64,000 nucleotides of DNA, from assembly GCA_963835245.1 (NCBI GenBank), contig CAWIEZ010000001.1, positions 156,543 through 220,542 on the forward strand. Reading direction: 5' to 3'. Made by a program: the position numbers and the translations under genes. The stretch comes from an uncultured Planctomycetota bacterium (lineage in GTDB: Bacteria; Planctomycetota; Planctomycetia; Gemmatales; Gemmataceae). Shown one piece after another: positions 1 to 64,000 of the stretch (positions are counted from its first letter, which is position 1; each line of letters opens with the position of its first letter). The notes beneath the pieces were generated by a model that did not search any database, was not told the origin of the DNA, and saw nothing but the letters and a program-made list of their open reading frames with translations.

Positions 1-49
1 ATGCTGTTCGTATTCAAATCGGCCCATCCTCTTACTCCAAGGAAGGAGA

Positions 50-892
50 ATGACGATGGCTCGATGGCGATTTTTAGCTTTGGCCTTGTTGGCCCTGACC
101 GTGGCTCTGGTGGGCAGTTCCGTGCCGACGAGAAGATCAATCGGACAAGAATTGATTGTGCCCTCCGCGACGCTCAAGATCACGGATGTTTCCGGCGCGG
201 ATGATCGATCCTATTCGATTTATTCGCTGAGCGACATGGGTTACGATGCGGACTTCGGCAAATGGATCGCCGAAACTATTCCGGAAGTGATCGAGCCGAA
301 CAGCTGGCAAAAGTCGGGCGGGCCGGGAGTTCTCCGCTACAATGCGGCAAAAAATTACTTGATTGTCAGCCACTCCGCTGGGGTCCAGGCCAAGGTGGAC
401 GGTTTTCTCAGGAAAGTGAAAACGTCTCTGCCGAAAGGAACCAAGACCAACTTCGCCGCGAACAAAAAATCACCGCACGCCGGCATCGTTCCCGCTTCCT
501 ACAGCGCGCCGGTTCTGCTCCACCCTTCCAATCCCGTGCCCGAAGCGTCCTCTTACCCCGTACCCGCTCCGGTCAAGCCGCCCAAGCATCTGTTTCACTT
601 CCTCATCCGCTACGAGGGCGAAGGGATCATCGACGATAACGTCGTCAAATACATGAAGGTGCAGGCGCAGGGCGAGAAAAAAAATACAAGCGACAAGGAA
701 GCGAGTCCGCCCGCGGTCACGGGCCACAGCTACAGTCCTGCTACCTCTCCAAGTCCGGTCCCGGTCCCGCCTGGAGCCGTACCCGTCTACAACGGGTCTT
801 CTGGTGGAACTCCTTCCCCGTCTCCTGTGCCGCAGGAAAAGGAAAATAAGCCCGCCGACAAGAAGGCGAAGGAAGACAAGTACCTGCGATGA
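50..892 (+). CDS. hypothetical secreted Pro/Ser-rich protein
   Basis: 280-aa ORF with a hydrophobic signal-like N-terminus (MTMARWRFLALALLALTVALVG). The C-terminal half is P/S/V-rich low complexity. No recognisable domain. Confidence 0.45.
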   Translation: MTMARWRFLALALLALTVALVGSSVPTRRSIGQELIVPSATLKITDVSGADDRSYSIYSLSDMGYDADFGKWIAETIPEVIEPNSWQKSGGPGVLRYNAAKNYLIVSHSAGVQAKVDGFLRKVKTSLPKGTKTNFAANKKSPHAGIVPASYSAPVLLHPSNPVPEASSYPVPAPVKPPKHLFHFLIRYEGEGIIDDNVVKYMKVQAQGEKKNTSDKEASPPAVTGHSYSPATSPSPVPVPPGAVPVYNGSSGGTPSPSPVPQEKENKPADKKAKEDKYLR

Positions 893-1183
893 TCCATTCG
901 GATCAGCCGCTTGCGGCTTGGCGCGAAGCCGCAAGCGGCTACCTACTCTCTCTTCCTTCGAGTAGAAGGCAGACCTCGTCGAAGAAAGCGTCTCAAGAGG
1001 CCGTGAAGCCTCCTACACATCTCAGTCCAGAGCAGACGCACGGGCCACTGGCCGCCCTGATCCTGGATGAAGCGGACGGCTACAACATGTCGGTGGCAAG
1101 CGACCATCTCGCGGTGTACACTTATTGAAGAAGACCGGACCCAATCGCTGGGATGACCGGGCTCCTACCCGGCGAGACTCACC

Positions 1184-4100
1184 ATGCCGCACTGCCGACC
1201 GCTGCCGACGACGCTCCTTCCACTCGCCCTTGCTCTCTTCGTCCCCGCGTCGCCGCTCTCCGCCGCCGAGAATAGCGATTTTTTCGAGAACAAAGTGCGT
1301 CCCCTGCTGGCGCAGCACTGCTATCGCTGTCACTCTGGGCAAGCGAAGAAACTGCGCGGCGGTCTGCGCTTGGACAGCCGCGAGGCGATGCTGGCCGGCG
1401 GAGACAGCGGGCCGGCCCTCACGCCGCGACAGCCGGACAAAAGCCGGCTTATCGAAGCCGTCACTTACAAAAACGTCGAGTTGCAGATGCCGCCGCGCGG
1501 CAAATTGTCCGATGCCGACATCGCCGACCTGACAACCTGGGTCCAAATGGGCGCGCCGTGGCCGAAACAACCATCGTCCGGCGAGTCGAACATCAGTCGA
1601 GCCGCTTTCGATCTCAAGGAGCGCAAACGTACTCACTGGGCCTGGCAGCCGATCCGCTCGCAAACTCTTCCCAAGGTGCGCGATGCGAATTGGCCGCGCG
1701 ATTCGCTCGATCGCTTCATTCTCGCCAAGCTCGATGACAAGGGACTGTCACCGGCGAAACCTGCCGACAAGCGGACGCTTCTCCGCCGACTGTATTTCGA
1801 TCTGATCGGTCTGCCGCCGTCGCGGCCAGAGGTCGAGGCATTTCTGCGCGATACCTCGCCCGATGCGGTCGAGAAGGTCGTGGATCGTCTGTTGGCGTCG
1901 CCGCACTTCGGCGAACGCTGGGGCCGCCATTGGCTCGATCTCGTGCGCTACGCCGAGACGCGCGGCCACGAATTCGACTATGCCATCCCCAACGCCTATC
2001 AGTACCGCGATTACGTCATCCGGGCGCTGAACGCCGATGTTCCGTACAACCAATTCGTCCTCGAGCATCTCGCCGGCGACTTGCTGACAAACCCGCGCCG
2101 GCATCCGCAACAGGGGTTCAACGAATCGATCCTCGGCACCGGCTTTTGGTTCCTCGGCGAAGAAGTGCATTCGCCGGTGGACATTCGGCAAGATCAAGCC
2201 GACCGCTTCGACAACAAGGTCGATGTGCTGTCCAAGGCGTTTCTCGGCCTGACCGTCGCCTGCGCACGTTGCCACGATCACAAGTTCGATGCCATCTCCA
2301 CGAAGGATTATTACGCGCTGTTCGGCTTCCTCCAGAGCAGTCATTATCGACTGGCGCGTTTCGATTCGATGGAACACAATCGCCGCGTCGCCGCGGAACT
2401 GTGGCAACTGCGCGCGAAGAGCCGGGCGACGATTCAGAAAGCGTTGGCGGAAGCGCTGCGGCCGGGAGCGGAGCGACTGGCCGACTACCTATTGGCGGCG
2501 CGACGGCGATGTTGGCTCATGCGGATGCGCCGATGCGACGTAGCGGAGATCGCCCATGCGCACAAGCTCGATGCCGCCATTCTGGGCCAATGGATAAAGC
2601 ACCTGGCAACGGCGGCGCGCGATGAAAACGATCCGCTGCACGTCTGGGCGAAGCTCGCTGCCGATCCCGCCGCGAAGTTTAGCCACGATCCGAAGCGAGA
2701 CGCGGCTAAACGGACACAAATGATAATCGATTATGCCAACAGCAAGCCGGACGACTGGCTGACCGATGGGTTCGCTTTCGGTTCCGGTCCCGTGCGTCCG
2801 GGCGAATTGCACATCGAGGGCGATGCGGCCAAACCAGAACTGCACTTTCGCGAGTATGCTGCCGCCGAGAAAGATGCGGTTTGGGACGTGTTGAAGCCGG
2901 CTCGCGGCGCGGAGAACGATCCGGGAGTGTTGGGCAGCGTGATGCGCGCCGGCCGGACGATCCGCACGCCGACGTTCCCGCTGACCACCGGCAAGGTGTT
3001 CTATCTCGTCAAGGGCAGCGGCTTCGTCTACGCCGCCGTCGGTTCGCACGTCATGATTGCCGGTCCCTTGCACGGCGCAGCTGATCCGCACTGTCCATGC
3101 TGGCGAGCGTTTCCAGTGGATCGCACACGATCTCAGCGATTACAAGGGACAACGCATCCATCTGGAGTTCACGCCCATCGGCGACGCCGCTTTCGCCGTC
3201 GCGCAGGTGGTGCAGGGCGAACCGGCAGCGTTAGCTGCCGGGTTGGGCTTACCCGACAGCTTTGGCTTACCCGGCAGCTTTGGCTTACCCGGCAGCTTAC
3301 GCAGCCGGTTCGCCAACACCGGCTCTCTCGACACGCTAGCGCAGTCGTATCAACAGCTTTTCCTCGACACGCTCCGCGAACTGGCCGCCGATCACCTCAT
3401 CGGTACGGCCGATGCGGTCGATCGCGCCCGCCTGGTGAACTGGATGACGAAGCACGCCGCTCTTTTCGGTTGCTCTGCTCCTGCTAGTGAGGAAGCCCGC
3501 ACATTCCTTGTCGAGCAAGGCAAGATTGCCGACCGCATTCACAAAGAATCGCGCCTGTGCGTGGCGATGATCGATGGCAGTGGGGAAAATGAATATGTTT
3601 TTATCCGCGGATCGCACAAGGCGCACGGCGAAACCGTGCCGCGCCGTTTCTTGGAAGCGCTCGCCGGACCTGCTCCGCTGGCGGCTCTACGCGGCAGCGG
3701 TCGGCTGGAACTGGCTCGCCAAATGATCGATCCCGCCCTCGATCCGTTTCTGCCGCGCGTTGTCGTCAATCGCGTCTGGCATCACTTGTTCGGTCGCGGC
3801 ATCGTCGCTTCGACCGATAATTTCGGCGTCCTCGGCGAGCGGCCAACGCATCCCGAATTGCTCGATTACCTCGCCGATCGCTTCATCAAGGAAGGCTGGT
3901 CGATCAAGAGATTGATTCGCCATCTCGTATTGTCGAGCGCTTATCGCATGTCGAGCCAGCCGGACACGGCCGCTGATCGCACCGATCCCGGCAATCTGTT
4001 GCTGCACCGCATGCGCCTACGTCGTTTGCAGGGTGAAGCGATCCGCGATGCCATGCTATCTCTCTCCGGGCGTTTGGACAAACGCATGCACGGCCGTTCG

Positions 4101-4559
4101 GTGTTGGTGCATCTGACGGCGTTTCAGGAAGGGCGCGGCCGGCCCGCCAGCGGGCCGCTTGACGGCGACGGTCGCCGCAGTGTGTACTTGGCAGTGCGGC
4201 GCAATTTCCTGTCGCCGTTCCTGCTCGCCTTCGATACGCCGAGTCCCTTCTCGACCGTCGGCCGCCGCACTGTTTCCAATGTGCCGGCACAGTCGCTCAT
4301 TCTGCTCAACGATCCGTTCGTGCATCAGCAAGCGTCGCTCTGGGCGAAGCGCGTCCTCGCCGAGCCTGGCCCGACCCGCGAGCGAATCATTCGCATGTAT
4401 GAAAGCGCTTTCACCCGTCCACCGACAGAATCAGAGTTGGCGGCGTGCGTGGCTTTCCTCGCTCGCCAGCCCGCAACGCAAGCAAGGGACGATCCCGCTG
4501 TGTGGGCGGACCTCGCGCATGTGCTGTTCAACGTCAAGGAATTTATTTTCGTGAACTGA
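1184..4559 (+). CDS. PSCyt1/DUF1549/DUF1553 family protein (Planctomycete cytochrome-C-domain protein); apparent frameshift near 3075-3085
   Basis: N-terminus has signal + CxxCH-type motif (HCYRCHSGQAKKLRGGLRLDS), then DUF1549-like (RDYVIRALNADVPYNQF) and DUF1553-like (VNRVWHHLFGRGIVASTDNFG) regions. The 1184 frame turns to nonsense after ~3080 and the 3057 frame continues the family. Paired with the downstream DUF1501 gene, as is typical. Confidence 0.8.
3245..3298 (+). repeat. 18-bp x3 in-frame tandem repeat (GLPDSF/GLPGSF/GLPGS) inside the PSCyt gene
   Basis: ggcttacccgacagcttt / ggcttacccggcagcttt / ggcttacccggcagctta, read directly from the sequence. Confidence 0.85.
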
Positions 4560-4577
4560 CAGCGGCGGAACACTTGT

Positions 4578-5990
4578 ATGCACTGCGGACGCTTCATCCC
4601 AACGCCCTTGAGCCGACGCGACATGCTGTTGCGTTGCGCCAACGGCTTCGGCGCCGTCGCGCTGTCGGCGCTGCTCGCCGAAGAGGGTCATTCCGCCGCC
4701 GCGCTGTCCGCGCCGCACTTCGCTGCCCGTGCTCGCAACATCATCTTTCTCTACATGGACGGCGGACCCTCGCAGGTGGATACCTTCGATTACAAGCCGC
4801 TCTTGGAGAAATATCACGGCCGCGATCCGCACAGCATCTTCAAGGTCGAGCCGACGCAGTTCAACAATGTCGGCCGCGTGATGGCCTCGCCGTGGAAGTT
4901 CCGCCGTCGCGGCCAAAGCGGTCTGTGGGTCAGCGATCTGTTTCCGCACGTCGCCGAGTGCATCGACGATCTCTGCGTCATCCGCTCGATGGTGTCGAAG
5001 TTCCCGGAGCATACTAGCGCCAATTATTTCCTCCACACCGGCTCCGGCGTGCAAGGTCGGCCGAGCATGGGCGCGTGGGTCAGCTACGGCTTGGGCAGCC
5101 TCAACAAGAACCTGCCCGGCTTCATCGTCCTCAACGGCGGCCTCATTCCGCCGGGCGGTGCGGACAATTTCAACAGCGGCTTCCTGCCCGCCGCTTATCA
5201 AGGATCGATCTTCCGCTCCACCGATCCGCCCGTGGCCAACATCCGCCGCTTGGAAGCGACCGACGAACAGCAGCGACGCAAACTCAATCTGCTGCGCCGC
5301 CTCGACGACAGCGTCGCGGCGCGCGGCGGACACGACGATGCCATCGAGTCGGCCATCGCCAATTACGAGACCGCCTACCGCATGCAGTCGGCCGTGCCGG
5401 AACTGATGGATCTCAAGGGCGAAAGCGCGGCGACGAAAAAACTGTATGGACTCGATGCGGAATACGCACCGACGCGCATCTTCGCCACGGAATGCCTCAT
5501 CGCTCGCCGCTTGATCGAACGCGGAGCGCGCTTCATCGAGCTAACCTGCCCCAGTGTAGGCGTCGATCGCTGGGATCAACACGGCGGATTGAAGGACGGA
5601 CACGAGAAGAACGCTCGCGCCGTCGATCAACCGATTGCCGCGCTCTTAAAAGACCTTAAAAGTCGCGGAATGCTGGAAGACACGCTGGTTCTCTGGGGCG
5701 GCGAGTTCGGCCGCACGCCGTTCGCGCAGGGCAGCGATGGCCGCGATCACGATCAATTCGGCTTCACGATCTGGATGGCCGGCGGCGGCGTCAAGGGCGG
5801 ATATGTCTACGGCGAGACCGATGAGTTCGGTTACAAAGTCGTCGCCGACAAGGTCGAGATCCACGATCTGCACGCTACGCTGCTGCATCTCTTGGGCGTC
5901 GATCACAAACGTCTGACGGTGCGCTTCGGCGGCCGCGATATGCGGCTGACCGATGTGCATGGCGAAATCGTCAAGGACATACTCTCCTGA
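4578..5990 (+). CDS. DUF1501 family protein (sulfatase-like, Tat signal)
   Basis: 470 aa. RRDML twin-arginine N-terminus and FLYMDGGPSQVDTFDYKP... motifs characteristic of DUF1501. Sits immediately downstream of the PSCyt/DUF1553 gene. Confidence 0.85.
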   Translation: MHCGRFIPTPLSRRDMLLRCANGFGAVALSALLAEEGHSAAALSAPHFAARARNIIFLYMDGGPSQVDTFDYKPLLEKYHGRDPHSIFKVEPTQFNNVGRVMASPWKFRRRGQSGLWVSDLFPHVAECIDDLCVIRSMVSKFPEHTSANYFLHTGSGVQGRPSMGAWVSYGLGSLNKNLPGFIVLNGGLIPPGGADNFNSGFLPAAYQGSIFRSTDPPVANIRRLEATDEQQRRKLNLLRRLDDSVAARGGHDDAIESAIANYETAYRMQSAVPELMDLKGESAATKKLYGLDAEYAPTRIFATECLIARRLIERGARFIELTCPSVGVDRWDQHGGLKDGHEKNARAVDQPIAALLKDLKSRGMLEDTLVLWGGEFGRTPFAQGSDGRDHDQFGFTIWMAGGGVKGGYVYGETDEFGYKVVADKVEIHDLHATLLHLLGVDHKRLTVRFGGRDMRLTDVHGEIVKDILS

Positions 5991-5999
5991 AAAACTCTC

Positions 6000-7082
6000 T
6001 CAAGATCTGGTAAAGAGCGTCGCCGTCAGCAGATAGCGGAAGCGATAGCGCTCCGGTTCCGCCTTCAAGCGGGCATGGATTCGCCCATATAACTCATCGA
6101 GGATTGTGCTATCGCCGTCATCTTCCACCAGGGCCGCTCGCGCCACCGGCTCGGAAAAAGCACGCAGAAAACCCGTATAATCATCTGCCAACTTCGTTCT
6201 ATCTCCGCGGCGCTCAAACTCGATGAAAAATGGAATCGGCACTTCCAACGTCTCGGCGCGATCGACCGTGAACGCGCCTTTTACCGACGAGTCGTCGCGC
6301 TCCAGCGGCGCCAGCGTCTCCGCCACGGTGCGGAAATACAAGGGCATCGTGAAGCGCTCATAGCGTTGATGCGGCAGTCGGCCGGCGGCAACCAAATCGA
6401 GGCAGGCATCGTTGAGTACGTCGTAGATTCCGTCGGCGAGGCGTTGCTCGGCGGCATCGCCGGGGCTGACGATCAGCAGCTTGCCTCCAGAAACCAATTC
6501 CGCAGCGCGGCACTCCAGAAAACGAACGAGATCGCCATCGGCCTGCCGCGCGAAAGCGTCGGCGGTCTCCGGCGGCACATGCAAACCCGGACGCGGCGGA
6601 TGCGGCCGGCGATAGACGACAAAGTCGGGCACGACCGCGGCCGGCAATTCATCGAGCCACAAGAGCGCGTTGAAGCACAGAGCGAAATGGACGCGGCAAG
6701 GCGGCACCAGCGGCTCGTAGAACGATCCCGCCGCCGCGCTGGCGAAGACGCCGGGATCGATACGGCCCGCCGTCCGCGCCTCGTGAAGATTCAGAAACAA
6801 GCGGTTGAAGTTATTGGATGGCAGATCGCTGTAAATCGTCTCCACGACCTGATCGCTCCGCCGTCGTCGAACCGCCTCCACGATCGTGTTCATGGTTACG
6901 AGCGCATTGCGTCCTTCCGAGGAGCCGAGATCCAGTACGGTCAAGGGGTGAGAAGCCGGCGGCAGCGGCAGGATAGCGACGGCGTTTTCGATCCAATCCT
7001 GTACTAGCTGCATCGATGCCAGCTGAGCCGCCGAGTATCGATCATAATAGCCCGCTCCTTTCATCCCTGTCGTCACCGGCAT
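6000..7082 (-). CDS. SAM-dependent methyltransferase, SABATH-like (Methyltransf_7)
   Basis: Motifs LDLGSSEGRNA, YSDLPSNNFN, GSFYEPLVPPCRVHFALCFNALLWL parallel the SABATH carboxyl-MT motifs (DLGCS / NDLPGNDFN / GSFYGRLFP..LHF..SS.SLHWLS). Confidence 0.55.
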   Translation of the reverse strand: MPVTTGMKGAGYYDRYSAAQLASMQLVQDWIENAVAILPLPPASHPLTVLDLGSSEGRNALVTMNTIVEAVRRRRSDQVVETIYSDLPSNNFNRLFLNLHEARTAGRIDPGVFASAAAGSFYEPLVPPCRVHFALCFNALLWLDELPAAVVPDFVVYRRPHPPRPGLHVPPETADAFARQADGDLVRFLECRAAELVSGGKLLIVSPGDAAEQRLADGIYDVLNDACLDLVAAGRLPHQRYERFTMPLYFRTVAETLAPLERDDSSVKGAFTVDRAETLEVPIPFFIEFERRGDRTKLADDYTGFLRAFSEPVARAALVEDDGDSTILDELYGRIHARLKAEPERYRFRYLLTATLFTRS

Positions 7083-7231
7083 GAATCAATCTCCTCTCTC
7101 CTCCCCTTCGCTGTCCGTGTAGCGACGCTCCGCCGAAGCGTTGCTAATTCGCAACCGCATCTTTTGCTATACTGGGTTTAGCGAGGGAGGAGTAGGCGGC
7201 GCACTGGGCAAACAAGAGTTGAGAGATTGCA

Positions 7232-7669
7232 ATGAACGATCGAGGGAGTGCAATCATGGGACGGATCAACGTGGAAGTCGGGCTGGCCAATAACATTGAT
7301 GTTCAGATGTGCGGGATGGGTGCGCTAGCAGCAGACAAGGTGCGGCGACTGCGGCTCACCTGCATGGTAGACACCGGCGCCAGTCATCTGGTATTGCCGG
7401 AGAGCGCGGTCAACCAACTGGGTCTGCCGGATGTGGGAACCGCCCCCGTCCGCTACGCCGACCAGCGGAAGGAAGTTCGCCGTGTCGTCGATCAGGTCGA
7501 GGTCGAGGTGCTGGGTCGCCGCGGCACTTTTAAGGCCGTGGTCGAGCCGGCCCGCAGCGACGCCCTCCTGGGTGCCATTGTTCTGGAAGATCTGGATTTG
7601 GTGCCGGACTGTCGCACGCAAACTCTCCAACCGCGCGATCCCAAACAGGTCATTTACGAGATCGAATAA
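7232..7669 (+). CDS. clan AA (retropepsin-like) aspartic protease, DTGA type
   Basis: VDTGASHLVLP active-site motif. ~130-145 aa, typical of bacterial retropepsin-like proteins. The start could be the internal Met at 7256. Confidence 0.7.
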   Translation: MNDRGSAIMGRINVEVGLANNIDVQMCGMGALAADKVRRLRLTCMVDTGASHLVLPESAVNQLGLPDVGTAPVRYADQRKEVRRVVDQVEVEVLGRRGTFKAVVEPARSDALLGAIVLEDLDLVPDCRTQTLQPRDPKQVIYEIE

Positions 7670-7732
7670 ATCCACAAAGACAGCGCCTCACCTCATCAGA
7701 AACGGAAATTTAGATTGGTAATCACCTGATAC

Positions 7733-8762
7733 TCATACGGTTTTGGTCCCGTTAAAGGCGCGTCCCACGCCGACGCCCAGCACGGCACGGCGCAGAAAGA
7801 CGTAAAAACCACCTGTGAAATCCATTATGAAGGGAAAGCCGATCGGCAGGCTGTCCAGACCCTGGTGATTGAGCGGCGAAGTTAAGTGTAGTTCCGCGTC
7901 CGGCACGATGGCGCAGGAGCCGATTCGGCTCGTCGCTGCGATAAAGCCAGTAACCCACGCCCACGCTCTTGAAGAAGAGTATTGCCTCGCGCGCATCGGT
8001 GGGCACGGCCACCGATAGGAACCCCTGCACGAAAAGACTTTTGCAATTCCATAGGTCGCCGAGCCACGGCTGGAAGATGACCGGATTGACCGACGATTGA
8101 CCCGGAAAATGCAAAGCCGGTCCCGTCGGAGCCGTCACCACCAGACCGCCCGCGAACACGTCGCCCGTAGCTCGATCATTAACGAAGGCGTACTTGAGAA
8201 GAACACTGACATCGCCGACGCGCGTTTCGTTCAAGCCAGGATCGCCGGTTAGCTGGAAGTACGGCAGACGCATACCGACCGAGGCGTTGCCTTGCAGAAA
8301 CGTCTTCTCGAAGCCAATCATTTCGCGGTACACATTGGCATAAGAAGCATTGGACGCGAACAACGATCGACCCACGCCGTTGAAATACTGGCCGGTTACA
8401 AAGACGCGATCCAGAGGGCGAGGACTTTCGTTGTCCGAGATTTTGAAGGAACTAAGGAACGCCACGGGAGCGATGGCTTCAACGCGGCTGCCGATGGCTT
8501 GGCGAAAGGCTTCGATTTCCAGCAGATCGCCGAACATGCCGGGAGGAGAGAGGAATAGCGGCGATGGTATCGTCTCCATCGCGCCGCCACGCAGGGGGTC
8601 GGCGAACGGTTGTTCCGGCACGGACGGCGCGGGCGGCAGCGAATTCCCCTCGGCCGGAACAGAGAGGGGAGGAAGGATACTTACCGGCTCCTGAGACGAG
8701 AGGAACGGCGACGGTAGGACGAAATAACTTCCGAGGCAGAGAAGCAAGCGCAGCCACTTCAT
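7733..8762 (-). CDS. putative outer-membrane/secreted beta-barrel-like protein; apparent frameshift near 7930-7996
   Basis: Start MKWLRLLLCLGSYFVLPS (signal). The body is in the 7752..8801 frame and the C-terminus continues in the 7733..7996 frame. No confident family assignment. Confidence 0.4.
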
Positions 8763-8950
8763 GTCGCCCCCGGTCCATCGCCGCTTCGGCGTCTTGGGCA
8801 AAATGGCGAAGCAAATCCAGCCGCGATTTCCCCGATGTCTGCCTGGCGATTTCGCGTTCAGCGGTCGGCGTCTATACCGTCTTCAAGGAATTGGCACAAG
8901 GGTAATTGTGATAGAATTATGATCGCATAGCCTGGAGTAAGCTGTTCCGG

Positions 8951-9322
8951 CTAAGGAAGTGCCTGGATGGCGACCTTGCCGTACTTGCGTACTTGCACCT
9001 TCAACTCGTAGCCGTCCAACAGCGCCATACCGATCAACGGCGCGGTGTCCGCTTCATCCACCGGGAGTTGGCGTCGCCGCCTGTCCCATACCACGGTGCC
9101 TTCATAGATGTCGAAAGGTGTTTCGCTGCCATCGGCCAACACAGCGTTACCGCGTCGCTGCCACGGCAACTCGAGTAGAGAGATAAGCGCGGGCGGTAAA
9201 CTGAGCCAGCCGTCGAAGCCGGTATCGATCACCGCTTCGATCCGCTGCTGATTCCCGGTGGGACCGCGCACGAGGAGACGGACGATCGCCTCTCGGTCAA
9301 CGTTGACGACGCCACGGATCAT
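8951..9322 (-). CDS. clan AA aspartic protease, DTGF type (AF_0612-like)
   Basis: IDTGFDGWLSLP motif. 123 aa. Overlaps the upstream partner gene by 4 nt (ATGA). Confidence 0.7.
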   Translation of the reverse strand: MIRGVVNVDREAIVRLLVRGPTGNQQRIEAVIDTGFDGWLSLPPALISLLELPWQRRGNAVLADGSETPFDIYEGTVVWDRRRRQLPVDEADTAPLIGMALLDGYELKVQVRKYGKVAIQALP

Positions 9323-9594
9323 AAAGCCGCCGACCGTCGAGGGGAACCAAATCGGCGCGAAAAACGCGAGCCAACGCGCCGCATCCAGACTTGCGCGTCA
9401 GGGTGGCGCGCCCGTAGACGATCCGACGCGGCCAACTCGCTCTCATCCACTTCAAACGCCCCCGTTTCGATGTCGATCAGCACAAAATGGCTTACGGGGA
9501 TCCCTTCGAGATGAGGGCGAATATCGCGCGCGAAAATCTCCTCACCGCGCCGAGCGAATTCTTCTTTACTGTAACGAGGTCGAGTAGATCCCAT
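9319..9594 (-). CDS. small conserved partner protein translationally coupled to the DTGF protease
   Basis: 91 aa (YSKEEFARRGEEIFARDIRP...FVLIDIETGAFEV...VWMRRVG). Its stop overlaps the protease start. Confidence 0.55.
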   Translation of the reverse strand: MGSTRPRYSKEEFARRGEEIFARDIRPHLEGIPVSHFVLIDIETGAFEVDESELAASDRLRARHPDAQVWMRRVGSRFSRRFGSPRRSAAL

Positions 9595-9695
9595 GATTTT
9601 TCTCTACCTTACAGAGAGGAAGTTCTGTCGAACCCAATGTAGACCATCTTCCGATGGCTGCCAAGAGACAAACCGCGAGCGTGTTTCCTCGAATC

Positions 9696-10814
9696 TCAAA
9701 TCGCCGCGCACTCCAGGCCGAACGTGGCGGCGACGGCGGGATTCGTCACTTTGCCCTGATGCACGTTGAGACCGTGCCGAAGCGCCGCGTTGTCACCGAT
9801 AGCACACTCGAACCCCTTACGCGCCAGTTCCAACACATACGGCAGCGTCACATTCGTCAGAGCATAGGTACTCGTTCTACCGACGGCGCCCGGCATGTTG
9901 GTGACGCAGTAGTGCAGCACGTCATCGACGAGAAACGTCGGTTGGCTATGCGTGGTGGGCCGCGACGTTTCGATGCAGCCGCCCTGATCGATGGCCACGT
10001 CGATGATGACGGCGCGCGGCGGCATGCGTTTGAGATCCTCGCGGCGCACCAGATTCGGCGTTCGCGCTCCAGGGATAAGCACCGCGCCGATGAGCAGATC
10101 CGTGCGCGCCAAACTGTCGAGGATGTTGTGGCGATCGCTGTACAGCGTGGTGACGTTGCGCGGCATCACGTCGTCGAGATAGCGCAGGCGATCGAGATTG
10201 ATGTCGAGAATGGCGACGTTGGCGCCGAGTCCGGCGGCGACCTTGGCTGCGTTGGCGCCGACGACGCCGCCGCCGAGAATGACCACGTTGGCGGGCAGTA
10301 CGCCGGGAACGCCGCCGAGCAGAATGCCGCGCCCCTCGAACGGTCGTTCGAGAAACTTCGCGCCTTCCTGAATGCTCATACGGCCGGCCACTTCGCTCAT
10401 CGGCGTCAACAGCGGCAGCCGGCCCTTGTCGTCGCGGATCGTCTCGTAGGCGATGGCGCTGATGCCCGACTGCATGACGGCGCGCGTCAGCGATTCATCG
10501 GCGGCAAAGTGGAAATAGGTAAAGACGATTTGCCCCGCGCGCATCAGCGGCCATTCGACCGGCAACGGCTCCTTGACTTTGACGATGAGATGAGCATGCC
10601 GCCACACGTCGGCGGCGCTGGCGACAATCTCGGCGCCGTGCTGCTGATACTGTTCGTCGCTGATGCCGCTGCCCTGGCCGGCCCCCGCTTGGATGAGAAC
10701 CTTGTGCCCCGCACGGGTCAATTCCTCGACGCCGACGGGAATGAGGGCGACGCGCGATTCGTGCGTTTTGATTTCGTTGGGGACGCCGACCACATAGTTC
10801 GATCCTTGTGGCAT
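9696..10814 (-). CDS. ald: alanine dehydrogenase
   Basis: Full-length match to the Ald family (VVGVPNEIKTHESRVALIP..., Rossmann GGGVVG). ATG at 10814 is preceded by a GAGG RBS. The ORF-track start at 10829 is a TTG. Confidence 0.9.
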   Translation of the reverse strand: MPQGSNYVVGVPNEIKTHESRVALIPVGVEELTRAGHKVLIQAGAGQGSGISDEQYQQHGAEIVASAADVWRHAHLIVKVKEPLPVEWPLMRAGQIVFTYFHFAADESLTRAVMQSGISAIAYETIRDDKGRLPLLTPMSEVAGRMSIQEGAKFLERPFEGRGILLGGVPGVLPANVVILGGGVVGANAAKVAAGLGANVAILDINLDRLRYLDDVMPRNVTTLYSDRHNILDSLARTDLLIGAVLIPGARTPNLVRREDLKRMPPRAVIIDVAIDQGGCIETSRPTTHSQPTFLVDDVLHYCVTNMPGAVGRTSTYALTNVTLPYVLELARKGFECAIGDNAALRHGLNVHQGKVTNPAVAATFGLECAAI

Positions 10815-11027
10815 CTTTTTGCCTCGCAATTGTCGTAATTAGACATTCGGAGCCACAACCTTGCGGCTTCCTTCTCGCAGATCGCAGGCTATTGTGGATA
10901 GCCTCGTCAAGTGAATCAAGCGCTATTTCTCTCGTCCCCACGCGGAGCGCGAGAACGAGATGGTTGCAGTCACGGTTGCATCCGGTTATGATCGCTGCCG
11001 AGTCGCCGACTTTCCCGGAGAACTACC

Positions 11028-13935
11028 ATGATTCGCAAAACCTCGTGTGTCCTCTTCTCCTTTGTCATCTTATCCGCCGCTGCTCGCGCCGCCGATCCTT
11101 CGCCTGTCGAACAGGCACTGGCCCGCGAGATAATCGGCCCGCGTCAGGCGCTTCTCGACGTGCAAGAGCGCATCGCCTCGCGCATTCCGCGCATGCCGAA
11201 TGTGAAGAGCCGCGACGAGTGGGAAAAGTACGCTCAGCGGCTCCGCCGCGACATTCTCGATCGCATTGTCTTTCGCGGCGAGGCCGCCGCTTGGCGCGAT
11301 GCCAAATGTCAGGTGAAATGGTTCGATGCCATTGCCGGCGGTCCCGGTTATCGCATCCGCAAACTGCGCTACGAGGCACTTCCTGGATTGTGGATACCAG
11401 CTCTTCTGTACGAACCGGACAACCTATCGGGCAAAGTGCCGGTGGTGCTGGCCGTCAACGGCCACGAACGCCAAGGCAAGGCGGCGGACTACAAACAGAT
11501 CCGTTGCATCAATCTCGCCAAGCGCGGCATGCTCGTCCTCAATGTCGAATGGCTGGGCATGGGGCAGTTGAGCAAACCGAGCTTGCAGCACTACCGCATG
11601 AATCAACTCGACCTGTGCGGCACAAGCGGATTGGCGCCGTTCTACCTGGCGATCACGCGCGGTCTCGACGTACTGTTGTCGCTGCCAGGCGCCGATACCG
11701 AGCGCGTCGCCGTCAGCGGTCTGTCCGGCGGCGGTTGGCAAACGATATTCGGCAGTTCGCTCGATCTGCGCGTCAAGCTGGCGAATCCGGTCGCCGGTTA
11801 CTCCAGCTTCCGCGTCAAATACCGCGATCATTTCAAGGATCTCGGCGATTCCGAGCAGACGCCGTGCGATCTCGGCACCCTCGCCGATTACACCCATCTG
11901 ACCGCCCTGCGCGCGCCGCGGCCAACGCTGTTGACGTTCAATGCCAAGGACAATTGTTGTTTCGAGGCCGGCTATGCACTGCCGCCGTTGCTCGATGCCG
12001 CTCGGCCCATTTTCAAGCTGTACGGGAAGGAAACGGCGCTGCGCACCCACGTCAACGATGATCCCGGCACGCACAACTACGAGAAAGACAATCGGCAAGC
12101 GTTCTACCGCATGATCGGCGATTTCTTCTATGCCGGCGATAAAAAGTATCGTGCCGAGGAAATACCATCCGAAAAAGAGGTCAAAACTCCACAAGAACTA
12201 GAGGTCGATCTGCCGATGGGCAACGCCGACTTCAACGCGCTAGCCCTGGATTTGGCGAAGAAGCTGCCGCGCGTGCCGGCACTGCCGGCGCAGCGCTCGA
12301 CGGCGGAAAAATGGCAACAGGTACAACGCGGTAAACTCCGTTCTCTTGTCCGCGCGGAGAATTTCACCGTGAAGGCGACGCGCTGCGGCGACAGCGAGAA
12401 GGACGGCTTAAAGGCGACATTCTGGAAACTGCGTGTCGGCGAAAAGTGGACAGTGCCCGTCGTCGAACTGCGGCGTGGCGATCCGAAGAACACCGTGATT
12501 CTGCTCAACGACGCCGGCCGCCGTGCCGATGCCGTCAACGCCGAGCGCTTGCTGCGTATGGGGCTGCGCGTCTTGGCCGTCGATCTGTTCTATTTCGGCG
12601 AAGCGAAGCTGATGGGCGAGGATCTGCACAAGCAGAAACCGCGCGATTTTCTGCTGGCACTGCTGTTGGCCTGCGTCGGAGATCGACCGCTCGGCGTGCA
12701 GGCGAGCGAGCTATCCGCCGTGGTGCGCTGGTCGATGGCCGAGCATAAAAACGGCCCGCTCGCCATCGCCGCTGTGGGACCGCGCATGAGTCTGATTTCG
12801 CTGGTCGCGGCCGCCCTCGAAGAGAAGGCCATCGGTCTTCTGGAATTGCGCGGCGCGCTCGGCAGCCTCAAAGAGATTGTCGAGCAGAATCGTTCGGTGG
12901 ATCAGATGCCGGAGATGTTTTGTTTCGGTCTTCTCGAAGCGTTTGATGTCAAGCAGTTGACAGCGCTCGTGGCTCCGCGGCAGGTGTCGTTGGCGGGAGC
13001 CAGCGAACGGGCGCGGAAAGAGTTAGCCGATCTGCATACGTGGTACTCCGTATTTGGCCGCAGCTTCGATCCAATTCTCGGCCCCTTGCCGGCTGGAGTC
13101 AAGCTCGTCCGCGATCTGCCCTACATACCCGACGGCCACGAGCGCCACAAACTAGATCTGTATCTGCCGGAGAAGGCGCGCGGCCCGCTGCCGGTGATCG
13201 TCTTCGTCCACGGCGGCGGCTGGGCGGGCGGCAGCAAAGACGCGGGCCGTCAGTTTCTACTGTTTGTTTCCAAAGGTTACGCCGTCGCCGCCATCAATTA
13301 TCGGCTCAGTCAACATGCCGTCTTCCCCGCCCAGATTGAGGATTGCAAAACGGCCGTGCGCTGGCTGCGCGCAGGCGATAAAATATAACCTCGATGCCCG
13401 CCGCTTCGGCGCCATCGGCGAATCGGCGGGCGGCCATCTCGTCGCTCTGCTCGGCACGACCGGCCACGCCAAGGAACTGGAGGGCAAGGGCAACCTCGAT
13501 CAATCCAGCCGCGTGCAAGCGGTGGTGGACTGGTACGGTCCCACCGACCTGACGCGGATGGGATCGCGGTTCGCTCGCGCCGATTCTCCCACGGGCAAGT
13601 TGATCGGCGGTCCCGTCGCCGACAACAAGGACAAAGCCGCCAAGGCCAACCCCATCGCCTACATCACCAAGGACGCCGCTCCGTTTCTGATTCTGCACGG
13701 CACGCGCGACCCCCTCGTGCCGATGGAGCAAAGCGATTTGCTGCACGACGCGCTGAAAAAAACCGGCGTCGAGACAACCATCATGCGCATCGAGGGTGCC
13801 GGACACGGCGGCCCGCAATTTCATACGCCGGAGGTGCTGAAAAGCATTGAGGAATTTTTCGATCGGCATCTCAAGGCCGCCAATTCGTCTGAGGAAAAGA
13901 AGAAAGCCACCCGCGGGGGAGCGGGTGGCTCATAA
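11028..13935 (+). CDS. two-domain secreted alpha/beta-hydrolase (acetyl-xylan-esterase/dienelactone-hydrolase-like plus esterase/lipase domain); apparent frameshift near 13360-13375
   Basis: Signal peptide. GLSGGGWQT nucleophile elbow in the first domain. C-terminal domain has HGGGWAGG ... GESAGGHL ... HGTRDPLVP (catalytic Ser/His region). The 11028 frame ends at 13388 and continues in the 13264 frame. Confidence 0.75.
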
Positions 13936-14370
13936 AGGGGTTCGGGGACTTGCATTATAGGCATGAGGGGGATGGGAGAAGCGTCGCTCAGGCACTCGCT
14001 TTCGAGGGAACGCGGCGGCATGCGTCGAAGGGACGGGGGAGTCTCTCGACGACCTTCGCGTTCCCCCACACGGACGGGGTAGCCGTGGGCGAAGCGGTGG
14101 GGGAGACCGTTCGCCAACCGTGCGAGTACCCGACCGTCGCTTCCACTTATCGGTCGGGTCGCCTTTGGTAATTGCAAGCACCGTGCCGGAAAACCGTACA
14201 CGGATGCTGAAGGGGATTAAGTGACGTATGGACAAGCGTTTAAGATTTTCCGTTCTCCTCTGTGAATGCCACGGAGAATGATGGACATTTGTAAAAACGA
14301 GTCGGAGCGTGTAACTGCTACCATTCGGCCACAGGTCCATTGCCATTCTTGCCTAATGTAGGCTGTCTTG

Positions 14371-14451
14371 GTAGGGTGGGTCGAGCGCAGCGAGACCCAC
14401 CGGGGAGTGGCGGGTTCCCCGGTGGGTCTCGCTGCGCTCGACCCACCCTAC
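14371..14451. repeat. 36-bp perfect inverted repeat (9-nt loop) in a convergent intergenic region
   Basis: gtagggtgggtcgagcgcagcgagacccaccgggga / loop gtggcgggt / exact reverse complement. Lies at the left edge of the lower-GC island. Confidence 0.9.
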
Positions 14452-14490
14452 AACTGAAGGAGAAGGACCACATCAGCCGAAACAGCCGAA

Positions 14491-14967
14491 TCACGACACC
14501 GAGGGAAGCGGGAGAAAGATTATCGGCGTTCCCTCTTTGATGACCTTCAAGAAGACCGTATCGATCTTACCCTCGCCATATCCATAGAGAACCGGCCGTT
14601 CCTTTTTCAGTAGTTCAGGGAGCCTCTTCTTATCGAGAGGTTTACCATCGCTGCCGATCAGCTTGATTTCCTTGGCATCGTAGGTTTGATCTTCCCAACC
14701 TTCGACTGTCTCGTAAAAAGTGTGTTTTTCTTCAACTTCCTTACCATCTCGAATGATGCGCGTTGCCGTCAGCGAGACATAGCGACTTGTCCAGATTTTG
14801 AGAACGAGTTGACCTTTCTTATTCAGCCGTGCCATCGCCGCCGAAAGATTCCATGATTCTGATAAGACGGGAAACGGTGGAGGCGGTTTGGGAGCAGACG
14901 GCGTATCGGCGCACAGTCCCGTCGCCACGATGGCTCCAAGAATCGCCACGAATAGCATGCGTTTCAT
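14491..14967 (-). CDS. hypothetical secreted protein
   Basis: Start MKRMLFVAILGAIVATGLCADTPSAP (signal). ~158 aa. No domain hit. The 20-bp repeat array lies directly upstream. Confidence 0.5.
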   Translation of the reverse strand: MKRMLFVAILGAIVATGLCADTPSAPKPPPPFPVLSESWNLSAAMARLNKKGQLVLKIWTSRYVSLTATRIIRDGKEVEEKHTFYETVEGWEDQTYDAKEIKLIGSDGKPLDKKRLPELLKKERPVLYGYGEGKIDTVFLKVIKEGTPIIFLPLPSVS

Positions 14968-15016
14968 GTCAGATGCTCCTTTCAGGGGCTTTGCAATAGA
15001 ACTGCCAAAATGACAG

Positions 15017-15092
15017 GCGTTCTCTTGCAGGCCAGTTCGTTTTCTTTCAACTGAATGGGTTCTCTTGCAGATGAACGGGTTTTCTTGCAAGC
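15017..15092. repeat. array A: 4 direct repeats of core TTCTCTTGCA(G/A) at exact 20-bp spacing
   Basis: Cores at 15020, 15040 (degenerate TTTCTTTCAA), 15060, 15080. 27-53 bp upstream of the minus-strand gene start at 14967. Confidence 0.85.
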
Positions 15093-15113
15093 CGCCATCG
15101 GGCAACAGTTTAG

Positions 15114-15440
15114 CTAAGGATTGGCGTTGCCAGCGTGAGGATTCGCCCCTCCCTGCTGTGGAGGCAGAGCTTGCTTCGCAATAATTACGCCCGTAACCAC
15201 TGTCCCGGCTGGCAAAGAGATTTGAGCGCCCCCGTCATTAAAGACGTATGCGTGGGCAAGGGTGATCGTAAGATGAGCGCCAATGGGCAAGTTAGCCGCA
15301 ACGTCATCAACCAGCACTGGACGACTTCCCCCGACCCAGATGTCCAAGGCAATGTTGTAGCGAAACACGGTTTGTTCCCCCTCGCCTAGCTCTAGCCAGC
15401 CAACCCTCGTGGTGGATTGTAGGGGAAAGCTGCGGGACAT
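15114..15440 (-). CDS. hypothetical protein
   Basis: 108-aa ORF in the island. Coding-like but no domain. Confidence 0.35.
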   Translation of the reverse strand: MSRSFPLQSTTRVGWLELGEGEQTVFRYNIALDIWVGGSRPVLVDDVAANLPIGAHLTITLAHAYVFNDGGAQISLPAGTVVTGVIIAKQALPPQQGGANPHAGNANP

Positions 15441-15463
15441 CCCAGCAACGGCTCAGTGGATGC

Positions 15464-15754
15464 TCACCGCCCCGAAAGACGAATCTTGTGCCCGCCTTTG
15501 GTGGTAAACTCCTCGGCGTTTGGCGGCTCGTAGGTCAAGATGGCCTCTCTTGCCAGCATTGCGGCATCTCGAACGCGATCCACGGCCCGGTCCCTATCCA
15601 CGGACCACGGCACGTTCTCAATTACCACCTTGGCGAACGCCTTCGCCGCTTCGTTGATAGCAGCGTATCGTTCTGCGTCCTCTGGCCGAGGGAACTTGCT
15701 GGCAAAATCGCGGTCCAGTTGCTCGATGCGTGTTTCATCAACAGATTTGAACAT
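15464..15754 (-). CDS. hypothetical protein
   Basis: 96 aa. AAGGAG RBS 7 nt upstream of the ATG at 15754. Confidence 0.5.
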   Translation of the reverse strand: MFKSVDETRIEQLDRDFASKFPRPEDAERYAAINEAAKAFAKVVIENVPWSVDRDRAVDRVRDAAMLAREAILTYEPPNAEEFTTKGGHKIRLSGR

Positions 15755-15771
15755 ACTGCTCCTTAAAAAAA

Positions 15772-15796
15772 GAAACGGGCCGGTTAAGGCCCGTTT
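15772..15796 (-). terminator. rho-independent terminator-like hairpin (AAACGGGCC-GGTTAA-GGCCCGTTT) with 7-U tract on the minus strand
   Basis: Palindrome followed (minus orientation) by the TTTTTTT run at 15762-15770. Downstream of the transposase/small-protein operon. Confidence 0.55.
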
Positions 15797-15826
15797 TAAG
15801 AGAGTGTCGTTGGCGATTTTTTGTGA

Positions 15827-16093
15827 CTACTTCACGCGCACGACTACAACCTCTTCGCCGCACCACGGACAGAACCGTATCTCGGTGAGGCCCAAAATGC
15901 AGTTGCCACTCCTCTGCATGTGGTGCGACGTGAAGATGTTCACTTCCCTGCTGGTGGTGCGCCGGTGGCCTTTGACGCCGAAGCCGACAAGGATGTCCCA
16001 CTCGTCCTGCATCTCTCGACAGCAAAAGTGGACAGCGATTTGCTCGTAGACAGTCTCGTAGCGACCACAACCAGATCGGTATGTAACGCGCAT
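15827..16093 (-). CDS. small Cys-rich (zinc-ribbon-like) protein co-transcribed downstream of the SWIM-DDE transposase
   Basis: 88 aa (…HFCCREMQ…CPWCGEE…). GAGGAG RBS overlaps the transposase stop. Start is 12 nt after the transposase stop. Confidence 0.45.
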   Translation of the reverse strand: MRVTYRSGCGRYETVYEQIAVHFCCREMQDEWDILVGFGVKGHRRTTSREVNIFTSHHMQRSGNCILGLTEIRFCPWCGEEVVVVRVK

Positions 16094-16104
16094 GGTGCTA
16101 CTCC

Positions 16105-17379
16105 TCAGTTCAAGAGGGCAGGGACGGCTGGCTTCTCCGCAGGCCAGAACACCGGCTCGACGCCTAACTCGATCTGCGATTGGTGGATGACACAGATGTT
16201 GTGGCAGAGGAACTTGCACAGCACTTCGTTTTTCATCGCCACGTCCGTCCTGCTCCGCACATGGTCGCGGAACTTCGCCTTCACCATGCTGAACGTACTC
16301 TCCGCATTGCTGCGCTGATGGTAATGACTCAGGAAGTCCTCGCGGTGAAGCTGGTAGTACAGGTACATTTTCTCCCACAGGCTTCCTGCCTCACCGGGTT
16401 GGCTGTTGCACTTGAAGGGAATGAAGGCCGTGCCGCCAAGACGCTGCACCAGTTCAAGGTTGTCGTGGCTGAGGTAGCCCTTGTCGGCGGGCACTTCCTT
16501 GACCGTGAAGTTCTTGGCCGTGGTTTTCACGAGGTCTTCAAAGAGCGGACAGTCGTTCGCGTCCCGGTCCAAAATCTCAACCGACGTGACGATGTTCGTC
16601 TTGACGCCGCAGATGGCATGAGCCTTCACCCAATCATGCCCGCTCCGCGTTGTGCCGTACTTCTCGTCGAACCACCGCACGAAGCGGCTGGTGGAGAAGC
16701 CGGTGCTGTCGGGGGCGAAGACGGTTTCGACGGCCCGGAGCGGCAGACTGCTCTGGACGATGAGTTGCTTGAGAAGCGGCGTCATCGGCTCGTATTCGAG
16801 ATAGGCACACACGCTGACGCTGTGCATCTTGTGGGAGAGGTAGCCTTTGGCGTAGGCATGTTTCAGGTCGGTGTCGAAGCGTCGGCTGGAAAAGGTCGTG
16901 TAGACCTTGAGGGCTGAGGCGAACACCATGTCCGACATCTCGGTGCGTTTCCGACCCGTCTTGGGCTGCGGGGCGGGAGGCACGGTGCGGCACAGGTCGA
17001 ACAGGAGCGCTTGAAAGCGGTCCTTCTCGGTCATCTGGGCTTCGTTGTACTTCGGCCAGTCCTGCTTGTAGGTCTTCTTCTCGGTGAACGTGATCGAGCG
17101 GGTTTCCGTCACCGTGCCGTCTGGGTTTTGTTCGCGGCGAATGGTGATTTCGACGGCGTACAGGTGCTTGCACTTGTGACCTTCTTCCTTGTGGTCAGGA
17201 CAGGTGCAGGTACAGTGGGTCGGGTCTACTTCGTACTTTTTGTCGTTCTTGGACTGCGACGGCACGAGCCAGATGCCATCATCGCGGCGCTGAAGCTTGC
17301 AGAGCGCGGCGATGATGATGCCGCGCTCCTCGCGTAGCTTGGCAGACGTGGGCTTGGGGGTGGTGGTTTGAGCGGTCAT
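16105..17379 (-). CDS. IS4/IS5-superfamily DDE transposase with N-terminal SWIM zinc finger (copy 1, intact)
   Basis: SWIM CxCxnCxH (CTCTCPDHKEEGHKCKHLYAV). DDE_Tnp_1 signatures ADKGYLSH and HQRSNAESTFSMVKAKF (R..E..F..K). 424 aa. Confidence 0.8.
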   Translation of the reverse strand: MTAQTTTPKPTSAKLREERGIIIAALCKLQRRDDGIWLVPSQSKNDKKYEVDPTHCTCTCPDHKEEGHKCKHLYAVEITIRREQNPDGTVTETRSITFTEKKTYKQDWPKYNEAQMTEKDRFQALLFDLCRTVPPAPQPKTGRKRTEMSDMVFASALKVYTTFSSRRFDTDLKHAYAKGYLSHKMHSVSVCAYLEYEPMTPLLKQLIVQSSLPLRAVETVFAPDSTGFSTSRFVRWFDEKYGTTRSGHDWVKAHAICGVKTNIVTSVEILDRDANDCPLFEDLVKTTAKNFTVKEVPADKGYLSHDNLELVQRLGGTAFIPFKCNSQPGEAGSLWEKMYLYYQLHREDFLSHYHQRSNAESTFSMVKAKFRDHVRSRTDVAMKNEVLCKFLCHNICVIHQSQIELGVEPVFWPAEKPAVPALLN

Positions 17380-17515
17380 AGCGAAAAATCCCTTTCCGGT
17401 TCACGGCGGGATGCGCTATAATGCTCTTGAGCAGAACGCATTCGGGCGCGACCCGCCTGAGTGTGTCTTGGCCCGCGCTTCTGTTACCAGCAGAGGCGCG
17501 GGCTTTTCTTTCTGC

Positions 17516-17526
17516 CTACATTGTAG
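17516..17526. promoter_or_regulatory. candidate RHH operator palindrome CTACATTGTAG in the transposase/RHH divergent promoter region
   Basis: The same CTACA-N-TGTAG palindrome recurs in the copy-2 divergent region (23030-23040). Related half-sites at 17591-17600 and 22947-22956. Confidence 0.35.
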
Positions 17527-17604
17527 TAAACATCTGTCCACGAATCAATAGCGGTAGACATTTTTTGTTTGACTTTTTGCTACTTTTTGTCTACACTGAG
17601 CGTC

Positions 17605-17814
17605 ATGGTACGACGAAGGAAAGACCCGAAACTCAGGATGGCAAAAGACCTTCGCATCCCCGTTACGGATGAGTTGAAGCGGTTGATTGAGGAAGCAACC
17701 AGCGATGAACCGGAAGGGATGGCGGCTTGGGCGAGGGGTGTTTTACGGGAAGCCGCTCAGAGGAAGGTGTCAGGCCGCGAGCGACCACAGGAGCCGCCCG
17801 ACGAGAAGGCGTAA
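17605..17814 (+). CDS. ribbon-helix-helix (Arc/CopG-like) small DNA-binding protein, divergent from transposase copy 1
   Basis: LRIPVTDELKRLIEEA...WARGVL aligns with LRIRLTEEERAMLDQVA...WARSEL of the 22748..22942 protein. Both sit divergent to a SWIM-DDE transposase. Confidence 0.5.
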   Translation: MVRRRKDPKLRMAKDLRIPVTDELKRLIEEATSDEPEGMAAWARGVLREAAQRKVSGRERPQEPPDEKA

Positions 17815-17875
17815 GCAACTTCGGCTGCGGTCCTTGCGGTCGTGGCAGCGGGCGTGTATGCTGTTGAGCTAGACG

Positions 17876-20128
17876 GTGGCGGTCGGGACAGTCCTCACCG
17901 AGCCGTCTGAGTCGCTTTTCGAGAGGGGCCGAGCGATGGCCCAACGCGAAAGTCCCACTCAGTTCGAGCTTGAGGCAGGCGCTCAAGTTCCCCACACACC
18001 CTATTGGCTCGTTCAGAGCATTGGCAAGGGATACTTCGGGGAAGTCTGGAAGGCCGTCCATCCGACGAGGGGCGAATTATACGCCCTCAAGTTCTGCAAG
18101 AGACGAGAGGCTCTCCCCTCGTTTCGTAACGAGGTACGGCATCTCGACCGGATCAAGAAGGCGGGCACTTTCGAGGGTTTCGTCGTCCTCAAAGAAATCT
18201 TTGACGAAGAGACCCGCGAGTTGCCCTTCGTCGCCTACGAGTACATTGAGGGCGTGGACTTTGGGAAGCTCCTCGAAAAGCGCTTTGCCGAGAGTGGGCG
18301 GTTCACCCCGTTTGAGGCAGCGGAAGTGATCTACGAACTGGCGAGCATCATGGCTCGCATCCACACCCTCAAAGACCCCATCGTCCACCGCGACCTCAAA
18401 CCATCGAATATCCTCCTTCTCAACGACCGACCGCCGTGGCGGTTCAAGATCGCGGACTTCGGACTGGGCGTCTTGGCGGTGGATGAGGCTCGCGCCGAAG
18501 AACTCACTCTGACCGACATCGGGCGCTGGATGCCGGGGGCCGGTACTCTTTTGTATATGTCCTACGAGCAGCGCTACCCTGAGCATGTGGGCGATCTTGG
18601 AAATCCATCCGATGACGTTCATGCGCTCGGAGTGATCTGGTACGAACTACTAACCAAAGGGCTGCACCAAACCTGTCTCCCGTGGACGTGCGCAATCGGA
18701 GAAAAGCCTCGTCTCAAGTGGCCTTTTTGGCCTCCGAGCCTAAGTCCCAAGACCTTCCCTTGGAAACGTCTTCGGAAAATGTTGCTCAAGCGCGGCATGA
18801 CGGAGCCAGAAGCAGACTTGCTTGAGTCCTGCCTGAAACGTCGTCCGCATCGGCCAGAACATGCCGGGGTGCTGGCGGCAAAAATCCGTGAGCTATACCC
18901 GCCACTCCGAGAAGAGGCACGCAAGGACGCTGCCGAACTGGAACGACAACGGCGAACTGGATGTGACTGGCTAGGATGCCTTTATCGGGTTGCCAAGAAG
19001 CAATTGGATACATGGAGCCAAGGTGCAAACCACTCCATCCCAGAAGCACACTGGCTCAAAGGTTTGTGCTTCCAGCATGGCATCGGCATGTACGCCGATC
19101 TCGACAAGGCGCGGGAGTGCTTTAGGTGGGCCTCCATCGCCGAATATCCTAATGCTCGGTGTGACTTGGCACTGCTGGACGCTGAGGATCAACGCGAACA
19201 AGCACTGGAACTTCTCAAGAAGGCTGCGGACCAAGGCCATGCGGAAGCTGCCTTTCGGCTCGCCAAGCTATTGTCAGAAGGCAGAGCGATTGACGTGCTT
19301 CCTTTCGTGCCTTCGGGCGACCCGGATGCTATTGCTGCATTGGTGACATGGAACGGCGAAGACGAAACAGGCACAGACTGTTGGGCAGGGGATCAGCAAC
19401 TCCTCGCACGTTACATTCTCCATTTATGCGACGGAGGAGAAGCACCAGAGCTTCCTATTGGCGTCCAATATGATGAGTTTGAGCGCCCGCCAAACGTGGA
19501 TATATTCGTTCTTGGCTATTCTTCGTGTGGAGTGCCACCCATCCGACTCTTGCTCGATTGTCCCATTGGCGAACTGCTCAATCTGTCGCCAGAAGTCAAT
19601 CATCATCTCGTAGAAGTATTTGGTCGTATGTCAGAAGAAGAGATGAAAGTGCTTCCGCCAAGACTGAAAGACATCTTGTCGCTCACAGAGAAAGAGTATT
19701 CTCTTAAAGGGGGAGCCGAATGCACATTTGCGGCGATGCGAGCGATGCTGGCTCAGTTGTGGTGTGATCCGTGGCTCATTGCGCAGCAGAAGACGAGAGA
19801 GTTCGTTGAGAAGGCTGCAAGCCTTGGATGCGCCAAGGCTCAGTTATGGCTTGCCAAGGTGTGCGATGAACAGGAAAGACCAGTAGAGGCCGAGAAATGG
19901 CTTCGCCTTGTGGCTCGACGTGAGAATTGGGAGGGGACGTGGCAGGGGCAGTTGCAACTCGCCAAACAGTTATTCGCTTTTTTCAAAACCCACGAGAAAA
20001 CAGATGGAGCCAAATGGTGTTTAGACGAGGCTTTTTCATGGTGCGCGCGTGCCAAGACTATCGCAGACGAAGTTGCTTGGATTAGGAGTGGCGGCGATGA
20101 ATTACTCGACAGAATATGGGCAAGTTAG
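17876..20128 (+). CDS. Ser/Thr protein kinase (Hanks-type) fused to C-terminal Sel1/TPR-like repeats
   Basis: Kinase subdomains GKGYFGEV…ALK, HRDLKPSNILL, DFG. C-terminal Sel1-like units (AHWLKGLCFQHGIGMYADLDKARECFRWA; DQGHAEAAFRLAKLL). The start may be the Met at 17936. Confidence 0.8.
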   Translation: MAVGTVLTEPSESLFERGRAMAQRESPTQFELEAGAQVPHTPYWLVQSIGKGYFGEVWKAVHPTRGELYALKFCKRREALPSFRNEVRHLDRIKKAGTFEGFVVLKEIFDEETRELPFVAYEYIEGVDFGKLLEKRFAESGRFTPFEAAEVIYELASIMARIHTLKDPIVHRDLKPSNILLLNDRPPWRFKIADFGLGVLAVDEARAEELTLTDIGRWMPGAGTLLYMSYEQRYPEHVGDLGNPSDDVHALGVIWYELLTKGLHQTCLPWTCAIGEKPRLKWPFWPPSLSPKTFPWKRLRKMLLKRGMTEPEADLLESCLKRRPHRPEHAGVLAAKIRELYPPLREEARKDAAELERQRRTGCDWLGCLYRVAKKQLDTWSQGANHSIPEAHWLKGLCFQHGIGMYADLDKARECFRWASIAEYPNARCDLALLDAEDQREQALELLKKAADQGHAEAAFRLAKLLSEGRAIDVLPFVPSGDPDAIAALVTWNGEDETGTDCWAGDQQLLARYILHLCDGGEAPELPIGVQYDEFERPPNVDIFVLGYSSCGVPPIRLLLDCPIGELLNLSPEVNHHLVEVFGRMSEEEMKVLPPRLKDILSLTEKEYSLKGGAECTFAAMRAMLAQLWCDPWLIAQQKTREFVEKAASLGCAKAQLWLAKVCDEQERPVEAEKWLRLVARRENWEGTWQGQLQLAKQLFAFFKTHEKTDGAKWCLDEAFSWCARAKTIADEVAWIRSGGDELLDRIWAS

Positions 20129-20520
20129 TTCATCGGCGGCGGTAGCTGACTCTGTGACGGGAAGTGCTGTGACAGATTACCCTGCTCCAAACGCTGTTTC
20201 TTGTTGGCGAGGTATTTGTAAACGGGCTGAAAGGCGTTCATTGCTTGACTTGACAACTTTTCCAGTTCTTCCGCGTTCACTTGTTCATCATCAAGCCAAG
20301 CATTTTCAAGCACTCCGTCCAAGTAGGAGAGTTTCTTGTACGTTTCAACCGCCCATTTCAGCGCTTCATCGAGGTTACGCCGGTCTGCTTCTTGTTCCAA
20401 GCGTGCTATATTCTCGCGCGATTGGTTGAATTGTGGCTGTGGCGGTTGCTCCCCCGGCAAGCGGTTCAATGCTTCACGAATGTTCTTTCGGCCCTTCTGC
20501 CAATCTTTGAAATAGCCCAT
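20125..20520 (-). CDS. hypothetical protein
   Basis: 132 aa starting MGYFKDWQKGRKNIREALNR. Coding-like. The ORF-track N-terminal extension overlaps the opposite-strand gene and is not credited. Confidence 0.45.
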   Translation of the reverse strand: MGYFKDWQKGRKNIREALNRLPGEQPPQPQFNQSRENIARLEQEADRRNLDEALKWAVETYKKLSYLDGVLENAWLDDEQVNAEELEKLSSQAMNAFQPVYKYLANKKQRLEQGNLSQHFPSQSQLPPPMN

Positions 20521-20613
20521 AATGCTCCCCAATGACTTTGCAGATATATAGAGCAAGACAGGGTTTTTTTTTGATGAAAGCGCATTTGACCAACCGCCAA
20601 GAGGCCGAGCGCC

Positions 20614-21063
20614 TTGTCCAGCAACAGGGCTTCGGCATCCTCGCGCCAACTCTACCAGCACATCGCGGACTCCAATGCCACCGAATGCACCTTCCACTTG
20701 ATGCCGCTGCCCGCCAAGCAAGTCGAACTGATCGTCAGCGACAACGACTCCCACCGCTTCACGGACCTGAACCACGTCCAAGCGGTCTTCAATGAATTAC
20801 TCATGTTGGCCTACTGCCAGAAGGCCAAACTCGCCACAACGAAGGGCACGGTCGTCTTCACGGAGCAGGGCATGGAAACGGCGCGCCTGCGGACGAACAT
20901 GGGCGCGGAGTTCTGGGCCACACTGGAAGGTGATGCCGAGCGCTACCGGCAGTTGGTGCAGGAGCTAGAGCGGGTGGTGGTGAGGCCGGGCTTACGGTTG
21001 GTTGTCCTTGTCCAAGAAGACGGGACGAGGATCGTCCGTGACGAAGAGGCCAAGGCACAATGA
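20614..21063 (+). CDS. hypothetical protein (possibly starts ~20563 with a frameshift near 20620)
   Basis: 149-aa ORF. The upstream in-frame-shifted segment MKAHLTNRQEAERLVQQQGFGI looks coding. Stop overlaps the next gene (ATGA). Confidence 0.4.
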   Translation: MSSNRASASSRQLYQHIADSNATECTFHLMPLPAKQVELIVSDNDSHRFTDLNHVQAVFNELLMLAYCQKAKLATTKGTVVFTEQGMETARLRTNMGAEFWATLEGDAERYRQLVQELERVVVRPGLRLVVLVQEDGTRIVRDEEAKAQ

Positions 21064-21413
21064 CCTACCCCGTTTACTTCTTGCGCCTCGGCGATGAACT
21101 ACGGGTCGTCTCCTCCCAAAAGGACATCGGCCACACCGACTTCTGGGAACAGACCGTCTCGCACATCGTCGCCAAGCACTACGGTATCCCGCAGCCGAAG
21201 CTGGCGAACCTGCCCTACTGCCAGCGAAGAGGCCGCGTCGTGGGGAATACGGTGTACTACGGCGAACGGTCTGCCCCTGAACTGCTGTGCCTGCTCCGCG
21301 AGGCGGTGGGCAACGATGAACTGGTGTTCTGCCATGACGAACACGAGAAGCGGCTTCGGGAGGACGTGCGGCAGTTCAGGCGGCTGGTGCGCCGAGCAAG
21401 GCAGTCAAGCTAA
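21060..21413 (+). CDS. hypothetical protein
   Basis: 117 aa, translationally coupled to the upstream ORF. No domain recognised. Confidence 0.45.
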   Translation: MTYPVYFLRLGDELRVVSSQKDIGHTDFWEQTVSHIVAKHYGIPQPKLANLPYCQRRGRVVGNTVYYGERSAPELLCLLREAVGNDELVFCHDEHEKRLREDVRQFRRLVRRARQSS

Positions 21414-21634
21414 GGGCTTGCGCTTTTTCTTGGGGCGGGGTACTATATTCAAGTAGAGGCTTGCCGGTTATGCGAACGAGGCTGTAAAAGTGGGACACCC
21501 CCAAGCTCAAGCCGCCCCCGTTGCTATCTATCCCTGCTTAGGGGATTATCGGACATGGGACGGCACGCAATGGTCAGCAAGGGGCGTGTCCTGCCCTCCA
21601 TTGTATCGCATCCGAGTGAGCGGAAAAGCATAAA

Positions 21635-21665
21635 CGCCACGGCTCATCACCGTGGCGTTTCTGAC
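21635..21665 (+). terminator. terminator-like hairpin CGCCACGG-ctcatcac-CCGTGGCG + TTTCT
   Basis: Read from the sequence. Lies downstream of the 21060..21413 gene, immediately before array B. Confidence 0.4.
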
Positions 21666-21757
21666 GTTCTCTTGCAAATTGACGAGTTCTCTTGCAGGTT
21701 CAGGAATTCTGTTGCAACCTGACGGGTTGCCTTGCAAAATGGTCTTCTATTGCAAAG
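21663..21757. repeat. array B: 5 direct repeats (TTCTCTTGCAA / TTCTCTTGCAG / TTCTGTTGCAA / TTGCCTTGCAA / TTCTATTGCAA) at a 20-bp period
   Basis: Cores at 21668, 21688, 21708, 21728, 21745. Same orientation as array A. Confidence 0.9.
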
Positions 21758-21810
21758 CCCCTTTCAGGGAGAAACGGTGAGCGATTCGGATAATTCCTTG
21801 ATAATATCCC

Positions 21811-22004
21811 GATAAGAGCGGCGTTGCAAGGAAACGCCATTCTGCAATAGAACTCTCCCACTTGCAAGAAAACTCCCTCGCCAACCTTATCTACCTGAAC
21901 AGGCGCGCACATCTTAAATAATTCTTCCATTTCTTGCAACCAGTTCTATTGACACCCCAAGAACACTTCTTACAATCAAGAAACAGGAAGAAATGTTCTT
22001 GGGG
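21811..22004. repeat. array B2: further TTGCAAG-type copies in both orientations, the 12-mer CGATAAGAGCGG, and a CCCCAAGAACA…TGTTCTTGGGG hairpin
   Basis: gcgttgcaaggaaacgc (itself a palindrome), cacttgcaagaaaactcc, atttcttgcaacc. The exact 12-mer cgataagagcgg is shared with 26132-26143. Hairpin at 21955-22004. Confidence 0.7.
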
Positions 22005-22222
22005 TCGCTAACCAGTGGACAAGCAGGCCGAGTTCGAGACCATGATCCAGCGGCATCTAACCCGCGCTCACAAGCTCCGCGCGATCCAGCAAATGATCGC
22101 CGAAGACCCCGGTATTGTTCCTGACATACTGGAGATATTGACGACCTCCGCGTGCGCACCCGTCGCCTCCGCGCGCCGAGGCCCGACGCCGCGTTGATGC
22201 CAAGACACAGGCCGAGAAGGTC

Positions 22223-22504
22223 GTGGCCTTCTTCAAGGCAAACGGCAATACGATGGCCTCGGTTCGCCAAATCGCTGACGCAACGGGCCTGACGAGGAAT
22301 ACGGTGAACGCCTTGTTCTACAACAGCAGCCAGAAAGGTCTGTTCAAGTCACTCACGATAGGGAAGAAGCGGAAGTTCTGGCGGCTGAAAGAGGACGAGC
22401 AGGACATGGATAGCGAGATGTCGCTTGAGGAGCTTGCGGAGATGGGCTTCGACGAAAGCGATCTCGATGGCGGTTCGGAGGACACGGACGAGCCAGAGGA
22501 GTAG
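22223..22504 (+). CDS. small winged-helix/HTH-like protein with acidic C-terminal tail (may extend to ~22015 if a frameshift is assumed)
   Basis: SVRQIADATGLTRNTVNALF… HTH-like segment, KKRKFWRL, then a D/E-rich tail. First gene downstream of the repeat arrays. Confidence 0.45.
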   Translation: MAFFKANGNTMASVRQIADATGLTRNTVNALFYNSSQKGLFKSLTIGKKRKFWRLKEDEQDMDSEMSLEELAEMGFDESDLDGGSEDTDEPEE

Positions 22505-22747
22505 CCAGTTGAGCTACGCCATTTTGCGGTCTAAAGAAAGGAGGGCAGCAATGACAAACGAGAGTGGCCGACCGGGTGGCCCACGAACGAAGCAAGGGCG
22601 GTAGGGTAATCCACCAAGATACCCCCTACCGCCCTTGACCCCGGCACGTCAGGCTTGCAGACGGCCTTGACCACACTTGTCGAGGCCCCGGAGATGGTCT
22701 GCACTCCGGGGCCGCTCATATTGATTTTAACGATGCAAGAAACATCG

Positions 22748-22942
22748 TCAAGTCTTTTTTGAGATTTCTTCCAAAGCTTTTTTCGCCAAGGCGATTAGCT
22801 CCGACCGCGCCCAAGTGGACGTATCGAGAGTCCTCGTCTCGGCAACCTGATCCAGCATGGCCCGCTCCTCCTCCGTGAGACGGATGCGCAGGACATTCTC
22901 GCGGGCCTGAGTTTCCAGCTTCTTTTTCCGTGATCCAGCCAT
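22748..22942 (-). CDS. ribbon-helix-helix protein, divergent from transposase copy 2
   Basis: MAGSRKKKLETQARENVLRIRLTEEERAMLDQVAETRT… Homologous to the 17605..17814 protein. ATG at 22942 confirmed by reverse complement. Confidence 0.5.
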   Translation of the reverse strand: MAGSRKKKLETQARENVLRIRLTEEERAMLDQVAETRTLDTSTWARSELIALAKKALEEISKKT

Positions 22943-23029
22943 GAAACACATTGTAGCCACACGCCTACCCCGCCACAAGACCGCGACGATTGTTCTGCCT
23001 ACCAACCTTGAGTGCGCGGTCCAACGTGG

Positions 23030-23040
23030 CTACACTGTAG
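23030..23040. promoter_or_regulatory. candidate RHH operator palindrome CTACACTGTAG
   Basis: Same palindromic motif as 17516-17526. Sits between the divergent RHH and SWIM-DDE genes. Confidence 0.35.
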
Positions 23041-23079
23041 CTATAGTGAACGCGGGTATAGTTATGGCTGGGCCTTCCG

Positions 23080-23767
23080 ATGGACCTCCGAGAGTTAAAG
23101 GGCTTGGAACTGGCGGCGCGGGTGAAAATCACCTACGTCGATGGCATCTGGTACGTTCCCTCGCAATCCGGCAAAGGCAGGTACGAGGTTCGGCTGAGTC
23201 CCAACCCAGAATCCTGCACCTGCGACGACTTCCAGCTTCGCCAGAAGCCATGCAAGCACATTTACGCCGCCCGCAACGTCCGCGAGCGGGAGCATGGCGG
23301 CGAGGCCGTGGTCATCGACACGGACACATTGCCGAAAAAGAAGTCCTCCAAGCAGGACTGGCCGTTGTACAACAAGGCGCAGATGACGGAGTTCAAGCGG
23401 TTCCTCGTCCTCCTCCACGATCTCGTCCAAGGCGTTGAGGAGCCGCCACAGCCGCGCACTGGGCGGCGGCGGACGCTCATGGCCGACATGGTGTACGCTT
23501 CGGCCCTCAAAGTCTACATGACCTTTGCCAGTCGCCGCTTTGACTTCGCCTTGGATTGGGCCAAAGAGAAGGGCTACATCTCGCAAAGGAAGATGCACCC
23601 TGTTAGCGTCTGCGCCTTCCTTGAAAGCGACCTGATGACCCCGGTGCTCCAGAAGCTCATCGTCCAGAGCAGCCTGCCGCTTGTATCCATCGAGAGCATT
23701 TTCGCGCCGGACTCTAGCGGGTTCAGCACGTCGCGGTACGTCCGCTGGTACGACGAGAAGTATGGTG
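23080..23767 (+). pseudogene. SWIM-DDE transposase copy 2, truncated by IS3-family insertion
   Basis: Colinear with copy 1 (about 60 percent identity by eye) through …YVRWYDEKYG, then diverges exactly at the IS3 left terminal inverted repeat (23768). The DDE C-terminal ~180 aa is absent. Confidence 0.7.
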
Positions 23768-23831
23768 TGGACTTCCCCACGATTAGTGGACAGCCAGTTA
23801 AGGGTGTATACTCACCCTGGGAGGTCCAGCA

Positions 23832-24128
23832 ATGGCGAAAACACGACGCACCTACACCCCGGAGTTCAAGGCGGAGGCTGTCAAGCTCGTCACCGAGCAG
23901 GGCTACTCCGTTGCCGAGGCCGCACGCTCCCTCGGCATCTGCGAGAACCTCATCCGCAACTGGAAGCAAACCCTCGAAGCCCACGGGGAACACGCCTTCC
24001 CCGGTCGTGGCAAGCTCTCCCCCTTCGAGGAGGAGAACCATCGCCTCCGCGCTGAGAACAAACGTCTCTTGGCGGAGCGCGACATCCTAAAAAAAGCGGC
24101 GGCGTTCTTCGCCAGGGAGGCGACATGA
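23832..24128 (+). CDS. IS3-family transposase OrfA (HTH)
   Basis: MAKTRRTYTPEFKAEAVKLV…, leucine-zipper-like C-terminus, typical IS3 OrfA. Confidence 0.85.
   Translation: MAKTRRTYTPEFKAEAVKLVTEQGYSVAEAARSLGICENLIRNWKQTLEAHGEHAFPGRGKLSPFEEENHRLRAENKRLLAERDILKKAAAFFAREAT
24089..24096 (+). promoter_or_regulatory. A AAA AAG slippery heptamer for programmed -1 frameshift (orfA to orfB)
   Basis: ctaAAAAAAGcgg, located just before the orfA/orfB overlap. Standard IS3-family mechanism. Confidence 0.6.
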
Positions 24129-25102
24129 CCTACCGCTTCATCGACCAACACAAGGAGCAATGGCCCGTGCACTGGCTTTGTGACACTCTGGAGGTTTCCC
24201 CCGCCAGCTACTATGCCTGGCGGCGATGCCTCCGCAGCGCAGGGGAGCAACGACGCCACATCCTGCTCGTGGAGATCCGCGCCATCCATGCCCAATTCAA
24301 GGCCCGTTACGGCAGCCCGCGCATCCACGCCGAACTGGTGGCCCGCGGCCACGACTGCTGCGTCAACACCGTCGCCAAACTGATGCGGGAGGCCGGTATC
24401 GCTGCGAAAACCGCGCGGAAGTTCCGCTGTACCACCACGGACTCCGACCACGACTTGCCTGTAGCGGAGAACCTCCTGGACCGCCAGTTTGATCCCGCCG
24501 CTGCCAACGAGTCCTGGGTTGCGGACATTACCTACATCCCGACTCGTGAAGGCTGGCTGTACCTGGCCGCCGTCGAGGATCTGTACGCTCGGCGGGTCGT
24601 TGGCTGGACGATGGCCGAACACAGGGAGAGCCGGTTGGTCGTGGACGCCTTGGCGATGGCCGTGCAGCGACGATTGCCGGGCGAGGGTCTGCTGGCGCAC
24701 TCGGATCGAGGCAGCCAGTACGCCAGCGAACATTACCAACTCCTCTTGGCCAAGCATGGGATCACATGCAGCATGAGTCGTCGGGCGGACTGCTGGGACA
24801 ACGCGCCGATGGAGAGCTTTTTCGCGTCGCTGAAGAAGGAACTGGTCCACGACGCCGACTTCGCCACGCGGTTGGAGGCGCGGGCGGCAATATTCGAGTA
24901 CATCGAGGTGTTCTACAATAACCAACGCCGTCACTCCTCGTTGGGATATGTGTCCCGGCGGAGTACGAGCAATCATCTACCCCTTAACTCCGTGTCCACT
25001 TTTCGTGGGGAATTCCATCAAGTCGAACCCAATTGTTCTTGGCGAGGTCCACGTTGTACCACTTCTTCACTTCGGCTTTTGTCACCGGAGATTCTTGAGT
25101 AA
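24125..25102 (+). CDS. IS3-family transposase OrfB (integrase core, DDE)
   Basis: …WVADITYIPT…GWLYLA…SDRGSQY…NAPMESFF… The ORF has no stop inside the right terminal repeat and reads about 28 codons into flanking DNA. Confidence 0.8.
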   Translation: MTYRFIDQHKEQWPVHWLCDTLEVSPASYYAWRRCLRSAGEQRRHILLVEIRAIHAQFKARYGSPRIHAELVARGHDCCVNTVAKLMREAGIAAKTARKFRCTTTDSDHDLPVAENLLDRQFDPAAANESWVADITYIPTREGWLYLAAVEDLYARRVVGWTMAEHRESRLVVDALAMAVQRRLPGEGLLAHSDRGSQYASEHYQLLLAKHGITCSMSRRADCWDNAPMESFFASLKKELVHDADFATRLEARAAIFEYIEVFYNNQRRHSSLGYVSRRSTSNHLPLNSVSTFRGEFHQVEPNCSWRGPRCTTSSLRLLSPEILE

Positions 25103-25373
25103 GGACCGGCTCGACGGCCTTCACGGTGTCGGTCTTCGGCTGCTGGACAAGAACAGCAGTGGGTACAGGAAGTGGCGGGGCCGTTGTAATCGTTTGAGGT
25201 GTTGAGAATAAGTCCTTCACCTTGTTTGCTGGTATCCACTTCGTCAAGCCCTCGCGCCACATCATGTCGGTCGGCAGAAGTTGACCTGATTTCGCAAGCA
25301 TCCGAAGTTCGGTTGATGAAACCGGACCATGCTTGCTCTTGCCGTCTCTCGTGTAAAACCACTCTTGCGCCAT
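24984..25373 (-). CDS. DUF4339/GYF-like domain protein, 3' end replaced by the IS3 terminus
   Basis: MAQEWFYTRDGKSKHGPVSSTELRMLAKSGQLLPTDMMWREGLTKWIP. GGGAGA RBS. The last 11 codons (…GIPHEKWTRS*) are encoded by the IS3 right terminal repeat. Confidence 0.6.
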   Translation of the reverse strand: MAQEWFYTRDGKSKHGPVSSTELRMLAKSGQLLPTDMMWREGLTKWIPANKVKDLFSTPQTITTAPPLPVPTAVLVQQPKTDTVKAVEPVLTQESPVTKAEVKKWYNVDLAKNNWVRLDGIPHEKWTRS

Positions 25374-25783
25374 TGCAGTTCTCCCGGTTGGCGGGGCGCA
25401 TGAAAAAGGAGCGCCGAACACTTGGCCGCTCCAGTGGCCCCCGCCAAGGGGCGCAGACGAACAGCACAAGACCCGACGCCCCTCTTGCGAGGGGCGTGCA
25501 AGCCAAGGGCTGCTTCGTCTGGATACAAGAGCGGTTGCCCGCTCAGGTTGGCGGTTTCACTGGAAGCAGTTCTTGACGCACGCGCGTCAATCAGGTTGTC
25601 CCCGTGGCCCTCGCAACGGTCAAAGCTCGTCGTCCTCCTTCAATGCGCAAAACGGTAATCGGCTGGCACTCGCCAGCCGTCACGATGATAACCGAGCAGA
25701 GAGCACTGTTCAAGAAGCCAGCGAAAAATCGGCTACCGACACTCCTTTATGGAGTACCGAGGCATAAACTACCGGGAGATCTG

Positions 25784-26062
25784 ATGATGAAAAGCAGGTG
25801 CATCATGGAAAAGACGCTGAAAGTGCCGTTCGAGGAGATCAATCTAGTCCGCATTCGCTGCAAACAGTGCGGGGACGCTGCCATCGAGATGCCGCTCTCG
25901 GCACTGGTGAACGGGCCGTTGATGTGTCCGGGGTGCGCGAAGGATTTGCGGAAGTCGGCTGCGAACGTGGACAAAGCGGTGACAGACATAGCGAACGGTA
26001 TTGTAGCTCTGAAGGACAATCCCATGATCGAACTTCAGTTCGTGCTGCCATTCGACCAGTGA
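25784..26062 (+). CDS. small zinc-ribbon protein (CxxC…CxxC)
   Basis: IRCKQCG…LMCPGCAKDL. GGGAGA RBS before the ATGATGAAA. Confidence 0.45.
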   Translation: MMKSRCIMEKTLKVPFEEINLVRIRCKQCGDAAIEMPLSALVNGPLMCPGCAKDLRKSAANVDKAVTDIANGIVALKDNPMIELQFVLPFDQ

Positions 26063-26067
26063 GGTAG

Positions 26068-26144
26068 CTTTGCAAGAAAACTCAGCCGTATGCAAGAGAA
26101 CTCATCGTTTTTCGGACGTTTTCTTGCAACGCCGATAAGAGCGG
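26068..26144. repeat. array C: TTGCAAG-type copies (2 on bottom strand, 20 bp apart; 1 on top) plus the CGATAAGAGCGG 12-mer
   Basis: ctttgcaagaaaactc (26068), gtatgcaagagaactc (26088), cgttttcttgcaacg-ccgataagagcgg (26117-26144). Confidence 0.8.
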
Positions 26145-26197
26145 AAGAAACCACTTCAATTTGCTCCTCACCACAGGCCATTCCCACGCTTTCTTCT

Positions 26198-26314
26198 CGT
26201 TCCCAAGCTCTGCTTGGGAACGCTGGGCGAGAAGCTCCGCTTCCCGTCCCACGCAGCGGCCAGCCGCGAAGCAGAGCTTCGCAACCGTGCGTTCCCAAGC
26301 TCAGCTTGGGAACG
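26198..26314. repeat. REP-like element family F1 (three hairpins, ~120 bp): CGTTCCCAAGCTCTGCTTGGGAACG … CGTTCCCAAGCTCAGCTTGGGAACG
   Basis: Outer hairpins at 26198-26222 and 26290-26314, with a central weaker inverted repeat. The same architecture (ACGC/GCGT in place of AAGC/GCTT) is at 46584-46693. Confidence 0.85.
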
Positions 26315-26498
26315 AGAGAGCAAGAGCCACCCCCAGAATCGGCGCAGGCACCCTGCCGCTCGCGGAGTTGATTGCACCACTGGCGAACGAGTGCGGCTCG
26401 GCATAGGATGGCAGGCGCGGTTCGGAGTAAAGTCAGTTATCCGGCCAGTACCCCCTTCGATATTCCGTCCCGCCCTGTTCCACAAGGGAGACGCCAAC

Positions 26499-27867
26499 GT
26501 GCCAGTCCTCTTCTCGTGTCCTTCGTGTTTTCCACTCCTCTGCGGGAGCGTGGCGCTCGCGGCGTGCCTCGTCGTCCCGTCCGCCAGTTCCGCCGCCCCG
26601 CCGCCCAATGTTGTCTTCATTCTCGCGGACGATCTCGGCTACGGGGATCTGGGCTGCTATGGGCAAAAGCTCATTCAAACGCCGAACCTGGATCGGTTGG
26701 CGGCAGGGGGAATGCGCTTCACGCAGGCTTACGCCGGCGCTACGGTGTGCGCGCCGTCGCGCTGTTCCCTGATGACGGGCCGGCACAACGGACACGCCTA
26801 CATCCGCGGCAATCGAGAGATCAAGCCGGAGGGTCAAGTGCCCATGCCGGCGAACACGTTCACCGTGGCCCACTTGATGAAACGAGCCGGCTACAGTACA
26901 GGCATCATCGGCAAATGGGGTCTCGGCCGCCCCGGCTCCGACAGCACGCCGGACAAAATGGGATTCGATTATTTCTTTGGCTACAACTGTCAACGACTAG
27001 CCCACGAGTATTACCCGGAGTACCTCTGGCGCAACCACGAAAAAGTCATGCTCAACGGCCGGAAATACTCGCACGACCTGATGGCCGATGAGGCACTGGA
27101 GTTTATACGGCGGCACCAGACGAAGCCATTCTTCCTTTATCTCGCCTTCACCATCCCGCACGCCAAGTTGCAAGTGCCGGACCTTGGACCATACGCCAAA
27201 GAGTCCTGGCCGGACAACCTAAAGAAATTGGCCGCCATGATTACGCGGATGGACCGCGACGTAGGCCGGCTGATGGCGCTGTTGAAAGAACTCCAGTTGG
27301 ACGGACGGACGCTCGTGTTTTTCGCCAGCGATAACGGCGCGGCTTATCAGGACAAGTTGTTCAATCATTCCGGGCCGCTGCGTGGGTTCAAGCGCGATAT
27401 GTACGAAGGCGGCATCCGCGCCGGTCCTCGCGTACTGGCCCGGCCACATCCAACGAGGGGCGGTGAACGAACAAGTTTGGGCGTTCTGGGATGTTCTGCC
27501 AACCTTGGCCGCACTGACGGGGCAACGACTGGACGCGGAGGGAGACGGCATTTCCATTCTGCCGGCGCTCTTGGAAAACAAAACGATCCCCCATCCGCCA
27601 CTGTACTGGGAGTTCCACGAGCGGGGATTCGACCAGGCCGCTCGCATCGGCGATTGGAAGGCCGTCCGCCGAGACGGGCCGAAAAGTCCCATCGAACTGT
27701 ACGATCTGAAAACGGATAGCGGCGAAAAACACGATGTTGCCGTCCAACACCCCGATGTGGTGAAACGATTCGCGGACTACTTCAAGACCGTGCGCACGGA
27801 TTCCGAACTGTGGCCCGTCCGCGAAGCCGTCAAAAAGCAATCTCCAGCCAAGGGGAGCAAGCCATGA
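26499..27867 (+). CDS. arylsulfatase-family sulfatase (secreted); apparent indel near 27417-27421
   Basis: GTG start with AAGGGAG RBS. Signal peptide. Sulfatase signature CAPSRCSLMTGR, DDLGYGDLGCYG. The frame switches from 26214.. to 27382.. within EGGIRA|PVLAYWPGH. Confidence 0.8.
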
Positions 27868-30018
27868 CCGTTCCCGGCACGCCAGACCGCTCTCGCCCCT
27901 CTGTCCTGGACCGCCGCACGGTACTGCGGACGGCAGCCGCGGCTGGCCTGGAGACTCTTTTCTCTGCCGCGGCGCTGAGCCGAGACGATAGCGGTCGATC
28001 CGCTGCTTCCTCGGCTGTGTTGACCTATCTCGCCGGGCTGGCCCGTCCTGACGGTGGATACGCCTGGTGGGAAGACCAATCGCAGACCCACCTCACGCCG
28101 ACTTTCGCCGCGGTCGGCTGCTTCCGCTTGCTCAAGCACGAACCGCCCAACAAGGCCAAGCTCGCCGAATATATCCGCGAGCATCACCCTTTTCGCATCA
28201 AGAAGTTGGAGCGCGATCTCCGCGTCTTCGAGTGGCAGCAGATTCAAAGTCTGCTCTGGCTCGATGAAAATGTATCCGCTTTCCGCGATCAGGTCCGCCG
28301 CTGGACGAAACCGACGACTTACCCCAAACAATACGAGCAGCACGGCTATCCGGTCTTCCGCTCGGAATTGACCGCCTTCGTGTGCCGGCGTCTGCTCGGA
28401 TTGCCGCACGATGACCTGACGCCGCAGTTTATCGACTATCTGCTGTCGCGCCGCCGAGACAACGGCAGCTTCAACAATACGCCCGCCTCGGACGGCAGCG
28501 ACGGGCACGCGATGAATACCTGGTGGGGCTTGGAGGCTTTGCACGCCCTGGACCGCGAGGTGCAAGGTCCGGAAAAAACCATCGCCTGGCTGCGCGACTG
28601 CCAACTCCCCAACGGCGGCTTCACCTACCAACCGCGGGCGAGCATCGGCGGTATAGACGACGTGGCGTACACATGGGCGGCCGTGCGCGCCCTCAAGCAC
28701 CTAGGTGCCGCACCCGCCGATCGGCAAGCGTGCGTCCGCTACCTCGGTTCGCTGGCCAACGCCGACGGTGGGTTCGGCGATCGACCCGGTTGGGCCAGCA
28801 ATCCGATGGCAACGTACTACGCCCTCGATGCGCTGAACGTCTTGGCCGCCGCCCCGGCGACGCGCCAAGCCGCGCCGAAGCGCGCGCTGCGCTTCCCGAC
28901 GATCTCAAAGTGTTCACGCTGCAAATGGAAGCGCACGGACAGGGCAGTCCGGCCGAGGCGGTGGACTTGGCCCGCGCTCTGCGCATCCACCTTTGGGCGC
29001 GAAGAACGCCAAGCCGCGATGGATCGCGCAGGCGCAAGCGTTGGCCGACCGGCAGAACGTGCCGGTGACTTTCTTCGTCGCCAACGAAGAATACGGCACC
29101 TGGGTCCAAGTGCCCGGCATGGGCACGTATAGCCACACCAGCGACATTATGGCGCCGGCGGGGACCGATTTTGGTCCATCTTTGGCCAACAAGGGAGTGG
29201 TTTCCTGGCTGGAGTTCTCCAAGCGACGCCTCGCTCCGCTCCACAAGGCGGGCGGGCGCTTGGTCTGGCAATTCGGCGAGAACGAGGAACTGACGCGCAT
29301 TTTCCTTGATGAATCGTTGCAGCACAGCGGCTTCGCGGCCATCAGCACGTTCCACTTCGGCAACCCGGACTTCACCAACAGCGAACCGTTCTTGCAGCGC
29401 TACCGCCACCAGCTTCCGTTCCTCGCTCTGCAAGACGCGCACGGCGGCGAACCGTGGTGGTTCGCGGACATGACGACAGGTTTTCGCACCGTGTTCCTCG
29501 CGCGGTCGGCGACCTGGGACGATTGGCTGACTGCGCTGCGGCGGAACTGGGTGGTTGCCGTTCGACGCGACGCCGTTAGCCGATTCCAAACATGGATGCA
29601 CGGCGGTTCGCGCGAAGTGTTGGACTTCGTCCGCCGGCACGAGCGCGACTGGCGCTGGTGGGACAATCCGACGATTCAGCGTCCTCTCGTGTCCATCGTG
29701 GCCGTCCGGCCCAGCGATGAGTTCGAGGCGGCGCGACCGGACAAAGGGGTCATGCTTCGCGTCCGCTGCGCGTGGGAAAACACCGCTCAGGGTCTTCCCA
29801 AGAAGCCCATCGCGGAGTTGGTCCAGCTGAGGGTAGACGGAGAGATCGTCATGCCGAAACTGGTGGAGAAGAAGCGACCGCGCGGCGACGCCAATGTTGA
29901 CTACTACCACCAGTTTCACTTGCCCGAGCCGGGGCCGGGGCGACATCGAGTCCAGGCGGTGGTTCGCACCCTCGAAACCAAGGAGGAATCGAGCCGGTCG
30001 ATTGAATCCACCGTCTGA
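27866..30018 (+). CDS. Tat-secreted prenyltransferase/squalene-oxidase-repeat protein with unknown C-terminal domain; two apparent frameshifts (~28885, ~29000)
   Basis: RRTVLRTAAAAGL Tat motif. Four QxxDGGF-type repeats (RPDGGYAWW, RDNGSF, LPNGGFT, NADGGFG). Spans ORF-track frames 27810.., 28523.. and 28993.. Confidence 0.55.
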
Positions 30019-30038
30019 AAAGCACATCGGGAAAAGAG

Positions 30039-30755
30039 TCAAGAGGTGCCAACCACGCAGCGCACCTCTCGTCCATCCTCAAGCTCCGCAATGCCTGCGG
30101 ACAACAGATGCGGCTCGCGGATCGACGCTTCCGGGTCGTAGATGAAGACCACGAGAACGCGCCCCTTGCCTTCGCGCCGATAGTACGCCGCATCCTCTCG
30201 AAGCTGCTCGACGAGCGCCGGTTGGGCGAACTTGAGGGTAAGGGCGATGTCCTCGCCGGCCAGCAAAAAGTCCGTCCGCGTGCCGGCGGCGTAGCTCGGT
30301 GTGCGGCATTGCGGGCGGATGTCGTCGAAGTGCAACGGTAAAATCGATCTCAAAAGGTCTTCCAAGTCGTTCTCATCGGCGACGCGGAAGGGCGGACGAT
30401 CACCGTGCCGCACGCGCAGTTGACGGATCGTCAACGGCAGACGGCGCAGCAGATTTTCGAGGACAAGGAGCGCTTCGCGTTTCGGCGGTCGTCGCCGCGT
30501 CGTCCAGGGGAAGGCGGCGCCGCACGCCGGGCAGTAGCGCGGCGCTTGGCGAACGCCCACCGGATGCAGGCCCGGCACGACGATGGCGCCCGGCAGTTCG
30601 CGGCCGCAGGTTTCGCAGCAATCGATGGTGGCGGAGCCACAGCGATCGCAGTGCGTCAAGGCGCGTTCGGGGCAGGTCCGCAGTAGATCCGTGATGACGT
30701 GGCCGTTGCGGCAAACCTGCATCACGTCCTGTGCGCTATCGGCGATACTGGACAT
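30039..30755 (-). CDS. DUF2321-like zinc-ribbon protein with C-terminal putative PD-(D/E)xK-like domain
   Basis: N-terminus has CRNGH…CDRCG…CCETCG…YCPACG (multiple CxxC). C-terminus has …TRTDFLL…GEDIALTLK… consistent with D…(D/E)xK (inference only). Confidence 0.5.
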   Translation of the reverse strand: MSSIADSAQDVMQVCRNGHVITDLLRTCPERALTHCDRCGSATIDCCETCGRELPGAIVVPGLHPVGVRQAPRYCPACGAAFPWTTRRRPPKREALLVLENLLRRLPLTIRQLRVRHGDRPPFRVADENDLEDLLRSILPLHFDDIRPQCRTPSYAAGTRTDFLLAGEDIALTLKFAQPALVEQLREDAAYYRREGKGRVLVVFIYDPEASIREPHLLSAGIAELEDGREVRCVVGTS

Positions 30756-30784
30756 GGTGATTCTCTCTTTCACGGGCGAACACA

Positions 30785-30838
30785 GAGCCGCGACCGTCAG
30801 GGAGCGGGGGCAGCATCGCTCCCTAACGGTCGCGGCTC
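30785..30838. repeat. REP-like hairpin family F2: GAGCCGCGACCGTCAGGGAGCG / loop / CGCTCCCTAACGGTCGCGGCTC
   Basis: 22-bp arms with 1 mismatch. Near-identical copy at 45871-45924. Lies between the flotillin stop and the DUF2321 gene start. Confidence 0.85.
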
Positions 30839-30845
30839 CGTCGCA

Positions 30846-33155
30846 TTACGACTTCACCGGCCCATTTGTCGGCGCCAGCGACGCCTGACGCAGCGATTCC
30901 AACGCTTCGCGCGTCAAACGCTCGCTGATCTCCTTGAGACCGCTGATCTCGCCGCTATCCACCGGCTGGAAGCCGGATTTCTCGGCCACCAGCAGATTGA
31001 GCAACAGTCCCAGCATGCCGGACACGCCGGCATTGCCGCCGGTCTCGCCTTGGCTTCCGGCCATGAACACGCGCTCCGGCACGAGCGGTTGACTACTGTG
31101 AGTCAGTTGCTCCGTGATGATCGACATGGCGTACAATCGTGGATCGCCAAAGGAGGCGATTTTGCGCATCAGCACCGACGCCTCGGACAGACCGATTTGC
31201 ATGACGCGCTGCGCCTCGCCGCGACCGGCGAGGACGCGCTGCCGGCTATCGGCCTCGGCCGTCACCACGGTTTGCTCGGCCTGCCGTCGTGACTTCGCCA
31301 ATTCGGCTTCGGCGTTCACGACCGTTTGCTCGGCCTGTTTGCGCGCCCGTGCCAGATCCGCCTCAGCCTGGCTCTCGGCAATCTGGATTTGCACGCGCGA
31401 ATTGGTCAACTGCGTTTGCATCGCCGCTTGGGCTTGCGCCTCGTTGAGCATGCGCAGTTTGTCGGCAGAGGCGCGCTGGCGATCGTAGGTTTCCAACTGC
31501 TCGATCGACAGTTGACGGACGCGCAGTTGTTCCAGCAGCGTCTCGATTTTGCCGCCGGCCTCGGCGGTGTCCGGCTTGCCGATCAGCACATCGACGCATT
31601 CGATGTCGAAATCGCGGAACTTGCGGCGCAGTTCCTCGCGCGATTCGGCTTGAATGGCGTCGCGCTGATGCAGCAGTTCCAGCATCGTCTTTTTGTGGGC
31701 CACGTCGCGGAAGTAGGCGCTCAGCATCGGATCGAGCGTTTGCGTGATGAGTTTTTTCACGTCGCCGAAGCGCTGAATCACGCCGGGGGCTTTTTGGTAG
31801 TCGATGTGGACGACGACCGACAACGGCAGCAGCGGCTCGTAAGCGTCCTTGGTCACGAGGTCGATGGAGCGCAGGCTTTCGTCGTAGCGGTGCGCTTCGG
31901 AGCGGCCGGTGATCCAGTGCAGGACGAAGTTGGTCGTCGGCACCATGACCATCTGCCCGGCGTAGGTGTTGAAGGGATATTTGCCGGGACCGAGCGGGCG
32001 TTCCCACACGCCGCGTTCGCCTTCGGCGACGCGCTCGCCGTGCCGGAAGGCGTCGCCGGACAGATCGCGGCCGACGCGGCCATAGTAGCTGACCACGACG
32101 CCGACGTAGCCGATCGGCACTACCGTTTTGGGAATCATCTCCACGGTGGCGAACCAGCGGTTGATGAAGTAGGTGCCGTCGGTCAACGGCACGTACTGCC
32201 GGCCACGCCGGCCGCCGGCCCGCAGGAACGCTTCGGGATCCTGATAGTTATTGTGATAATTCGGATCGCTGCTGTCGTTTCCTAACGCCGGAGCGATGAT
32301 CTCGCCGGGCACCAGCGAGGGACCATCTTGGACGGTGACGATGGCGACGGTGTCCACGTCGCGCTGCGCTTCGACATCCAGCGGCACGGGGGCTTCGGGT
32401 ATCGACGCGCCGACGATACGCCCACGCTTGACTCGCTGGGGCGAATCTTCCTCATCCGCCTCGGCCGCCACTGCTTCGCGCACGCGCATCGAAGCGCCGA
32501 CGATAACCGGACTGAAACCATCGATGCGCCGCAGTTCCTGCTGCCAGCTCATGAGGGTCTGATACTCGCGGGTTCCCGTCCGCATGCTCAGGTGATAAAC
32601 GGCGTCCTCCGTGATGACCATGAACAGCGCCGGATTGATGGCGTAAACGCCTTCGCGCAGGATGGCCCGTTGCCGGCCGCGCTGGCCGCAGACGCTCGGC
32701 GTCCCCTCCTCGCTCGGCGAACCGAGGAAAGTCCGCGCATCCTGGAAGTTGTTGCAGGAGACGACGCGGCCTAGCGTCTGACTGGGCGGCAGCGGTTCGC
32801 CGTCGCGCGCATAGATGTAGCCGATCTTGCCCTGCGGGATGGTGACGAGCGGAACTTTGTGAAGGCGATATTGCCATCTCCAAAGTCCGAAATGCAGACC
32901 GCCGCGCAGCAGATCCGCTTGATAGCCGGCTTCGCCGTCCAGCGCGATGATGCGGCCTTCCGGCACCGAGCCACTGCCTGACCACAGTTTCTCGACGACG
33001 GCCGCTTGCTGGTTCGGGATATAGCGCACCGTCAGCCAGACGATCAGCAACAGCAAGACCATGACGATCAGCAATCCCACGAGGATTTGACTCGCGAGCG
33101 GAGAGAACGGGAGCGTAATGTCTCCGCCGTTAGCCAACAGAAGCAGAGTGGACAT
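30846..33155 (-). CDS. flotillin-like SPFH/band-7 domain protein
   Basis: N-terminal TM (LASQILVGLLIVMVLLLLIVWL), SPFH region, long coiled-coil A/E/Q-rich segment (…AEQTVVNAEAELAKSRRQAEQTVVTAEAD…). Confidence 0.75.
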   Translation of the reverse strand: MSTLLLLANGGDITLPFSPLASQILVGLLIVMVLLLLIVWLTVRYIPNQQAAVVEKLWSGSGSVPEGRIIALDGEAGYQADLLRGGLHFGLWRWQYRLHKVPLVTIPQGKIGYIYARDGEPLPPSQTLGRVVSCNNFQDARTFLGSPSEEGTPSVCGQRGRQRAILREGVYAINPALFMVITEDAVYHLSMRTGTREYQTLMSWQQELRRIDGFSPVIVGASMRVREAVAAEADEEDSPQRVKRGRIVGASIPEAPVPLDVEAQRDVDTVAIVTVQDGPSLVPGEIIAPALGNDSSDPNYHNNYQDPEAFLRAGGRRGRQYVPLTDGTYFINRWFATVEMIPKTVVPIGYVGVVVSYYGRVGRDLSGDAFRHGERVAEGERGVWERPLGPGKYPFNTYAGQMVMVPTTNFVLHWITGRSEAHRYDESLRSIDLVTKDAYEPLLPLSVVVHIDYQKAPGVIQRFGDVKKLITQTLDPMLSAYFRDVAHKKTMLELLHQRDAIQAESREELRRKFRDFDIECVDVLIGKPDTAEAGGKIETLLEQLRVRQLSIEQLETYDRQRASADKLRMLNEAQAQAAMQTQLTNSRVQIQIAESQAEADLARARKQAEQTVVNAEAELAKSRRQAEQTVVTAEADSRQRVLAGRGEAQRVMQIGLSEASVLMRKIASFGDPRLYAMSIITEQLTHSSQPLVPERVFMAGSQGETGGNAGVSGMLGLLLNLLVAEKSGFQPVDSGEISGLKEISERLTREALESLRQASLAPTNGPVKS

Positions 33156-33561
33156 AGTGACACCTGTGGCGGCAATGCCACGAAAGAGAAGGGGGCTGCA
33201 CTTCGTCTTGAGAGCGAGACGGGTGTGCCCTTTCACGTTGGCCCGAACACCGCATCCGGGTCCGCCTACGAGGTTAGCTGACGGGCTAGGATGCGAAAGT
33301 ATCCCGGTCCCCGTGGACCTTCGCCCCGAGAGGCCGGCTCTCACCAGCCTGATGGTTCCCCCGTTCGCGCATGCACCGCAGCGCGATTCGGCTGCACTGT
33401 AGAGTTATTCTAGTTCCGCGTTCACTTCTTGCAAAAGAAATCACTTTTTCCCATCTGTTCGTCCGTTCAGAGGGGACGATTCTTTCGACACGCAAGGAAT
33501 CTTCGCCACTACAATGGGATTGGTTTCCGGTGATTACTTTTCCTTACGATGCGGAGGAGAC

Positions 33562-33813
33562 ATGGCCGACTCAAACGAACAGGCTGATTTGCGGCAGCGC
33601 GTGGCGCGGGTTGTCGCCGAGGAGGTGGCTCCGCTGTTGGGCATGGACGGCGGCGGCATTGATGTAGTGGCGGTCGAGGAGGGCGTGGTGCAGGTTCGGC
33701 TGCACGGCGCTTGCGGCTGCTGTCCGGGTTCGGTGCAGGCCATCATCGTGGGCATCGAGGAGGAACTGCGCCGGCGTGTGCCGGAAGTCGAGTATCTTGA
33801 AATGGTGCCGTGA
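33562..33813 (+). CDS. NifU-like (Nfu C-terminal domain) Fe-S assembly protein
   Basis: …VRLHGACGCCPGSVQAIIVGIEEEL… CxxC motif of the NifU C-terminal domain. GGAGGAGA RBS. Confidence 0.7.
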   Translation: MADSNEQADLRQRVARVVAEEVAPLLGMDGGGIDVVAVEEGVVQVRLHGACGCCPGSVQAIIVGIEEELRRRVPEVEYLEMVP

Positions 33814-33834
33814 AGGAAGTAAATAGGAGTCGTT

Positions 33835-35421
33835 TTAGGCGAAAATACGATAATCAATGTCCGGAAATAGATTGTGCCGCCCTTCGATGTCGTTGAGCCA
33901 GCTTTCGTCGATGCAATCCTGTCGGATCGACTCATAGAGATGATTGAAATTGTTCACATGAACGCGCGTGCGTTCCTTGGCATACTCGACCATGGTGCCG
34001 GTCTTGAGGATGAAGGCCCAATCGCTCGACTGTGCCAACAGTAGTTCGCGGGCGGCCTGATTGAGAGCGCGGCGGCGCAGCGGCGACGGCTCGGCATTGA
34101 CGCGGGCCAATTCGATCATGCGCTCCGCCCCCTCGTGTAAATGACGATAAATCCAATCGTTGGAACCTTCCAACCATACCTCGCAGTAACCCTTATATCC
34201 CCAACTCGATAGCGTCGGCTGTGCCACTTGCAGGCGCGGATGACGGTCGAGGTATTCGGGTACGGTGATGGTTTTCACCGTTTGTTGATCGAAGTGCATT
34301 TTCCGCAAGAGGAAATTGATCCAATCCGGTCCCTCGAACCACCAATGGCCGAACAACTCAGCGTCGTAAGGCGCGACAATCAGCGCCGGCCGGCCGTCCA
34401 TCGAGCCGGACAGCCATTCAACCTGTTTTTCGCGGTTGAACATGAAATTGCCGGCGTGTTCGGCGGCTTTTTCCATGGCCGCCTTGGGATTATAAGGCAA
34501 TTTATGATCGGTGCGCCCGGTGATCTTGTAATACTTGATGCCGAGCAAACTGCGAATGCCGGTTTGGTGCAGATGGGGTTTGAGGTACTCATAATCGAGA
34601 TCGAAGCCAACGTCGCGGTAGAAATCGCGGTAATTATAATCGCCGGGATAGCCTTCGATGGCGCTCCAAACCTGTTTGGATGATTCGCTGTCGCGGGCCA
34701 GGCAGGCGACGTTGCTTCCGGGCACCATCAGCGGAGCATAGACGCCGAAGCGCGGCCGCGGCTCGGCGAACAAGACGGCGTGCGTATCGGTGAAAAAATA
34801 GCGAATGCCGGCGTGTTGCAGCTGTTGCTCGACGCCCGGGGCGTAGCCGCACTCCGGCAGCCAAATGCCGCGCGGCCGCCGGCCGAAGTGACGCTCAAAC
34901 TCACGACAGCCAATCTCGATCTGCGCCCGCCGCGCGTTCTCCTGGTGGATCATCAGCGGCAGAAAACCGTGCGTGGCGCCGCAAGTGATTAATTCCAGTT
35001 TGCCCGAATCGAAGAAACGCTTGAAACCGTGCAGCAGATTGTTGCCGTATTGATTGACGAACACCTCGCGGGCGCGCGTGAAGCGGCGCTGATACATCTC
35101 GGCGAGGGGGTGAAACTCCGGCTCGAAGCGCGTGCGTTCGATTTCCTTACCGGCCAAGGCGATGAGGTTGTCGAGATGACGCAGGTAGCGCGATTGCAAC
35201 AGCGGATCGCCGAGCATGGCGGCCAGCGTCGGCGTCACCGACATGGTGAGACGCCAATCGACGCCGTCGCGCTCCAGTCCCTCGAAAACTTCGAGCAAAG
35301 GAATATAGGTTTCGGTGATGGCTTCGTAGAGCCAATCTTCTTCGAGGAAATCCTCGTATTCGGGATGGCGAACGAACGGCAGATGCGCGTGCAGGACCAG
35401 GCAGAGATAACCGAGCGGCAT
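33835..35421 (-). CDS. GH57-family 1,4-alpha-glucan branching enzyme
   Basis: LVLHAHLPFVRHPE…, …ITCGATHGFLPL…, …PYDAELFGHWWFEGP… canonical GH57 motifs. Confidence 0.85.
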   Translation of the reverse strand: MPLGYLCLVLHAHLPFVRHPEYEDFLEEDWLYEAITETYIPLLEVFEGLERDGVDWRLTMSVTPTLAAMLGDPLLQSRYLRHLDNLIALAGKEIERTRFEPEFHPLAEMYQRRFTRAREVFVNQYGNNLLHGFKRFFDSGKLELITCGATHGFLPLMIHQENARRAQIEIGCREFERHFGRRPRGIWLPECGYAPGVEQQLQHAGIRYFFTDTHAVLFAEPRPRFGVYAPLMVPGSNVACLARDSESSKQVWSAIEGYPGDYNYRDFYRDVGFDLDYEYLKPHLHQTGIRSLLGIKYYKITGRTDHKLPYNPKAAMEKAAEHAGNFMFNREKQVEWLSGSMDGRPALIVAPYDAELFGHWWFEGPDWINFLLRKMHFDQQTVKTITVPEYLDRHPRLQVAQPTLSSWGYKGYCEVWLEGSNDWIYRHLHEGAERMIELARVNAEPSPLRRRALNQAARELLLAQSSDWAFILKTGTMVEYAKERTRVHVNNFNHLYESIRQDCIDESWLNDIEGRHNLFPDIDYRIFA

Positions 35422-35697
35422 TGTGTGGCTCCCCTTCTTGCTGTTCACCACAAGGATGCGGGTGGAGTTAGGGGTATGACTTTTCCACCGCGAGTTCAAG
35501 TTTAGCCGCGCCCCACGGAGGAGCATTTGGGTGGCCGAGTCGCTCCGCCACGGGCCGCGCACTCGCGGAGCGACTGCTCCCCACTCGGCATCCACGCTCG
35601 CGCCGAATCCGAATTGTCGCGGGAACCCTGTTCCTGGTATAATTGTCCTGTTGACGCCCCTTGTAAGGGCAGAACGATTATTCCCATGAGGAACGCG

Positions 35698-36807
35698 ATG
35701 AACGCTGATTTACGACGCCGTAGCGATGAGGTTTTGAGCCGTTTGACCCAGCTGCGGGACTCTCTTTGACATCTCCAGCAAACAATCCCTGCGCGAACAA
35801 CTCAACGCCCGCATGGGGCAGCCCAATTTCTGGGACAATCCCGAAAGGGCGCAGCAAATCATCGCGCAGTTGAAGCCGCTCAACGGTCTACTCAAGCCCT
35901 ACGAGGATCTGGAATCCGCCGCCGGCGACGTGCAAGCGCTGGTCGAGTTGGCCGACGAAGACTCCAGCCTGGAGTCCGAACTGGAAAGCGAACTGACGCC
36001 GTTCGAGAAGCGTCTGGACGACTTCGAGATGCGCGCCATGCTCGATGGACCGCAGGACGCCAGCAATGCCTATCTGCGCATCCAGGCCGGCACTGGCGGC
36101 ACCGAAGCCTGCGATTGGGCGCAGATGCTCATGCGCATGTACGCGCGCTGGGCCGAGAGTCACGGCTACGAAGTCGAAATCGTCGATGAATTGCCCAACG
36201 AGGAAGCCGGCATCCGCAACGCTACTTTGCACATCAGCGGCGATTATGCTTACGGCAACCTCCAGAGCGAGGCCGGCGTGCATCGCCTAGTGCGCATCAG
36301 TCCGTTCGACGCCAACGCGCGGCGGCAAACATCGTTCGCGGCGGTGGACGTGATCCCGGAGATCGAAGGGACAATCGAGATCGAAATACGATCCGATGAA
36401 CTGCGGCGCGACACCTTCCGCAGCGGCGGTCCCGGCGGTCAGCATCAGAATAAGACCGAGAGCGGCGTGCGCTACACGCACCTGCCGACCGGAATCGCCG
36501 CCGAGAGCCGCAGTCAACGCAGCCAACACAAAAACGATGAGATGGCCCTGAAAATGCTCAAGGCCAAGCTCTATCAGATCGAGGAGCAGAAGCGCGAGCC
36601 GAAGTCGAGAAGCTGTACGACGAAAAGGGCGAGGTGGCCTGGGGCTATCAGATCCGAAATTACGTCATGCAGCCGTACACGCTGGTCAAAGACGTTCGCA
36701 CCGAGGTGCAGACGCCGCAAGTGCAGAACGTCCTCGACGGCGAAATTGATGACTTCATTCAAGCGTATCTGCGTTTGAAGGCGGAGCGGCGGCACAAGAG
36801 AAAGTAA
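35698..36807 (+). CDS. prfB: peptide chain release factor 2, with programmed +1 frameshift plus one extra apparent 1-nt deletion near 36598
   Basis: ATG at 35698, 23 codons, then CTT TGA C at 35764-35770 and continuation in +1 (GGQ motif [24 protein letters not shown]). The C-terminus is only colinear (…[28 protein letters not shown]…) if one base is restored at ~36598. Confidence 0.9.
35764..35770 (+). promoter_or_regulatory. prfB programmed +1 frameshift site CUU UGA C
   Basis: Exact canonical heptanucleotide, with an in-frame UGA after 23 codons. Confidence 0.85.
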
Positions 36808-36984
36808 GAAGCGTGTCCTTTTGCCGACAAGCCCAGAGCGCCCGCGATGGGGCGAACCCGTCGCGGGCGCTCCGGGCTTGTATATTATCTCGTTCGTTCT
36901 GGTTTGTCCGTCAAATCGTAAGCTAGAATCTTTACAGATCGTCAAATCGTCCCCTCAACTATTCTCTCCTTCGAGGATGTTTTT

Positions 36985-39900
36985 ATGAATTGGCGGCTGC
37001 GCGGATTCCTCGGACTTTTTCTGTTCCTAATCGTGGTCGGTCCAGTTGGCGGCGTGAAAAATCTGGTGCCGGACTCTTCTTTCGAGGAGCCGATGGAGAA
37101 AGATCGCTGGGGCCACGTCTTCGCCAAGTGGGGAGGGTGGATTTATGAGGGCGAGTGCGAATTTCGCGTTTCCGACGTTGCTCACAGCGGCAAACATTCG
37201 CTCCTCATGATGGGTGGAACCAATCCGAAAATCCGTGCTTGGCCGGAGAAACTTTCCCTGTCTCCGGGGCGCTACCGCATCATTGCTTATCTGCGCGGTT
37301 TGGACATTGGTACCAATGCGGATGGCCAATCGACGGAATTAATGTTTGACGAGAAATACATTGCAGCTGAACAAGAAAGGTACCTTCGGCTGGAGCCGGC
37401 TAACGTATGTCGGCGAGATTACGAAAGAGTGCGACAATGGCCATCCCAGTTTCGGCTTGATGGCTCCCGGCTACCTCTGGGTCGATGATGTGACCGTCGA
37501 GAAGGTCGGCGCCGAGACGGCGCTGACGCCGGAACCGATTCTTGGCAAGGAAGAGAAAACAATTGAACCGCCGGGACGCTTGAGCGATGCCGCCATTCAT
37601 TGCCCGGAGTGCGGCTATCGCAATCTGCCGGCGTGGCAGCACTGCTATGCTTGCGGCTCCGCGCTGGAGACGAAGAAGACCGCCCCGGCTGGCGAAGCAA
37701 TCAAACGCATCATCTCTTTCGAGAATAAGCAATCCCTTCGACGGCGGCACCGTGACGGACAAGCATGCCACGCACGGTGGCAAAGCTCTGCGTCTCGATT
37801 GCGGTTCTGCTGTTATGGATACTGCTCAGAACTGGAGCGGTTACGACTATCTCAAGGCCGATGTATATACTGACGCTGACTAAGCCGCTGGAATTGTATG
37901 TTGAGGTTAGGGATCGTCAAACACGCGATTATTGGACGCGCGTTAATTACACCACTGTCATACCACCCGGCGCCAGCACGCTTATCATTCCCACGGCTCT
38001 TTATGTCGGCGAAAAGGCGCGTCCCGGACGAGCGTTGCTGCTGGATGGCATCACACGTCTAGTATTCTCCATCGGCGACAAGCCGGAGGCACCGCTTTTC
38101 ATCGATAATATCCGGCTGGAACGCGACACTGAAACGGCGCAGCGTCCAGTTCGATGGTTTGTGGGCCTTCGATGTCGGTCCAATCGGCCAGTCCGGTCAT
38201 GGAAGGTTTCACACCGCTGGACATGAGCAAGCGATACACCAAAGGCCGCGGCTACGGTTGGAAGGACGCTCAATTCTGGCGCGCCTTCGACGCTCTGCAA
38301 CCCGATCCGCTCTACCGCGATTTCCTCTGCATCGAAAAGGGCGGATTGGCTCTCGACGTGCCCAACGGCAAGTATCACGTTTTCGTCAACATGGATTCGC
38401 CCTCCGGCTTCTGGGGCGAGTATCAGATTTATCGCCAGCGAGCGCTGATCGTCGAAGGCGTTCGCCATGAAGATACGATGGATTTGGCATCGTTCAAAAA
38501 ATGTTATTTCCACAATTGGGATAAAGAAGACCTTCCGACTGAGGACACCTTCGATAAATATCAGATACCGTATTTCCAAGAAAAGCACGTTACGGCTGAA
38601 GTCAGCGATGGGCAGTTAAACATCGAATTTGAGGGCGAGAATTGGGCCTGCTGCGTATCGGCCATCATCGTCTATCCCGATAGCAAGGCGGCGGAGGGGC
38701 AACGGTTCCTCGATTTCGTCAAGGAACGGCGGCGTTTCCATTTCAACAATGCCTTCAAGCGAGTGCTGCATACGCCTAGCGGCGATGCGCTGCCGAACTA
38801 CCGAACCGGAGAAACAGCGGGGTTTCGTCGTCTTCGCGCGCGATTGGATGCGCGATGTCTACCACAACGATCGCCCTCTGCCCGGCGAGCGCGTCGAGCG
38901 TTTGAGCGCATCGGCTTTTGCTGGCGAATATGAGCCGATTACCGTTTCGCTCGTCCCCCTCAAAGACACCTGCTCCGTGACAGTCACTATCAGCGATCTG
39001 AATGGTCGAGAAGGTGCATCGATCTCCGCCCGACAGATCGACGTTGGTTACGTTCAGCACCGCATCACGCGCGTCAACGCGGAGGGCAGCGTCTACACGA
39101 TCGCGCCGCGGCTGCATCATCCCGCGCAACCGGCGCCGCTGCCGGCCGGCGTGACGCGCACCTTCTGGCTGACGGTCAAGGTCGCCGGCCGACGCTCGGC
39201 CCGGCGTCTATCGCGGCACGGTGCGGATTCAAACCGAGCGCGGCGGCGATTGCTCGCTGCCGCTGGAATTCACGGTGCGCAAGGGGACGCTCGATGCCGT
39301 TGATGTTCCGGCCGGCCCTTTCGGCTACACCATCGATTTGCCGTGGTACGCTGAAGAGGCCGACCGATTGGAACCGCGATCTGGCCGTCAAATCGCTGCG
39401 AAGACTGCGCGAATACGGCTTCACCACCGTCAGCGGCTTGCCCGTCGTCGCCTATCAAGGCTTCAAGGACGGCGTGCCGCAGTTCGACTTCGCGCAGGCC
39501 GACGCCCAGATGAAGCTGCTGAAGGACAACGGTTTCCGCATGCCGGTCCTCTCCTACTGTCCCTTCAACGGCCTGAGTCTCTACTACAAGGACGAGGACG
39601 CGATGCACGACGCCGGCTTCACGGATTACAGCCGATTCATCCGCGCCGTGTTCGGCGCGGTGCAGAAGCACGCCGAAGCGGCGGGCTGGCTGCCGGTGTA
39701 CTGGAACATCGGCGATGAGCCAGTCGGCGACGATGTGGAACGCAGCGCCGAGAACGCCGAGGCGTATCGCAAGGCTTTTCCCAAGGGTCCGCCCTGGTTC
39801 ACCGCCGCCAGTTCGTTTCGCGGCTCCAAGCGCGACGATCCGCACTTCCGGCTGTCGCGCGCCCTCCACGTCGCCGACTGGAACGATCACGACGAGGCCA

Positions 39901-40363
39901 GCGTGAATCTTCTCCACGAAGCGGGCGGCGATTGGGCCTTCTACAACGGCGGCAATCGCTGGACCTATGGCGTTTATCTGTACAAGGCCGCCAAGCAGTT
40001 CGACATGAAGTTCCGCATCGTCGTGGCACTGGAACGCCGCGGCCGGCGATCCGTATTACGCGCTGGATTGCCGCGAGGACGATTACGCTTGGTGTAGCGC
40101 GAGTCCCGGACGGCGAGTTGATTTCAACGCCGCACTTCGAGCGGCTGCGCGAGGGACTGGACGATTATCGCCGCCTGTTGACATTGGCGCGGTTGGCCAA
40201 AGAACACGCCGGCATACCGGCCGCGCGGATGGCGGAGAAATTGCTCGCGGAAATTCTCGGCGGATTTCGGCTCGGCGATCGGGAAATAAAGGGCGTGGAG
40301 AGTTTCCCGAAGCTGCGTGAGCGCCTGGACGCGGTGATCGAGCGGCTTCGCGACGAAGGATAG
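36985..40363 (+). CDS. large secreted multidomain protein (CBM-like N-terminus, glycoside-hydrolase-like TIM-barrel region), multiply frameshifted
   Basis: Signal peptide. The colinear reading requires about 7 frame changes (ORF-track pieces 36985, 37346, 37587, 37765, 38154, 38629, 39294, 39932). YWNIGDEP resembles the clan GH-A NEP motif. Confidence 0.45.
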
Positions 40364-40378
40364 CGCGACACAACTTTT

Positions 40379-40450
40379 CTTTGCCAGCCCGCAGCGCCAG
40401 CAAGGGTGAGTCATCCCTTGCTGGCGCTGCGGGCTGGCAAAGTTTTAGCG
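40379..40450 (+). terminator. REP-like hairpin family F3 (28-bp arms) followed by a TTTT tract; candidate bidirectional terminator between convergent genes
   Basis: CTTTGCCAGCCCGCAGCGCCAGCAAGGG-tgagtcat-CCCTTGCTGGCGCTGCGGGCTGGCAAAG-TTTTAG. Related copy at 56195-56243. Confidence 0.6.
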
Positions 40451-43400
40451 CCCGGACGACCTGCTTAGATCGAGACGCCGCAGCGACTCCTTGGCTTCGC
40501 GTGTCAATCGAGATTCCGGAGCGCCTTTCGCCAGTTCCTCCAGCAGCCGCCGCGCTTCGGAATTGCCGATGTCCTCCAACACGCCCACGGCGCGCAACGA
40601 ACGCAACCGTTCTGGCCGCGTTACCGGGCCGCGCAATGCGCTCCAACACTGCTTCCACACGGCGGCGCATTTCCAATGCCGGCTTGTTCGCTAACGTCTC
40701 TCGCAACGCTGGCTCGGCCAAGTCGCCGAGTTCGGCCAACTCTTCCTGTGCCTTTTCGCGCACGGTGAATGGTTCGCTCTCCAGGTCGGCCAACAATCGG
40801 CGTAATCGCCGCGGATCGGCTGCTTTGGCCGGATGCAAGCGCTCCTTCAACAGCGTCATTGTCTCCGCCGGCGCTGCCGCCAGCGTCCAGCGGACCGCGA
40901 AGGCTGTGCGGGCGTCGGCGGCGAGATCGTCCCAGGCGCGCCGCAGACTCTCGGCATCAAGCGCGGCCGGTCGATCCTCGCCTCGGACAGCGGCCACGTC
41001 CCAAATCAACAGGGTGCTATCGTACAAACCGGAAATGAGCCGGCGGCCGTCGGGCGAGAATGCCAGCGAAGTCGTCGAGGAGCCGAAGTCTTTAAAACGA
41101 TGCAGCTCTTTGCCTCTTCTGAGATCCCACAAGAGAATTTCTCCCTGCGGAGCGATCGCGGCCAGCAGACGGCCATCGGGAGAAACGGCGGCTTTGGCCG
41201 AGAGGTAAATGGAGATCGGCAAATCGAGCAACTCGCTCGCCGTCAACACTTCCCACAAGCGCAGCGTTCGGGTGAAACCGTTCGGCACCGCCGCCGACGG
41301 TGCCGAACCCGGCGCCGGCGGCGGTGCCGAAGTCGATGTGTCCGAGAGCAGTAAACGTCCATCGAGCGAGAAGGCCCGTGGGTTGGTTTCTCCTTTAAGG
41401 ATCGGAAAAGTCAGCAACCGTTCGCCCGTCTCCACATCTTCCAGGCGCATCGGTTCGCGTTTCACGCTGGGGAAGGCGAATACCTTGGCGTCCGGCGATA
41501 CCGCGATCTCCGGAAGGCTACTCTGAAAGCGCCAATTGGCGGCGAAACAGTTGCTTTCGCGCGATCGTATCCCAGCAGGTCATCCGCCAATCGTTCTCTC
41601 GCCCTCCTCCTGGCCCGTAGCCTCCCGGCGACAAATTGCGGAGGACGATCGCTTTGCGGCCGTCGCGGGATACGTGCATGCCCATGTAGGGATGCCCGTT
41701 CCGCCGCCTCCAATCGTTCGTTTCCAAGACGTGCAGTTCGCGGCCGGTGGCGGCGTCGGAGAGAAGCACCTTATCATCCCAGCACGAAATCAACGTCTTT
41801 CCATCGACCGAAAGGACGCACTCCAGCACTGTACTCGGTGAGCGACGCAGCAGCGCGAGCTGCCTGCCGGATGTCGCGTCCCAAATGCGGATCGTGCCAT
41901 CCAAACCGCCGCTAGTTGTGACGCGCTTGCCGTCAGGCGAAAACGTCGGCGTGCGGACCCAGTTGGTGGAATGGCCTTCGGCTTCGGGCTTCAATTCGCC
42001 TGTGGCCACGTCCCACAGGTGGATGACGCCACACATGCCCTCCGCGATGGCCAGCGTCTTGCTGTCCGGCGCGAACGACGCCGCGGTGGAGTTGAACGAC
42101 CGGCCCTCTCCCTTGAGGTGCCTGCGGTCTCGGCCACTGACCGTATCCCAGAAGTGGACCTCCCGCTTACTGACTGTGGCCAGCATTTTGCTGTCCGCTG
42201 TGAAGGCGACGGACTCGATACCGTCCTGATCGGCGGCGACGGTGTGCGCGGCCTTTCCGGTCATCAGATTCCACAATTGCACGAAAATCTTGTCGGCGGC
42301 GTCCCTAGATAGCGAGGCCAGCCAACAGCCATCGGGCGAGAAAACCAGGCTGTTATGGAAAGCGAAACGGCCCTCGGTTTTGAAGACCCATCGTTCTTTG
42401 CCGGTGGTCATATCCCAGACGTGGGCGGCCCCCGATTTATCGCCGGCAGCCAAAACATTTTTCCCCACCGCACAAGGGGCAGGGGTGTCGCGAAAAGGAT
42501 CGGACAGGTTCTTCTCGGTGAAGCGCCGCTTCCGGCCGGTCGCCATCTCGTGAAGGTTGATTGCTCCTTTGCTCTGCCAAACAACCAGCGGCTGTCCGTC
42601 CACCGTCCAACCCAGACAGGATATGTTCTCCAATTCCACCTCGGCTGTTTTTTGTCCACCGTACACGTCCCAAATTTGCACGAGGGATTTTTGCTCCATC
42701 CGAAAGCCGGATTTCTCCCAGACGACTTTACTCCCTTGAGTCGCTGCTGCCAGTAGCCGCTTGCTATCCGGCGAAAATGCGATGCGCCAAAACGACGTAG
42801 CGTGTAGACGAATAGTTTTTCTCAATTTGCCGGTAGCCGTATCGAATATCCACAGCCCGTCATCGGACGCGGCAGCGATCGTCTTGCCATCGGGAGCAAA
42901 CGCCAGTTCCCGCACATCTTGCGTATCGATGCGAAAACGCCGCGTGCCCAGCCGTGCCACGGCTCCCGGCGGCAGCGGCTCGCCGTCCCGATCGCGGCGC
43001 GGTTCGTCTTTCGCTTGCGCCGGCGGCGCGGCTGGTGAACCCACGGCAGGTATTTCCTCCCGCGGGGCACGGAGCATCGACAGACCGGCCGCCATACCAA
43101 CCGCCGCCACAATCACAGCCAGCCCGGCGATCTTCAGTTTCAACGCCGGCATCATCCCACCGGCCAGGGCGTCGATTGCGGCGGGAACCGTTCCGCTCAG
43201 ACCCCGAACGCCGTCGGCCAACAACTTCTCCGGCACTGCCGCAGGCGCCAGCAGCATCACGGCTCCCACGGACAGATCCAAACCTCGTTGGCTCAACCGC
43301 TCGCGTAGTCGTTCGCGGCCGCGCGTCAACCGGCCGCGCAGCGAACCGATGCTCCAGCCGAGTTGCCGCGCCGCCTCCTCGATCGTCCGCCCTTGCATCA

Positions 43401-43878
43401 AGCACAGCAACACCGGCAATCGATACACCTCCGGCAAACGACCGATCTCCTCATCGATCAACGCGAGCAATTCGCGGCCGCTGAGTACGTCCAGCGCGGG
43501 CGGTTGCGGATCGATCGGCTCCGGCGTCTGGGCATTGGTCTGCATCCGCTGTCGCCGCCGCAGCGCCGCGCGAGCTTTCCGCGCCAGCCGCCGAGCCACG
43601 GTATGCAAAAAGCCGGCCAACGATTCGGGCTGACGCAAAGGAGAAGTCTGACGCGCAAGGACGAGAAACGTCGCTTGGAAGACATCTTCGGCTTCTTGCA
43701 CGTCGCCGAGAATGCGGCGACAGACGCCGAGAACCATCGGTCCATGCCGCGCCATCAGAGCGGTGAAAGCGTGTTGATCGCGCTGTTGCGTCCAACGGGT
43801 CAACAGCGCGTCATCCGGCGCCGCCGGCGCGGCGAGGCGATGCAGATGCGTCAGAAGAGATCGGCTGTGTGCGGACAT
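40445..43878 (-). CDS. ECF sigma-70 (regions 2/4) - TM - WD40 beta-propeller fusion protein; apparent frameshifts near 41490 and 40650
   Basis: N-terminus …[34 protein letters not shown]…[30 protein letters not shown] (sigma region 2/4), one TM, many WD40 units. The conserved C-terminal tail (…[29 protein letters not shown]) is in a third frame. Confidence 0.7.
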
Positions 43879-44061
43879 GGCATGATCCTTATGCGGGCAA
43901 CAACGAATGTCCTCTGCCCTTATTGTGTCCCGCCAGCCTTCCGCGCACACTCTTTTTTTCGTCATGAACTTCACGGCGCCGAGGACAGGACGCCGCCGCG
44001 TCCACTTTTTTCGTTCGACAAGGATAATTTCCCATGCACGCGCACTTCCTATAGTATGTAA

Positions 44062-45150
44062 ATGATGCGACGACTCCTTTTCCTTTTTCTCATTGTGGCC
44101 TGTCTGCCCGCTCCCGCCCGCGCCGGCGACAAGGCGTGGATCGCTGTCTCAAAGGACAACAAAGGTTTTGTCCTCAAGCCGTCCGGGAAGCGGTTCGTAC
44201 CGTGGGGCTTCAACTACGACCACGATGAGAAGGGCCGGCTGCTCGAAGATTATTGGCGCTCGGAGTGGCCGAAGGTCGAGCGCGACTTCCGCACGATGAA
44301 GAAGCTGGGGGCCAACGTCGTCCGCATTCACCTGCAACTCGGCAAGTTTTTGGACGGCCCGAATCAGGCGAATGAGAAGTCTCTCGACCGGCTGACGAAG
44401 CTCTTGCGGCTGGCCGATGAAGTCGGACTCTACCTCGACGTGACCGGCTTGGGCTGCTACCACAAGGCCGATGTGCCGGCATGGTACGACAATCTCACCG
44501 AGCGAGATCGCTGGGAGGTGCAGGCTCGATTCTGGCGAGCCATCGCCGAGCGCTGTGCCGGCAGTTCCGCCGTCTTCTGCTACGATCTGATGAACGAGCC
44601 GATCGTGCCCGGAGGCAAGGGAAACAATTGGCTGGCACCGGCCTTCGCCGGCAAGCATTTCGTCCAGTTTATCGCGCGCGACCAGCAAGATAGACCGCGG
44701 CCCGACATTGCTCGCCAATGGCTGCGACATCTGACGGCTGCCATCCGCGAGAAGGACAAGCGACATCTGATTACGGTGGGTCTGGTGGCTTGGAGTCTGG
44801 ATCGCCCCGGCCTGACTTCCGGCTTCGTGCCGGAGAAGGTGACGGCCGACCTCGATTTCGTCAGCGTCCACTTGTATCCCAAAAAAGGGAAGGTGGACGA
44901 GGCGCTCAAGACGTTGGCCGGTTTTGCAGTCGGCAAACCCGTTCTGATCGAGGAGACGTTCCCGCTGGCATGTTCCGCGCAAGAGCTTGACGAATTTATC
45001 GAGGCGTCGGCGAAGCATGCCGCTGGCTGGATCGGCTTTTATTGGGGCAAAACTCCCGAAGAATTACGTCGCCCTGAAACAATCGGGGATGCTATAACGC
45101 GCGAGTGGCTGGAGCTGTTTCAGAAGCGAGCGAAAGCGCTGGGGAAATGA
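44062..45150 (+). CDS. secreted glycoside hydrolase family 5-like (cellulase-type) protein
   Basis: Signal peptide. NVVRIHL…, …YDLMNEP… (NEP acid/base), …LIEETF… pattern. Confidence 0.75.
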   Translation: MMRRLLFLFLIVACLPAPARAGDKAWIAVSKDNKGFVLKPSGKRFVPWGFNYDHDEKGRLLEDYWRSEWPKVERDFRTMKKLGANVVRIHLQLGKFLDGPNQANEKSLDRLTKLLRLADEVGLYLDVTGLGCYHKADVPAWYDNLTERDRWEVQARFWRAIAERCAGSSAVFCYDLMNEPIVPGGKGNNWLAPAFAGKHFVQFIARDQQDRPRPDIARQWLRHLTAAIREKDKRHLITVGLVAWSLDRPGLTSGFVPEKVTADLDFVSVHLYPKKGKVDEALKTLAGFAVGKPVLIEETFPLACSAQELDEFIEASAKHAAGWIGFYWGKTPEELRRPETIGDAITREWLELFQKRAKALGK

Positions 45151-45160
45151 CGGCGCCCCG

Positions 45161-46540
45161 TTACACCATTAGCAGACTCGCCACTAGCACGGCGATGATT
45201 CCGGCCAGCAGCGGAAGCGCGAGACGGCGCACCAGCTGCAAGGGATGGACCTCGGCCAGCGAAGCGGACATCAGCGTCACCGCCGCCACTGGCGACAGAG
45301 TGCGCCCGGCCGACGCCGACAGCGCGATCAACGCGCCCAGCCGCAGCGGATCGTAGCCGAGCCGATGAGCCGGCTCGACAAAGAACACGAATAAACTCTG
45401 CGTCGCCGCCATGCCGGAGCCGCACAGCAGAGCGAACAACAGCGGCAAAATAACCGCCGCCGGTGTCAGCAAGCTCGGCCATGTTTGCAGCGCCTGAGCG
45501 AGCAACGTCGCCAAGCCGATGAGCTTGATTGCCTCGCCGAAACAATTGGCGGCGACGATCAACGAGATGATCCGTGCGAAGGCGAAGCCGACACCCTCGA
45601 AGAACGTCTCCGCGGTGCGCGGCGACTTGCCGGCGATCCGTCAGCGCGGCGGCGGCCACGCCGAGGAGCATGGCCGCGCCGATCAGCCGGCTCTCGAAAA
45701 CCGCGCGCAATTCCGACTCCGTGCCCTTGAAGTGGGCCACGTCCACCAGCCAAGTAACCGGCACAGAAAACAGACGAAACGGCTCCGGAAAGGCGGTTAA
45801 AAACAACAACACAATCGGCACGAACGGCATGACCGCCTTAAAAGGATTGATGCGGAACGGATCTTCCTCAGAGCCGCGACCGTCGGGGAGCGGTTTGGCC
45901 TCCGCTCCCTGACGGTCGCGGCTCAGCTTGGATTCGCGCACGGACTCAGCAGCCAGAAAACCACCGTCGCCACGAACAGTTCGATAACCAATAGAGGCAG
46001 CGCGTGGACAATCCAACGGTCGGCCGAGAACGGCACCTTCGCGGCCTCGCTGACGGTGCGCACTTCCGGCGCACCGGGGTTCAGCAAATCGCCGCCCAGC
46101 GAGGAGCCGAGCAGCAACGCCGCGCCGATGGTGACGGGAGAAATCCGCGCCGTCCGCAACAGCGGCACTAGCACCGTGCCCACCAACACCGCCGTACTCA
46201 TCTGGCTGATGACGGGGACGTTCACCAGGACGCCGACAAGCACGGCGCCCGGAATCAACAAGGGCCGTACTCGCCGCATGGGCCGCACCAGCAGATGAAC
46301 GAGGTGTTGATCGCAGCCGGTTTGCCGCAGAACGTAAGCGAATCCGAGCGAGCAACCCAGAGGAATGGCGAACTGCTCGTTGACCAGTGTGGTTAGGAAC
46401 TTTTGCACGATGACATCCGGCCGGCCGGCCAAACAGCCCAACGCCAGCGCCGCCAACAACAACGTCAGACGCACATCGGCGCGGCGCACGATGGCCAAGA
46501 TGACCACGACGATCACGAACAAGCCCGCGGATAACGTCAT
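45161..46540 (-). pseudogene. ArsB/NhaD-superfamily anion permease, disrupted (two or more frame changes; REP-F2 hairpin at the break)
   Basis: Hydrophobic multi-TM segments in three different frames (46540-45923, ~45850-45600, 45562-45161). The stop of the first piece lies inside the F2 hairpin at 45871-45924. Confidence 0.55.
45871..45924. repeat. REP-like hairpin family F2, second copy
   Basis: GAGCCGCGACCGTCGGGGAGCGG-tttggcct-CCGCTCCCTGACGGTCGCGGCTC. Compare 30785-30838. Confidence 0.85.
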
Positions 46541-46583
46541 GTGCAAAATCCGAAAACAAGGCGGGAAACATCTCATTCATCCT

Positions 46584-46693
46584 CGTTCCCACGCTCCGCG
46601 TGGGAACGCACGTCTGGACGCTCTGCGTCCCGTACCGCCGAAACGCGACGCGGAGCGTCGCCTGCTTGCGTTCCCACGCGGAGCGTGGGAACG
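46584..46693. repeat. REP-like element family F1, second locus: CGTTCCCACGCTCCGCGTGGGAACG … CGTTCCCACGCGGAGCGTGGGAACG
   Basis: Outer hairpins at 46584-46608 and 46669-46693, with a central GACGCTCTGCGTC…GACGCGGAGCGTC inverted repeat. Lies in the divergent intergenic region between the permease and pepF. Confidence 0.85.
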
Positions 46694-46773
46694 AGAAGGC
46701 GGCGAACATCTCATTTGATATTATGCCTTTGAATTGCTTTCGGATTTCGGATTTTGAATTGAAGGATCAAACC

Positions 46774-48606
46774 ATGTCCATCAACGATACAACCATCCTC
46801 AACGCTCGTCCTCGCAGCAGCGCCGAGGGCGTCTCCTGGGATCTCGCCGACCTGTACGCCGGCGCGGACGATGCCAAGATTGGCCGCGATCTCGACGTCG
46901 CGTTGAAACGCGCGCAAGCCTTCGAGTCGGCCTATCGTGGCAAGATCGATGTATCCGGCGGTCCCTCCGCCGATGTCCTGCTCGCCGCTGTGCGCGAGTT
47001 GGAGAACCTGTGCGAGCAGATGGACAAGCCGATCATCTACGCCGGTCTGCTGCACGCCGCCAAGACCGACGATCCCAAGCGCGGCGCCCTACTGGCCCGC
47101 ACGCGCGAACAACGCACCGTTATCAACAAGCACCTTATTTTCTTCGATCTCGAATGGGTCAAAGTCGCCGAGGATGCCGCAGGCCGTCTGTTGGTCGAGC
47201 CGTCGCTGGCGCGCTTTCGGCATTATCTGGAGCAGAAACGCGCTTGGCGTCCGCATTATCTGAGCGAGCCGGAAGAGAAAATCCTCGAAGAAAAAGCAGT
47301 CACCGGCCGCGCCGCTTTCGTGCGTTTGTTCGATGAATCTGTGGCCGCGCTGCGTTTTCCTTTCGAGCATGCCGGCCGGAGCGAAACGCTGTCGTTGCAA
47401 CAGATCAACGCCTACCTCTACGACGCCGAGCGCGACATGCGCCAGGCCGCCGCCGAGGGCCTGACGCGCGGCTTGCGCGACAATGCACGGCTGTTGACCT
47501 ACCTGATGAACACGCTCGTACTCGATCATCGCTCCGATTGCAACCTGCGGCACTTCGACAATCCGATGGGGCCGCGCCACCTCGCCAACGAGATCACCCC
47601 TTCCGTCGTCGATGCTTTGATGACCGCCGCGGAGCGCTATCACGGCACCGTACAGCGTTATTATCGTCTCAAGGGCCGCTTGCTGGGTGTCGATTCCCTC
47701 TACGATTACGACCGCTATGCTCCGCTATTTCCCGACATGCCGGCGTGCGATTGGCCGACGGCGCAAAGCATCGTGCAAGAGAGCTATGAGGCGTTCAGTC
47801 CCCGCGCCGGCTCCATCATCCGCGAATTTTTCGAGAAAAACTGGATCGACGCCGAACTGCGCGACGGCAAGCGCGGCGGCGCTTTCAGCAGCAGCACGGT
47901 GCCGAGCGCCCATCCGTACATCCTGATGAATTTCACCGACAAGCTGCGCGACGTGATGACATTGGCGCACGAACTCGGCCACGGTCTGCATCAATATCTG
48001 TCGCGCGGCGTGGGCTATCTCCAGTGCGATACGCCGTTGACGACGGCGGAGATGGCCAGCATTTTCGGCGAGATGTTGACCTTTCAGCGCTTACGGCAGC
48101 GCTACACGGAGCCGCGTATCCGTCTGGCCATGCTGTGCGGCAAGATCGAGGACAGCTTCGCCACGGTGTTCCGCCAAGTGGTGCTGACACGCTTCGAGCA
48201 AGCGCTGCACCAAGCCCGCCACGAGCGCGGCGAACTGACGACAGAGCAAATCAACGAGTTGTGGCTGAACGCCAATCGACCGATGCACGGCGACGTAGTG
48301 CGACTGACCGACGGTTACGGTTGGTGGTGGTCGTACATCGGCCATTTCGTGCATGTGCCGTTTTATTGCTATGCGTATGCGTTCGGCGAATTGTTGGTGC
48401 TGGCGCTGGTGCAGAAGCACAAGCAGGAAGGGGCGGCGTTCGTGCCGCGTTATCTGGAATTATTGTCGGCGGGCGGCTCGGCTGCGCCGCACGTGTTGCT
48501 CGGCAAACTCGGCGTCGATGTCAACGATCCGGCTTTCTGGGAGTTGGGATTGCGATTGCTCGACGACATGGTTTCGGAGGCCGAAGAGTTGGCGCGGCGC
48601 ATCTGA
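46774..48606 (+). CDS. pepF: oligoendopeptidase F (M3 family)
   Basis: HELGHGLHQY zinc-binding HEXXH. Full-length M3B-like architecture. Confidence 0.85.
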   Translation: MSINDTTILNARPRSSAEGVSWDLADLYAGADDAKIGRDLDVALKRAQAFESAYRGKIDVSGGPSADVLLAAVRELENLCEQMDKPIIYAGLLHAAKTDDPKRGALLARTREQRTVINKHLIFFDLEWVKVAEDAAGRLLVEPSLARFRHYLEQKRAWRPHYLSEPEEKILEEKAVTGRAAFVRLFDESVAALRFPFEHAGRSETLSLQQINAYLYDAERDMRQAAAEGLTRGLRDNARLLTYLMNTLVLDHRSDCNLRHFDNPMGPRHLANEITPSVVDALMTAAERYHGTVQRYYRLKGRLLGVDSLYDYDRYAPLFPDMPACDWPTAQSIVQESYEAFSPRAGSIIREFFEKNWIDAELRDGKRGGAFSSSTVPSAHPYILMNFTDKLRDVMTLAHELGHGLHQYLSRGVGYLQCDTPLTTAEMASIFGEMLTFQRLRQRYTEPRIRLAMLCGKIEDSFATVFRQVVLTRFEQALHQARHERGELTTEQINELWLNANRPMHGDVVRLTDGYGWWWSYIGHFVHVPFYCYAYAFGELLVLALVQKHKQEGAAFVPRYLELLSAGGSAAPHVLLGKLGVDVNDPAFWELGLRLLDDMVSEAEELARRI

Positions 48607-48616
48607 ACCACTTCAA

Positions 48617-49378
48617 TCAATCGCCCTCGGCGTCCGATTCCGGCATGACGCCGGTCTCGACCGCGACACGCATCTCCTCCGAAGCGGCATCCCATGCCCG
48701 CTGGTAGGTCAACTCCAAGGGAACGGGGACGTGCATGCCGGCGGCCAGAAAAAGCGCCATGTCCGGCAGAACGTCACCCACCCCGACCGTATCGATGTAC
48801 GCCGCCCGTTCGCTGCCGCTTTCGTAGGAGACGAGAAGGCGGTCTTTTCCTTCGGGAAACGTGAAATCCTCCTCGACGATTTCATCCCAAATCGCCTTGT
48901 GAATGCCGAATGGATCGCGCGGCGATGGCGGAAACAGATCGACGATCGAAACGTGAATCCCCTGGCGAAGAAAGTCCACGGTCTTGTCCACGAAATCGCG
49001 CAAGGCCGCTCGACTGTCCTTGTTTCCCGGCGACAAGATCTCGATAACGGCGACGATGCGGCCGAGATGGTGGCGGACAACGATGCGATTGGCCCTGCCG
49101 GCGTCCAGGGCGCGCGTCGTCCTTCGCACGATGCGGGTAACGGGGCGCTCCATCACCAACAGACCTTTGCCCTCGCTCGATCCCGTTCCTTGGCCGATTT
49201 TCGTCGATTCCACGGTCAAGACATCGGCCTCGCGGGGGCCAGCCCTTTGCTCGACCAAAGCGGATAGACCTTTCGGCAGCCGTCCCGCGTTCAAGGCCGT
49301 CTTGAGGTGGATCGACCAAGTTTGATGGAAGTCGTGAACCAGTCCCGAAGGAACTCGGGTCCAATCGTGCATCGGCAT
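48617..49378 (-). CDS. DUF4058 family protein
   Basis: MPMHDWTRVPSGLVHDFHQTW… characteristic DUF4058 N-terminus. 253 aa. Confidence 0.6.
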   Translation of the reverse strand: MPMHDWTRVPSGLVHDFHQTWSIHLKTALNAGRLPKGLSALVEQRAGPREADVLTVESTKIGQGTGSSEGKGLLVMERPVTRIVRRTTRALDAGRANRIVVRHHLGRIVAVIEILSPGNKDSRAALRDFVDKTVDFLRQGIHVSIVDLFPPSPRDPFGIHKAIWDEIVEEDFTFPEGKDRLLVSYESGSERAAYIDTVGVGDVLPDMALFLAAGMHVPVPLELTYQRAWDAASEEMRVAVETGVMPESDAEGD

Positions 49379-49439
49379 GGCCTTTCCCTCCAAAGGGGCA
49401 GTGGTCTCCTGCCCCCGACGCATTATAACGGGATAATGT

Positions 49440-52400
49440 TCACTTCCGCGACGACTCTTTTTCCGCAGCGACCTTCGCCTCATTCAGTTTCTTACGCCAC
49501 TTGGCCGCTTCATCCTTTTTGTCCATCGCCTCGTACATTTGAACCAGGCGTTCGAGCGCCTCGGTCAAGTGGACCTTGCTTTGCGGCGGAATTTTCGCCT
49601 CACGCTGCCTCATGCCCTGGTAACTGGACAGTAGCAGCGGTTCGGCGTCGGTGAATTTCTTCTGTCCCAGCAGAGCGCCGCCCAGCGAAGAGTGAGCATG
49701 GAAAGTCTGCCAATCGTCGGGCTGCTTCGTCTGGTGGATCTTGAGAGCGTCGCGCAACATCGGCTCGGCGTCGGCGTATTTGTGTTGCCGCAGCAGACAG
49801 GAAGCCATCCACATCATCTGACCGACCGTGCGCGGATCGGCGGAGCCGAATTGTCGCCGCGCTTGCTCCAGCGCAGCGCGGCAGAGCGGTTCGGCCTTGG
49901 CGAATTGTCCGGCGATGCCGTACGCCTCGATCAGATTGCCGCGGCAGGCGAGCGTGTGGGGATGATTAGCGCCGAGCTTCGCCGCCAGCTGCGGGAGAGT
50001 CTGCTCGAAGAGCAGGATAGCCTCGGTGGTGCGGCCGGCGGATTGATACGTGAGAGCCAGGTTGTTGCGGGAGCGGAGTGTATCGGCATGGTCGGCGCCC
50101 ATTTTGTCCTCCATCTGCTTAAGGGTCTGCTCAGACAGGTGGAGAGCCTCGGCAGTGCGGCCGGCGGATCGGTAAGCCTCGGCCAAGTCGTTGGCGGATC
50201 GGAGCGTATCGAGATGGTCGGCGCCGAGCTTGATCCCCTTCTGCTTGAAAGTCTGTTCGTGCAGACGGACGGCTTCGGCGGTGCGGCCGGCGGACAGGTA
50301 CGTATTGGCCAGATTAGCGCGGCAGGTGAGCGTAGTCGGATGGTTGGCGCCGAGTTTGGCCTCCATCTGCTGGAGGGTCTGATCGAAGAGGCGGAGAGCA
50401 TTGTCGGTGTGGCCGGCCGAGTGATACGCCCAGGCCAAGTTGTGACGGGAGAGGAGAGTATTGGGATGATCGCCGCCCAGCTGGACCTCCTTCTGCTTGA
50501 CGATCTGCTCGTAGAGGCGGAGCCTCGGCGGTGCGGCCGGCAGACAGGTACACCCCCGCCAGGTTGTGGCGTAATTGGAGCGTGTCGGCATGGTCGCCGC
50601 CGAGTTGGGCCTCCTTTTGCTTGACGATCTGCTCGTAGAGGCGGAGCGCCTCGTCGGTGCGGCCGGCGGATTGATACGCCAACGCCAAGCCGCCGCGGGA
50701 CCGGATTGTGTCAGGGTGGTCGGGTCCGAGCTTGGCCTCCCGCTGCTTGAGATTCTGCTCGTAGAGGCGGAGTGCCTCATCGGTGCGGCCGGCTGATTGA
50801 TAGGCCAGAGCCAAATTGCCGCGGGATTTGAGCGGGTCGGCATGGTCGGCACCGAGTTGGGCCTCGCGCAACGCCAACGCTCGCTTGTATTGCTCGATCC
50901 CCAAAGTGAACTCGCCCAGATACCAGTAGGTCGCGCCCAAAGTGTTACGAATCTCCGCTTCGACTAGCGGACGATCCTTGAAAGCATCGGCGATAGTCGG
51001 CGCTGCCGCGTCCACCGCCTTGCGCAAGGTCACGTCATTTCCCTGACCACCGCCCTGACCCTTCGGCCGGCCCGCCGACAGAACCTTGGTGCGGAAGAAA
51101 ATCAGCACCGCTTTGGTGTCCGCCTCCGATTGCCTGGTCTCTCGCTCGGCCTTGACCGCGCGATCGCGTTCCGTCGCCGTGGCCTTCCGCGCTTCCTCCG
51201 TCCGATCGCGCTGATCCGTGGCCTCCTTTTCCGCATGCACGGCCCGGTTCCGTTCGTCCAGCGCCCATACGGCCAGTGAGGTACTCACTATCGCAGCCAC
51301 GACGACAAGCAGCAGCAACGCCGCCACCATCGCCAAGCCGCGGCGATGCTTCCAGGCCAGCTTGCGCAGCCGATACCGCGCCGACGGCGGACCTGCCTCT
51401 ACCGGCTCGTCGGCCAGATAGCGTTCGATGTCGCGCGCCAAGCCGTTGGCCGTCTCATAGCGGCGGCTGCGGTCTTTCTCCAGCGCCTTCATGACGATCC
51501 AGTCTACTTCGCCGCGCAACGCCTTGACCAGCGCCGCCGGCTCCATATGACGCTGCGCCGAAACCGTCGCCAACGAATCCTTCGACCCACTCAAGCGCGT
51601 ACTCGGACGCGGCGGCTCTTCCTCGCGGATCAGACGCAACACCTCCACGATCGATGTTTCGTTGAGACGCTGCCGCGACAACGGCGTACTCCCCGTCAAC
51701 AGTTCGTACAGCAACACGCCCAGCGAATAAATGTCGCTGCGTGTGTCGATGTCTAGGGCATTGAACTCGGCTTGCTCCGGACTCATGTACTCCAACGTGC
51801 CCACAATACCGCCAAAGCCGGTGAACAGCGTGCGCTCCGTCAGCTTTCCGCCCGTCGCCTTGGCCACGCCGAAATCAATCACCTTGGGCACCGGCTTGCC
51901 GTCGTAAGCTGCGATGAGGACGTTGCTGGGCTTGATGTCGCGGTGGATGATGCCTTTCTGATGGGCGTGTTGAATCGCCTGGCAGACCGGCACGAACAAC
52001 TCTAGCCGTTGCCGCGGCGTCAATCGCTGTTCATCGCAATACTTGGTGATGGGGATGCCCTTGACCAACTCCATGACGAAATAGGGACGGCCGCTGGCGG
52101 TGGTGTCGGCCTCCAACACCTTGGCGATATTGGGATGATCCATCAGTGCCAACGCTTGCCGTTCTTGCTCGAAGCGGGCGATGATTTGCGCCGAATCCAT
52201 GCCGGCCTTGATGACCTTCAAGGCGACCATACGGCGCACGGGTTGTTGTTGTTCGGCCATGAAGACGACGCCCATGCCGCCTTCGCCGATCTGTTGCAGC
52301 AGTTTGTACGGCCCGATGCGGCTGCCCACCCCTTCCAGGGGAGCGGCGGACAAATCGCTGGCATCGAGCCACTGTCCGGGGGCGACGTTGCTGGTCAGCG

Positions 52401-52588
52401 CCCGGCGTGGTGTGTTTGTCCAGAAAGTTGTCGGCCTCATCGTAGGCATGCAACAACGCCTCGACCCGTTGGCGCAGTGGGGCATTGTCGCCGCAGGCTT
52501 CGTCGAGATAGGCCCGTCGTTCTTCCGGCGCGGTGATTTCGTGAGCGCGATCGAAGACGGACTTGGCGGTCGGCAAGAGGTTGTCCAC
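49440..52588 (-). CDS. Ser/Thr protein kinase with TM segment and C-terminal TPR array (copy 1); frameshifts near 50520 and 52400
   Basis: GTG at 52588 with AGGAG RBS. The kinase domain is near-identical to the downstream paralog. The TPR region at 50500-50560 is scrambled. Confidence 0.7.
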
Positions 52589-52617
52589 GATGACGACTCC
52601 TACGCAGGGAGAAAAAG

Positions 52618-55600
52618 CTACTTCTTCGCGGCATTCTTGGTCTTCGCTTGACGAGCTTGCTCCAGTTGCTTGCGCCACTTGGCCGCATCCTCTTTCTTGT
52701 CCATTGCTTCGTACAGTTGTACCAGACGTTCGAGCGCCTCGGTCAAGCGAATCTTGCCTTGCGGCGGAATCTTGGCCTCGCGTTGTTTCATGCCGTCGTA
52801 GCCTTTGAGCAGCAGCGGCTCGGCATCGGCGTATTTCTTCTGACCCACCAGCGCGGCGCCCAGCAGCGATTGGGCGTTGAAGGTGGCCCAATCGTCGGGC
52901 TGCTTGGCGAGACGGACTTTGAGGCAGTCGCGCAGCAGCGGCTCGGCGTCGGTGAATTTGTGCTGGTGCAGCAGATTCAGACCCAGCACAGCCATTGGCG
53001 CCGCCGTACGCGGATCGTCGGCGCCGAACTGCCGCCGCGCTTGTTCCAGAGCATCGCGGTGGATGGACTCTGATTTGGCGAACTGTCCGGCGCGTTCATA
53101 GGTCTTGGCCAAAGCACCGAGAATCCAGGGGAGTTGAGCCGGCGAACCGCCGGGACGGTTGCGGCCGCGTTTCAGAGCTTCTTCGAGGAGCGGGATGGCA
53201 TCCTTGAACCTTCCTGCATCGCGGTAATTGATGGCCAGATTGGCCATCACCTGGAGCGTGTCGGGGTGGTCGGTCCCGAGCTTGGCCTCGCTCTGCTTGA
53301 GGGTCTGTTCCAAAAGAGGGATGGCCTCGGTGATGCGGCCGGCGGACCAGTACGCCATGGCCAGGCCGGTGCGTGAAAGGAGCGTGTGGGGGTGGTCGGG
53401 TCCGAGTTTGACCTCCCTCTGCTTGAGGTTCTGTTCGTGCAGACGGATGGCCTCCTCGGTGCGGCCAACGGACCAGTACGCCAGGGCTAGATTGTTGCGG
53501 GAGGTGAGCGTGTCGGGGTGGTCGGTTCCGAGCTTGGACTCCTTCTGCTTGAGGGTCTGTTCGTGCAGGCGGATGGCGTCGGCGGCACGACCGGCGGACC
53601 AGTACGCCAGGGCCAGGTTGTTGCGGGATTGGAACGTGTCGGGGTGGTCGGGTCCGAGCTTGGCCTCCTTCTGCTTGAGGGTCTGTTCGTGCAGGCGGAT
53701 GGCGTCGGTGATACGGCCGGCGACACGGTACACCTCGGCAAGATTGTTGCGGGAGGTGAGTGTGTCGGCGTGGTCGGGTCCGAGCTTGGACTCCATTTGT
53801 TTGAGGGCCTGTTCGTAGAGACGGATGGCCTCGGCGCTGCGGCCGGCGGACCAGTATGCCGCGGCCAGGTTGTTGCGGGATTGGAGCGTGTCAGGATGGT
53901 CAGTGCCGAGCTTGGCCTCCCTCTGCTTGATGATCTGTTCGTGCAGGCGGATGGCGTCGGCGGTGCGGCCGGCGGACCAGTACGCATTGGCCAGGTTGTT
54001 GCGGGAGGTGAGCGTGTGGGGGTGGTCGGGTCCGAGCTTGGCCTCGTACTGCTTGAGGGTCTGTTCGTGGGGACGGATGGCCTCGGCGATGCGGCCGGCG
54101 GAATAGTACGCCAGAGCCAGGTTGTTGCGGGATATGAACGTATGGGGATGGTCGGCTCCGAGCTGGGTCTCACGCAAGGCCAGCGCCCGCTCATGCTGAC
54201 CGATCGCCAACACCGCCTCGCCCAAATACCAATAGGTCAAGCCCAGCGTGTTGCGGATCGACGCCTCCACCAACGGACGATCCGCGAACGATTTGGCGAT
54301 GTCCGGCTCGGCCGCATCCACCGCTTGACGCAACATCACCTTATTACCCAAACCGCCCTCCTGACCCGCCGGACGGCCCGCCGACAATACTTTGTCCTGG
54401 AAATACGCCAACACCGCCTTGGCGTCCTTCTCCGACTCCACGGCTTTGTCACGCTGCTCCGCCGTCGCCGTCCGCGCCGCCACCGCTTCATCCCGTTGAT
54501 CCTTGGCTTCCGTCTCCGCCATTGTGGCGCGAGCGCGTTCCTTCATTGCCCACACCGCCAACAGCGTACTCGCTACGGCGCCGACGACCACCAACAATAG
54601 CAACGCCGACGCCGTGGCCAAGCCGCGACGATGCTTCCACGCCAGCTTGCGTAGCCGATAGCGCGCCGACGGCGGACCTGCCTCCACGGGCTCATCGGCC
54701 AAATACCGTTGGATGTCGTGCGCCAGTCCATTGGCCGTGTCATAGCGGCGGCTGCGGTCCTTCTCCAACGCCTTCATAACCATCCAATCCACTTCGCCAC
54801 GCATCGCCTTGAGTAATCCCGCCGGCTCCAAGTGGCGCTGCGCCGACACCGACGCCAACGAATCCTTCGACTCGCTCAGCCGTGTGCTGGGACGCGGCGG
54901 CTCCTCTTCGCGGATCAGCCGCAGCACTTCCAGGATAGCCGCGTCTTTGATCCGCTGTCGGCTTAGCGGTGTGCTGCCCGTCAGCAGTTCGTACAGCAAC
55001 ACGCCCAGGCTGTAGATGTCCGAGCGCGTGTCGATGTCCAGAGCGTTGAACTCGGCTTGCTCCGGACTCATGTACTCCAAGGTGCCCACAATGCCGCCAA
55101 AGCCGGTGAACAGCGTGCGCTCCGTCAATTTCTGTCCCGTCGCCTTGGCCACGCCGAAATCAATGACCTTGGGCACCGGCTTGCCGTCGTAGGCGGCGAT
55201 CAATACATTGGACGGCTTGATGTCGCGGTGGATGATGCCCTTCTGATGAGCGTGCTGAATCGCTTGGCAAACGGGCGCGAACAATTCCAAGCGTTGCTTC
55301 GGCGTCAGTCGTTGCTCATCGCAATACTTGGTGATGGGGATGCCTTTGACCAACTCCATGACGAAATAGGGCCGGCCCGTTTGTGTCGTGCCCGCATCCA
55401 GCACCTTGGCGATGTTGGGATGGTCCATCAGTGCCAGCGCTTGCCGCTCCGCCTCGAAGCGAGCGATGACCTGAGCCGAGTCCATGCCGGCTTTGATGAT
55501 CTTGAGAGCGACCATGCGGCGGACGGGTTGTTGCTGTTCGGCCATGAAGACGACGCCCATGCCGCCTTCGCCGATTTGTTGCAGCAGTTTATACGGCCCG

Positions 55601-55854
55601 ATGCGGCTGCCCACCCCTTCCAGGGGAGCGGCGGACAAATCGCTGGCATCGAGCCACTGTCCGGGCGAGACATCGCTGGTGGCGCCGGCGTCGGGCTTGT
55701 CCAGAAAACTGCCGGCTTGCTCGTGAGCGCGCAGCAACGCCTCGACGCGGCGGCGCAGTTCGACATCGCCGCCGCAGGCTTGCTCCAGGAAGGCGGCGCG
55801 CTCGGCGGCATCGCGGCGCGCCAGCGCTTCGGCGAACAAAGATTCCTCGGTCAT
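52618..55854 (-). CDS. Ser/Thr protein kinase with TM segment and ~12 TPR repeats (copy 2, intact)
   Basis: MTEESLFAEALARRDAAERAAFLEQACGGD…, Hanks motifs ([16 protein letters not shown]). Near-identical 42-aa TPR units (…[34 protein letters not shown]…). Confidence 0.85.
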   Translation of the reverse strand: MTEESLFAEALARRDAAERAAFLEQACGGDVELRRRVEALLRAHEQAGSFLDKPDAGATSDVSPGQWLDASDLSAAPLEGVGSRIGPYKLLQQIGEGGMGVVFMAEQQQPVRRMVALKIIKAGMDSAQVIARFEAERQALALMDHPNIAKVLDAGTTQTGRPYFVMELVKGIPITKYCDEQRLTPKQRLELFAPVCQAIQHAHQKGIIHRDIKPSNVLIAAYDGKPVPKVIDFGVAKATGQKLTERTLFTGFGGIVGTLEYMSPEQAEFNALDIDTRSDIYSLGVLLYELLTGSTPLSRQRIKDAAILEVLRLIREEEPPRPSTRLSESKDSLASVSAQRHLEPAGLLKAMRGEVDWMVMKALEKDRSRRYDTANGLAHDIQRYLADEPVEAGPPSARYRLRKLAWKHRRGLATASALLLLVVVGAVASTLLAVWAMKERARATMAETEAKDQRDEAVAARTATAEQRDKAVESEKDAKAVLAYFQDKVLSAGRPAGQEGGLGNKVMLRQAVDAAEPDIAKSFADRPLVEASIRNTLGLTYWYLGEAVLAIGQHERALALRETQLGADHPHTFISRNNLALAYYSAGRIAEAIRPHEQTLKQYEAKLGPDHPHTLTSRNNLANAYWSAGRTADAIRLHEQIIKQREAKLGTDHPDTLQSRNNLAAAYWSAGRSAEAIRLYEQALKQMESKLGPDHADTLTSRNNLAEVYRVAGRITDAIRLHEQTLKQKEAKLGPDHPDTFQSRNNLALAYWSAGRAADAIRLHEQTLKQKESKLGTDHPDTLTSRNNLALAYWSVGRTEEAIRLHEQNLKQREVKLGPDHPHTLLSRTGLAMAYWSAGRITEAIPLLEQTLKQSEAKLGTDHPDTLQVMANLAINYRDAGRFKDAIPLLEEALKRGRNRPGGSPAQLPWILGALAKTYERAGQFAKSESIHRDALEQARRQFGADDPRTAAPMAVLGLNLLHQHKFTDAEPLLRDCLKVRLAKQPDDWATFNAQSLLGAALVGQKKYADAEPLLLKGYDGMKQREAKIPPQGKIRLTEALERLVQLYEAMDKKEDAAKWRKQLEQARQAKTKNAAKK
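53230..54200. repeat. ~126-bp near-identical tandem repeats (TPR-coding) inside the kinase gene
   Basis: Recurrent …gagggtctgttcgtgcaggcggatggcgtcggcg…gtacgccagggccaggttgttgcggga… units. A similar block is in copy 1 (49900-50850). Confidence 0.8.
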
Positions 55855-56194
55855 GGCGGACCCTCGCTGTTGGAGACGGCAAAAATTGACAGCTACATCC
55901 ATCCATGCGAAAAGCGGGGCGGAAAAGCCTCACGGCGTTGACAATTTTTCGTCGCCGTCGTGGCCGCGCGTGAGTTCGACATGAAGCCAGACGCGCGTAG
56001 GTCCACCCCAGGCGAAGATAGGCTTCGTGAACGAGAGCTGTGGCGTCGAGCGTTGGTCCGGGTTTCTCGTGACCAGCGGCAATAAATGGTCGGCCGCGCG
56101 CGCATCGCCGGCTTCTAGGGCGTTCAAAAATTGGATCGCGTCGCTCATGTTCGTCGAGCATACCGCGATCCGCCGGCAATGCCAACTTTTTCCA

Positions 56195-56243
56195 CCAGCC
56201 CGCCGCGCCAGCAAGGGATGCCCTTGCTGGCGCGGCGGGCTGG
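56195..56243. repeat. REP-like hairpin family F3, second copy: CCAGCCCGCCGCGCCAGCAAGGG-atg-CCCTTGCTGGCGCGGCGGGCTGG
   Basis: 23-bp perfect arms, immediately downstream of the SGNH hydrolase stop. Related to 40379-40442. Confidence 0.85.
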
Positions 56244-56251
56244 CAAGCCGG

Positions 56252-57499
56252 CTACTTCATCGCCTTCAACTCAAAGCGATGTGCCGCCGGCTGCACTTTT
56301 TTGTAGATCGCTTCCTGACGGGACTGAATCTCGTCCATGAGTTTTTTCAATTCCTTCGGCTTGCGTTCCTTGTAGACATCAGCCAACCAGTAGGCTGACG
56401 GCGGCGGCGCCATTACTACCTGACGGAAACGCTTGTGAACGATATTGTTCTTCTCGTTTATCATCTTGAACACTTCCTGCCCCTGGTCAAAAAGCGCTCC
56501 GCTGCCGAGATTGCCGAGGTTGACGCCCTTGCTCAACTCCTCCGCCGTGTATTCGCCGACCTTCTTGCCATCGATGCTCAGAGCATACTTACCGTCGCTC
56601 AACCCCGTCGCCTTGAGTCCGTAATAATTGAGTTCTTTTAACTCGCTGACATAAGGCAGAATGGGCCGCCAATCCGGCTGAATGGGCATCGGCAGCGCCT
56701 TGTCCGTGCGCTGGAACGAGATACCGTCGCTCGTCACCGCCAGTTCCTCGATGGTGCAATCGGTCGGCGTGGCCTTTTTGGCGGCGGCGTCGATCTCGAC
56801 ATCGCTGACGATGGCGGGCGCCCGCAAGCCGGTGAGGATCGTATGGGCCATCAGCAGGCCGCCGGGTCCGTTGGTGTGAACGCCATCCGGGAATGGGTGG
56901 ACGTTGGCATTGTCCTCGGCGATCTTGGCCAGCACTTTGCGCGTCACGGCATACTGATCGACGAACGGCACGTTGTATTTCTCGGCCAATTCCTTGAGAG
57001 GAGCGTAGAACTTCTGCTGCGTCTCCAGGTAGGTCTTCAAGAACGGCTTGGCGCGGACTTCGACGGCGTTGGGCGAAATAAGGGCGACACGGACGCCGGC
57101 TTTCTTGGCGGCTTGCAGCATGGCCTCGGTTTTCTTAATGTACTCCGCGGCGAACATGGGAATGAAAGCTCCATAGCGGCCGTCGTTCATGCCGAAATCG
57201 ATGGTCAGCGCCGTCGGCTTCTCGGCCAGGACGTGATTGGTGAAACGACTCGCGCCGCCGTTGGCCGTATCGCCGCCGATGCCGGTGTTGATGAACGTCA
57301 TTTTGCCGTGCGGAAAGCGCGTCGTCAGATACAATTCGATGTCGGTGGAATACTGGTACTGCTCGGTGATGCTGTCGCCGAGAAAGACAATGCGATCGCC
57401 TTTGCGGAAGAAGAAGTCCTTGCCATTGTCCGCCGCGACGAGCGGAGCCGACACGAGGACGAGCGACACGAGGGACAGATACGATGTGGCGCGGTGCAT
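56252..57499 (-). CDS. SGNH/GDSL-family hydrolase (secreted)
   Basis: Signal peptide. GDSIT(E) block I (IVFLGDSITEQY), GIGGDT block II, further SGNH blocks. Confidence 0.7.
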   Translation of the reverse strand: MHRATSYLSLVSLVLVSAPLVAADNGKDFFFRKGDRIVFLGDSITEQYQYSTDIELYLTTRFPHGKMTFINTGIGGDTANGGASRFTNHVLAEKPTALTIDFGMNDGRYGAFIPMFAAEYIKKTEAMLQAAKKAGVRVALISPNAVEVRAKPFLKTYLETQQKFYAPLKELAEKYNVPFVDQYAVTRKVLAKIAEDNANVHPFPDGVHTNGPGGLLMAHTILTGLRAPAIVSDVEIDAAAKKATPTDCTIEELAVTSDGISFQRTDKALPMPIQPDWRPILPYVSELKELNYYGLKATGLSDGKYALSIDGKKVGEYTAEELSKGVNLGNLGSGALFDQGQEVFKMINEKNNIVHKRFRQVVMAPPPSAYWLADVYKERKPKELKKLMDEIQSRQEAIYKKVQPAAHRFELKAMK

Positions 57500-57568
57500 G
57501 ATTGAGATCTCCGGTAGGTTTTGGTCCAGTCCCGTTGTAACGGCGGCGCGCTGCCTCGGCAACTCCCT

Positions 57569-58453
57569 TCAACCGCGATTCAACTCCGTCCACAGGGCTT
57601 TGTAATAGCGCAGCATCTCCACGCCGGACGATTCATTCGGCTCGATGCGGCCAACTTCGCACAGCGTCGCGCGATCGTAACCGTGTTCGCGGAACAGGCG
57701 GAACAGTTCGCGGTAGGGATAGACGCCAGCCGCGTCCTTGTACAATTCATTGATGTGGCAAGAGCGAATCCACGGCCATAGAAGATGGAAATACTCCGCT
57801 ACAGAACCGCCTTTGAGATCGCTGGCGTTGGCGTTCCACGTCAGGCCGACTTGCCGATGGCGGCAATGCTCCATGATGGTTTTCATGTGCGGCGGATGGG
57901 CCGTGCCGCGGCCGTGAACCTCGACCCAGATTTCGACGCCGGCATCCGCCGCCGCCTGGCCGCACGGAATCAACGCTTTGCCGATCTGCTCCAGCGTCTT
58001 CTCGACCGGCACATCCTTGGGCAGACCATTGGGCCGCACTTTGACGCCGCGTCCGCCGAGGTCGGCGACGAGATCGACGAAGCGCTTGCACGTTTCGATG
58101 TTCTTCTCGACCACGGCGGCGTCCGGCGATTGAAACTCGCAAGTGGTGCCGCAGCCCCAGATGGTGATGCCGGCATCGGCGAAGCGCCGGCGTACTTCCT
58201 TACGCTGGTCTTTGCTAAGCGATGGCTCGACGCCGTGCTTGTGCGTGGTGCGCAGCTCCACCGGCGAGATGCCGGCGCTTTTGCATACACGCAGCAGTGT
58301 GGTGAGATCCCATGACGCGGCCAGATTGTAGGTGACGAGACCGAGACGGAATTTCGGCGTCTTATCGTCTTTGACAGCTGGAGCGGCGGAAGCGGTTGGG
58401 ACGGCGAGTCCGGCGGCGAGAGCGCCGGCTTGCAAGAAACGACGGCGGTGCAT
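57569..58453 (-). CDS. sugar phosphate isomerase/epimerase (xylose-isomerase-like TIM barrel), Tat signal
   Basis: MHRRRFLQAGALAAGLAVPTASA twin-arginine signal. TIM-barrel pattern with HxxxxE-like metal residues (WVEVHG, EVGRIE). Confidence 0.7.
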   Translation of the reverse strand: MHRRRFLQAGALAAGLAVPTASAAPAVKDDKTPKFRLGLVTYNLAASWDLTTLLRVCKSAGISPVELRTTHKHGVEPSLSKDQRKEVRRRFADAGITIWGCGTTCEFQSPDAAVVEKNIETCKRFVDLVADLGGRGVKVRPNGLPKDVPVEKTLEQIGKALIPCGQAAADAGVEIWVEVHGRGTAHPPHMKTIMEHCRHRQVGLTWNANASDLKGGSVAEYFHLLWPWIRSCHINELYKDAAGVYPYRELFRLFREHGYDRATLCEVGRIEPNESSGVEMLRYYKALWTELNRG

Positions 58454-58683
58454 GGTGATAACTCCCGGAAGAAAAAATGGCTTGACGGCGCGGCGACCAT
58501 TCATCCGTCGCCTACTCTATCCGGCGATACGGCGAATGCTAGAGAAAGAAGACGGATAATACCTTCGGGAGTTAGAGCCATTAACAGAATGAGCGAGTAG
58601 GCCGCCGATTACGACCGATGGGAGAATCTGTGGTACAAAAGGAGAAGGTTGAACCGCGAAAGACACGAAAAAAGGAGAAGACC

Positions 58684-58926
58684 ATGACGACAACAATGGC
58701 GGTGGAAGACATCAAGTTGACGCTGCCGGATCTCCTCGACAGTCTGACACCAGGCGATGAGATCATCTTGACCCGGAATCAGCAGTCCGTGGCGAAGTTA
58801 GTGAGTACGGTAGCGATCCCACAGCCGAAGCAGCGGCCCGATCCTGGTCTGTGCAAAGGGATGATTACCTACATCGCCCCGGACTTCGACGCTCCGCTCG
58901 AAGATATGAAGGAGTACATGGAGTGA
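58684..58926 (+). CDS. vapB: type II antitoxin (Phd/YefM- or VapB-like)
   Basis: 80 aa. Its stop overlaps the GTG start of the PIN gene (GTGA). Confidence 0.65.
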   Translation: MTTTMAVEDIKLTLPDLLDSLTPGDEIILTRNQQSVAKLVSTVAIPQPKQRPDPGLCKGMITYIAPDFDAPLEDMKEYME

Positions 58927-59318
58927 AACTCCTGCTCGATACGCACACACTCTTATGGCACGCCGACGGCGACCCGCGGATGAGTGCCACAGCTACCGCT
59001 TTACTCATCGACCCGGCGAATGCGTTGTTCTTGAGCATGGCGACCGTGTGGGAAATCGCCATCAAAGTGGGCCTGACGAAACTCACCCTGTCGGCCCCCT
59101 ATGTCGCCTTCATGACACGGGCAATTACAGGATACGGGCTGACGGTGTTGCCGATGACGTTGGGCGACTGTGCGGCTTACGAGCAGCTTCCGTTTCCCCA
59201 TCAGCAGCACCGCGATCCATTCGACCGGATGATTGTCATCCACGCCATTCGGAACGGACTTTCGGTGATTGGCGTTGACGCGGCGTTCGATCCCTACGGC
59301 ATCAGCCGCTTGTGGTGA
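58923..59318 (+). CDS. vapC: PIN-domain ribonuclease toxin
   Basis: LLLDTHTLLW… N-terminal Asp and the conserved acidic residues of PIN. 131 aa. Confidence 0.8.
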   Translation: MKLLLDTHTLLWHADGDPRMSATATALLIDPANALFLSMATVWEIAIKVGLTKLTLSAPYVAFMTRAITGYGLTVLPMTLGDCAAYEQLPFPHQQHRDPFDRMIVIHAIRNGLSVIGVDAAFDPYGISRLW

Positions 59319-59453
59319 AAACCGGAGCGGAAAAGGTTCCTGACCATTTCTCGGTAAGCAGCAGGAATAATTCTTGCCGCCATCCTCCGGCACGATAGGA
59401 TGGAGTTCCTGACATCGCTTCTCCGCCCTTCATCCTTGTTCACGGAGAAAACC

Positions 59454-60680
59454 ATGCGCCGATTGCTCGTTCTCCAAGTGTTTGTCGTGAATGTTCTGGT
59501 TCTGACGGCGGCGCCGCCAAGCACGCCGGCCAAAAAGGATGCCACACCAACGCGCATTGTCGGCTACTTCCCGGAGTGGAGCGTTCCCGGCCGCAAAGCC
59601 GGCATCGCCGATCTGCCCGCCGACAAGCTCACGCACATCAACTACGCCTTCGCCCGCATTCATGACGGCGAGTGCGCTCTCAATGACGCCCGCGCCGCCG
59701 TCGAGAGGGTCTACCCCGGCGACGACATGGCTAAGGGAGCGCTGCACGGCCACTTCAACCAACTACGCAAGCTCAAGGCCAAGCATCCCCATTTGAAGAC
59801 ACTTCTCTCCGTCGGCGGATGGACGCTGTCCGGCGAGTTCTCCGACGCCGCTCTGAGCGAGCAATCGCGCGGCAAGTTCGCTCGTTCGGCCGTCGCCTTC
59901 TTACCCCGCTACGGTTTCGACGGCATCGACATCGATTGGGAGTTTCCCGTCGGCGGAGGGTTGGAAAAGAACAAGGCCCGACCAGAGGACAAGCGCAATT
60001 TCACGCTGTTATTGGCGGCGCTGCGCAAGGAACTGGATGCCCGCGGCAAGGCAGACAGCCGCCATTACCTGTTGACTATCGCCGCTCCAGCCGGTCCGAA
60101 AACTTATGCCAACATGGAACTGGACCGAATCGCGCCGCTGCTGGATTGGATCAACCTGATGACTTACGATTTTCATGGCAGTTGGAGTCCGCTGACCAAC
60201 TTCAACGCTCCGCTGTATGCGTCGAAAGACGATCCGGCGACCGACGAAACGGTTCGTCGCCGCTTCAACGTCGATGCGGCGGTGCAGGGTTATCTCGACG
60301 CGGGAGTGCCGGCGGACAAGATCGTGGTGGGCGTGCCGTTTTACGGCCACGGCTGGGGCGGCGTCAAGGACGTCAATCACGGTCTGTATCAGCCGCATGG
60401 CCGCACCGCGCCGCACGGCGGTTCCTGGGACTACCGCGATTTGGCCGCCAACTATCTGGGCAAACTGCCGCGCTATTGGCACGCCGATGCCAAGGTGCCC
60501 TGGCTGTACGACGCTAAAAACGGCGTCATGATCTCTTACGACGACGCGGAATCGCTGAAACTGAAAGCGGAGTACGTTCGGCAAAAGAAGCTCGGCGGCG
60601 CGATGATCTGGGAATTGACCGCCGATGCCAAGGATTGGCCGCTGCTGGACGCGCTGCACGGCGCGTTGCGGGGAAAATGA
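59454..60680 (+). CDS. GH18 chitinase (secreted)
   Basis: DGIDIDWEFP (DxxDxDxE catalytic motif), …MTYDFHG…, …GAMIWEL… Signal peptide. RBS GGAGAAAAC. Confidence 0.9.
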   Translation: MRRLLVLQVFVVNVLVLTAAPPSTPAKKDATPTRIVGYFPEWSVPGRKAGIADLPADKLTHINYAFARIHDGECALNDARAAVERVYPGDDMAKGALHGHFNQLRKLKAKHPHLKTLLSVGGWTLSGEFSDAALSEQSRGKFARSAVAFLPRYGFDGIDIDWEFPVGGGLEKNKARPEDKRNFTLLLAALRKELDARGKADSRHYLLTIAAPAGPKTYANMELDRIAPLLDWINLMTYDFHGSWSPLTNFNAPLYASKDDPATDETVRRRFNVDAAVQGYLDAGVPADKIVVGVPFYGHGWGGVKDVNHGLYQPHGRTAPHGGSWDYRDLAANYLGKLPRYWHADAKVPWLYDAKNGVMISYDDAESLKLKAEYVRQKKLGGAMIWELTADAKDWPLLDALHGALRGK

Positions 60681-60835
60681 GTGAAAGGGAGAGCCGATCG
60701 TTCGGTTCGTGCCTCGCAGCGAAGTATAATGGTCAAAGGAGATAATTGCCGATCTCTTGAGGCATCCTCCGCTTGGCCTTTATAATGAAAGCTGTCCGCG
60801 ACGGACGATAAGAGCGTTCCCTGGGAGTCACAACG

Positions 60836-63800
60836 ATGGCGACCGATCTGGGCCGCGTCAAGTCCACGCCGGCGAGCAAGTACGATGCCTTCGTCGCCTC
60901 GCAACTGGCCCAAGCCGAGAAGCGTATCCGTCTTCTCGACATGGCGGCCGGTCTACTCGGCTTCGCCGCTTTGAGCTTGGCCTATGTCGTGGTCATGGTT
61001 TTCTGCGATAGCAAACTAATGCTCGCGCCGCAGACGCGGCAGCGGTCGCTGTACTTCTTCCTGGCCGGCGGCGCCGTCTATTTGTTCTTCGTCATCCTCC
61101 GCCCCCTCTGGCTGCGCGTCAATCCGTACTATGCGGCGCGGCAGGTCGAGCAGCTGCTGCCGCACGCCAAGAACAGCATCGTCAACTGGGTCGATCTGCA
61201 CGAGCAGCCGCTGCCGCCGGCCATCCGCGGCGCACTGGGCCAGCGAGCCGCCAAGGATCTGTCGCACGTCGATCTCGATCGCGCTATCAGCGGACGCCGT
61301 GCCGCCTGGATGGGCGGTTTCGCCGGTCTGTTCGCCGTCGTCTTTATCGTCTCGTTCTTCTTGCTCGGCCCTTCGCCGTTTCTGTCGTTGCTCAAGCGGA
61401 CATTCAACCCGTTCGGCGGAGCCGGCATCTCCACGCGCACGCAGCTGACGCTTCTGAAGCCGCAAGGCGGCAACGCCACCGTCACGGTGGGACGGGGAAT
61501 CAATTTCGTCGTCGAGGTCAACGGCAAGGTGCCCGATCCGAAAGCGCCGGATGCGGTGAAAATGCTGTATCGCTATGAAGAGGGCGATCCCTGGCTCGAA
61601 CGTCTGCTCGTCCAGGAGCCGAGCCGCGAATGGACGACATCGCTGTCGGCCATCGAGGTCAAGAACGGATTTTGCTACCGCATCACCGGCGGCGATGCCG
61701 CGACAGAGGAATATCGCGTCGGCGTCCGCGCCGCTCCAGCCATCACCAATTTCCTGGCGACGTATCACTTCCGCCCCTACGTCGCCCGCGCCGATGAGAT
61801 CCGCCGCGAACGCGAAGTGAAGGAGCTGCGCGGCACGGAGGTTCTACTGCGTGTGCGCACCAATCGCATGCTCCGCGATGGCCGGATGGAGTTCGAGGGC
61901 AAGGACGGCGCGAAGATCGTGCGCGGCGACATGGACCCCAATGATCCGCATACCCTGCTCGTTCGTTTCGTCCTCAATGAAGACGGCAAATATCGCTTGC
62001 ACTTCACTTCGACCGAAAGCGAGGCGTATAGCGATCTCGTCTCCTATCGCGTAACGGTGATTGCCGATCGGCCGCCGGTGGTTGAGTTGACGAAGCCGGG
62101 CAAGGACATCCGTTTGCCGGCCGATGCACTGCTCACCCTAGAAGGCAAGGCCGAGGACGACATCGGCGTCAAGAGTTTGACGCTGCGTCTGCGCGTGGTT
62201 GCCGGCGACAAGCTGCGCGGACAGCCGTATCGCTCAGACAACCAATTGCGCTTGGCCGATGGCGGTTATCCGCGCAAGCTGGAATACAAGGACTTTATCG
62301 AACTGTCCCGCGTCAAGACGGAGGACGGTCAGGCATTTCCGCTGCGCGCCGGCATGGAGTTGGAATACTGGCTGGAAGCGAGCGACGCCTGCGATTATCC
62401 GCAGGCCAACGTCGCTGAGAGCAAGCATTATCGCGTGCTGCTAACCGAGCCGGAAAAGAATGAGCCGAAGCGCCAGCAAGAAAAGAAACAGAGCGAGAAA
62501 GACAAAAAACAGCACGAACAGAAGCAGGATCAGAAAAACCAGAAGGAGAATCGGGAACGTCAACAACAGCGACAAGAGCAGGAGGCACGGAACAAAGAGG
62601 AAGAGAACAAGAGCAAGGATGCCGACAAGGGTGCCGCCGGTGAACAGTCTAAGGGAAAAGAAGGTGAACAAGGAAATAACGCCGAAAACGAGGATAACAA
62701 AGAAGGACAGGGCGCGAACAACAAAGAGCAGGGCGAGAAAAATGAGTTGTCGAAAGAAGATCAAAAGACTGAGGAGCAGATCAAGAAAGCCCTAGAAAAG
62801 AAGGAAGCCGGCGAGGATGGCAAGGGCGAAGCCAAGCCCGATAAGGGCGATCGAGGCGAAGGGAAGGAAGGACAACAGGGCAAACCGGATGGCGACAAGT
62901 CCGGCGGTGAAGGCAAGGGAGCGGACCCAAAGGACGCCAAGGAGTCCGGCGAAGGCAAGGACAAATCTCAACCGCAAGCCGGCGGCGACCCCTCGCAGGG
63001 CGATGGCAAAGGCGATAACCAGCCCAGCCCGAAGCCCGGCGATAAGAGCGAGCCAAAAGGCAACGATCCGATGAACCAGACCGGCGCCGGCAAGACGAGC
63101 GAGGGCAAGGGCAAACCGGATGCGACGCCGCAGCCGAACAAGGGCGCCGGGCAGGATCGAGATTCCGCCAAGGGCGAAAGCAAACCTACCGACGGCAAAG
63201 GACAGCAAAGCCAGCGCGAGACGGCCGCCGACCCGAAGGGCAAGGGCGGCCAACCGTGGCGAGGGCGAGCGCAAGGACGACGGCAAAGCGGAGGCTAAGC
63301 AGGGCGATTCGCCGCCCAAGGGCGCGCCATCCACCGAGAACGGCGCTAAACCGCCCTCCGGCAAAAAGGAAAACGATTCCACGGGTAAGAGCGAGGGCAA
63401 GCCGGACGCCGTCGCTCAAGCGCGCAACGCCACGGCGAAGGAGATTGAGGATCTGGCCAAAGAATTGCAGAGCAAAGATGCGCCGGCAGCGCGAAGAGGC
63501 GAAGCGCCGGCTGCAACGCATCGAGAAGGAAGCCGCCGATCCCGATGCCCGCGACAAAGCCGGCGAAGCGCTGGAAAAAGCAGGCCAGCCGGACGGTCCC
63601 GCCGACAAGGGATCGCCGAAATCAGGCAACGGCTCCGATGGCAAGCCGGACGGCGAACGCAAGGACGGTGAAGACGGCGACAAGAGCAAAGGTTCCGGGC
63701 AAGAGAATGGCCAGGGCGGCAAGGACAAGCAGGGTTCGTCATCCGGCGATAAACCAAGAGAAAGTAAAAGCTCCGAGGGCGGCAACACGCCGGGAGACGG

Positions 63801-64000
63801 CGGCGCGCGCGGCGCAGCGGCGATGGCGACAGCAATCCGGGCGATGCCTCTCCTTCCAAAAGCAAACCTGCCAAGCCGCGCGATCATCGCGCCGCCCAGA
63901 TGCAACTGGAAGACTTCGCCAAGAAAGTGAACAAGGACATCCTCAAGGACGCCGGCGTCTCCGAAGAGGCGTGGAAGAGATATCTTGAGTCCAAGCGCAA
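60836..64000 (+). CDS. large membrane-anchored protein with extremely K/E/G/D/Q-rich low-complexity C-terminal region (partial, runs off the window; frame changes after ~63240)
   Basis: N-terminal TM helices (LLGFAALSLAYVVVMVF; YFFLAGGAVYLFFVIL; GGFAGLFAVVFIVSFFLLG) and a globular middle region. Charged repeats start ~62450 and continue in shifted frames (63120.., 63256.., 63545..). Confidence 0.55.

What the first reader, a model, noticed from the sequence alone, without database searches (positions are those of the whole stretch)
26198..26314. REP-like element family F1: ~120-bp units built from three hairpins (CGTTCCCA[C/A]GC-TC[C/T]GC-G/TTGGGAACG), two loci
The same three-hairpin architecture occurs at 26198-26314 and 46584-46693, with compensatory arm changes (AAGC/GCTT versus ACGC/GCGT) that preserve pairing. 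That argues for selection on structure.

Both copies sit in intergenic regions upstream of genes (sulfatase; permease/pepF divergent region).
Basis: seen in the sequence. Interest (0 to 1): 0.55.

Follow-up and report, generated by a model that had tools for sequence, protein, structure and literature searches.

The report
REP doublets of a RAYT transposase family
The two ~115-120-bp palindromic units are gene-less copies of the two hairpin-bearing ends of a small tyrosine-transposase (RAYT) element found in many bacterial phyla, so they are an ordinary kind of bacterial repeat, though from a family that has hardly been described.

Summary
Window 26196-26316 and 46582-46695 are two copies of one nested palindrome with unrelated flanks, and a decayed solo hairpin lies at 10930-10960.

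The anatomy needs correcting. Each unit has four small hairpins (H1, H2, spacer, H3, H4), not three. As a single strand the whole unit folds best into one long hairpin (z -9 to -12).

In other genomes the same H1+H2 ... H3+H4 arrangement brackets a 177-aa REP-associated tyrosine transposase (NCBIfam NF047646). Of 80 metagenomic loci chosen only by RAYT protein similarity, 67 of 75 have the GTTCCCA...TGGGAAC hairpin just upstream and 63 of 74 just downstream. One RAYT from a Gemmataceae MAG, the window's own lineage, has an end identical to window 46669-46695.

The window units are therefore REPIN/BIME-like, non-autonomous derivatives of that element's ends. No RAYT gene lies in the window.

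Covariation is strong: 94% of cells paired and 350 double changes, against 110 in shuffles. It fits single-stranded DNA hairpins recognised by the transposase rather than a regulatory RNA.

This is a known kind of element in a poorly described family, and interest is low to moderate.

The parts
26196..26316 (+). Unit 1, a complete REP doublet (REPIN-like). Layout: CT-H1-linker-H2-24 nt spacer-H3-linker-H4-AG. Apical variant AAGC/GCTT.
   Evidence: I12 arms 26195-26223 / 26289-26317. Folds. Covariance-model half-unit hits 26195-26253(+) at 65.9 bits and 26258-26317(-) at 67.2 bits.
26198..26222 (+). Unit 1 H1: CGTTCCCAAGC-TCT-GCTTGGGAACG, a left-type outer hairpin.
   Evidence: exact match.
26231..26243 (+). 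Unit 1 H2: GAAGC-TCC-GCTTC, an inner hairpin that shares the apex of H1.
   Evidence: Alignment A2, row 1.
26267..26281 (+). Unit 1 H3: CGAAGC-AGA-GCTTCG, the inverted counterpart of H2.
   Evidence: row 2, minus strand.
26290..26314 (+). Unit 1 H4: CGTTCCCAAGC-TCA-GCTTGGGAACG, a right-type outer hairpin.
46582..46695 (+). Unit 2, a complete REP doublet with the same layout, a 15-nt spacer and apical variant ACGC/GCGT.
   Evidence: I5 arms 46582-46610 / 46667-46695, 100% complementary. Folds. Covariance-model hits 46581-46639(+) at 67.7 bits and 46637-46696(-) at 67.0 bits.
46584..46608 (+). Unit 2 H1: CGTTCCCACGC-TCC-GCGTGGGAACG.
46616..46630 (+). Unit 2 H2: GGACGC-TCT-GCGTCC.
46646..46660 (+). 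Unit 2 H3: CGACGC-GGA-GCGTCG.
46669..46693 (+). Unit 2 H4: CGTTCCCACGC-GGA-GCGTGGGAACG. With the following AG it is identical to the right end of a Gemmataceae RAYT element (L203).
10930..10960 (.). Degenerate solo hairpin, TCT-CGTCCCCACGCGGAGCGCGAGAACG-AGA. It has 3 mismatches to the family hairpin and no H2 partner, so it is probably a decayed REP.
   Evidence: Its fold is weak (-7.9 kcal/mol, z -1.5) and the covariance model gives only 9.3 bits.

Best explanation
Each unit is a non-autonomous REP doublet, of the REPIN/BIME or 'TIR-dimer' type. It consists of the left end (H1+H2) and the right end (H3+H4) of a roughly 0.7-kb element, joined head to head with the gene missing.

The complete form of that element carries a 177-aa REP-associated tyrosine transposase (RAYT, an HUH/Y1 enzyme). 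Complete elements have this layout: cccCTC-H1-GCACTTGTC-H2-(~20 nt)-RAYT gene-H3-GACAAGTGC-H4-GAGgg.

Inferred mechanism, by analogy with E. coli TnpA-REP and IS200/IS605 TnpA:
- When the DNA is single-stranded, for example on the lagging-strand template, the palindromes fold into hairpins.
- A RAYT encoded elsewhere in the genome recognises the conserved CGTTCCCA stem and its flanks.
- It cuts and rejoins at the unit borders, so the doublet can be excised, copied or deleted in trans.

Shown here: the anatomy, the dispersal, the compensatory conservation of both hairpins, and the tight two-way association with one RAYT clade, including in Gemmataceae.

Inferred, not shown: catalysis, the cleavage site, current mobility, and the presence of a cognate RAYT in this particular genome.

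Any effect on the neighbouring genes would be a by-product. Unit 2 sits 5-41 nt upstream of the transporter start codon, depending on which ATG is used, and 78 nt upstream of pepF.
For: **1. RAYT genes flanked by the same hairpins.** In L089 (Chthoniobacteraceae) the ORF 4754-5287 scores 108 bits on NCBIfam NF047646, REP-associated tyrosine transposase (cutoff 80). It has HMH and YLHDNP motifs. Its only PDB relative is E. coli TnpA-REP, 4ER8. It is bracketed by H1+H2 and H3+H4. The same arrangement occurs in:
- L055 (Thermoguttaceae) and L014 (Pseudomonadales);
- L203 (Gemmataceae MAG GCA_035252845.1) and L206 (8.8-Mb contig).

**2. Reciprocal test.** Eighty metagenomic loci were chosen by RAYT protein similarity alone. 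The hairpin lies within 200 nt upstream in 67 of 75 loci, most often at -62. It lies within 200 nt downstream in 63 of 74. The end consensus is conserved. The two ends carry the same upper stem in 60 of 62 loci, against 29 +/- 3 in shuffles.

**3. Covariation over 150 half-units.**
- 94.2% of cells are paired, against 81.0 +/- 0.4 in shuffles and at most 42.5% when the partner is slid.
- 350 cells carry a change on both sides, against 110 +/- 7.5.
- All 6 pairs of H2, which no search pattern constrained, covary.

**4. Strand asymmetry.** Left-type hairpins have TCY loops and right-type hairpins have RGA loops.

**5. Inner partner.** The apical 7-mer recurs within 45 nt on the inner side in 77 of 117 hairpins, against 9 of 117 on the outer side.

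**6. Defined end.** In L089 a second, 5'-truncated RAYT copy is 91.6% identical in nucleotides, and the similarity ends just past H4, within 2 nt of the GAG.

**7. Location.** Hairpins are depleted from ORFs: 45% fall in ORFs that cover 86% of bases, by a crude gene call.

**8. Fold.** The whole unit folds as one long hairpin, as REPINs do.

**9. Prior record.** Quentin et al. 2018, Table S1, lists GTATGCATTCCCACGCAAAGCATGGGAACGAG as the REP flanking the TnpA-Y1 gene ACL04004.1 (chromosome code DalkA01, which I read as Desulfatibacillum alkenivorans).
Against: - No RAYT gene lies in the 64-kb window. tblastn found none, and an HMM built from RAYT-clade sequences scored at best E = 1.9. The rest of the source genome could not be read, so a cognate enzyme in this organism is assumed, not shown.
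- Only two units and one remnant were seen in 64 kb. High copy number in this genome is not demonstrated.
- The canonical 5' GTAG/GTGG tag of classical REPs is absent.
- No empty-site versus filled-site comparison was possible, because synteny around pepF is not kept in the nearest retrievable relatives. Mobility is therefore inferred.
- The lower stem, CGTTCCCA, was fixed by my own search patterns. Its 'conservation' in the pattern-derived set is by construction. Only the RAYT-derived set tests it independently, and there too the hairpins were located with a GTTCCCA...TGGGAAC pattern allowing up to 2 mismatches.
Confidence: 0.85

Rival explanations
1. The units are primarily cis-acting RNA structures, such as a 5'-UTR attenuator, an mRNA stabiliser or terminator, or a small RNA, selected for their effect on the adjacent genes.
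For: - The RNA folds are very stable, -82.8 and -96.8 kcal/mol, z -9.4 and -12.3.
- Unit 2 ends 5 nt from the first ATG of the transporter ORF. A weak promoter-like site for that strand lies beyond the unit, so the unit could sit in a 5' UTR.
- REPs in other bacteria are reported to affect mRNA stability (literature cited in PMC3733652).
Against: - Both strands fold equally well. That is what a DNA palindrome gives, not what a strand-specific RNA gives.
- There is no Rfam match above noise.
- There is no T-run terminator.
- The same hairpins flank RAYT genes as inverted ends at fixed distances, which gene-specific regulation does not explain.
- The neighbouring genes are unrelated across loci.
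Confidence: 0.06
2. The units are miniature derivatives (PATE-like) of a classical IS200/IS605 insertion sequence rather than of a RAYT element.
For: The associated protein is a Y1 HUH enzyme and weakly matches Pfam Y1_Tnp (22 bits against a cutoff of 23). The complete element has defined ends and occurs as a second, truncated copy in L089, which is IS-like behaviour.
Against: - The protein passes the NCBIfam RAYT model (108 bits against a cutoff of 80) but fails the IS200 model (18.8 bits against 55).
- It has the class-2 Y---NP signature of TnpA-REP described in PMC6006769.
- The ends are long inverted repeats, whereas IS200/IS605 ends are not inverted repeats (established knowledge of that family).
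- No tnpB gene was noticed next to the RAYT in the few loci read in full; the other loci were not inspected for one.
Confidence: 0.05
3. The two units result from a simple local or segmental duplication, or are chance palindromes, and do not belong to a dispersed family.
For: Only two full units are present in the 64 kb that could be examined.
Against: - The flanks are unrelated, and similarity ends at CTCGTT...AACGAG.
- The two copies differ by concerted compensatory changes.
- The pattern is expected 0.02 times by chance.
- The same architecture recurs in other genomes across several phyla.
Confidence: 0.01
4. The units are MITEs of a DDE-type insertion sequence, mobilised through terminal inverted repeats with target-site duplication.
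For: The units have terminal inverted repeats and no coding capacity. The window contains a DDE transposase gene (16105-17379, PF01609).
Against: - No direct repeats flank either unit.
- The ends of the units do not resemble anything near the DDE gene.
- The only gene found between such ends in other genomes is the Y1 RAYT.
Confidence: 0.02

Closest known systems
REPINs / BIMEs with their RAYT (TnpA-REP). Examples: E. coli REP/BIME with YafM, and Pseudomonas fluorescens SBW25 REPINs (Bertels & Rainey 2011, PMC3116915; Nunvar 2010, PMC2817692).
   Same: - Two inverted palindromic repeats separated by a short spacer, folding into one long hairpin.
- Extragenic location and no coding capacity.
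- The same repeats flank a single small HUH/Y1 transposase gene of the RAYT family in inverted orientation.
- Several sequence variants coexist in one genome.
   Different: - There is no 5' GTAG/GTGG tetranucleotide. The conserved flanks are CTC on the outer side and GC(A) on the inner side of a left-type hairpin.
- Each 'REP' is a pair of hairpins (H1+H2) about 55 nt long, not one 20-40-nt palindrome.
- The stem sequence CGTTCCCA is shared across phyla, whereas classical REPs are described as species-specific (PMC6006769).
TIRtrons / TIRYTs with 'double palindromic TIRs' and their TIR-repeat families (Di Nocera et al. 2013, PMC3733652).
   Same: RAYT-like genes are flanked by long terminal inverted repeats that contain self-complementary tracts. 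The TIRs also occur as moderately abundant, dimer-forming repeat families elsewhere in the genome.
   Different: Most TIRYTs belong to the long subclass 2.1, with a C-terminal HTH domain and a GGGGWSAS motif in the TIR. The protein here is short (177 aa) and the TIR lacks that motif. The figures of that paper could not be read, so identity with one of its listed families cannot be excluded.
The REP listed for the TnpA-Y1 gene ACL04004.1 (chromosome code DalkA01, read as Desulfatibacillum alkenivorans) in Quentin et al. 2018, Table S1 (PMC6006769).
   Same: The consensus GTATGCATTCCCACGCAAAGCATGGGAACGAG is the right-type hairpin of this family, with its GAG tail.
   Different: It is a single, manually found instance whose protein was left without a subclass ('0/?'). 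No H2 partner, doublet form or cross-phylum distribution is mentioned in the parts of the paper and the supplementary table that I read (several sections and part 1 of 8 of Table S1).
IS200/IS605 insertion sequences and their PATE/MITE derivatives.
   Same: A Y1 HUH enzyme acts on subterminal DNA hairpins, presumably through single-stranded intermediates. Gene-less derivatives keep only the ends.
   Different: - The ends here are inverted repeats.
- The protein fits the RAYT model and not the IS200 model.
- No tnpB was noticed beside the RAYT in the few loci read in full.

Membership tests
REP / REPIN (BIME) elements | Short imperfect palindromes able to form stem-loops. | tested here: met
   The outer hairpins have an 11-bp stem and 3-nt loop. 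The inner hairpins have a 5-6-bp stem. 94.2% of cells are paired over 150 half-units.
REP / REPIN (BIME) elements | Two REPs in inverted orientation with a short spacer, forming one long hairpin (REPIN). | tested here: met
   The minimum-energy fold of both units pairs H1 with H4 and H2 with H3, z -9.3 to -12.3.
REP / REPIN (BIME) elements | Many copies dispersed in one genome, mostly extragenic. | tested here: inconclusive
   The window holds 2 units and 1 remnant in 64 kb, all intergenic. The source genome beyond the window could not be read. Other genomes gave several separate loci each: Thermoguttaceae SMAG_U14240 gave L020, L055, L066 and L117, and Oscillatoria PCC 10802 gave L006, L016, L046 and L095. 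ORF depletion was 45% against 86%.
REP / REPIN (BIME) elements | The same repeats flank a RAYT gene (REPtron). | tested here: met
   The hairpin is upstream in 67 of 75 and downstream in 63 of 74 RAYT loci. L089, L055, L014, L203 and L206 show it too. This was not observed in the window itself.
REP / REPIN (BIME) elements | A conserved 5' GTAG / GT[AG]G tetranucleotide at the foot of the hairpin. | tested here: not met
   The consensus flanks are cccCTC-[hairpin]-GCaCTTGTC and gacaAGTGC-[hairpin]-GAGgg. There is no GTAG or GTGG. The nearest resemblance is GTGC on the right-type strand.
RAYT / TnpA-REP, class 2 of TnpA-Y1 (for the associated protein in related loci) | HUH motif, catalytic Tyr in a Y---NP motif, and a score above the curated RAYT model threshold. 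| tested here: met
   HMH/HLH and Y(L/I)HDNP are present. NF047646 scores 108.2 bits against a cutoff of 80 for L089. L055 scores 79.3 bits, just under the cutoff. 4ER8 is the only PDB hit. Sources name clade members RayT.
RAYT / TnpA-REP, class 2 of TnpA-Y1 (for the associated protein in related loci) | Single copy, vertically inherited, not itself mobile (the Bertels/Rainey view of RAYTs). | not testable with these tools
   Whole genomes could not be scanned. L089 holds a second, truncated copy with 91.6% nucleotide identity, which hints at the opposite.
IS200/IS605 | A TnpA that fits the IS200 model, asymmetric left and right ends, and often tnpB. | tested here: not met
   NF033573 scores 18.8 bits against a cutoff of 55. 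The ends are inverted repeats. No tnpB-sized neighbour was noticed in L089, L055, L203 or L206.
Known RNA families (Rfam 15) | A score at or above the gathering threshold of any family. | tested here: not met
   The best hits are mir-3180 at 24.7-26.2 bits against a gathering score of 99. Nothing reaches gathering threshold at these loci.

The most novel reading that the evidence does not exclude
This RAYT/REP lineage may not behave like the classical 'domesticated, vertically inherited, species-specific' REPIN-RAYT systems. It could instead be an autonomous, horizontally spreading Y1 element, a discrete ~0.7-kb unit with ~55-nt double-hairpin inverted ends, that spawns MITE-like doublets.

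Three observations fit this reading:
- The same CGTTCCCA stem and end architecture occur with RAYTs of 50-78% identity in Planctomycetota, Verrucomicrobiota, Pseudomonadota, Cyanobacteriota and Desulfobacterota.
- A truncated second copy exists in one contig.
- The apical stem-loop varies in concert in H1, H2, H3 and H4 of a unit. It could act as a specificity code that lets several orthogonal subfamilies, such as AAGC and ACGC in this window, coexist in one genome.
Probability: 0.25. Interest if true: 0.5.

Novelty: new member of a known kind. Interest (0 to 1): 0.28.

Why it matters
For annotating this genome, it explains two conspicuous intergenic palindromes as selfish or commensal REP doublets. 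They need not be treated as candidate riboswitches, small RNAs or operators.

More generally, it defines the cognate DNA for a large, mostly unannotated clade of 177-aa RAYTs. That DNA is a double-hairpin end with a CGTTCCCA stem and CTC/GAG borders. The clade has at least 1339 protein clusters, most of them without a Pfam hit.

The family lacks the GTAG tag. Its stem sequence recurs across several phyla, though that was checked only with searches that themselves required the stem. It would therefore be a convenient system for asking how Y1 enzymes read hairpin DNA, and whether REP systems are always vertically inherited.

Tried and rejected
- **Rfam**, at gathering threshold and at permissive E-values, gave only noise at both loci. 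A known RNA family is rejected.
- **Terminator and promoter scans** found no T-run terminator. One weak promoter-like site was not pursued.
- **Reaching the source genome.** Exact-protein look-ups of pepF, another window ORF and P0001 (100% identical to the window pepF, on a 1.76-Mb NCBI contig) all returned nothing. Copy number and the cognate RAYT in this organism remain unknown.
- **Empty-site comparison.** The pepF neighbourhoods of the nearest retrievable relatives (87% identity, L201 and L202) are not syntenic upstream of pepF. L202 has only a degenerate solo hairpin there.
- **RAYT in the window.** None was found.
- **CGTC-tagged REPs** (Di Nocera 2013) were considered because the hairpin starts with CGTT/CGTC. 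They were rejected. In that family the tag is unpaired, stems are 8-9 bp with A/T pairs at the first positions, and no transposase is associated.
- **Integron attC sites** were considered from memory and rejected because the R''/R' core consensus does not fit. This was not tested further.
- **Full-text search** for the hairpin sequence found only unrelated primer matches. Three REP papers do not contain it in their text.

Full report
**Observation**

CGTTCCCAAGC-TCT/TCA-GCTTGGGAACG lies at 26198-26222 and 26290-26314. CGTTCCCACGC-TCC/GGA-GCGTGGGAACG lies at 46584-46608 and 46669-46693. The degenerate pattern gave 5 matches in the window at up to 3 mismatches, against 0.02 expected from shuffles. 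The fifth match is a decayed solo copy at 10933-10957, flanked by TCT...AGA.

Repeat finding shows that similarity between the two loci is limited to the units themselves and stops at (T)CTCGTT...AACGAG(A) (families D8, D12, I5, I12). This is not a segmental duplication.

**Anatomy**

H2 is 26231-26243 (GAAGC-TCC-GCTTC) and 46616-46630 (GGACGC-TCT-GCGTCC). H3 is 26267-26281 and 46646-46660.

All four hairpins of unit 1 carry the apex AAGC/GCTT. All four of unit 2 carry ACGC/GCGT.

Loops on the left half are TCY. On the right half they are RGA, apart from one TCA in unit 1. Each unit is therefore a nested inverted repeat with a defined polarity.

Folded as single-stranded DNA or RNA, the minimum-energy structure of each unit is one long hairpin, with H1 pairing H4 and H2 pairing H3. 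DNA energies are -49.6 and -59.9 kcal/mol (z -9.3 and -11.1). RNA energies are -82.8 and -96.8 kcal/mol (z -9.4 and -12.3). The complementary strands fold equally well.

**Context**

- Unit 1 lies between a 152-aa ORF with no Pfam match (25604-26062, +) and a sulfatase gene (PF00884).
- Unit 2 lies between a divergent DcuC/CitMHS-like transporter ORF (45923-46576, minus; first ATG 5 nt from the unit, a likelier start 41 nt away) and pepF (M3 peptidase, ATG 46774).
- No intrinsic-terminator-like site is present.
- Nothing in Rfam matches above noise.
- The window is planctomycetal. It has a PSCyt1/PSCyt2 plus DUF1501 gene pair, an ECF-sigma-WD40 fusion and TPR kinases. The best pepF relatives are annotated Gemmataceae.

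**Related sequences**

A scan of one genome per species for CGTTCCCA-N9-TGGGAACG stopped at its 120-locus limit. Hits came from Planctomycetota, Verrucomicrobiota, Cyanobacteriota, Pseudomonas and other Gammaproteobacteria, Desulfobacterota and others. They include isolates and complete genomes, with several loci from single genomes.

The nine central bases were left free in that pattern. Even so, they form a 3-bp stem and 3-nt loop in about 90% of 175 hairpins, using many different base pairs. Loop polarity follows flank polarity. The apical 7-mer recurs within 45 nt on the inner side in 77 of 117 hairpins, against 9 of 117 on the outer side. So an H2 partner is the rule.

**The key result**

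In L089 (Chthoniobacteraceae) the H1+H2 and H3+H4 halves are separated by a 177-aa ORF rather than by about 20 nt. That ORF:
- passes the NCBIfam model for REP-associated tyrosine transposase (108 bits, cutoff 80);
- carries HMH and YLHDNP motifs;
- has E. coli TnpA-REP (4ER8) as its only solved relative.

The same arrangement occurs in L055 (Thermoguttaceae) and L014 (Pseudomonadales).

I then ran the reciprocal test. Eighty metagenomic loci were selected only by similarity to these proteins. The hairpin lies within 200 nt upstream in 67 of 75 loci, typically at -62. It lies within 200 nt downstream in 63 of 74. The conserved layout is cccCTC-H1-GCaCTTGTC-H2-~20 nt-ATG...stop-H3-gGACAAGTGC-H4-GAGgg. 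The upper stems at the two ends match in 60 of 62 loci.

A RAYT of this clade from a Gemmataceae MAG (P0147, L203) has a right end, CGTTCCCACGCGGAGCGTGGGAACGAG, identical to window 46669-46695. An 8.8-Mb contig (L206) shows both a flanked RAYT and a separate gene-less doublet.

The clade is large, with at least 1339 clusters at E <= 1e-10. JGI already labels members 'REP element-mobilizing transposase RayT'.

The window itself has no RAYT.

**Covariation**

On an alignment of 150 distinct half-units (4 from the window, 73 pattern-derived, 73 RAYT-derived):
- 94.2% of cells form standard pairs, against 81.0 +/- 0.4 in shuffles and at most 42.5% when partners are slid.
- 350 cells carry a change on both sides, against 110 +/- 7.5.
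- All six pairs of H2, which no search constrained, covary.
- The H1 and H2 apices are identical in 86 of 150 units, against 21.8 +/- 4.2 in shuffles.

Shared ancestry inflates these numbers, and the lower stem of H1 was fixed by my search patterns. The upper stem and H2 are the informative parts.

A covariance model of the half-unit finds only the four half-units in the window. They score 65.9-67.7 bits, partly by construction because they were among the sequences the model was built from. The next hit scores 14.5 bits, and the solo remnant scores 9.3 bits.

**Interpretation**

The units are REPIN/BIME-like doublets. They are the two ends of a RAYT element with the gene deleted, presumably acted on in trans by a RAYT encoded elsewhere.

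This explains several features together:
- the sharp borders;
- the polarity;
- the equal folding of both strands;
- the compensatory conservation, since the enzyme family works on single-stranded DNA hairpins;
- the intergenic bias: 45% of hairpins lie in crude ORFs that cover 86% of bases;
- the coexistence of variants.

A second, 5'-truncated RAYT copy in L089 has similarity that ends just past H4, within 2 nt of the GAG. This supports a discrete element with that terminus.

Catalysis, the cleavage site, present-day mobility and the existence of the enzyme in this genome are inferences.

**Comparison with the literature**

Classical REPs have a 5' GT[AG]G tag and are described as species-specific (PMC6006769; PMC3733652). 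This family has no such tag, and its stem is shared across phyla.

It is closer in form to the 'TIRtrons' with double palindromic TIRs of Di Nocera et al.. However, the protein is short and lacks the features of subclass 2.1.

One instance of this very hairpin is listed for the TnpA-Y1 gene ACL04004.1 in Table S1 of Quentin et al. 2018 (chromosome code DalkA01, which I read as Desulfatibacillum alkenivorans). Its protein was left unclassified.

I found no text describing the family as such. Figures could not be read.

**Verdict**

This is a member of a known kind, the REP/RAYT systems, from a poorly described family. Interest is low to moderate.

Noticed in passing
window 14371-14451: A canonical GTAG-tagged REP doublet. 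GTAGGGTGGGTCGAGCGCAGCGAGACCCACCGGGGA and its perfect inverted copy are separated by 9 nt (I3). It resembles the GTAGGGTGGGT... REPs listed under the chromosome code PlimA01 (which I take to be Planctopirus limnophila) in Quentin 2018, Table S1. At least two unrelated REP families therefore coexist in this genome.
   Followed up: partly
window 30785-30838 and 45871-45924: A 54-nt palindrome family, GAGCCGCGACCGTCAGGGAGCGG...CCGCTCCCTGACGGTCGCGGCTC (I2). The second copy lies inside a DcuC/CitMHS-like transporter gene. The N-terminal ORF (45923-46576, minus) stops at the element, and the rest of the protein continues in other frames. This is either an intragenic insertion or a pseudogene.
   Followed up: partly
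window 40379-40442, 4465-4492, 56221-56246: A third palindromic repeat family, CTTTGCCAGCCCGCAGCGCCAGCAAGGG, seen once as a perfect 28-nt inverted pair and twice as single arms (I7, I19, I20).
   Followed up: no
window 14992-15089, 21666-21873, 26071-26128: The motif GTTYTCTTGCA gives 14 hits against 1.76 expected, in clusters with 20-nt spacing and mixed orientation. The first two clusters bracket a region that holds a DDE transposase gene (16105-17379, minus; PF01609), like arrays of transposase-binding sites at transposon ends. The third cluster lies 67 nt upstream of unit 1.
   Followed up: partly
window 16655-16830 and 23590-23765: A 176-nt inverted repeat at 72% identity (I1). One arm lies inside the DDE transposase gene. 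The other lies near ORFs at 23.1-24.1 kb, suggesting a second, diverged transposase copy on the other strand.
   Followed up: no
window 33248-33403 (minus): A c-di-AMP (ydaO-type) riboswitch, 64.6 bits against a gathering score of 38. It lies at the 5' end of a long ORF with an SPFH/Band 7 domain.
   Followed up: no
window 49893-50947 and 53197-54279: A 126-nt tandem periodicity (D1-D3). It corresponds to TPR_12/TPR_10 repeats in two paralogous Ser/Thr kinase genes, 50314-52485 and 52618-55902, both on the minus strand.
   Followed up: yes
L202 about 3855-3885 (9.3-Mb JGI contig; pepF 87% identical to the window's): A degenerate solo hairpin, CGTTCTCGCGCGGGCGTGGGAACGAGG, lies about 130 nt upstream of pepF, although the gene upstream differs from the window's. 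It may be an old or independent insertion at a similar place.
   Followed up: no
L089 6497-6760: A second, 5'-truncated RAYT copy with 91.6% nucleotide identity over 238 nt. It keeps H3+H4, and the similarity ends just past H4, within 2 nt of the GAG. This hints that the whole RAYT element can be copied.
   Followed up: partly

Follow-up and report, generated by a model that had tools for sequence, protein, structure and literature searches.

Two hairpins in a Gemmataceae genome match a catalogued class 3 REP-like unit, one of them lying in frame within a dcuC gene

Introduction

Does a small palindromic repeat break the permease gene in which it lies, or has the gene tolerated it? The question arises from 64,000 nucleotides of genomic DNA of an uncultured planctomycete of the Gemmataceae (hereafter the window), in which a first-pass annotation placed one hairpin between genes and a second at the point where the reading frame of an ArsB/NhaD-type permease terminates and changes frame. 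A small palindromic element inserted into coding sequence was proposed, or alternatively a structure-induced sequencing or assembly error. We consider it fairly likely that both hairpins are dimers of a class 3 REP-like unit, that the second is in frame and tolerated, that it belongs to a loop cassette borne by recombination, and that the nearby frame breaks are assembly errors.

Results

The hairpins are built from one REP-like unit

Both hairpins are borne out by their sequence and predicted folding. The 22-mer GAGCCGCGACCGTCRGGGAGCG occurs four times in the 64-kb window, as two inverted pairs (chance expectation 0.02), with arms at 30785-30806 and 30817-30838 in copy 1 (30785-30838) and at 45871-45892 and 45903-45924 in copy 2 (45871-45924). 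In a repeat search the arms came out at lengths of 25 and 23 nt, their complementarities being 92% and 96%. When folded as ssDNA, both hairpins reached -29 to -34 kcal/mol (z-scores -8 to -10), a stability equalled by none of 200 shuffles, and the RNA form is very stable at -53 kcal/mol. A separate hairpin, at 14371-14451 of the window, begins with GTAG.

Both hairpins consist of a single 25-nt REP-like unit paired tail to tail as a dimer. The left unit of copy 1 (30783-30807, plus strand) consists of the foot CAGA followed by GCCGCGACC, GTCA and GGGAGCGG, and folds as ssDNA into .....((((..((....))..)))); the right unit (30816-30840, minus strand) is inverted relative to it, with foot CGGA and loop GTTA, and a 10-nt loop separates the 22-nt arms of the dimer. 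In copy 2, the plus-strand unit (45869-45893; foot CAGA, loop GTCG) forms the distal arm in the sense of the gene and encodes PLPDGRGS, and the gene-strand unit (45902-45926, minus strand) comprises foot CTGA, GCCGCGACC, GTCA and GGGAGCGG and encodes (L)SRDRQGAE. The 64-kb window holds these two dimers, four units in all.

The unit corresponds to a published one. Genes for class 3 TnpA_Y1 enzymes (HUH, single-tyrosine) are flanked by a catalogued REP-like structure (Quentin, Siguier, Chandler & Fichant 2018, BMC Genomics 19:475, PMC6006769), which has a 5' foot CnGA and a GTNA tetraloop on an atypical imperfect stem CCGCGACC/GGGAGCGG, is present about 600 times in Solibacter usitatus, and has a reported range of Planctomycetes, Acidobacteria and Proteobacteria/Legionella. 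The left unit of copy 1 reproduces exactly the class 3 entry CAGAGCCGCGACCGTCAGGGAGCG listed for S. usitatus in Table S1 of that study, and the arms match, letter for letter, this entry and the Legionella pneumophila entry CCGAGCCGCGACCGTAAGGGAGCGGA. All four units carry a CnGA foot (CAGA at 30783-30786, CGGA as the reverse complement of 30837-30840, CAGA at 45869-45872 and CTGA as the reverse complement of 45923-45926), and the imperfect hairpin of CCGCGACC, GTNA and GGGAGCGG is recovered in both the sequence and the ssDNA fold. A scan of genome contigs for the 18-base core gave more than 120 loci among the matches listed; Acidobacteriota (Bryobacterales/Solibacter), Planctomycetota and Legionella/Gammaproteobacteria account for most of them, and a few lie elsewhere. 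Among these listed matches, the range agrees with that of class 3. Judged by sequence, the hairpins are inverted pairs of the already catalogued class 3 REP-like unit.

We found no open reading frame with the HUH and Y motifs of a class 3 TnpA_Y1 gene within the 64-kb window or beside units in the loci that were fetched, and mobilisation by that enzyme therefore rests on the literature. A BLAST search of the hairpin against plasmids gave no match. Other repeat classes were considered and set aside: a classical REP or REPIN-RAYT element has an unpaired GTAG or CGTC tag at its end and a perfect 8-9-bp stem, whereas our units have a CnGA foot and an imperfect stem; an integron attC site was dropped because conservation extends to sequence and not to structure alone, and no cassette array is present; and a CRISPR repeat was dropped in the absence of a regular array.

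Copy 1 is, as first annotated, intergenic. It lies between co-directional genes, 5 nt past the stop codon (30846-30848) of an SPFH/Band_7 gene and 27 nt ahead of the ATG (30755) of a DUF2321/DpnII-MboI-like gene, and is an ordinary intergenic dimer directly after a stop codon. An empty-site comparison for this copy found no relatives of the flanking genes at ≥90% identity.

Copy 2 lies in frame within a dcuC gene

The profile of the permease is DcuC-type, within the same IT superfamily as the ArsB/NhaD type first named. The gene, dcuC (C4-dicarboxylate transporter, DcuC_1; 45161-46540, minus strand), is read in segments A (46540 to ~45940), B (~45935 to 45624) and C (45622 to 45161), which when joined match NCBIfam NF037994 at 203.6 bits (cutoff 100) in one continuous match to profile positions 1-388 of 389, and PF03606 at 45.2 bits (cutoff 23.1). 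Gemmataceae DcuC orthologs are 70-78% identical.

The dimer sits in the hypervariable central loop of DcuC, and this dimer recurs in frame (SRDRxGAE..PLPDGRGS) at the identical position in at least nine intact orthologs (452-464 aa). Counting intact and decayed forms, the encoded peptide is found in the window gene and in 28 of its 46 closest orthologs (29 of 47 aligned sequences) and is absent from all more distant homologs. In frame, copy 2 of the window reads SRDRQGAEAKPLPDGRGS, and the string ESKL-SRDRQGAE is common to the window gene and ortholog P0044. A metagenome scan yielded no relatives with a single-protein query, and only five close orthologs with an alignment query. One candidate in-frame copy, in locus L108, was rejected because its long reading frame is an Arg/Pro-rich artefact that precedes the real gene. 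Because copy 2 is in frame as it is in many intact Gemmataceae orthologs, we read it as a tolerated coding insertion; the proposal of a palindromic element within coding sequence thus holds, and the proposal that it broke the gene does not.

At the DNA level, the dimers of nine orthologs have loops of 6-10 nt, mostly 8, and unit feet CCGA, CAGA, CTGA and GCGA; the window dcuC dimer has 10 nt between its 20-nt cores. In pairwise comparison the arms are 86% identical, the loop 38% and the remaining gene 75%. At third codon positions the arms have an identity of 0.84, compared with 0.57 elsewhere, and the arm value was reached by none of 403 comparable blocks.

The dimer-bearing loop replaces an ancestral loop

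The closest relative (L207/P0127), which falls in the same 90%-identity cluster and has a DNA identity of 92-95% outside the loop, carries an intact dcuC without the dimer. An 83-nt block of the window stands where this relative has 93 nt of ancestral loop, and about 20 ancestral codons have been replaced; the simple insertion of ~50 bp for which an alignment against orthologs had been suggested as a check is not what is seen. The replaced block belongs to a longer divergent tract (45770-45950, minus strand), which takes in a further ~75-100 nt downstream and has 82% identity to L207 with a pS of 0.51; the flanking sequence has 92-95% identity and a pS of 0.09-0.19. A search for a donor allele of this tract found none among 12 sampled orthologs that was closer to the window than L207. 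Since the nearest relative has an intact, dimer-free gene, the dimer-bearing loop behaves as a polymorphic cassette, and these comparisons suggest that it was probably transferred by recombination between alleles.

The frame breaks lie outside the hairpin

The N-terminal reading frame of the permease (46576-45923, minus strand) does end at the edge of the second hairpin, at TGA 45925-45923. This TGA, supplied by the CTGA foot of the repeat, is the first stop encountered in the wrong frame, and the changes of frame themselves lie elsewhere. Break 1 (45936-45943, minus strand) is one missing base, our best guess being GCC GAA read as GC-GAA. Aligning the gene to its orthologs and to its closest relative puts this break 12-19 nt before the hairpin in the direction of the gene, inside the replaced block, which measures 83 nt where a multiple of three is needed and where orthologs read ...RAES(K/Q)x-SRDR. 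Break 2 (45623-45625, minus strand), about 250 nt downstream of the hairpin, is one extra base (T at ~45624), the window having CAAG[T]CGCC and L207 CAAGCGCC. Programmed frameshifting was dropped, since no feature supports it and other genes are broken too.

Conserved domains are also interrupted midway in at least three other genes of the window: a BD-FAE domain gene at ~13375 (split 1-79 / 79-215), a PSCyt/PSD1 protein gene at ~3075 and a kinase-TPR protein gene at ~50520. As these genes are also broken, and as pN/pS against L207 is 0.00-0.17 across segments A, B and C of dcuC, consensus errors are the likelier cause of its changes of frame. The source record is an NCBI contig of 1.76 Mb (1,761,349 bp). 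The two 1-nt indels are thus probably assembly errors; nothing shows them to be structure-induced, as had been suggested.

Discussion

The dcuC gene might instead be a true, recently inactivated pseudogene, in which an imported block one base short (83 nt) was followed by a random second 1-nt insertion. We regard this as rather unlikely. Break 1 does fall within the replaced, divergent block, two indels in one 1.4-kb gene exceed the average rate of the window, and the NCBI gene calls at dcuC are fragments of 205 and 133 aa. On the other hand, the homologous frames hold no in-frame stop or defect beyond the two indels, pN/pS stays at or below 0.17 in all segments, also downstream of the breaks, and the three or more split genes elsewhere in the 64 kb are unrelated to dcuC and show the same single frame break inside conserved domains. 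Improbable, in our estimation, is a fresh transposition into dcuC of this lineage, with a class 3 enzyme repeatedly targeting one site and so producing the patchy distribution of the dimer. IS200/IS605-type enzymes are target-specific, the closest relative lacks the dimer, and on bootstrapped neighbour-joining trees of dcuC its presence or absence requires 4-6 changes, never fewer than four in 200 bootstraps, a count also compatible with repeated insertion. Against this, the dcuC loops (6-10 nt) are unusually short beside those of 45 dimers outside dcuC, whose cores lie 11-61 nt apart; the loop sequences are alike between clades (AGAAAGCC / GAEK); the ESKL codons bordering the dimer are common to other dimer-bearing alleles; and ancestral codons were replaced rather than added to, with the neighbouring tract divergent too.

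That the hairpins are host regulatory structures, such as transcription terminators or mRNA stabilisers, rather than transposase-linked repeats seems very unlikely, even though copy 1 occupies the classic REP position just past a stop between co-directional genes and the RNA hairpin is so stable. An intrinsic (rho-independent) terminator is rejected because no T/U run follows either copy on either strand. Rfam gave generic hairpin matches only, far below the gathering threshold, copy 2 lies within a coding region, and sequence identity across phyla fits recognition by a shared enzyme, not local regulation. A regulatory role would be compatible with a transposase link, as REPs can do both. The Rfam scan of the entire window returned a c-di-AMP riboswitch, elsewhere, as its sole find.

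We therefore return to the reading of class 3 dimers with a tolerated copy in dcuC. By likeness to REP/RAYT and IS200/IS605 systems, the units would be ssDNA elements that do not move on their own and that a class 3 enzyme cuts and joins at the foot. The loop cassette would most likely have entered dcuC of this lineage through homologous recombination with an allele that carried the dimer, and the apparent disruption would reflect a 1-nt deletion upstream and a 1-nt insertion downstream, most likely residual indel errors of long-read assembly.

REPIN and REP-RAYT systems have been described by Bertels and Rainey, by Nunvar and by Ton-Hoang. As in the REPINs and REP-RAYT (TnpA_REP, class 2) systems of Proteobacteria, two inverted units form a larger hairpin that is non-autonomous and mostly intergenic, after genes, and that a Y1 HUH enzyme encoded in single copy presumably mobilises in trans. 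Here, by contrast, a CnGA foot takes the place of GTAG, an imperfect stem carries a tetraloop, the enzyme is of class 3, and the unit is common to several phyla, whereas REP/RAYT pairs are usually lineage-specific. The class 3 structures share the unit sequence, predicted fold and phylum range with our hairpins (Quentin et al. 2018, PMC6006769); there, units lie beside the transposase gene and at high copy number, and coding insertions are not described, whereas here we see tail-to-tail dimers in a Gemmataceae genome, one of them in frame within a gene, and no transposase gene in the window or the fetched loci. Intragenic REPs and Rickettsia palindromic elements (RPEs) (Di Nocera et al. 2013, PMC3733652; Ogata et al. 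2000 as cited there) likewise place a palindromic repeat in frame in an intact gene, where a permissive site gains a short, hydrophilic stretch of peptide. Their sequence family is unrelated to ours, RPEs measure 100-150 bp, and the present case differs from both in that one insertion is common to, and polymorphic across, many orthologs, with arms conserved at the nucleotide level.

Taken together, this analysis removes a false lead: the hairpin is not gene-breaking, and the frame breaks resemble assembly errors that affect other genes of the contig as well. It ties an unannotated hairpin family of the Gemmataceae to a published, barely studied repeat/transposase system, that of class 3 TnpA_Y1. 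It also provides a clean natural case of a repeat translated in frame, common to and polymorphic among orthologs, with arms conserved beyond synonymous sites. The arms keep their nucleotide sequence, as their third codon positions show, while the loop between them drifts. We tentatively raise the possibility, itself doubtful, that the dimer is kept by selection rather than just tolerated, with the dimer-bearing loop as a cassette moving between Gemmataceae dcuC alleles by recombination or by class 3 Y1 site-specific re-insertion. If so, a function would be implied for the hairpin or the peptide, with a translational pause between the transporter halves, control at the mRNA level and an enzyme docking site as candidates. 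The dcuC case could be used to ask whether intragenic REP-type repeats are maintained by selection, gene conversion or re-insertion.

F2 hairpins are dimers of a known REP-like unit

The window contains the 22-mer GAGCCGCGACCGTCRGGGAGCG four times, arranged in two inverted pairs, at 30785-30806 / 30817-30838 (copy 1) and 45871-45892 / 45903-45924 (copy 2), with 0.02 chance matches in shuffled sequence. In an inverted-repeat search, the arms of copy 1 extend to 25 nt, with 92% complementarity around a 10-nt loop, and those of copy 2 to 23 nt, with 96% around a loop of 8 nt. Single-stranded folding energies are -29 to -34 kcal/mol for the two copies (z-scores -8 to -10), and no shuffled sequence folds as stably.

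No Rfam family fits the repeat in a search of the F2 hairpins and the window. The family was known before: a 'class 3' of TnpA_Y1 HUH proteins, defined by Quentin et al. 2018 (PMC6006769), occurs chiefly in Planctomycetes, Acidobacteria and Proteobacteria, and the genes for these proteins are flanked by atypical hairpins that have a CnGA foot and number ~600 in S. usitatus. Table S1 of that paper gives CAGAGCCGCGACCGTCAGGGAGCGATCG for S. usitatus, CCGAGCCGCGACCGTAAGGGAGCGGA for L. pneumophila and a P. limnophilus variant, CCGGAAGC-GTGA-GCGACGG, which has another stem sequence but retains the shape. Each F2 arm is identical letter for letter to a class 3 unit of that table, foot included (CAGA, CGGA, CTGA), and ssDNA folding of the F2 unit gives the published class 3 shape. 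Each F2 hairpin is therefore a tail-to-tail dimer, with the feet outside.

The 18-base core GCCGCGACCGTNNGGGAGCG, searched in one genome per species, was found at at least 120 loci. Among the matches listed, it occurs mostly in Bryobacterales/Solibacter (Acidobacteriota), Planctomycetota (Phycisphaerae, Planctomycetaceae and Gemmataceae) and Legionella and other Gammaproteobacteria, as 45 tail-to-tail dimers, 22 head-to-head units and 77 single units. By analogy with the published class 3 systems (PMC6006769) and with IS200/IS605 and REP/RAYT elements, F2 units may be mobilised by a class 3 enzyme; neither the window nor the fetched unit-bearing loci contain a class 3 TnpA_Y1 gene.

Copy 1 (30785-30838) lies 5 nt past the stop codon of an SPFH/Band_7 gene (30849-33155) and 27 nt ahead of the ATG of a gene on the same strand (30042-30755, minus), which encodes DUF2321 and a DpnII/MboI-like restriction endonuclease domain. 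Such a spot, just after a stop codon and between genes, is the usual REP position. A canonical terminator was ruled out, as no T-run follows the hairpin. A c-di-AMP (ydaO-type) riboswitch (33248-33403, minus strand; 64.6 bits, gathering score 38) lies directly 5' of the SPFH/Band_7 gene, with copy 1 on its 3' side.

Copy 2 encodes an in-frame peptide of DcuC

Copy 2 (45871-45924) lies inside dcuC (minus strand, 45161..46540), which is read in three frame segments: A (46540-~45940), B (~45935-45624) and C (45622-45161). Once joined, these match NCBIfam DcuC_1 (NF037994) at 203.6 bits (cutoff 100), in a single stretch covering profile positions 1-388 of 389, and Pfam DcuC is also matched. The top homologs are Gemmataceae DcuC transporters of 448-474 aa at 70-78% identity. 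Alignment against orthologs, proposed as a check by the first-pass annotation, which suspected an insertion disrupting the gene, argues against disruption by the hairpin: the hairpin-encoded peptide is in frame, at exactly the same position, in many of them (P0023, with SRDRKGAETAPLPDGRGS, P0036 and P0005, for example), while others carry an unrelated loop of type RAEARYAKEAEAR there. Across 47 sequences, comprising the window gene and its 46 closest orthologs, the peptide (intact or decayed) is present in 29 and the other loop in 15, with 3 ambiguous; no homolog below ~65% identity has the peptide. In DNA from nine orthologs, the palindrome too shares the site and frame of copy 2.

Pairwise comparison of nine dimer-bearing dcuC genes revealed 86% identity in the arms, 38% in the loop between them and 75% in the remainder of the gene. 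Third-codon-position identity is 0.84 in the arms versus 0.57 elsewhere; in 403 blocks, each of 16 successive third positions, it peaks at 0.71 and so never attains the arm value. The arms are thus preserved as nucleotide sequence, whether by selection, gene conversion or renewal. The dimer is decayed in some lineages (L205, L206, P0019 and P0031). In the P0002 gene (locus L201) there is a third REP unit, also in frame (…PLPNGRGSDEAKAPLPDGRGS…): the right arm occurs again beyond a 15-nt spacer. The 7 codons that separate FWLL from the dimer are missing in L124, P0002 and P0026, compatible with a deletion between GCTGAG repeats.

Origin of the dimer in this lineage

By exact-sequence look-up, the 205-aa N-terminal DcuC fragment falls in the 90%-identity cluster of P0127, whose 462-aa sequence is an intact DcuC with the ancestral loop and no dimer, encoded on Logan contig L207. 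This contig and the window are collinear over 47903 to ~45160, with 92-95% DNA identity in dcuC outside the loop. The close match ends at ...CTGCTGAGTC and resumes at CGTTCCGC; the interval measures 83 nt in the window, dimer included, versus 93 nt in L207. On its downstream side, the following 72 nt share only 82% identity with L207 (pS 0.51 versus 0.09-0.19 elsewhere). No donor allele for this tract was found among 12 sampled orthologs.

On bootstrapped NJ trees, dimer presence and absence takes 4-6 changes, with fewer than 4 in 0 of 200 replicates. Were these repeated fresh insertions into dcuC, they would all have produced an unusually short loop (6-10 nt, mostly 8); the 20-nt cores are 10 nt apart in the window's dcuC, against 11-61 nt elsewhere in dimers among the matches listed. 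Also counting against this explanation, different clades have similar loop sequences (AGAAAGCC, encoding GAEK), the window gene has its flanking codons (ESKL) in common with other dimer-bearing alleles, and the event was a replacement, not an addition. We tentatively favour a single origin, after which dcuC alleles would have exchanged the loop cassette.

Frame breaks of dcuC

The first-pass annotation had also placed the break point of the permease at copy 2. Both hairpins are as it described, and the minus-strand ORF 46576..45923 does end at the hairpin edge (TGA, 45925-45923), but the shifts lie elsewhere. The last in-frame aligned residues of frame A (FWLLS) end at 45944 and the first of frame B (ESKL-SRDRQ) begin with an E codon at 45935-45933, so one base is missing within 45936-45943, outside the hairpin and 12-19 nt before it; our best guess is that GC-GAA stands for GCC GAA. 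At ~45624, one extra base makes the second shift. The TGA is simply the first stop reached in the wrong frame, supplied by the CTGA foot of the repeat.

Single frame shifts inside conserved domains split three other proteins in the same manner: a PSCyt1-PSCyt2/PSD1 protein (~3075), a BD-FAE hydrolase domain (~13375; Pfam positions 1-79 in one frame, 79-215 in the other) and a Ser/Thr kinase-TPR protein (~50520). The dcuC pN/pS against L207 is low in all pieces (segment A, 0.17; divergent tract, 0.14; remainder of segment B, 0.00; segment C, 0.11), which indicates that each of them has been evolving as a coding sequence in the homologous frame. Together, the other split genes and the pN/pS favour consensus indel errors of long-read assembly, an alternative already raised in the first-pass annotation, as the likelier cause of the frame changes, and we consider it unlikely that dcuC is a very recent pseudogene. 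GCGC lies within ~5 nt of 4 of the 5 frame breaks in the window, with 14% of positions that close, which hints at systematic basecalling error, possibly methylation-linked.

Other palindromes and elements

Distinct families of palindromic repeats are unusually numerous in the window. At 14371-14451, a perfect 36-nt inverted repeat starting GTAGGGTGGGTC...GACCCACC looks like a classical GTAG-tagged REP dimer of a family other than F2. Another family occurs at 26195-26317 and 46582-46695 (arms CTCGTTCCCACGCTCCGCGTGGGAACG in the latter); the 46582-46695 copy sits between dcuC and an M3 peptidase gene, and 85 nt of it (46609-46693) are absent from the close relative L207, indicating recent gain or loss of this part. 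More REP-like hairpins lie at 3216-3314, 36827-36881, 40379-40442 and 56195-56243, two of which have CCAGCCCGC(A/C)GCGCCAGCAAGGG in common. The 3' end of a SWIM-like ORF (23062-~23790) is the apparent insertion site of an IS3-type element (23802-25102, plus strand; overlapping orfA/orfB frames, integrase core).

In-frame intragenic REPs and RPEs were already known (PMC3733652). What is new here is the occurrence of F2 dimers in Gemmataceae, an in-frame dcuC cassette that is common to orthologs yet polymorphic among them, and the nucleotide-level conservation of the arms of the dcuC dimer.
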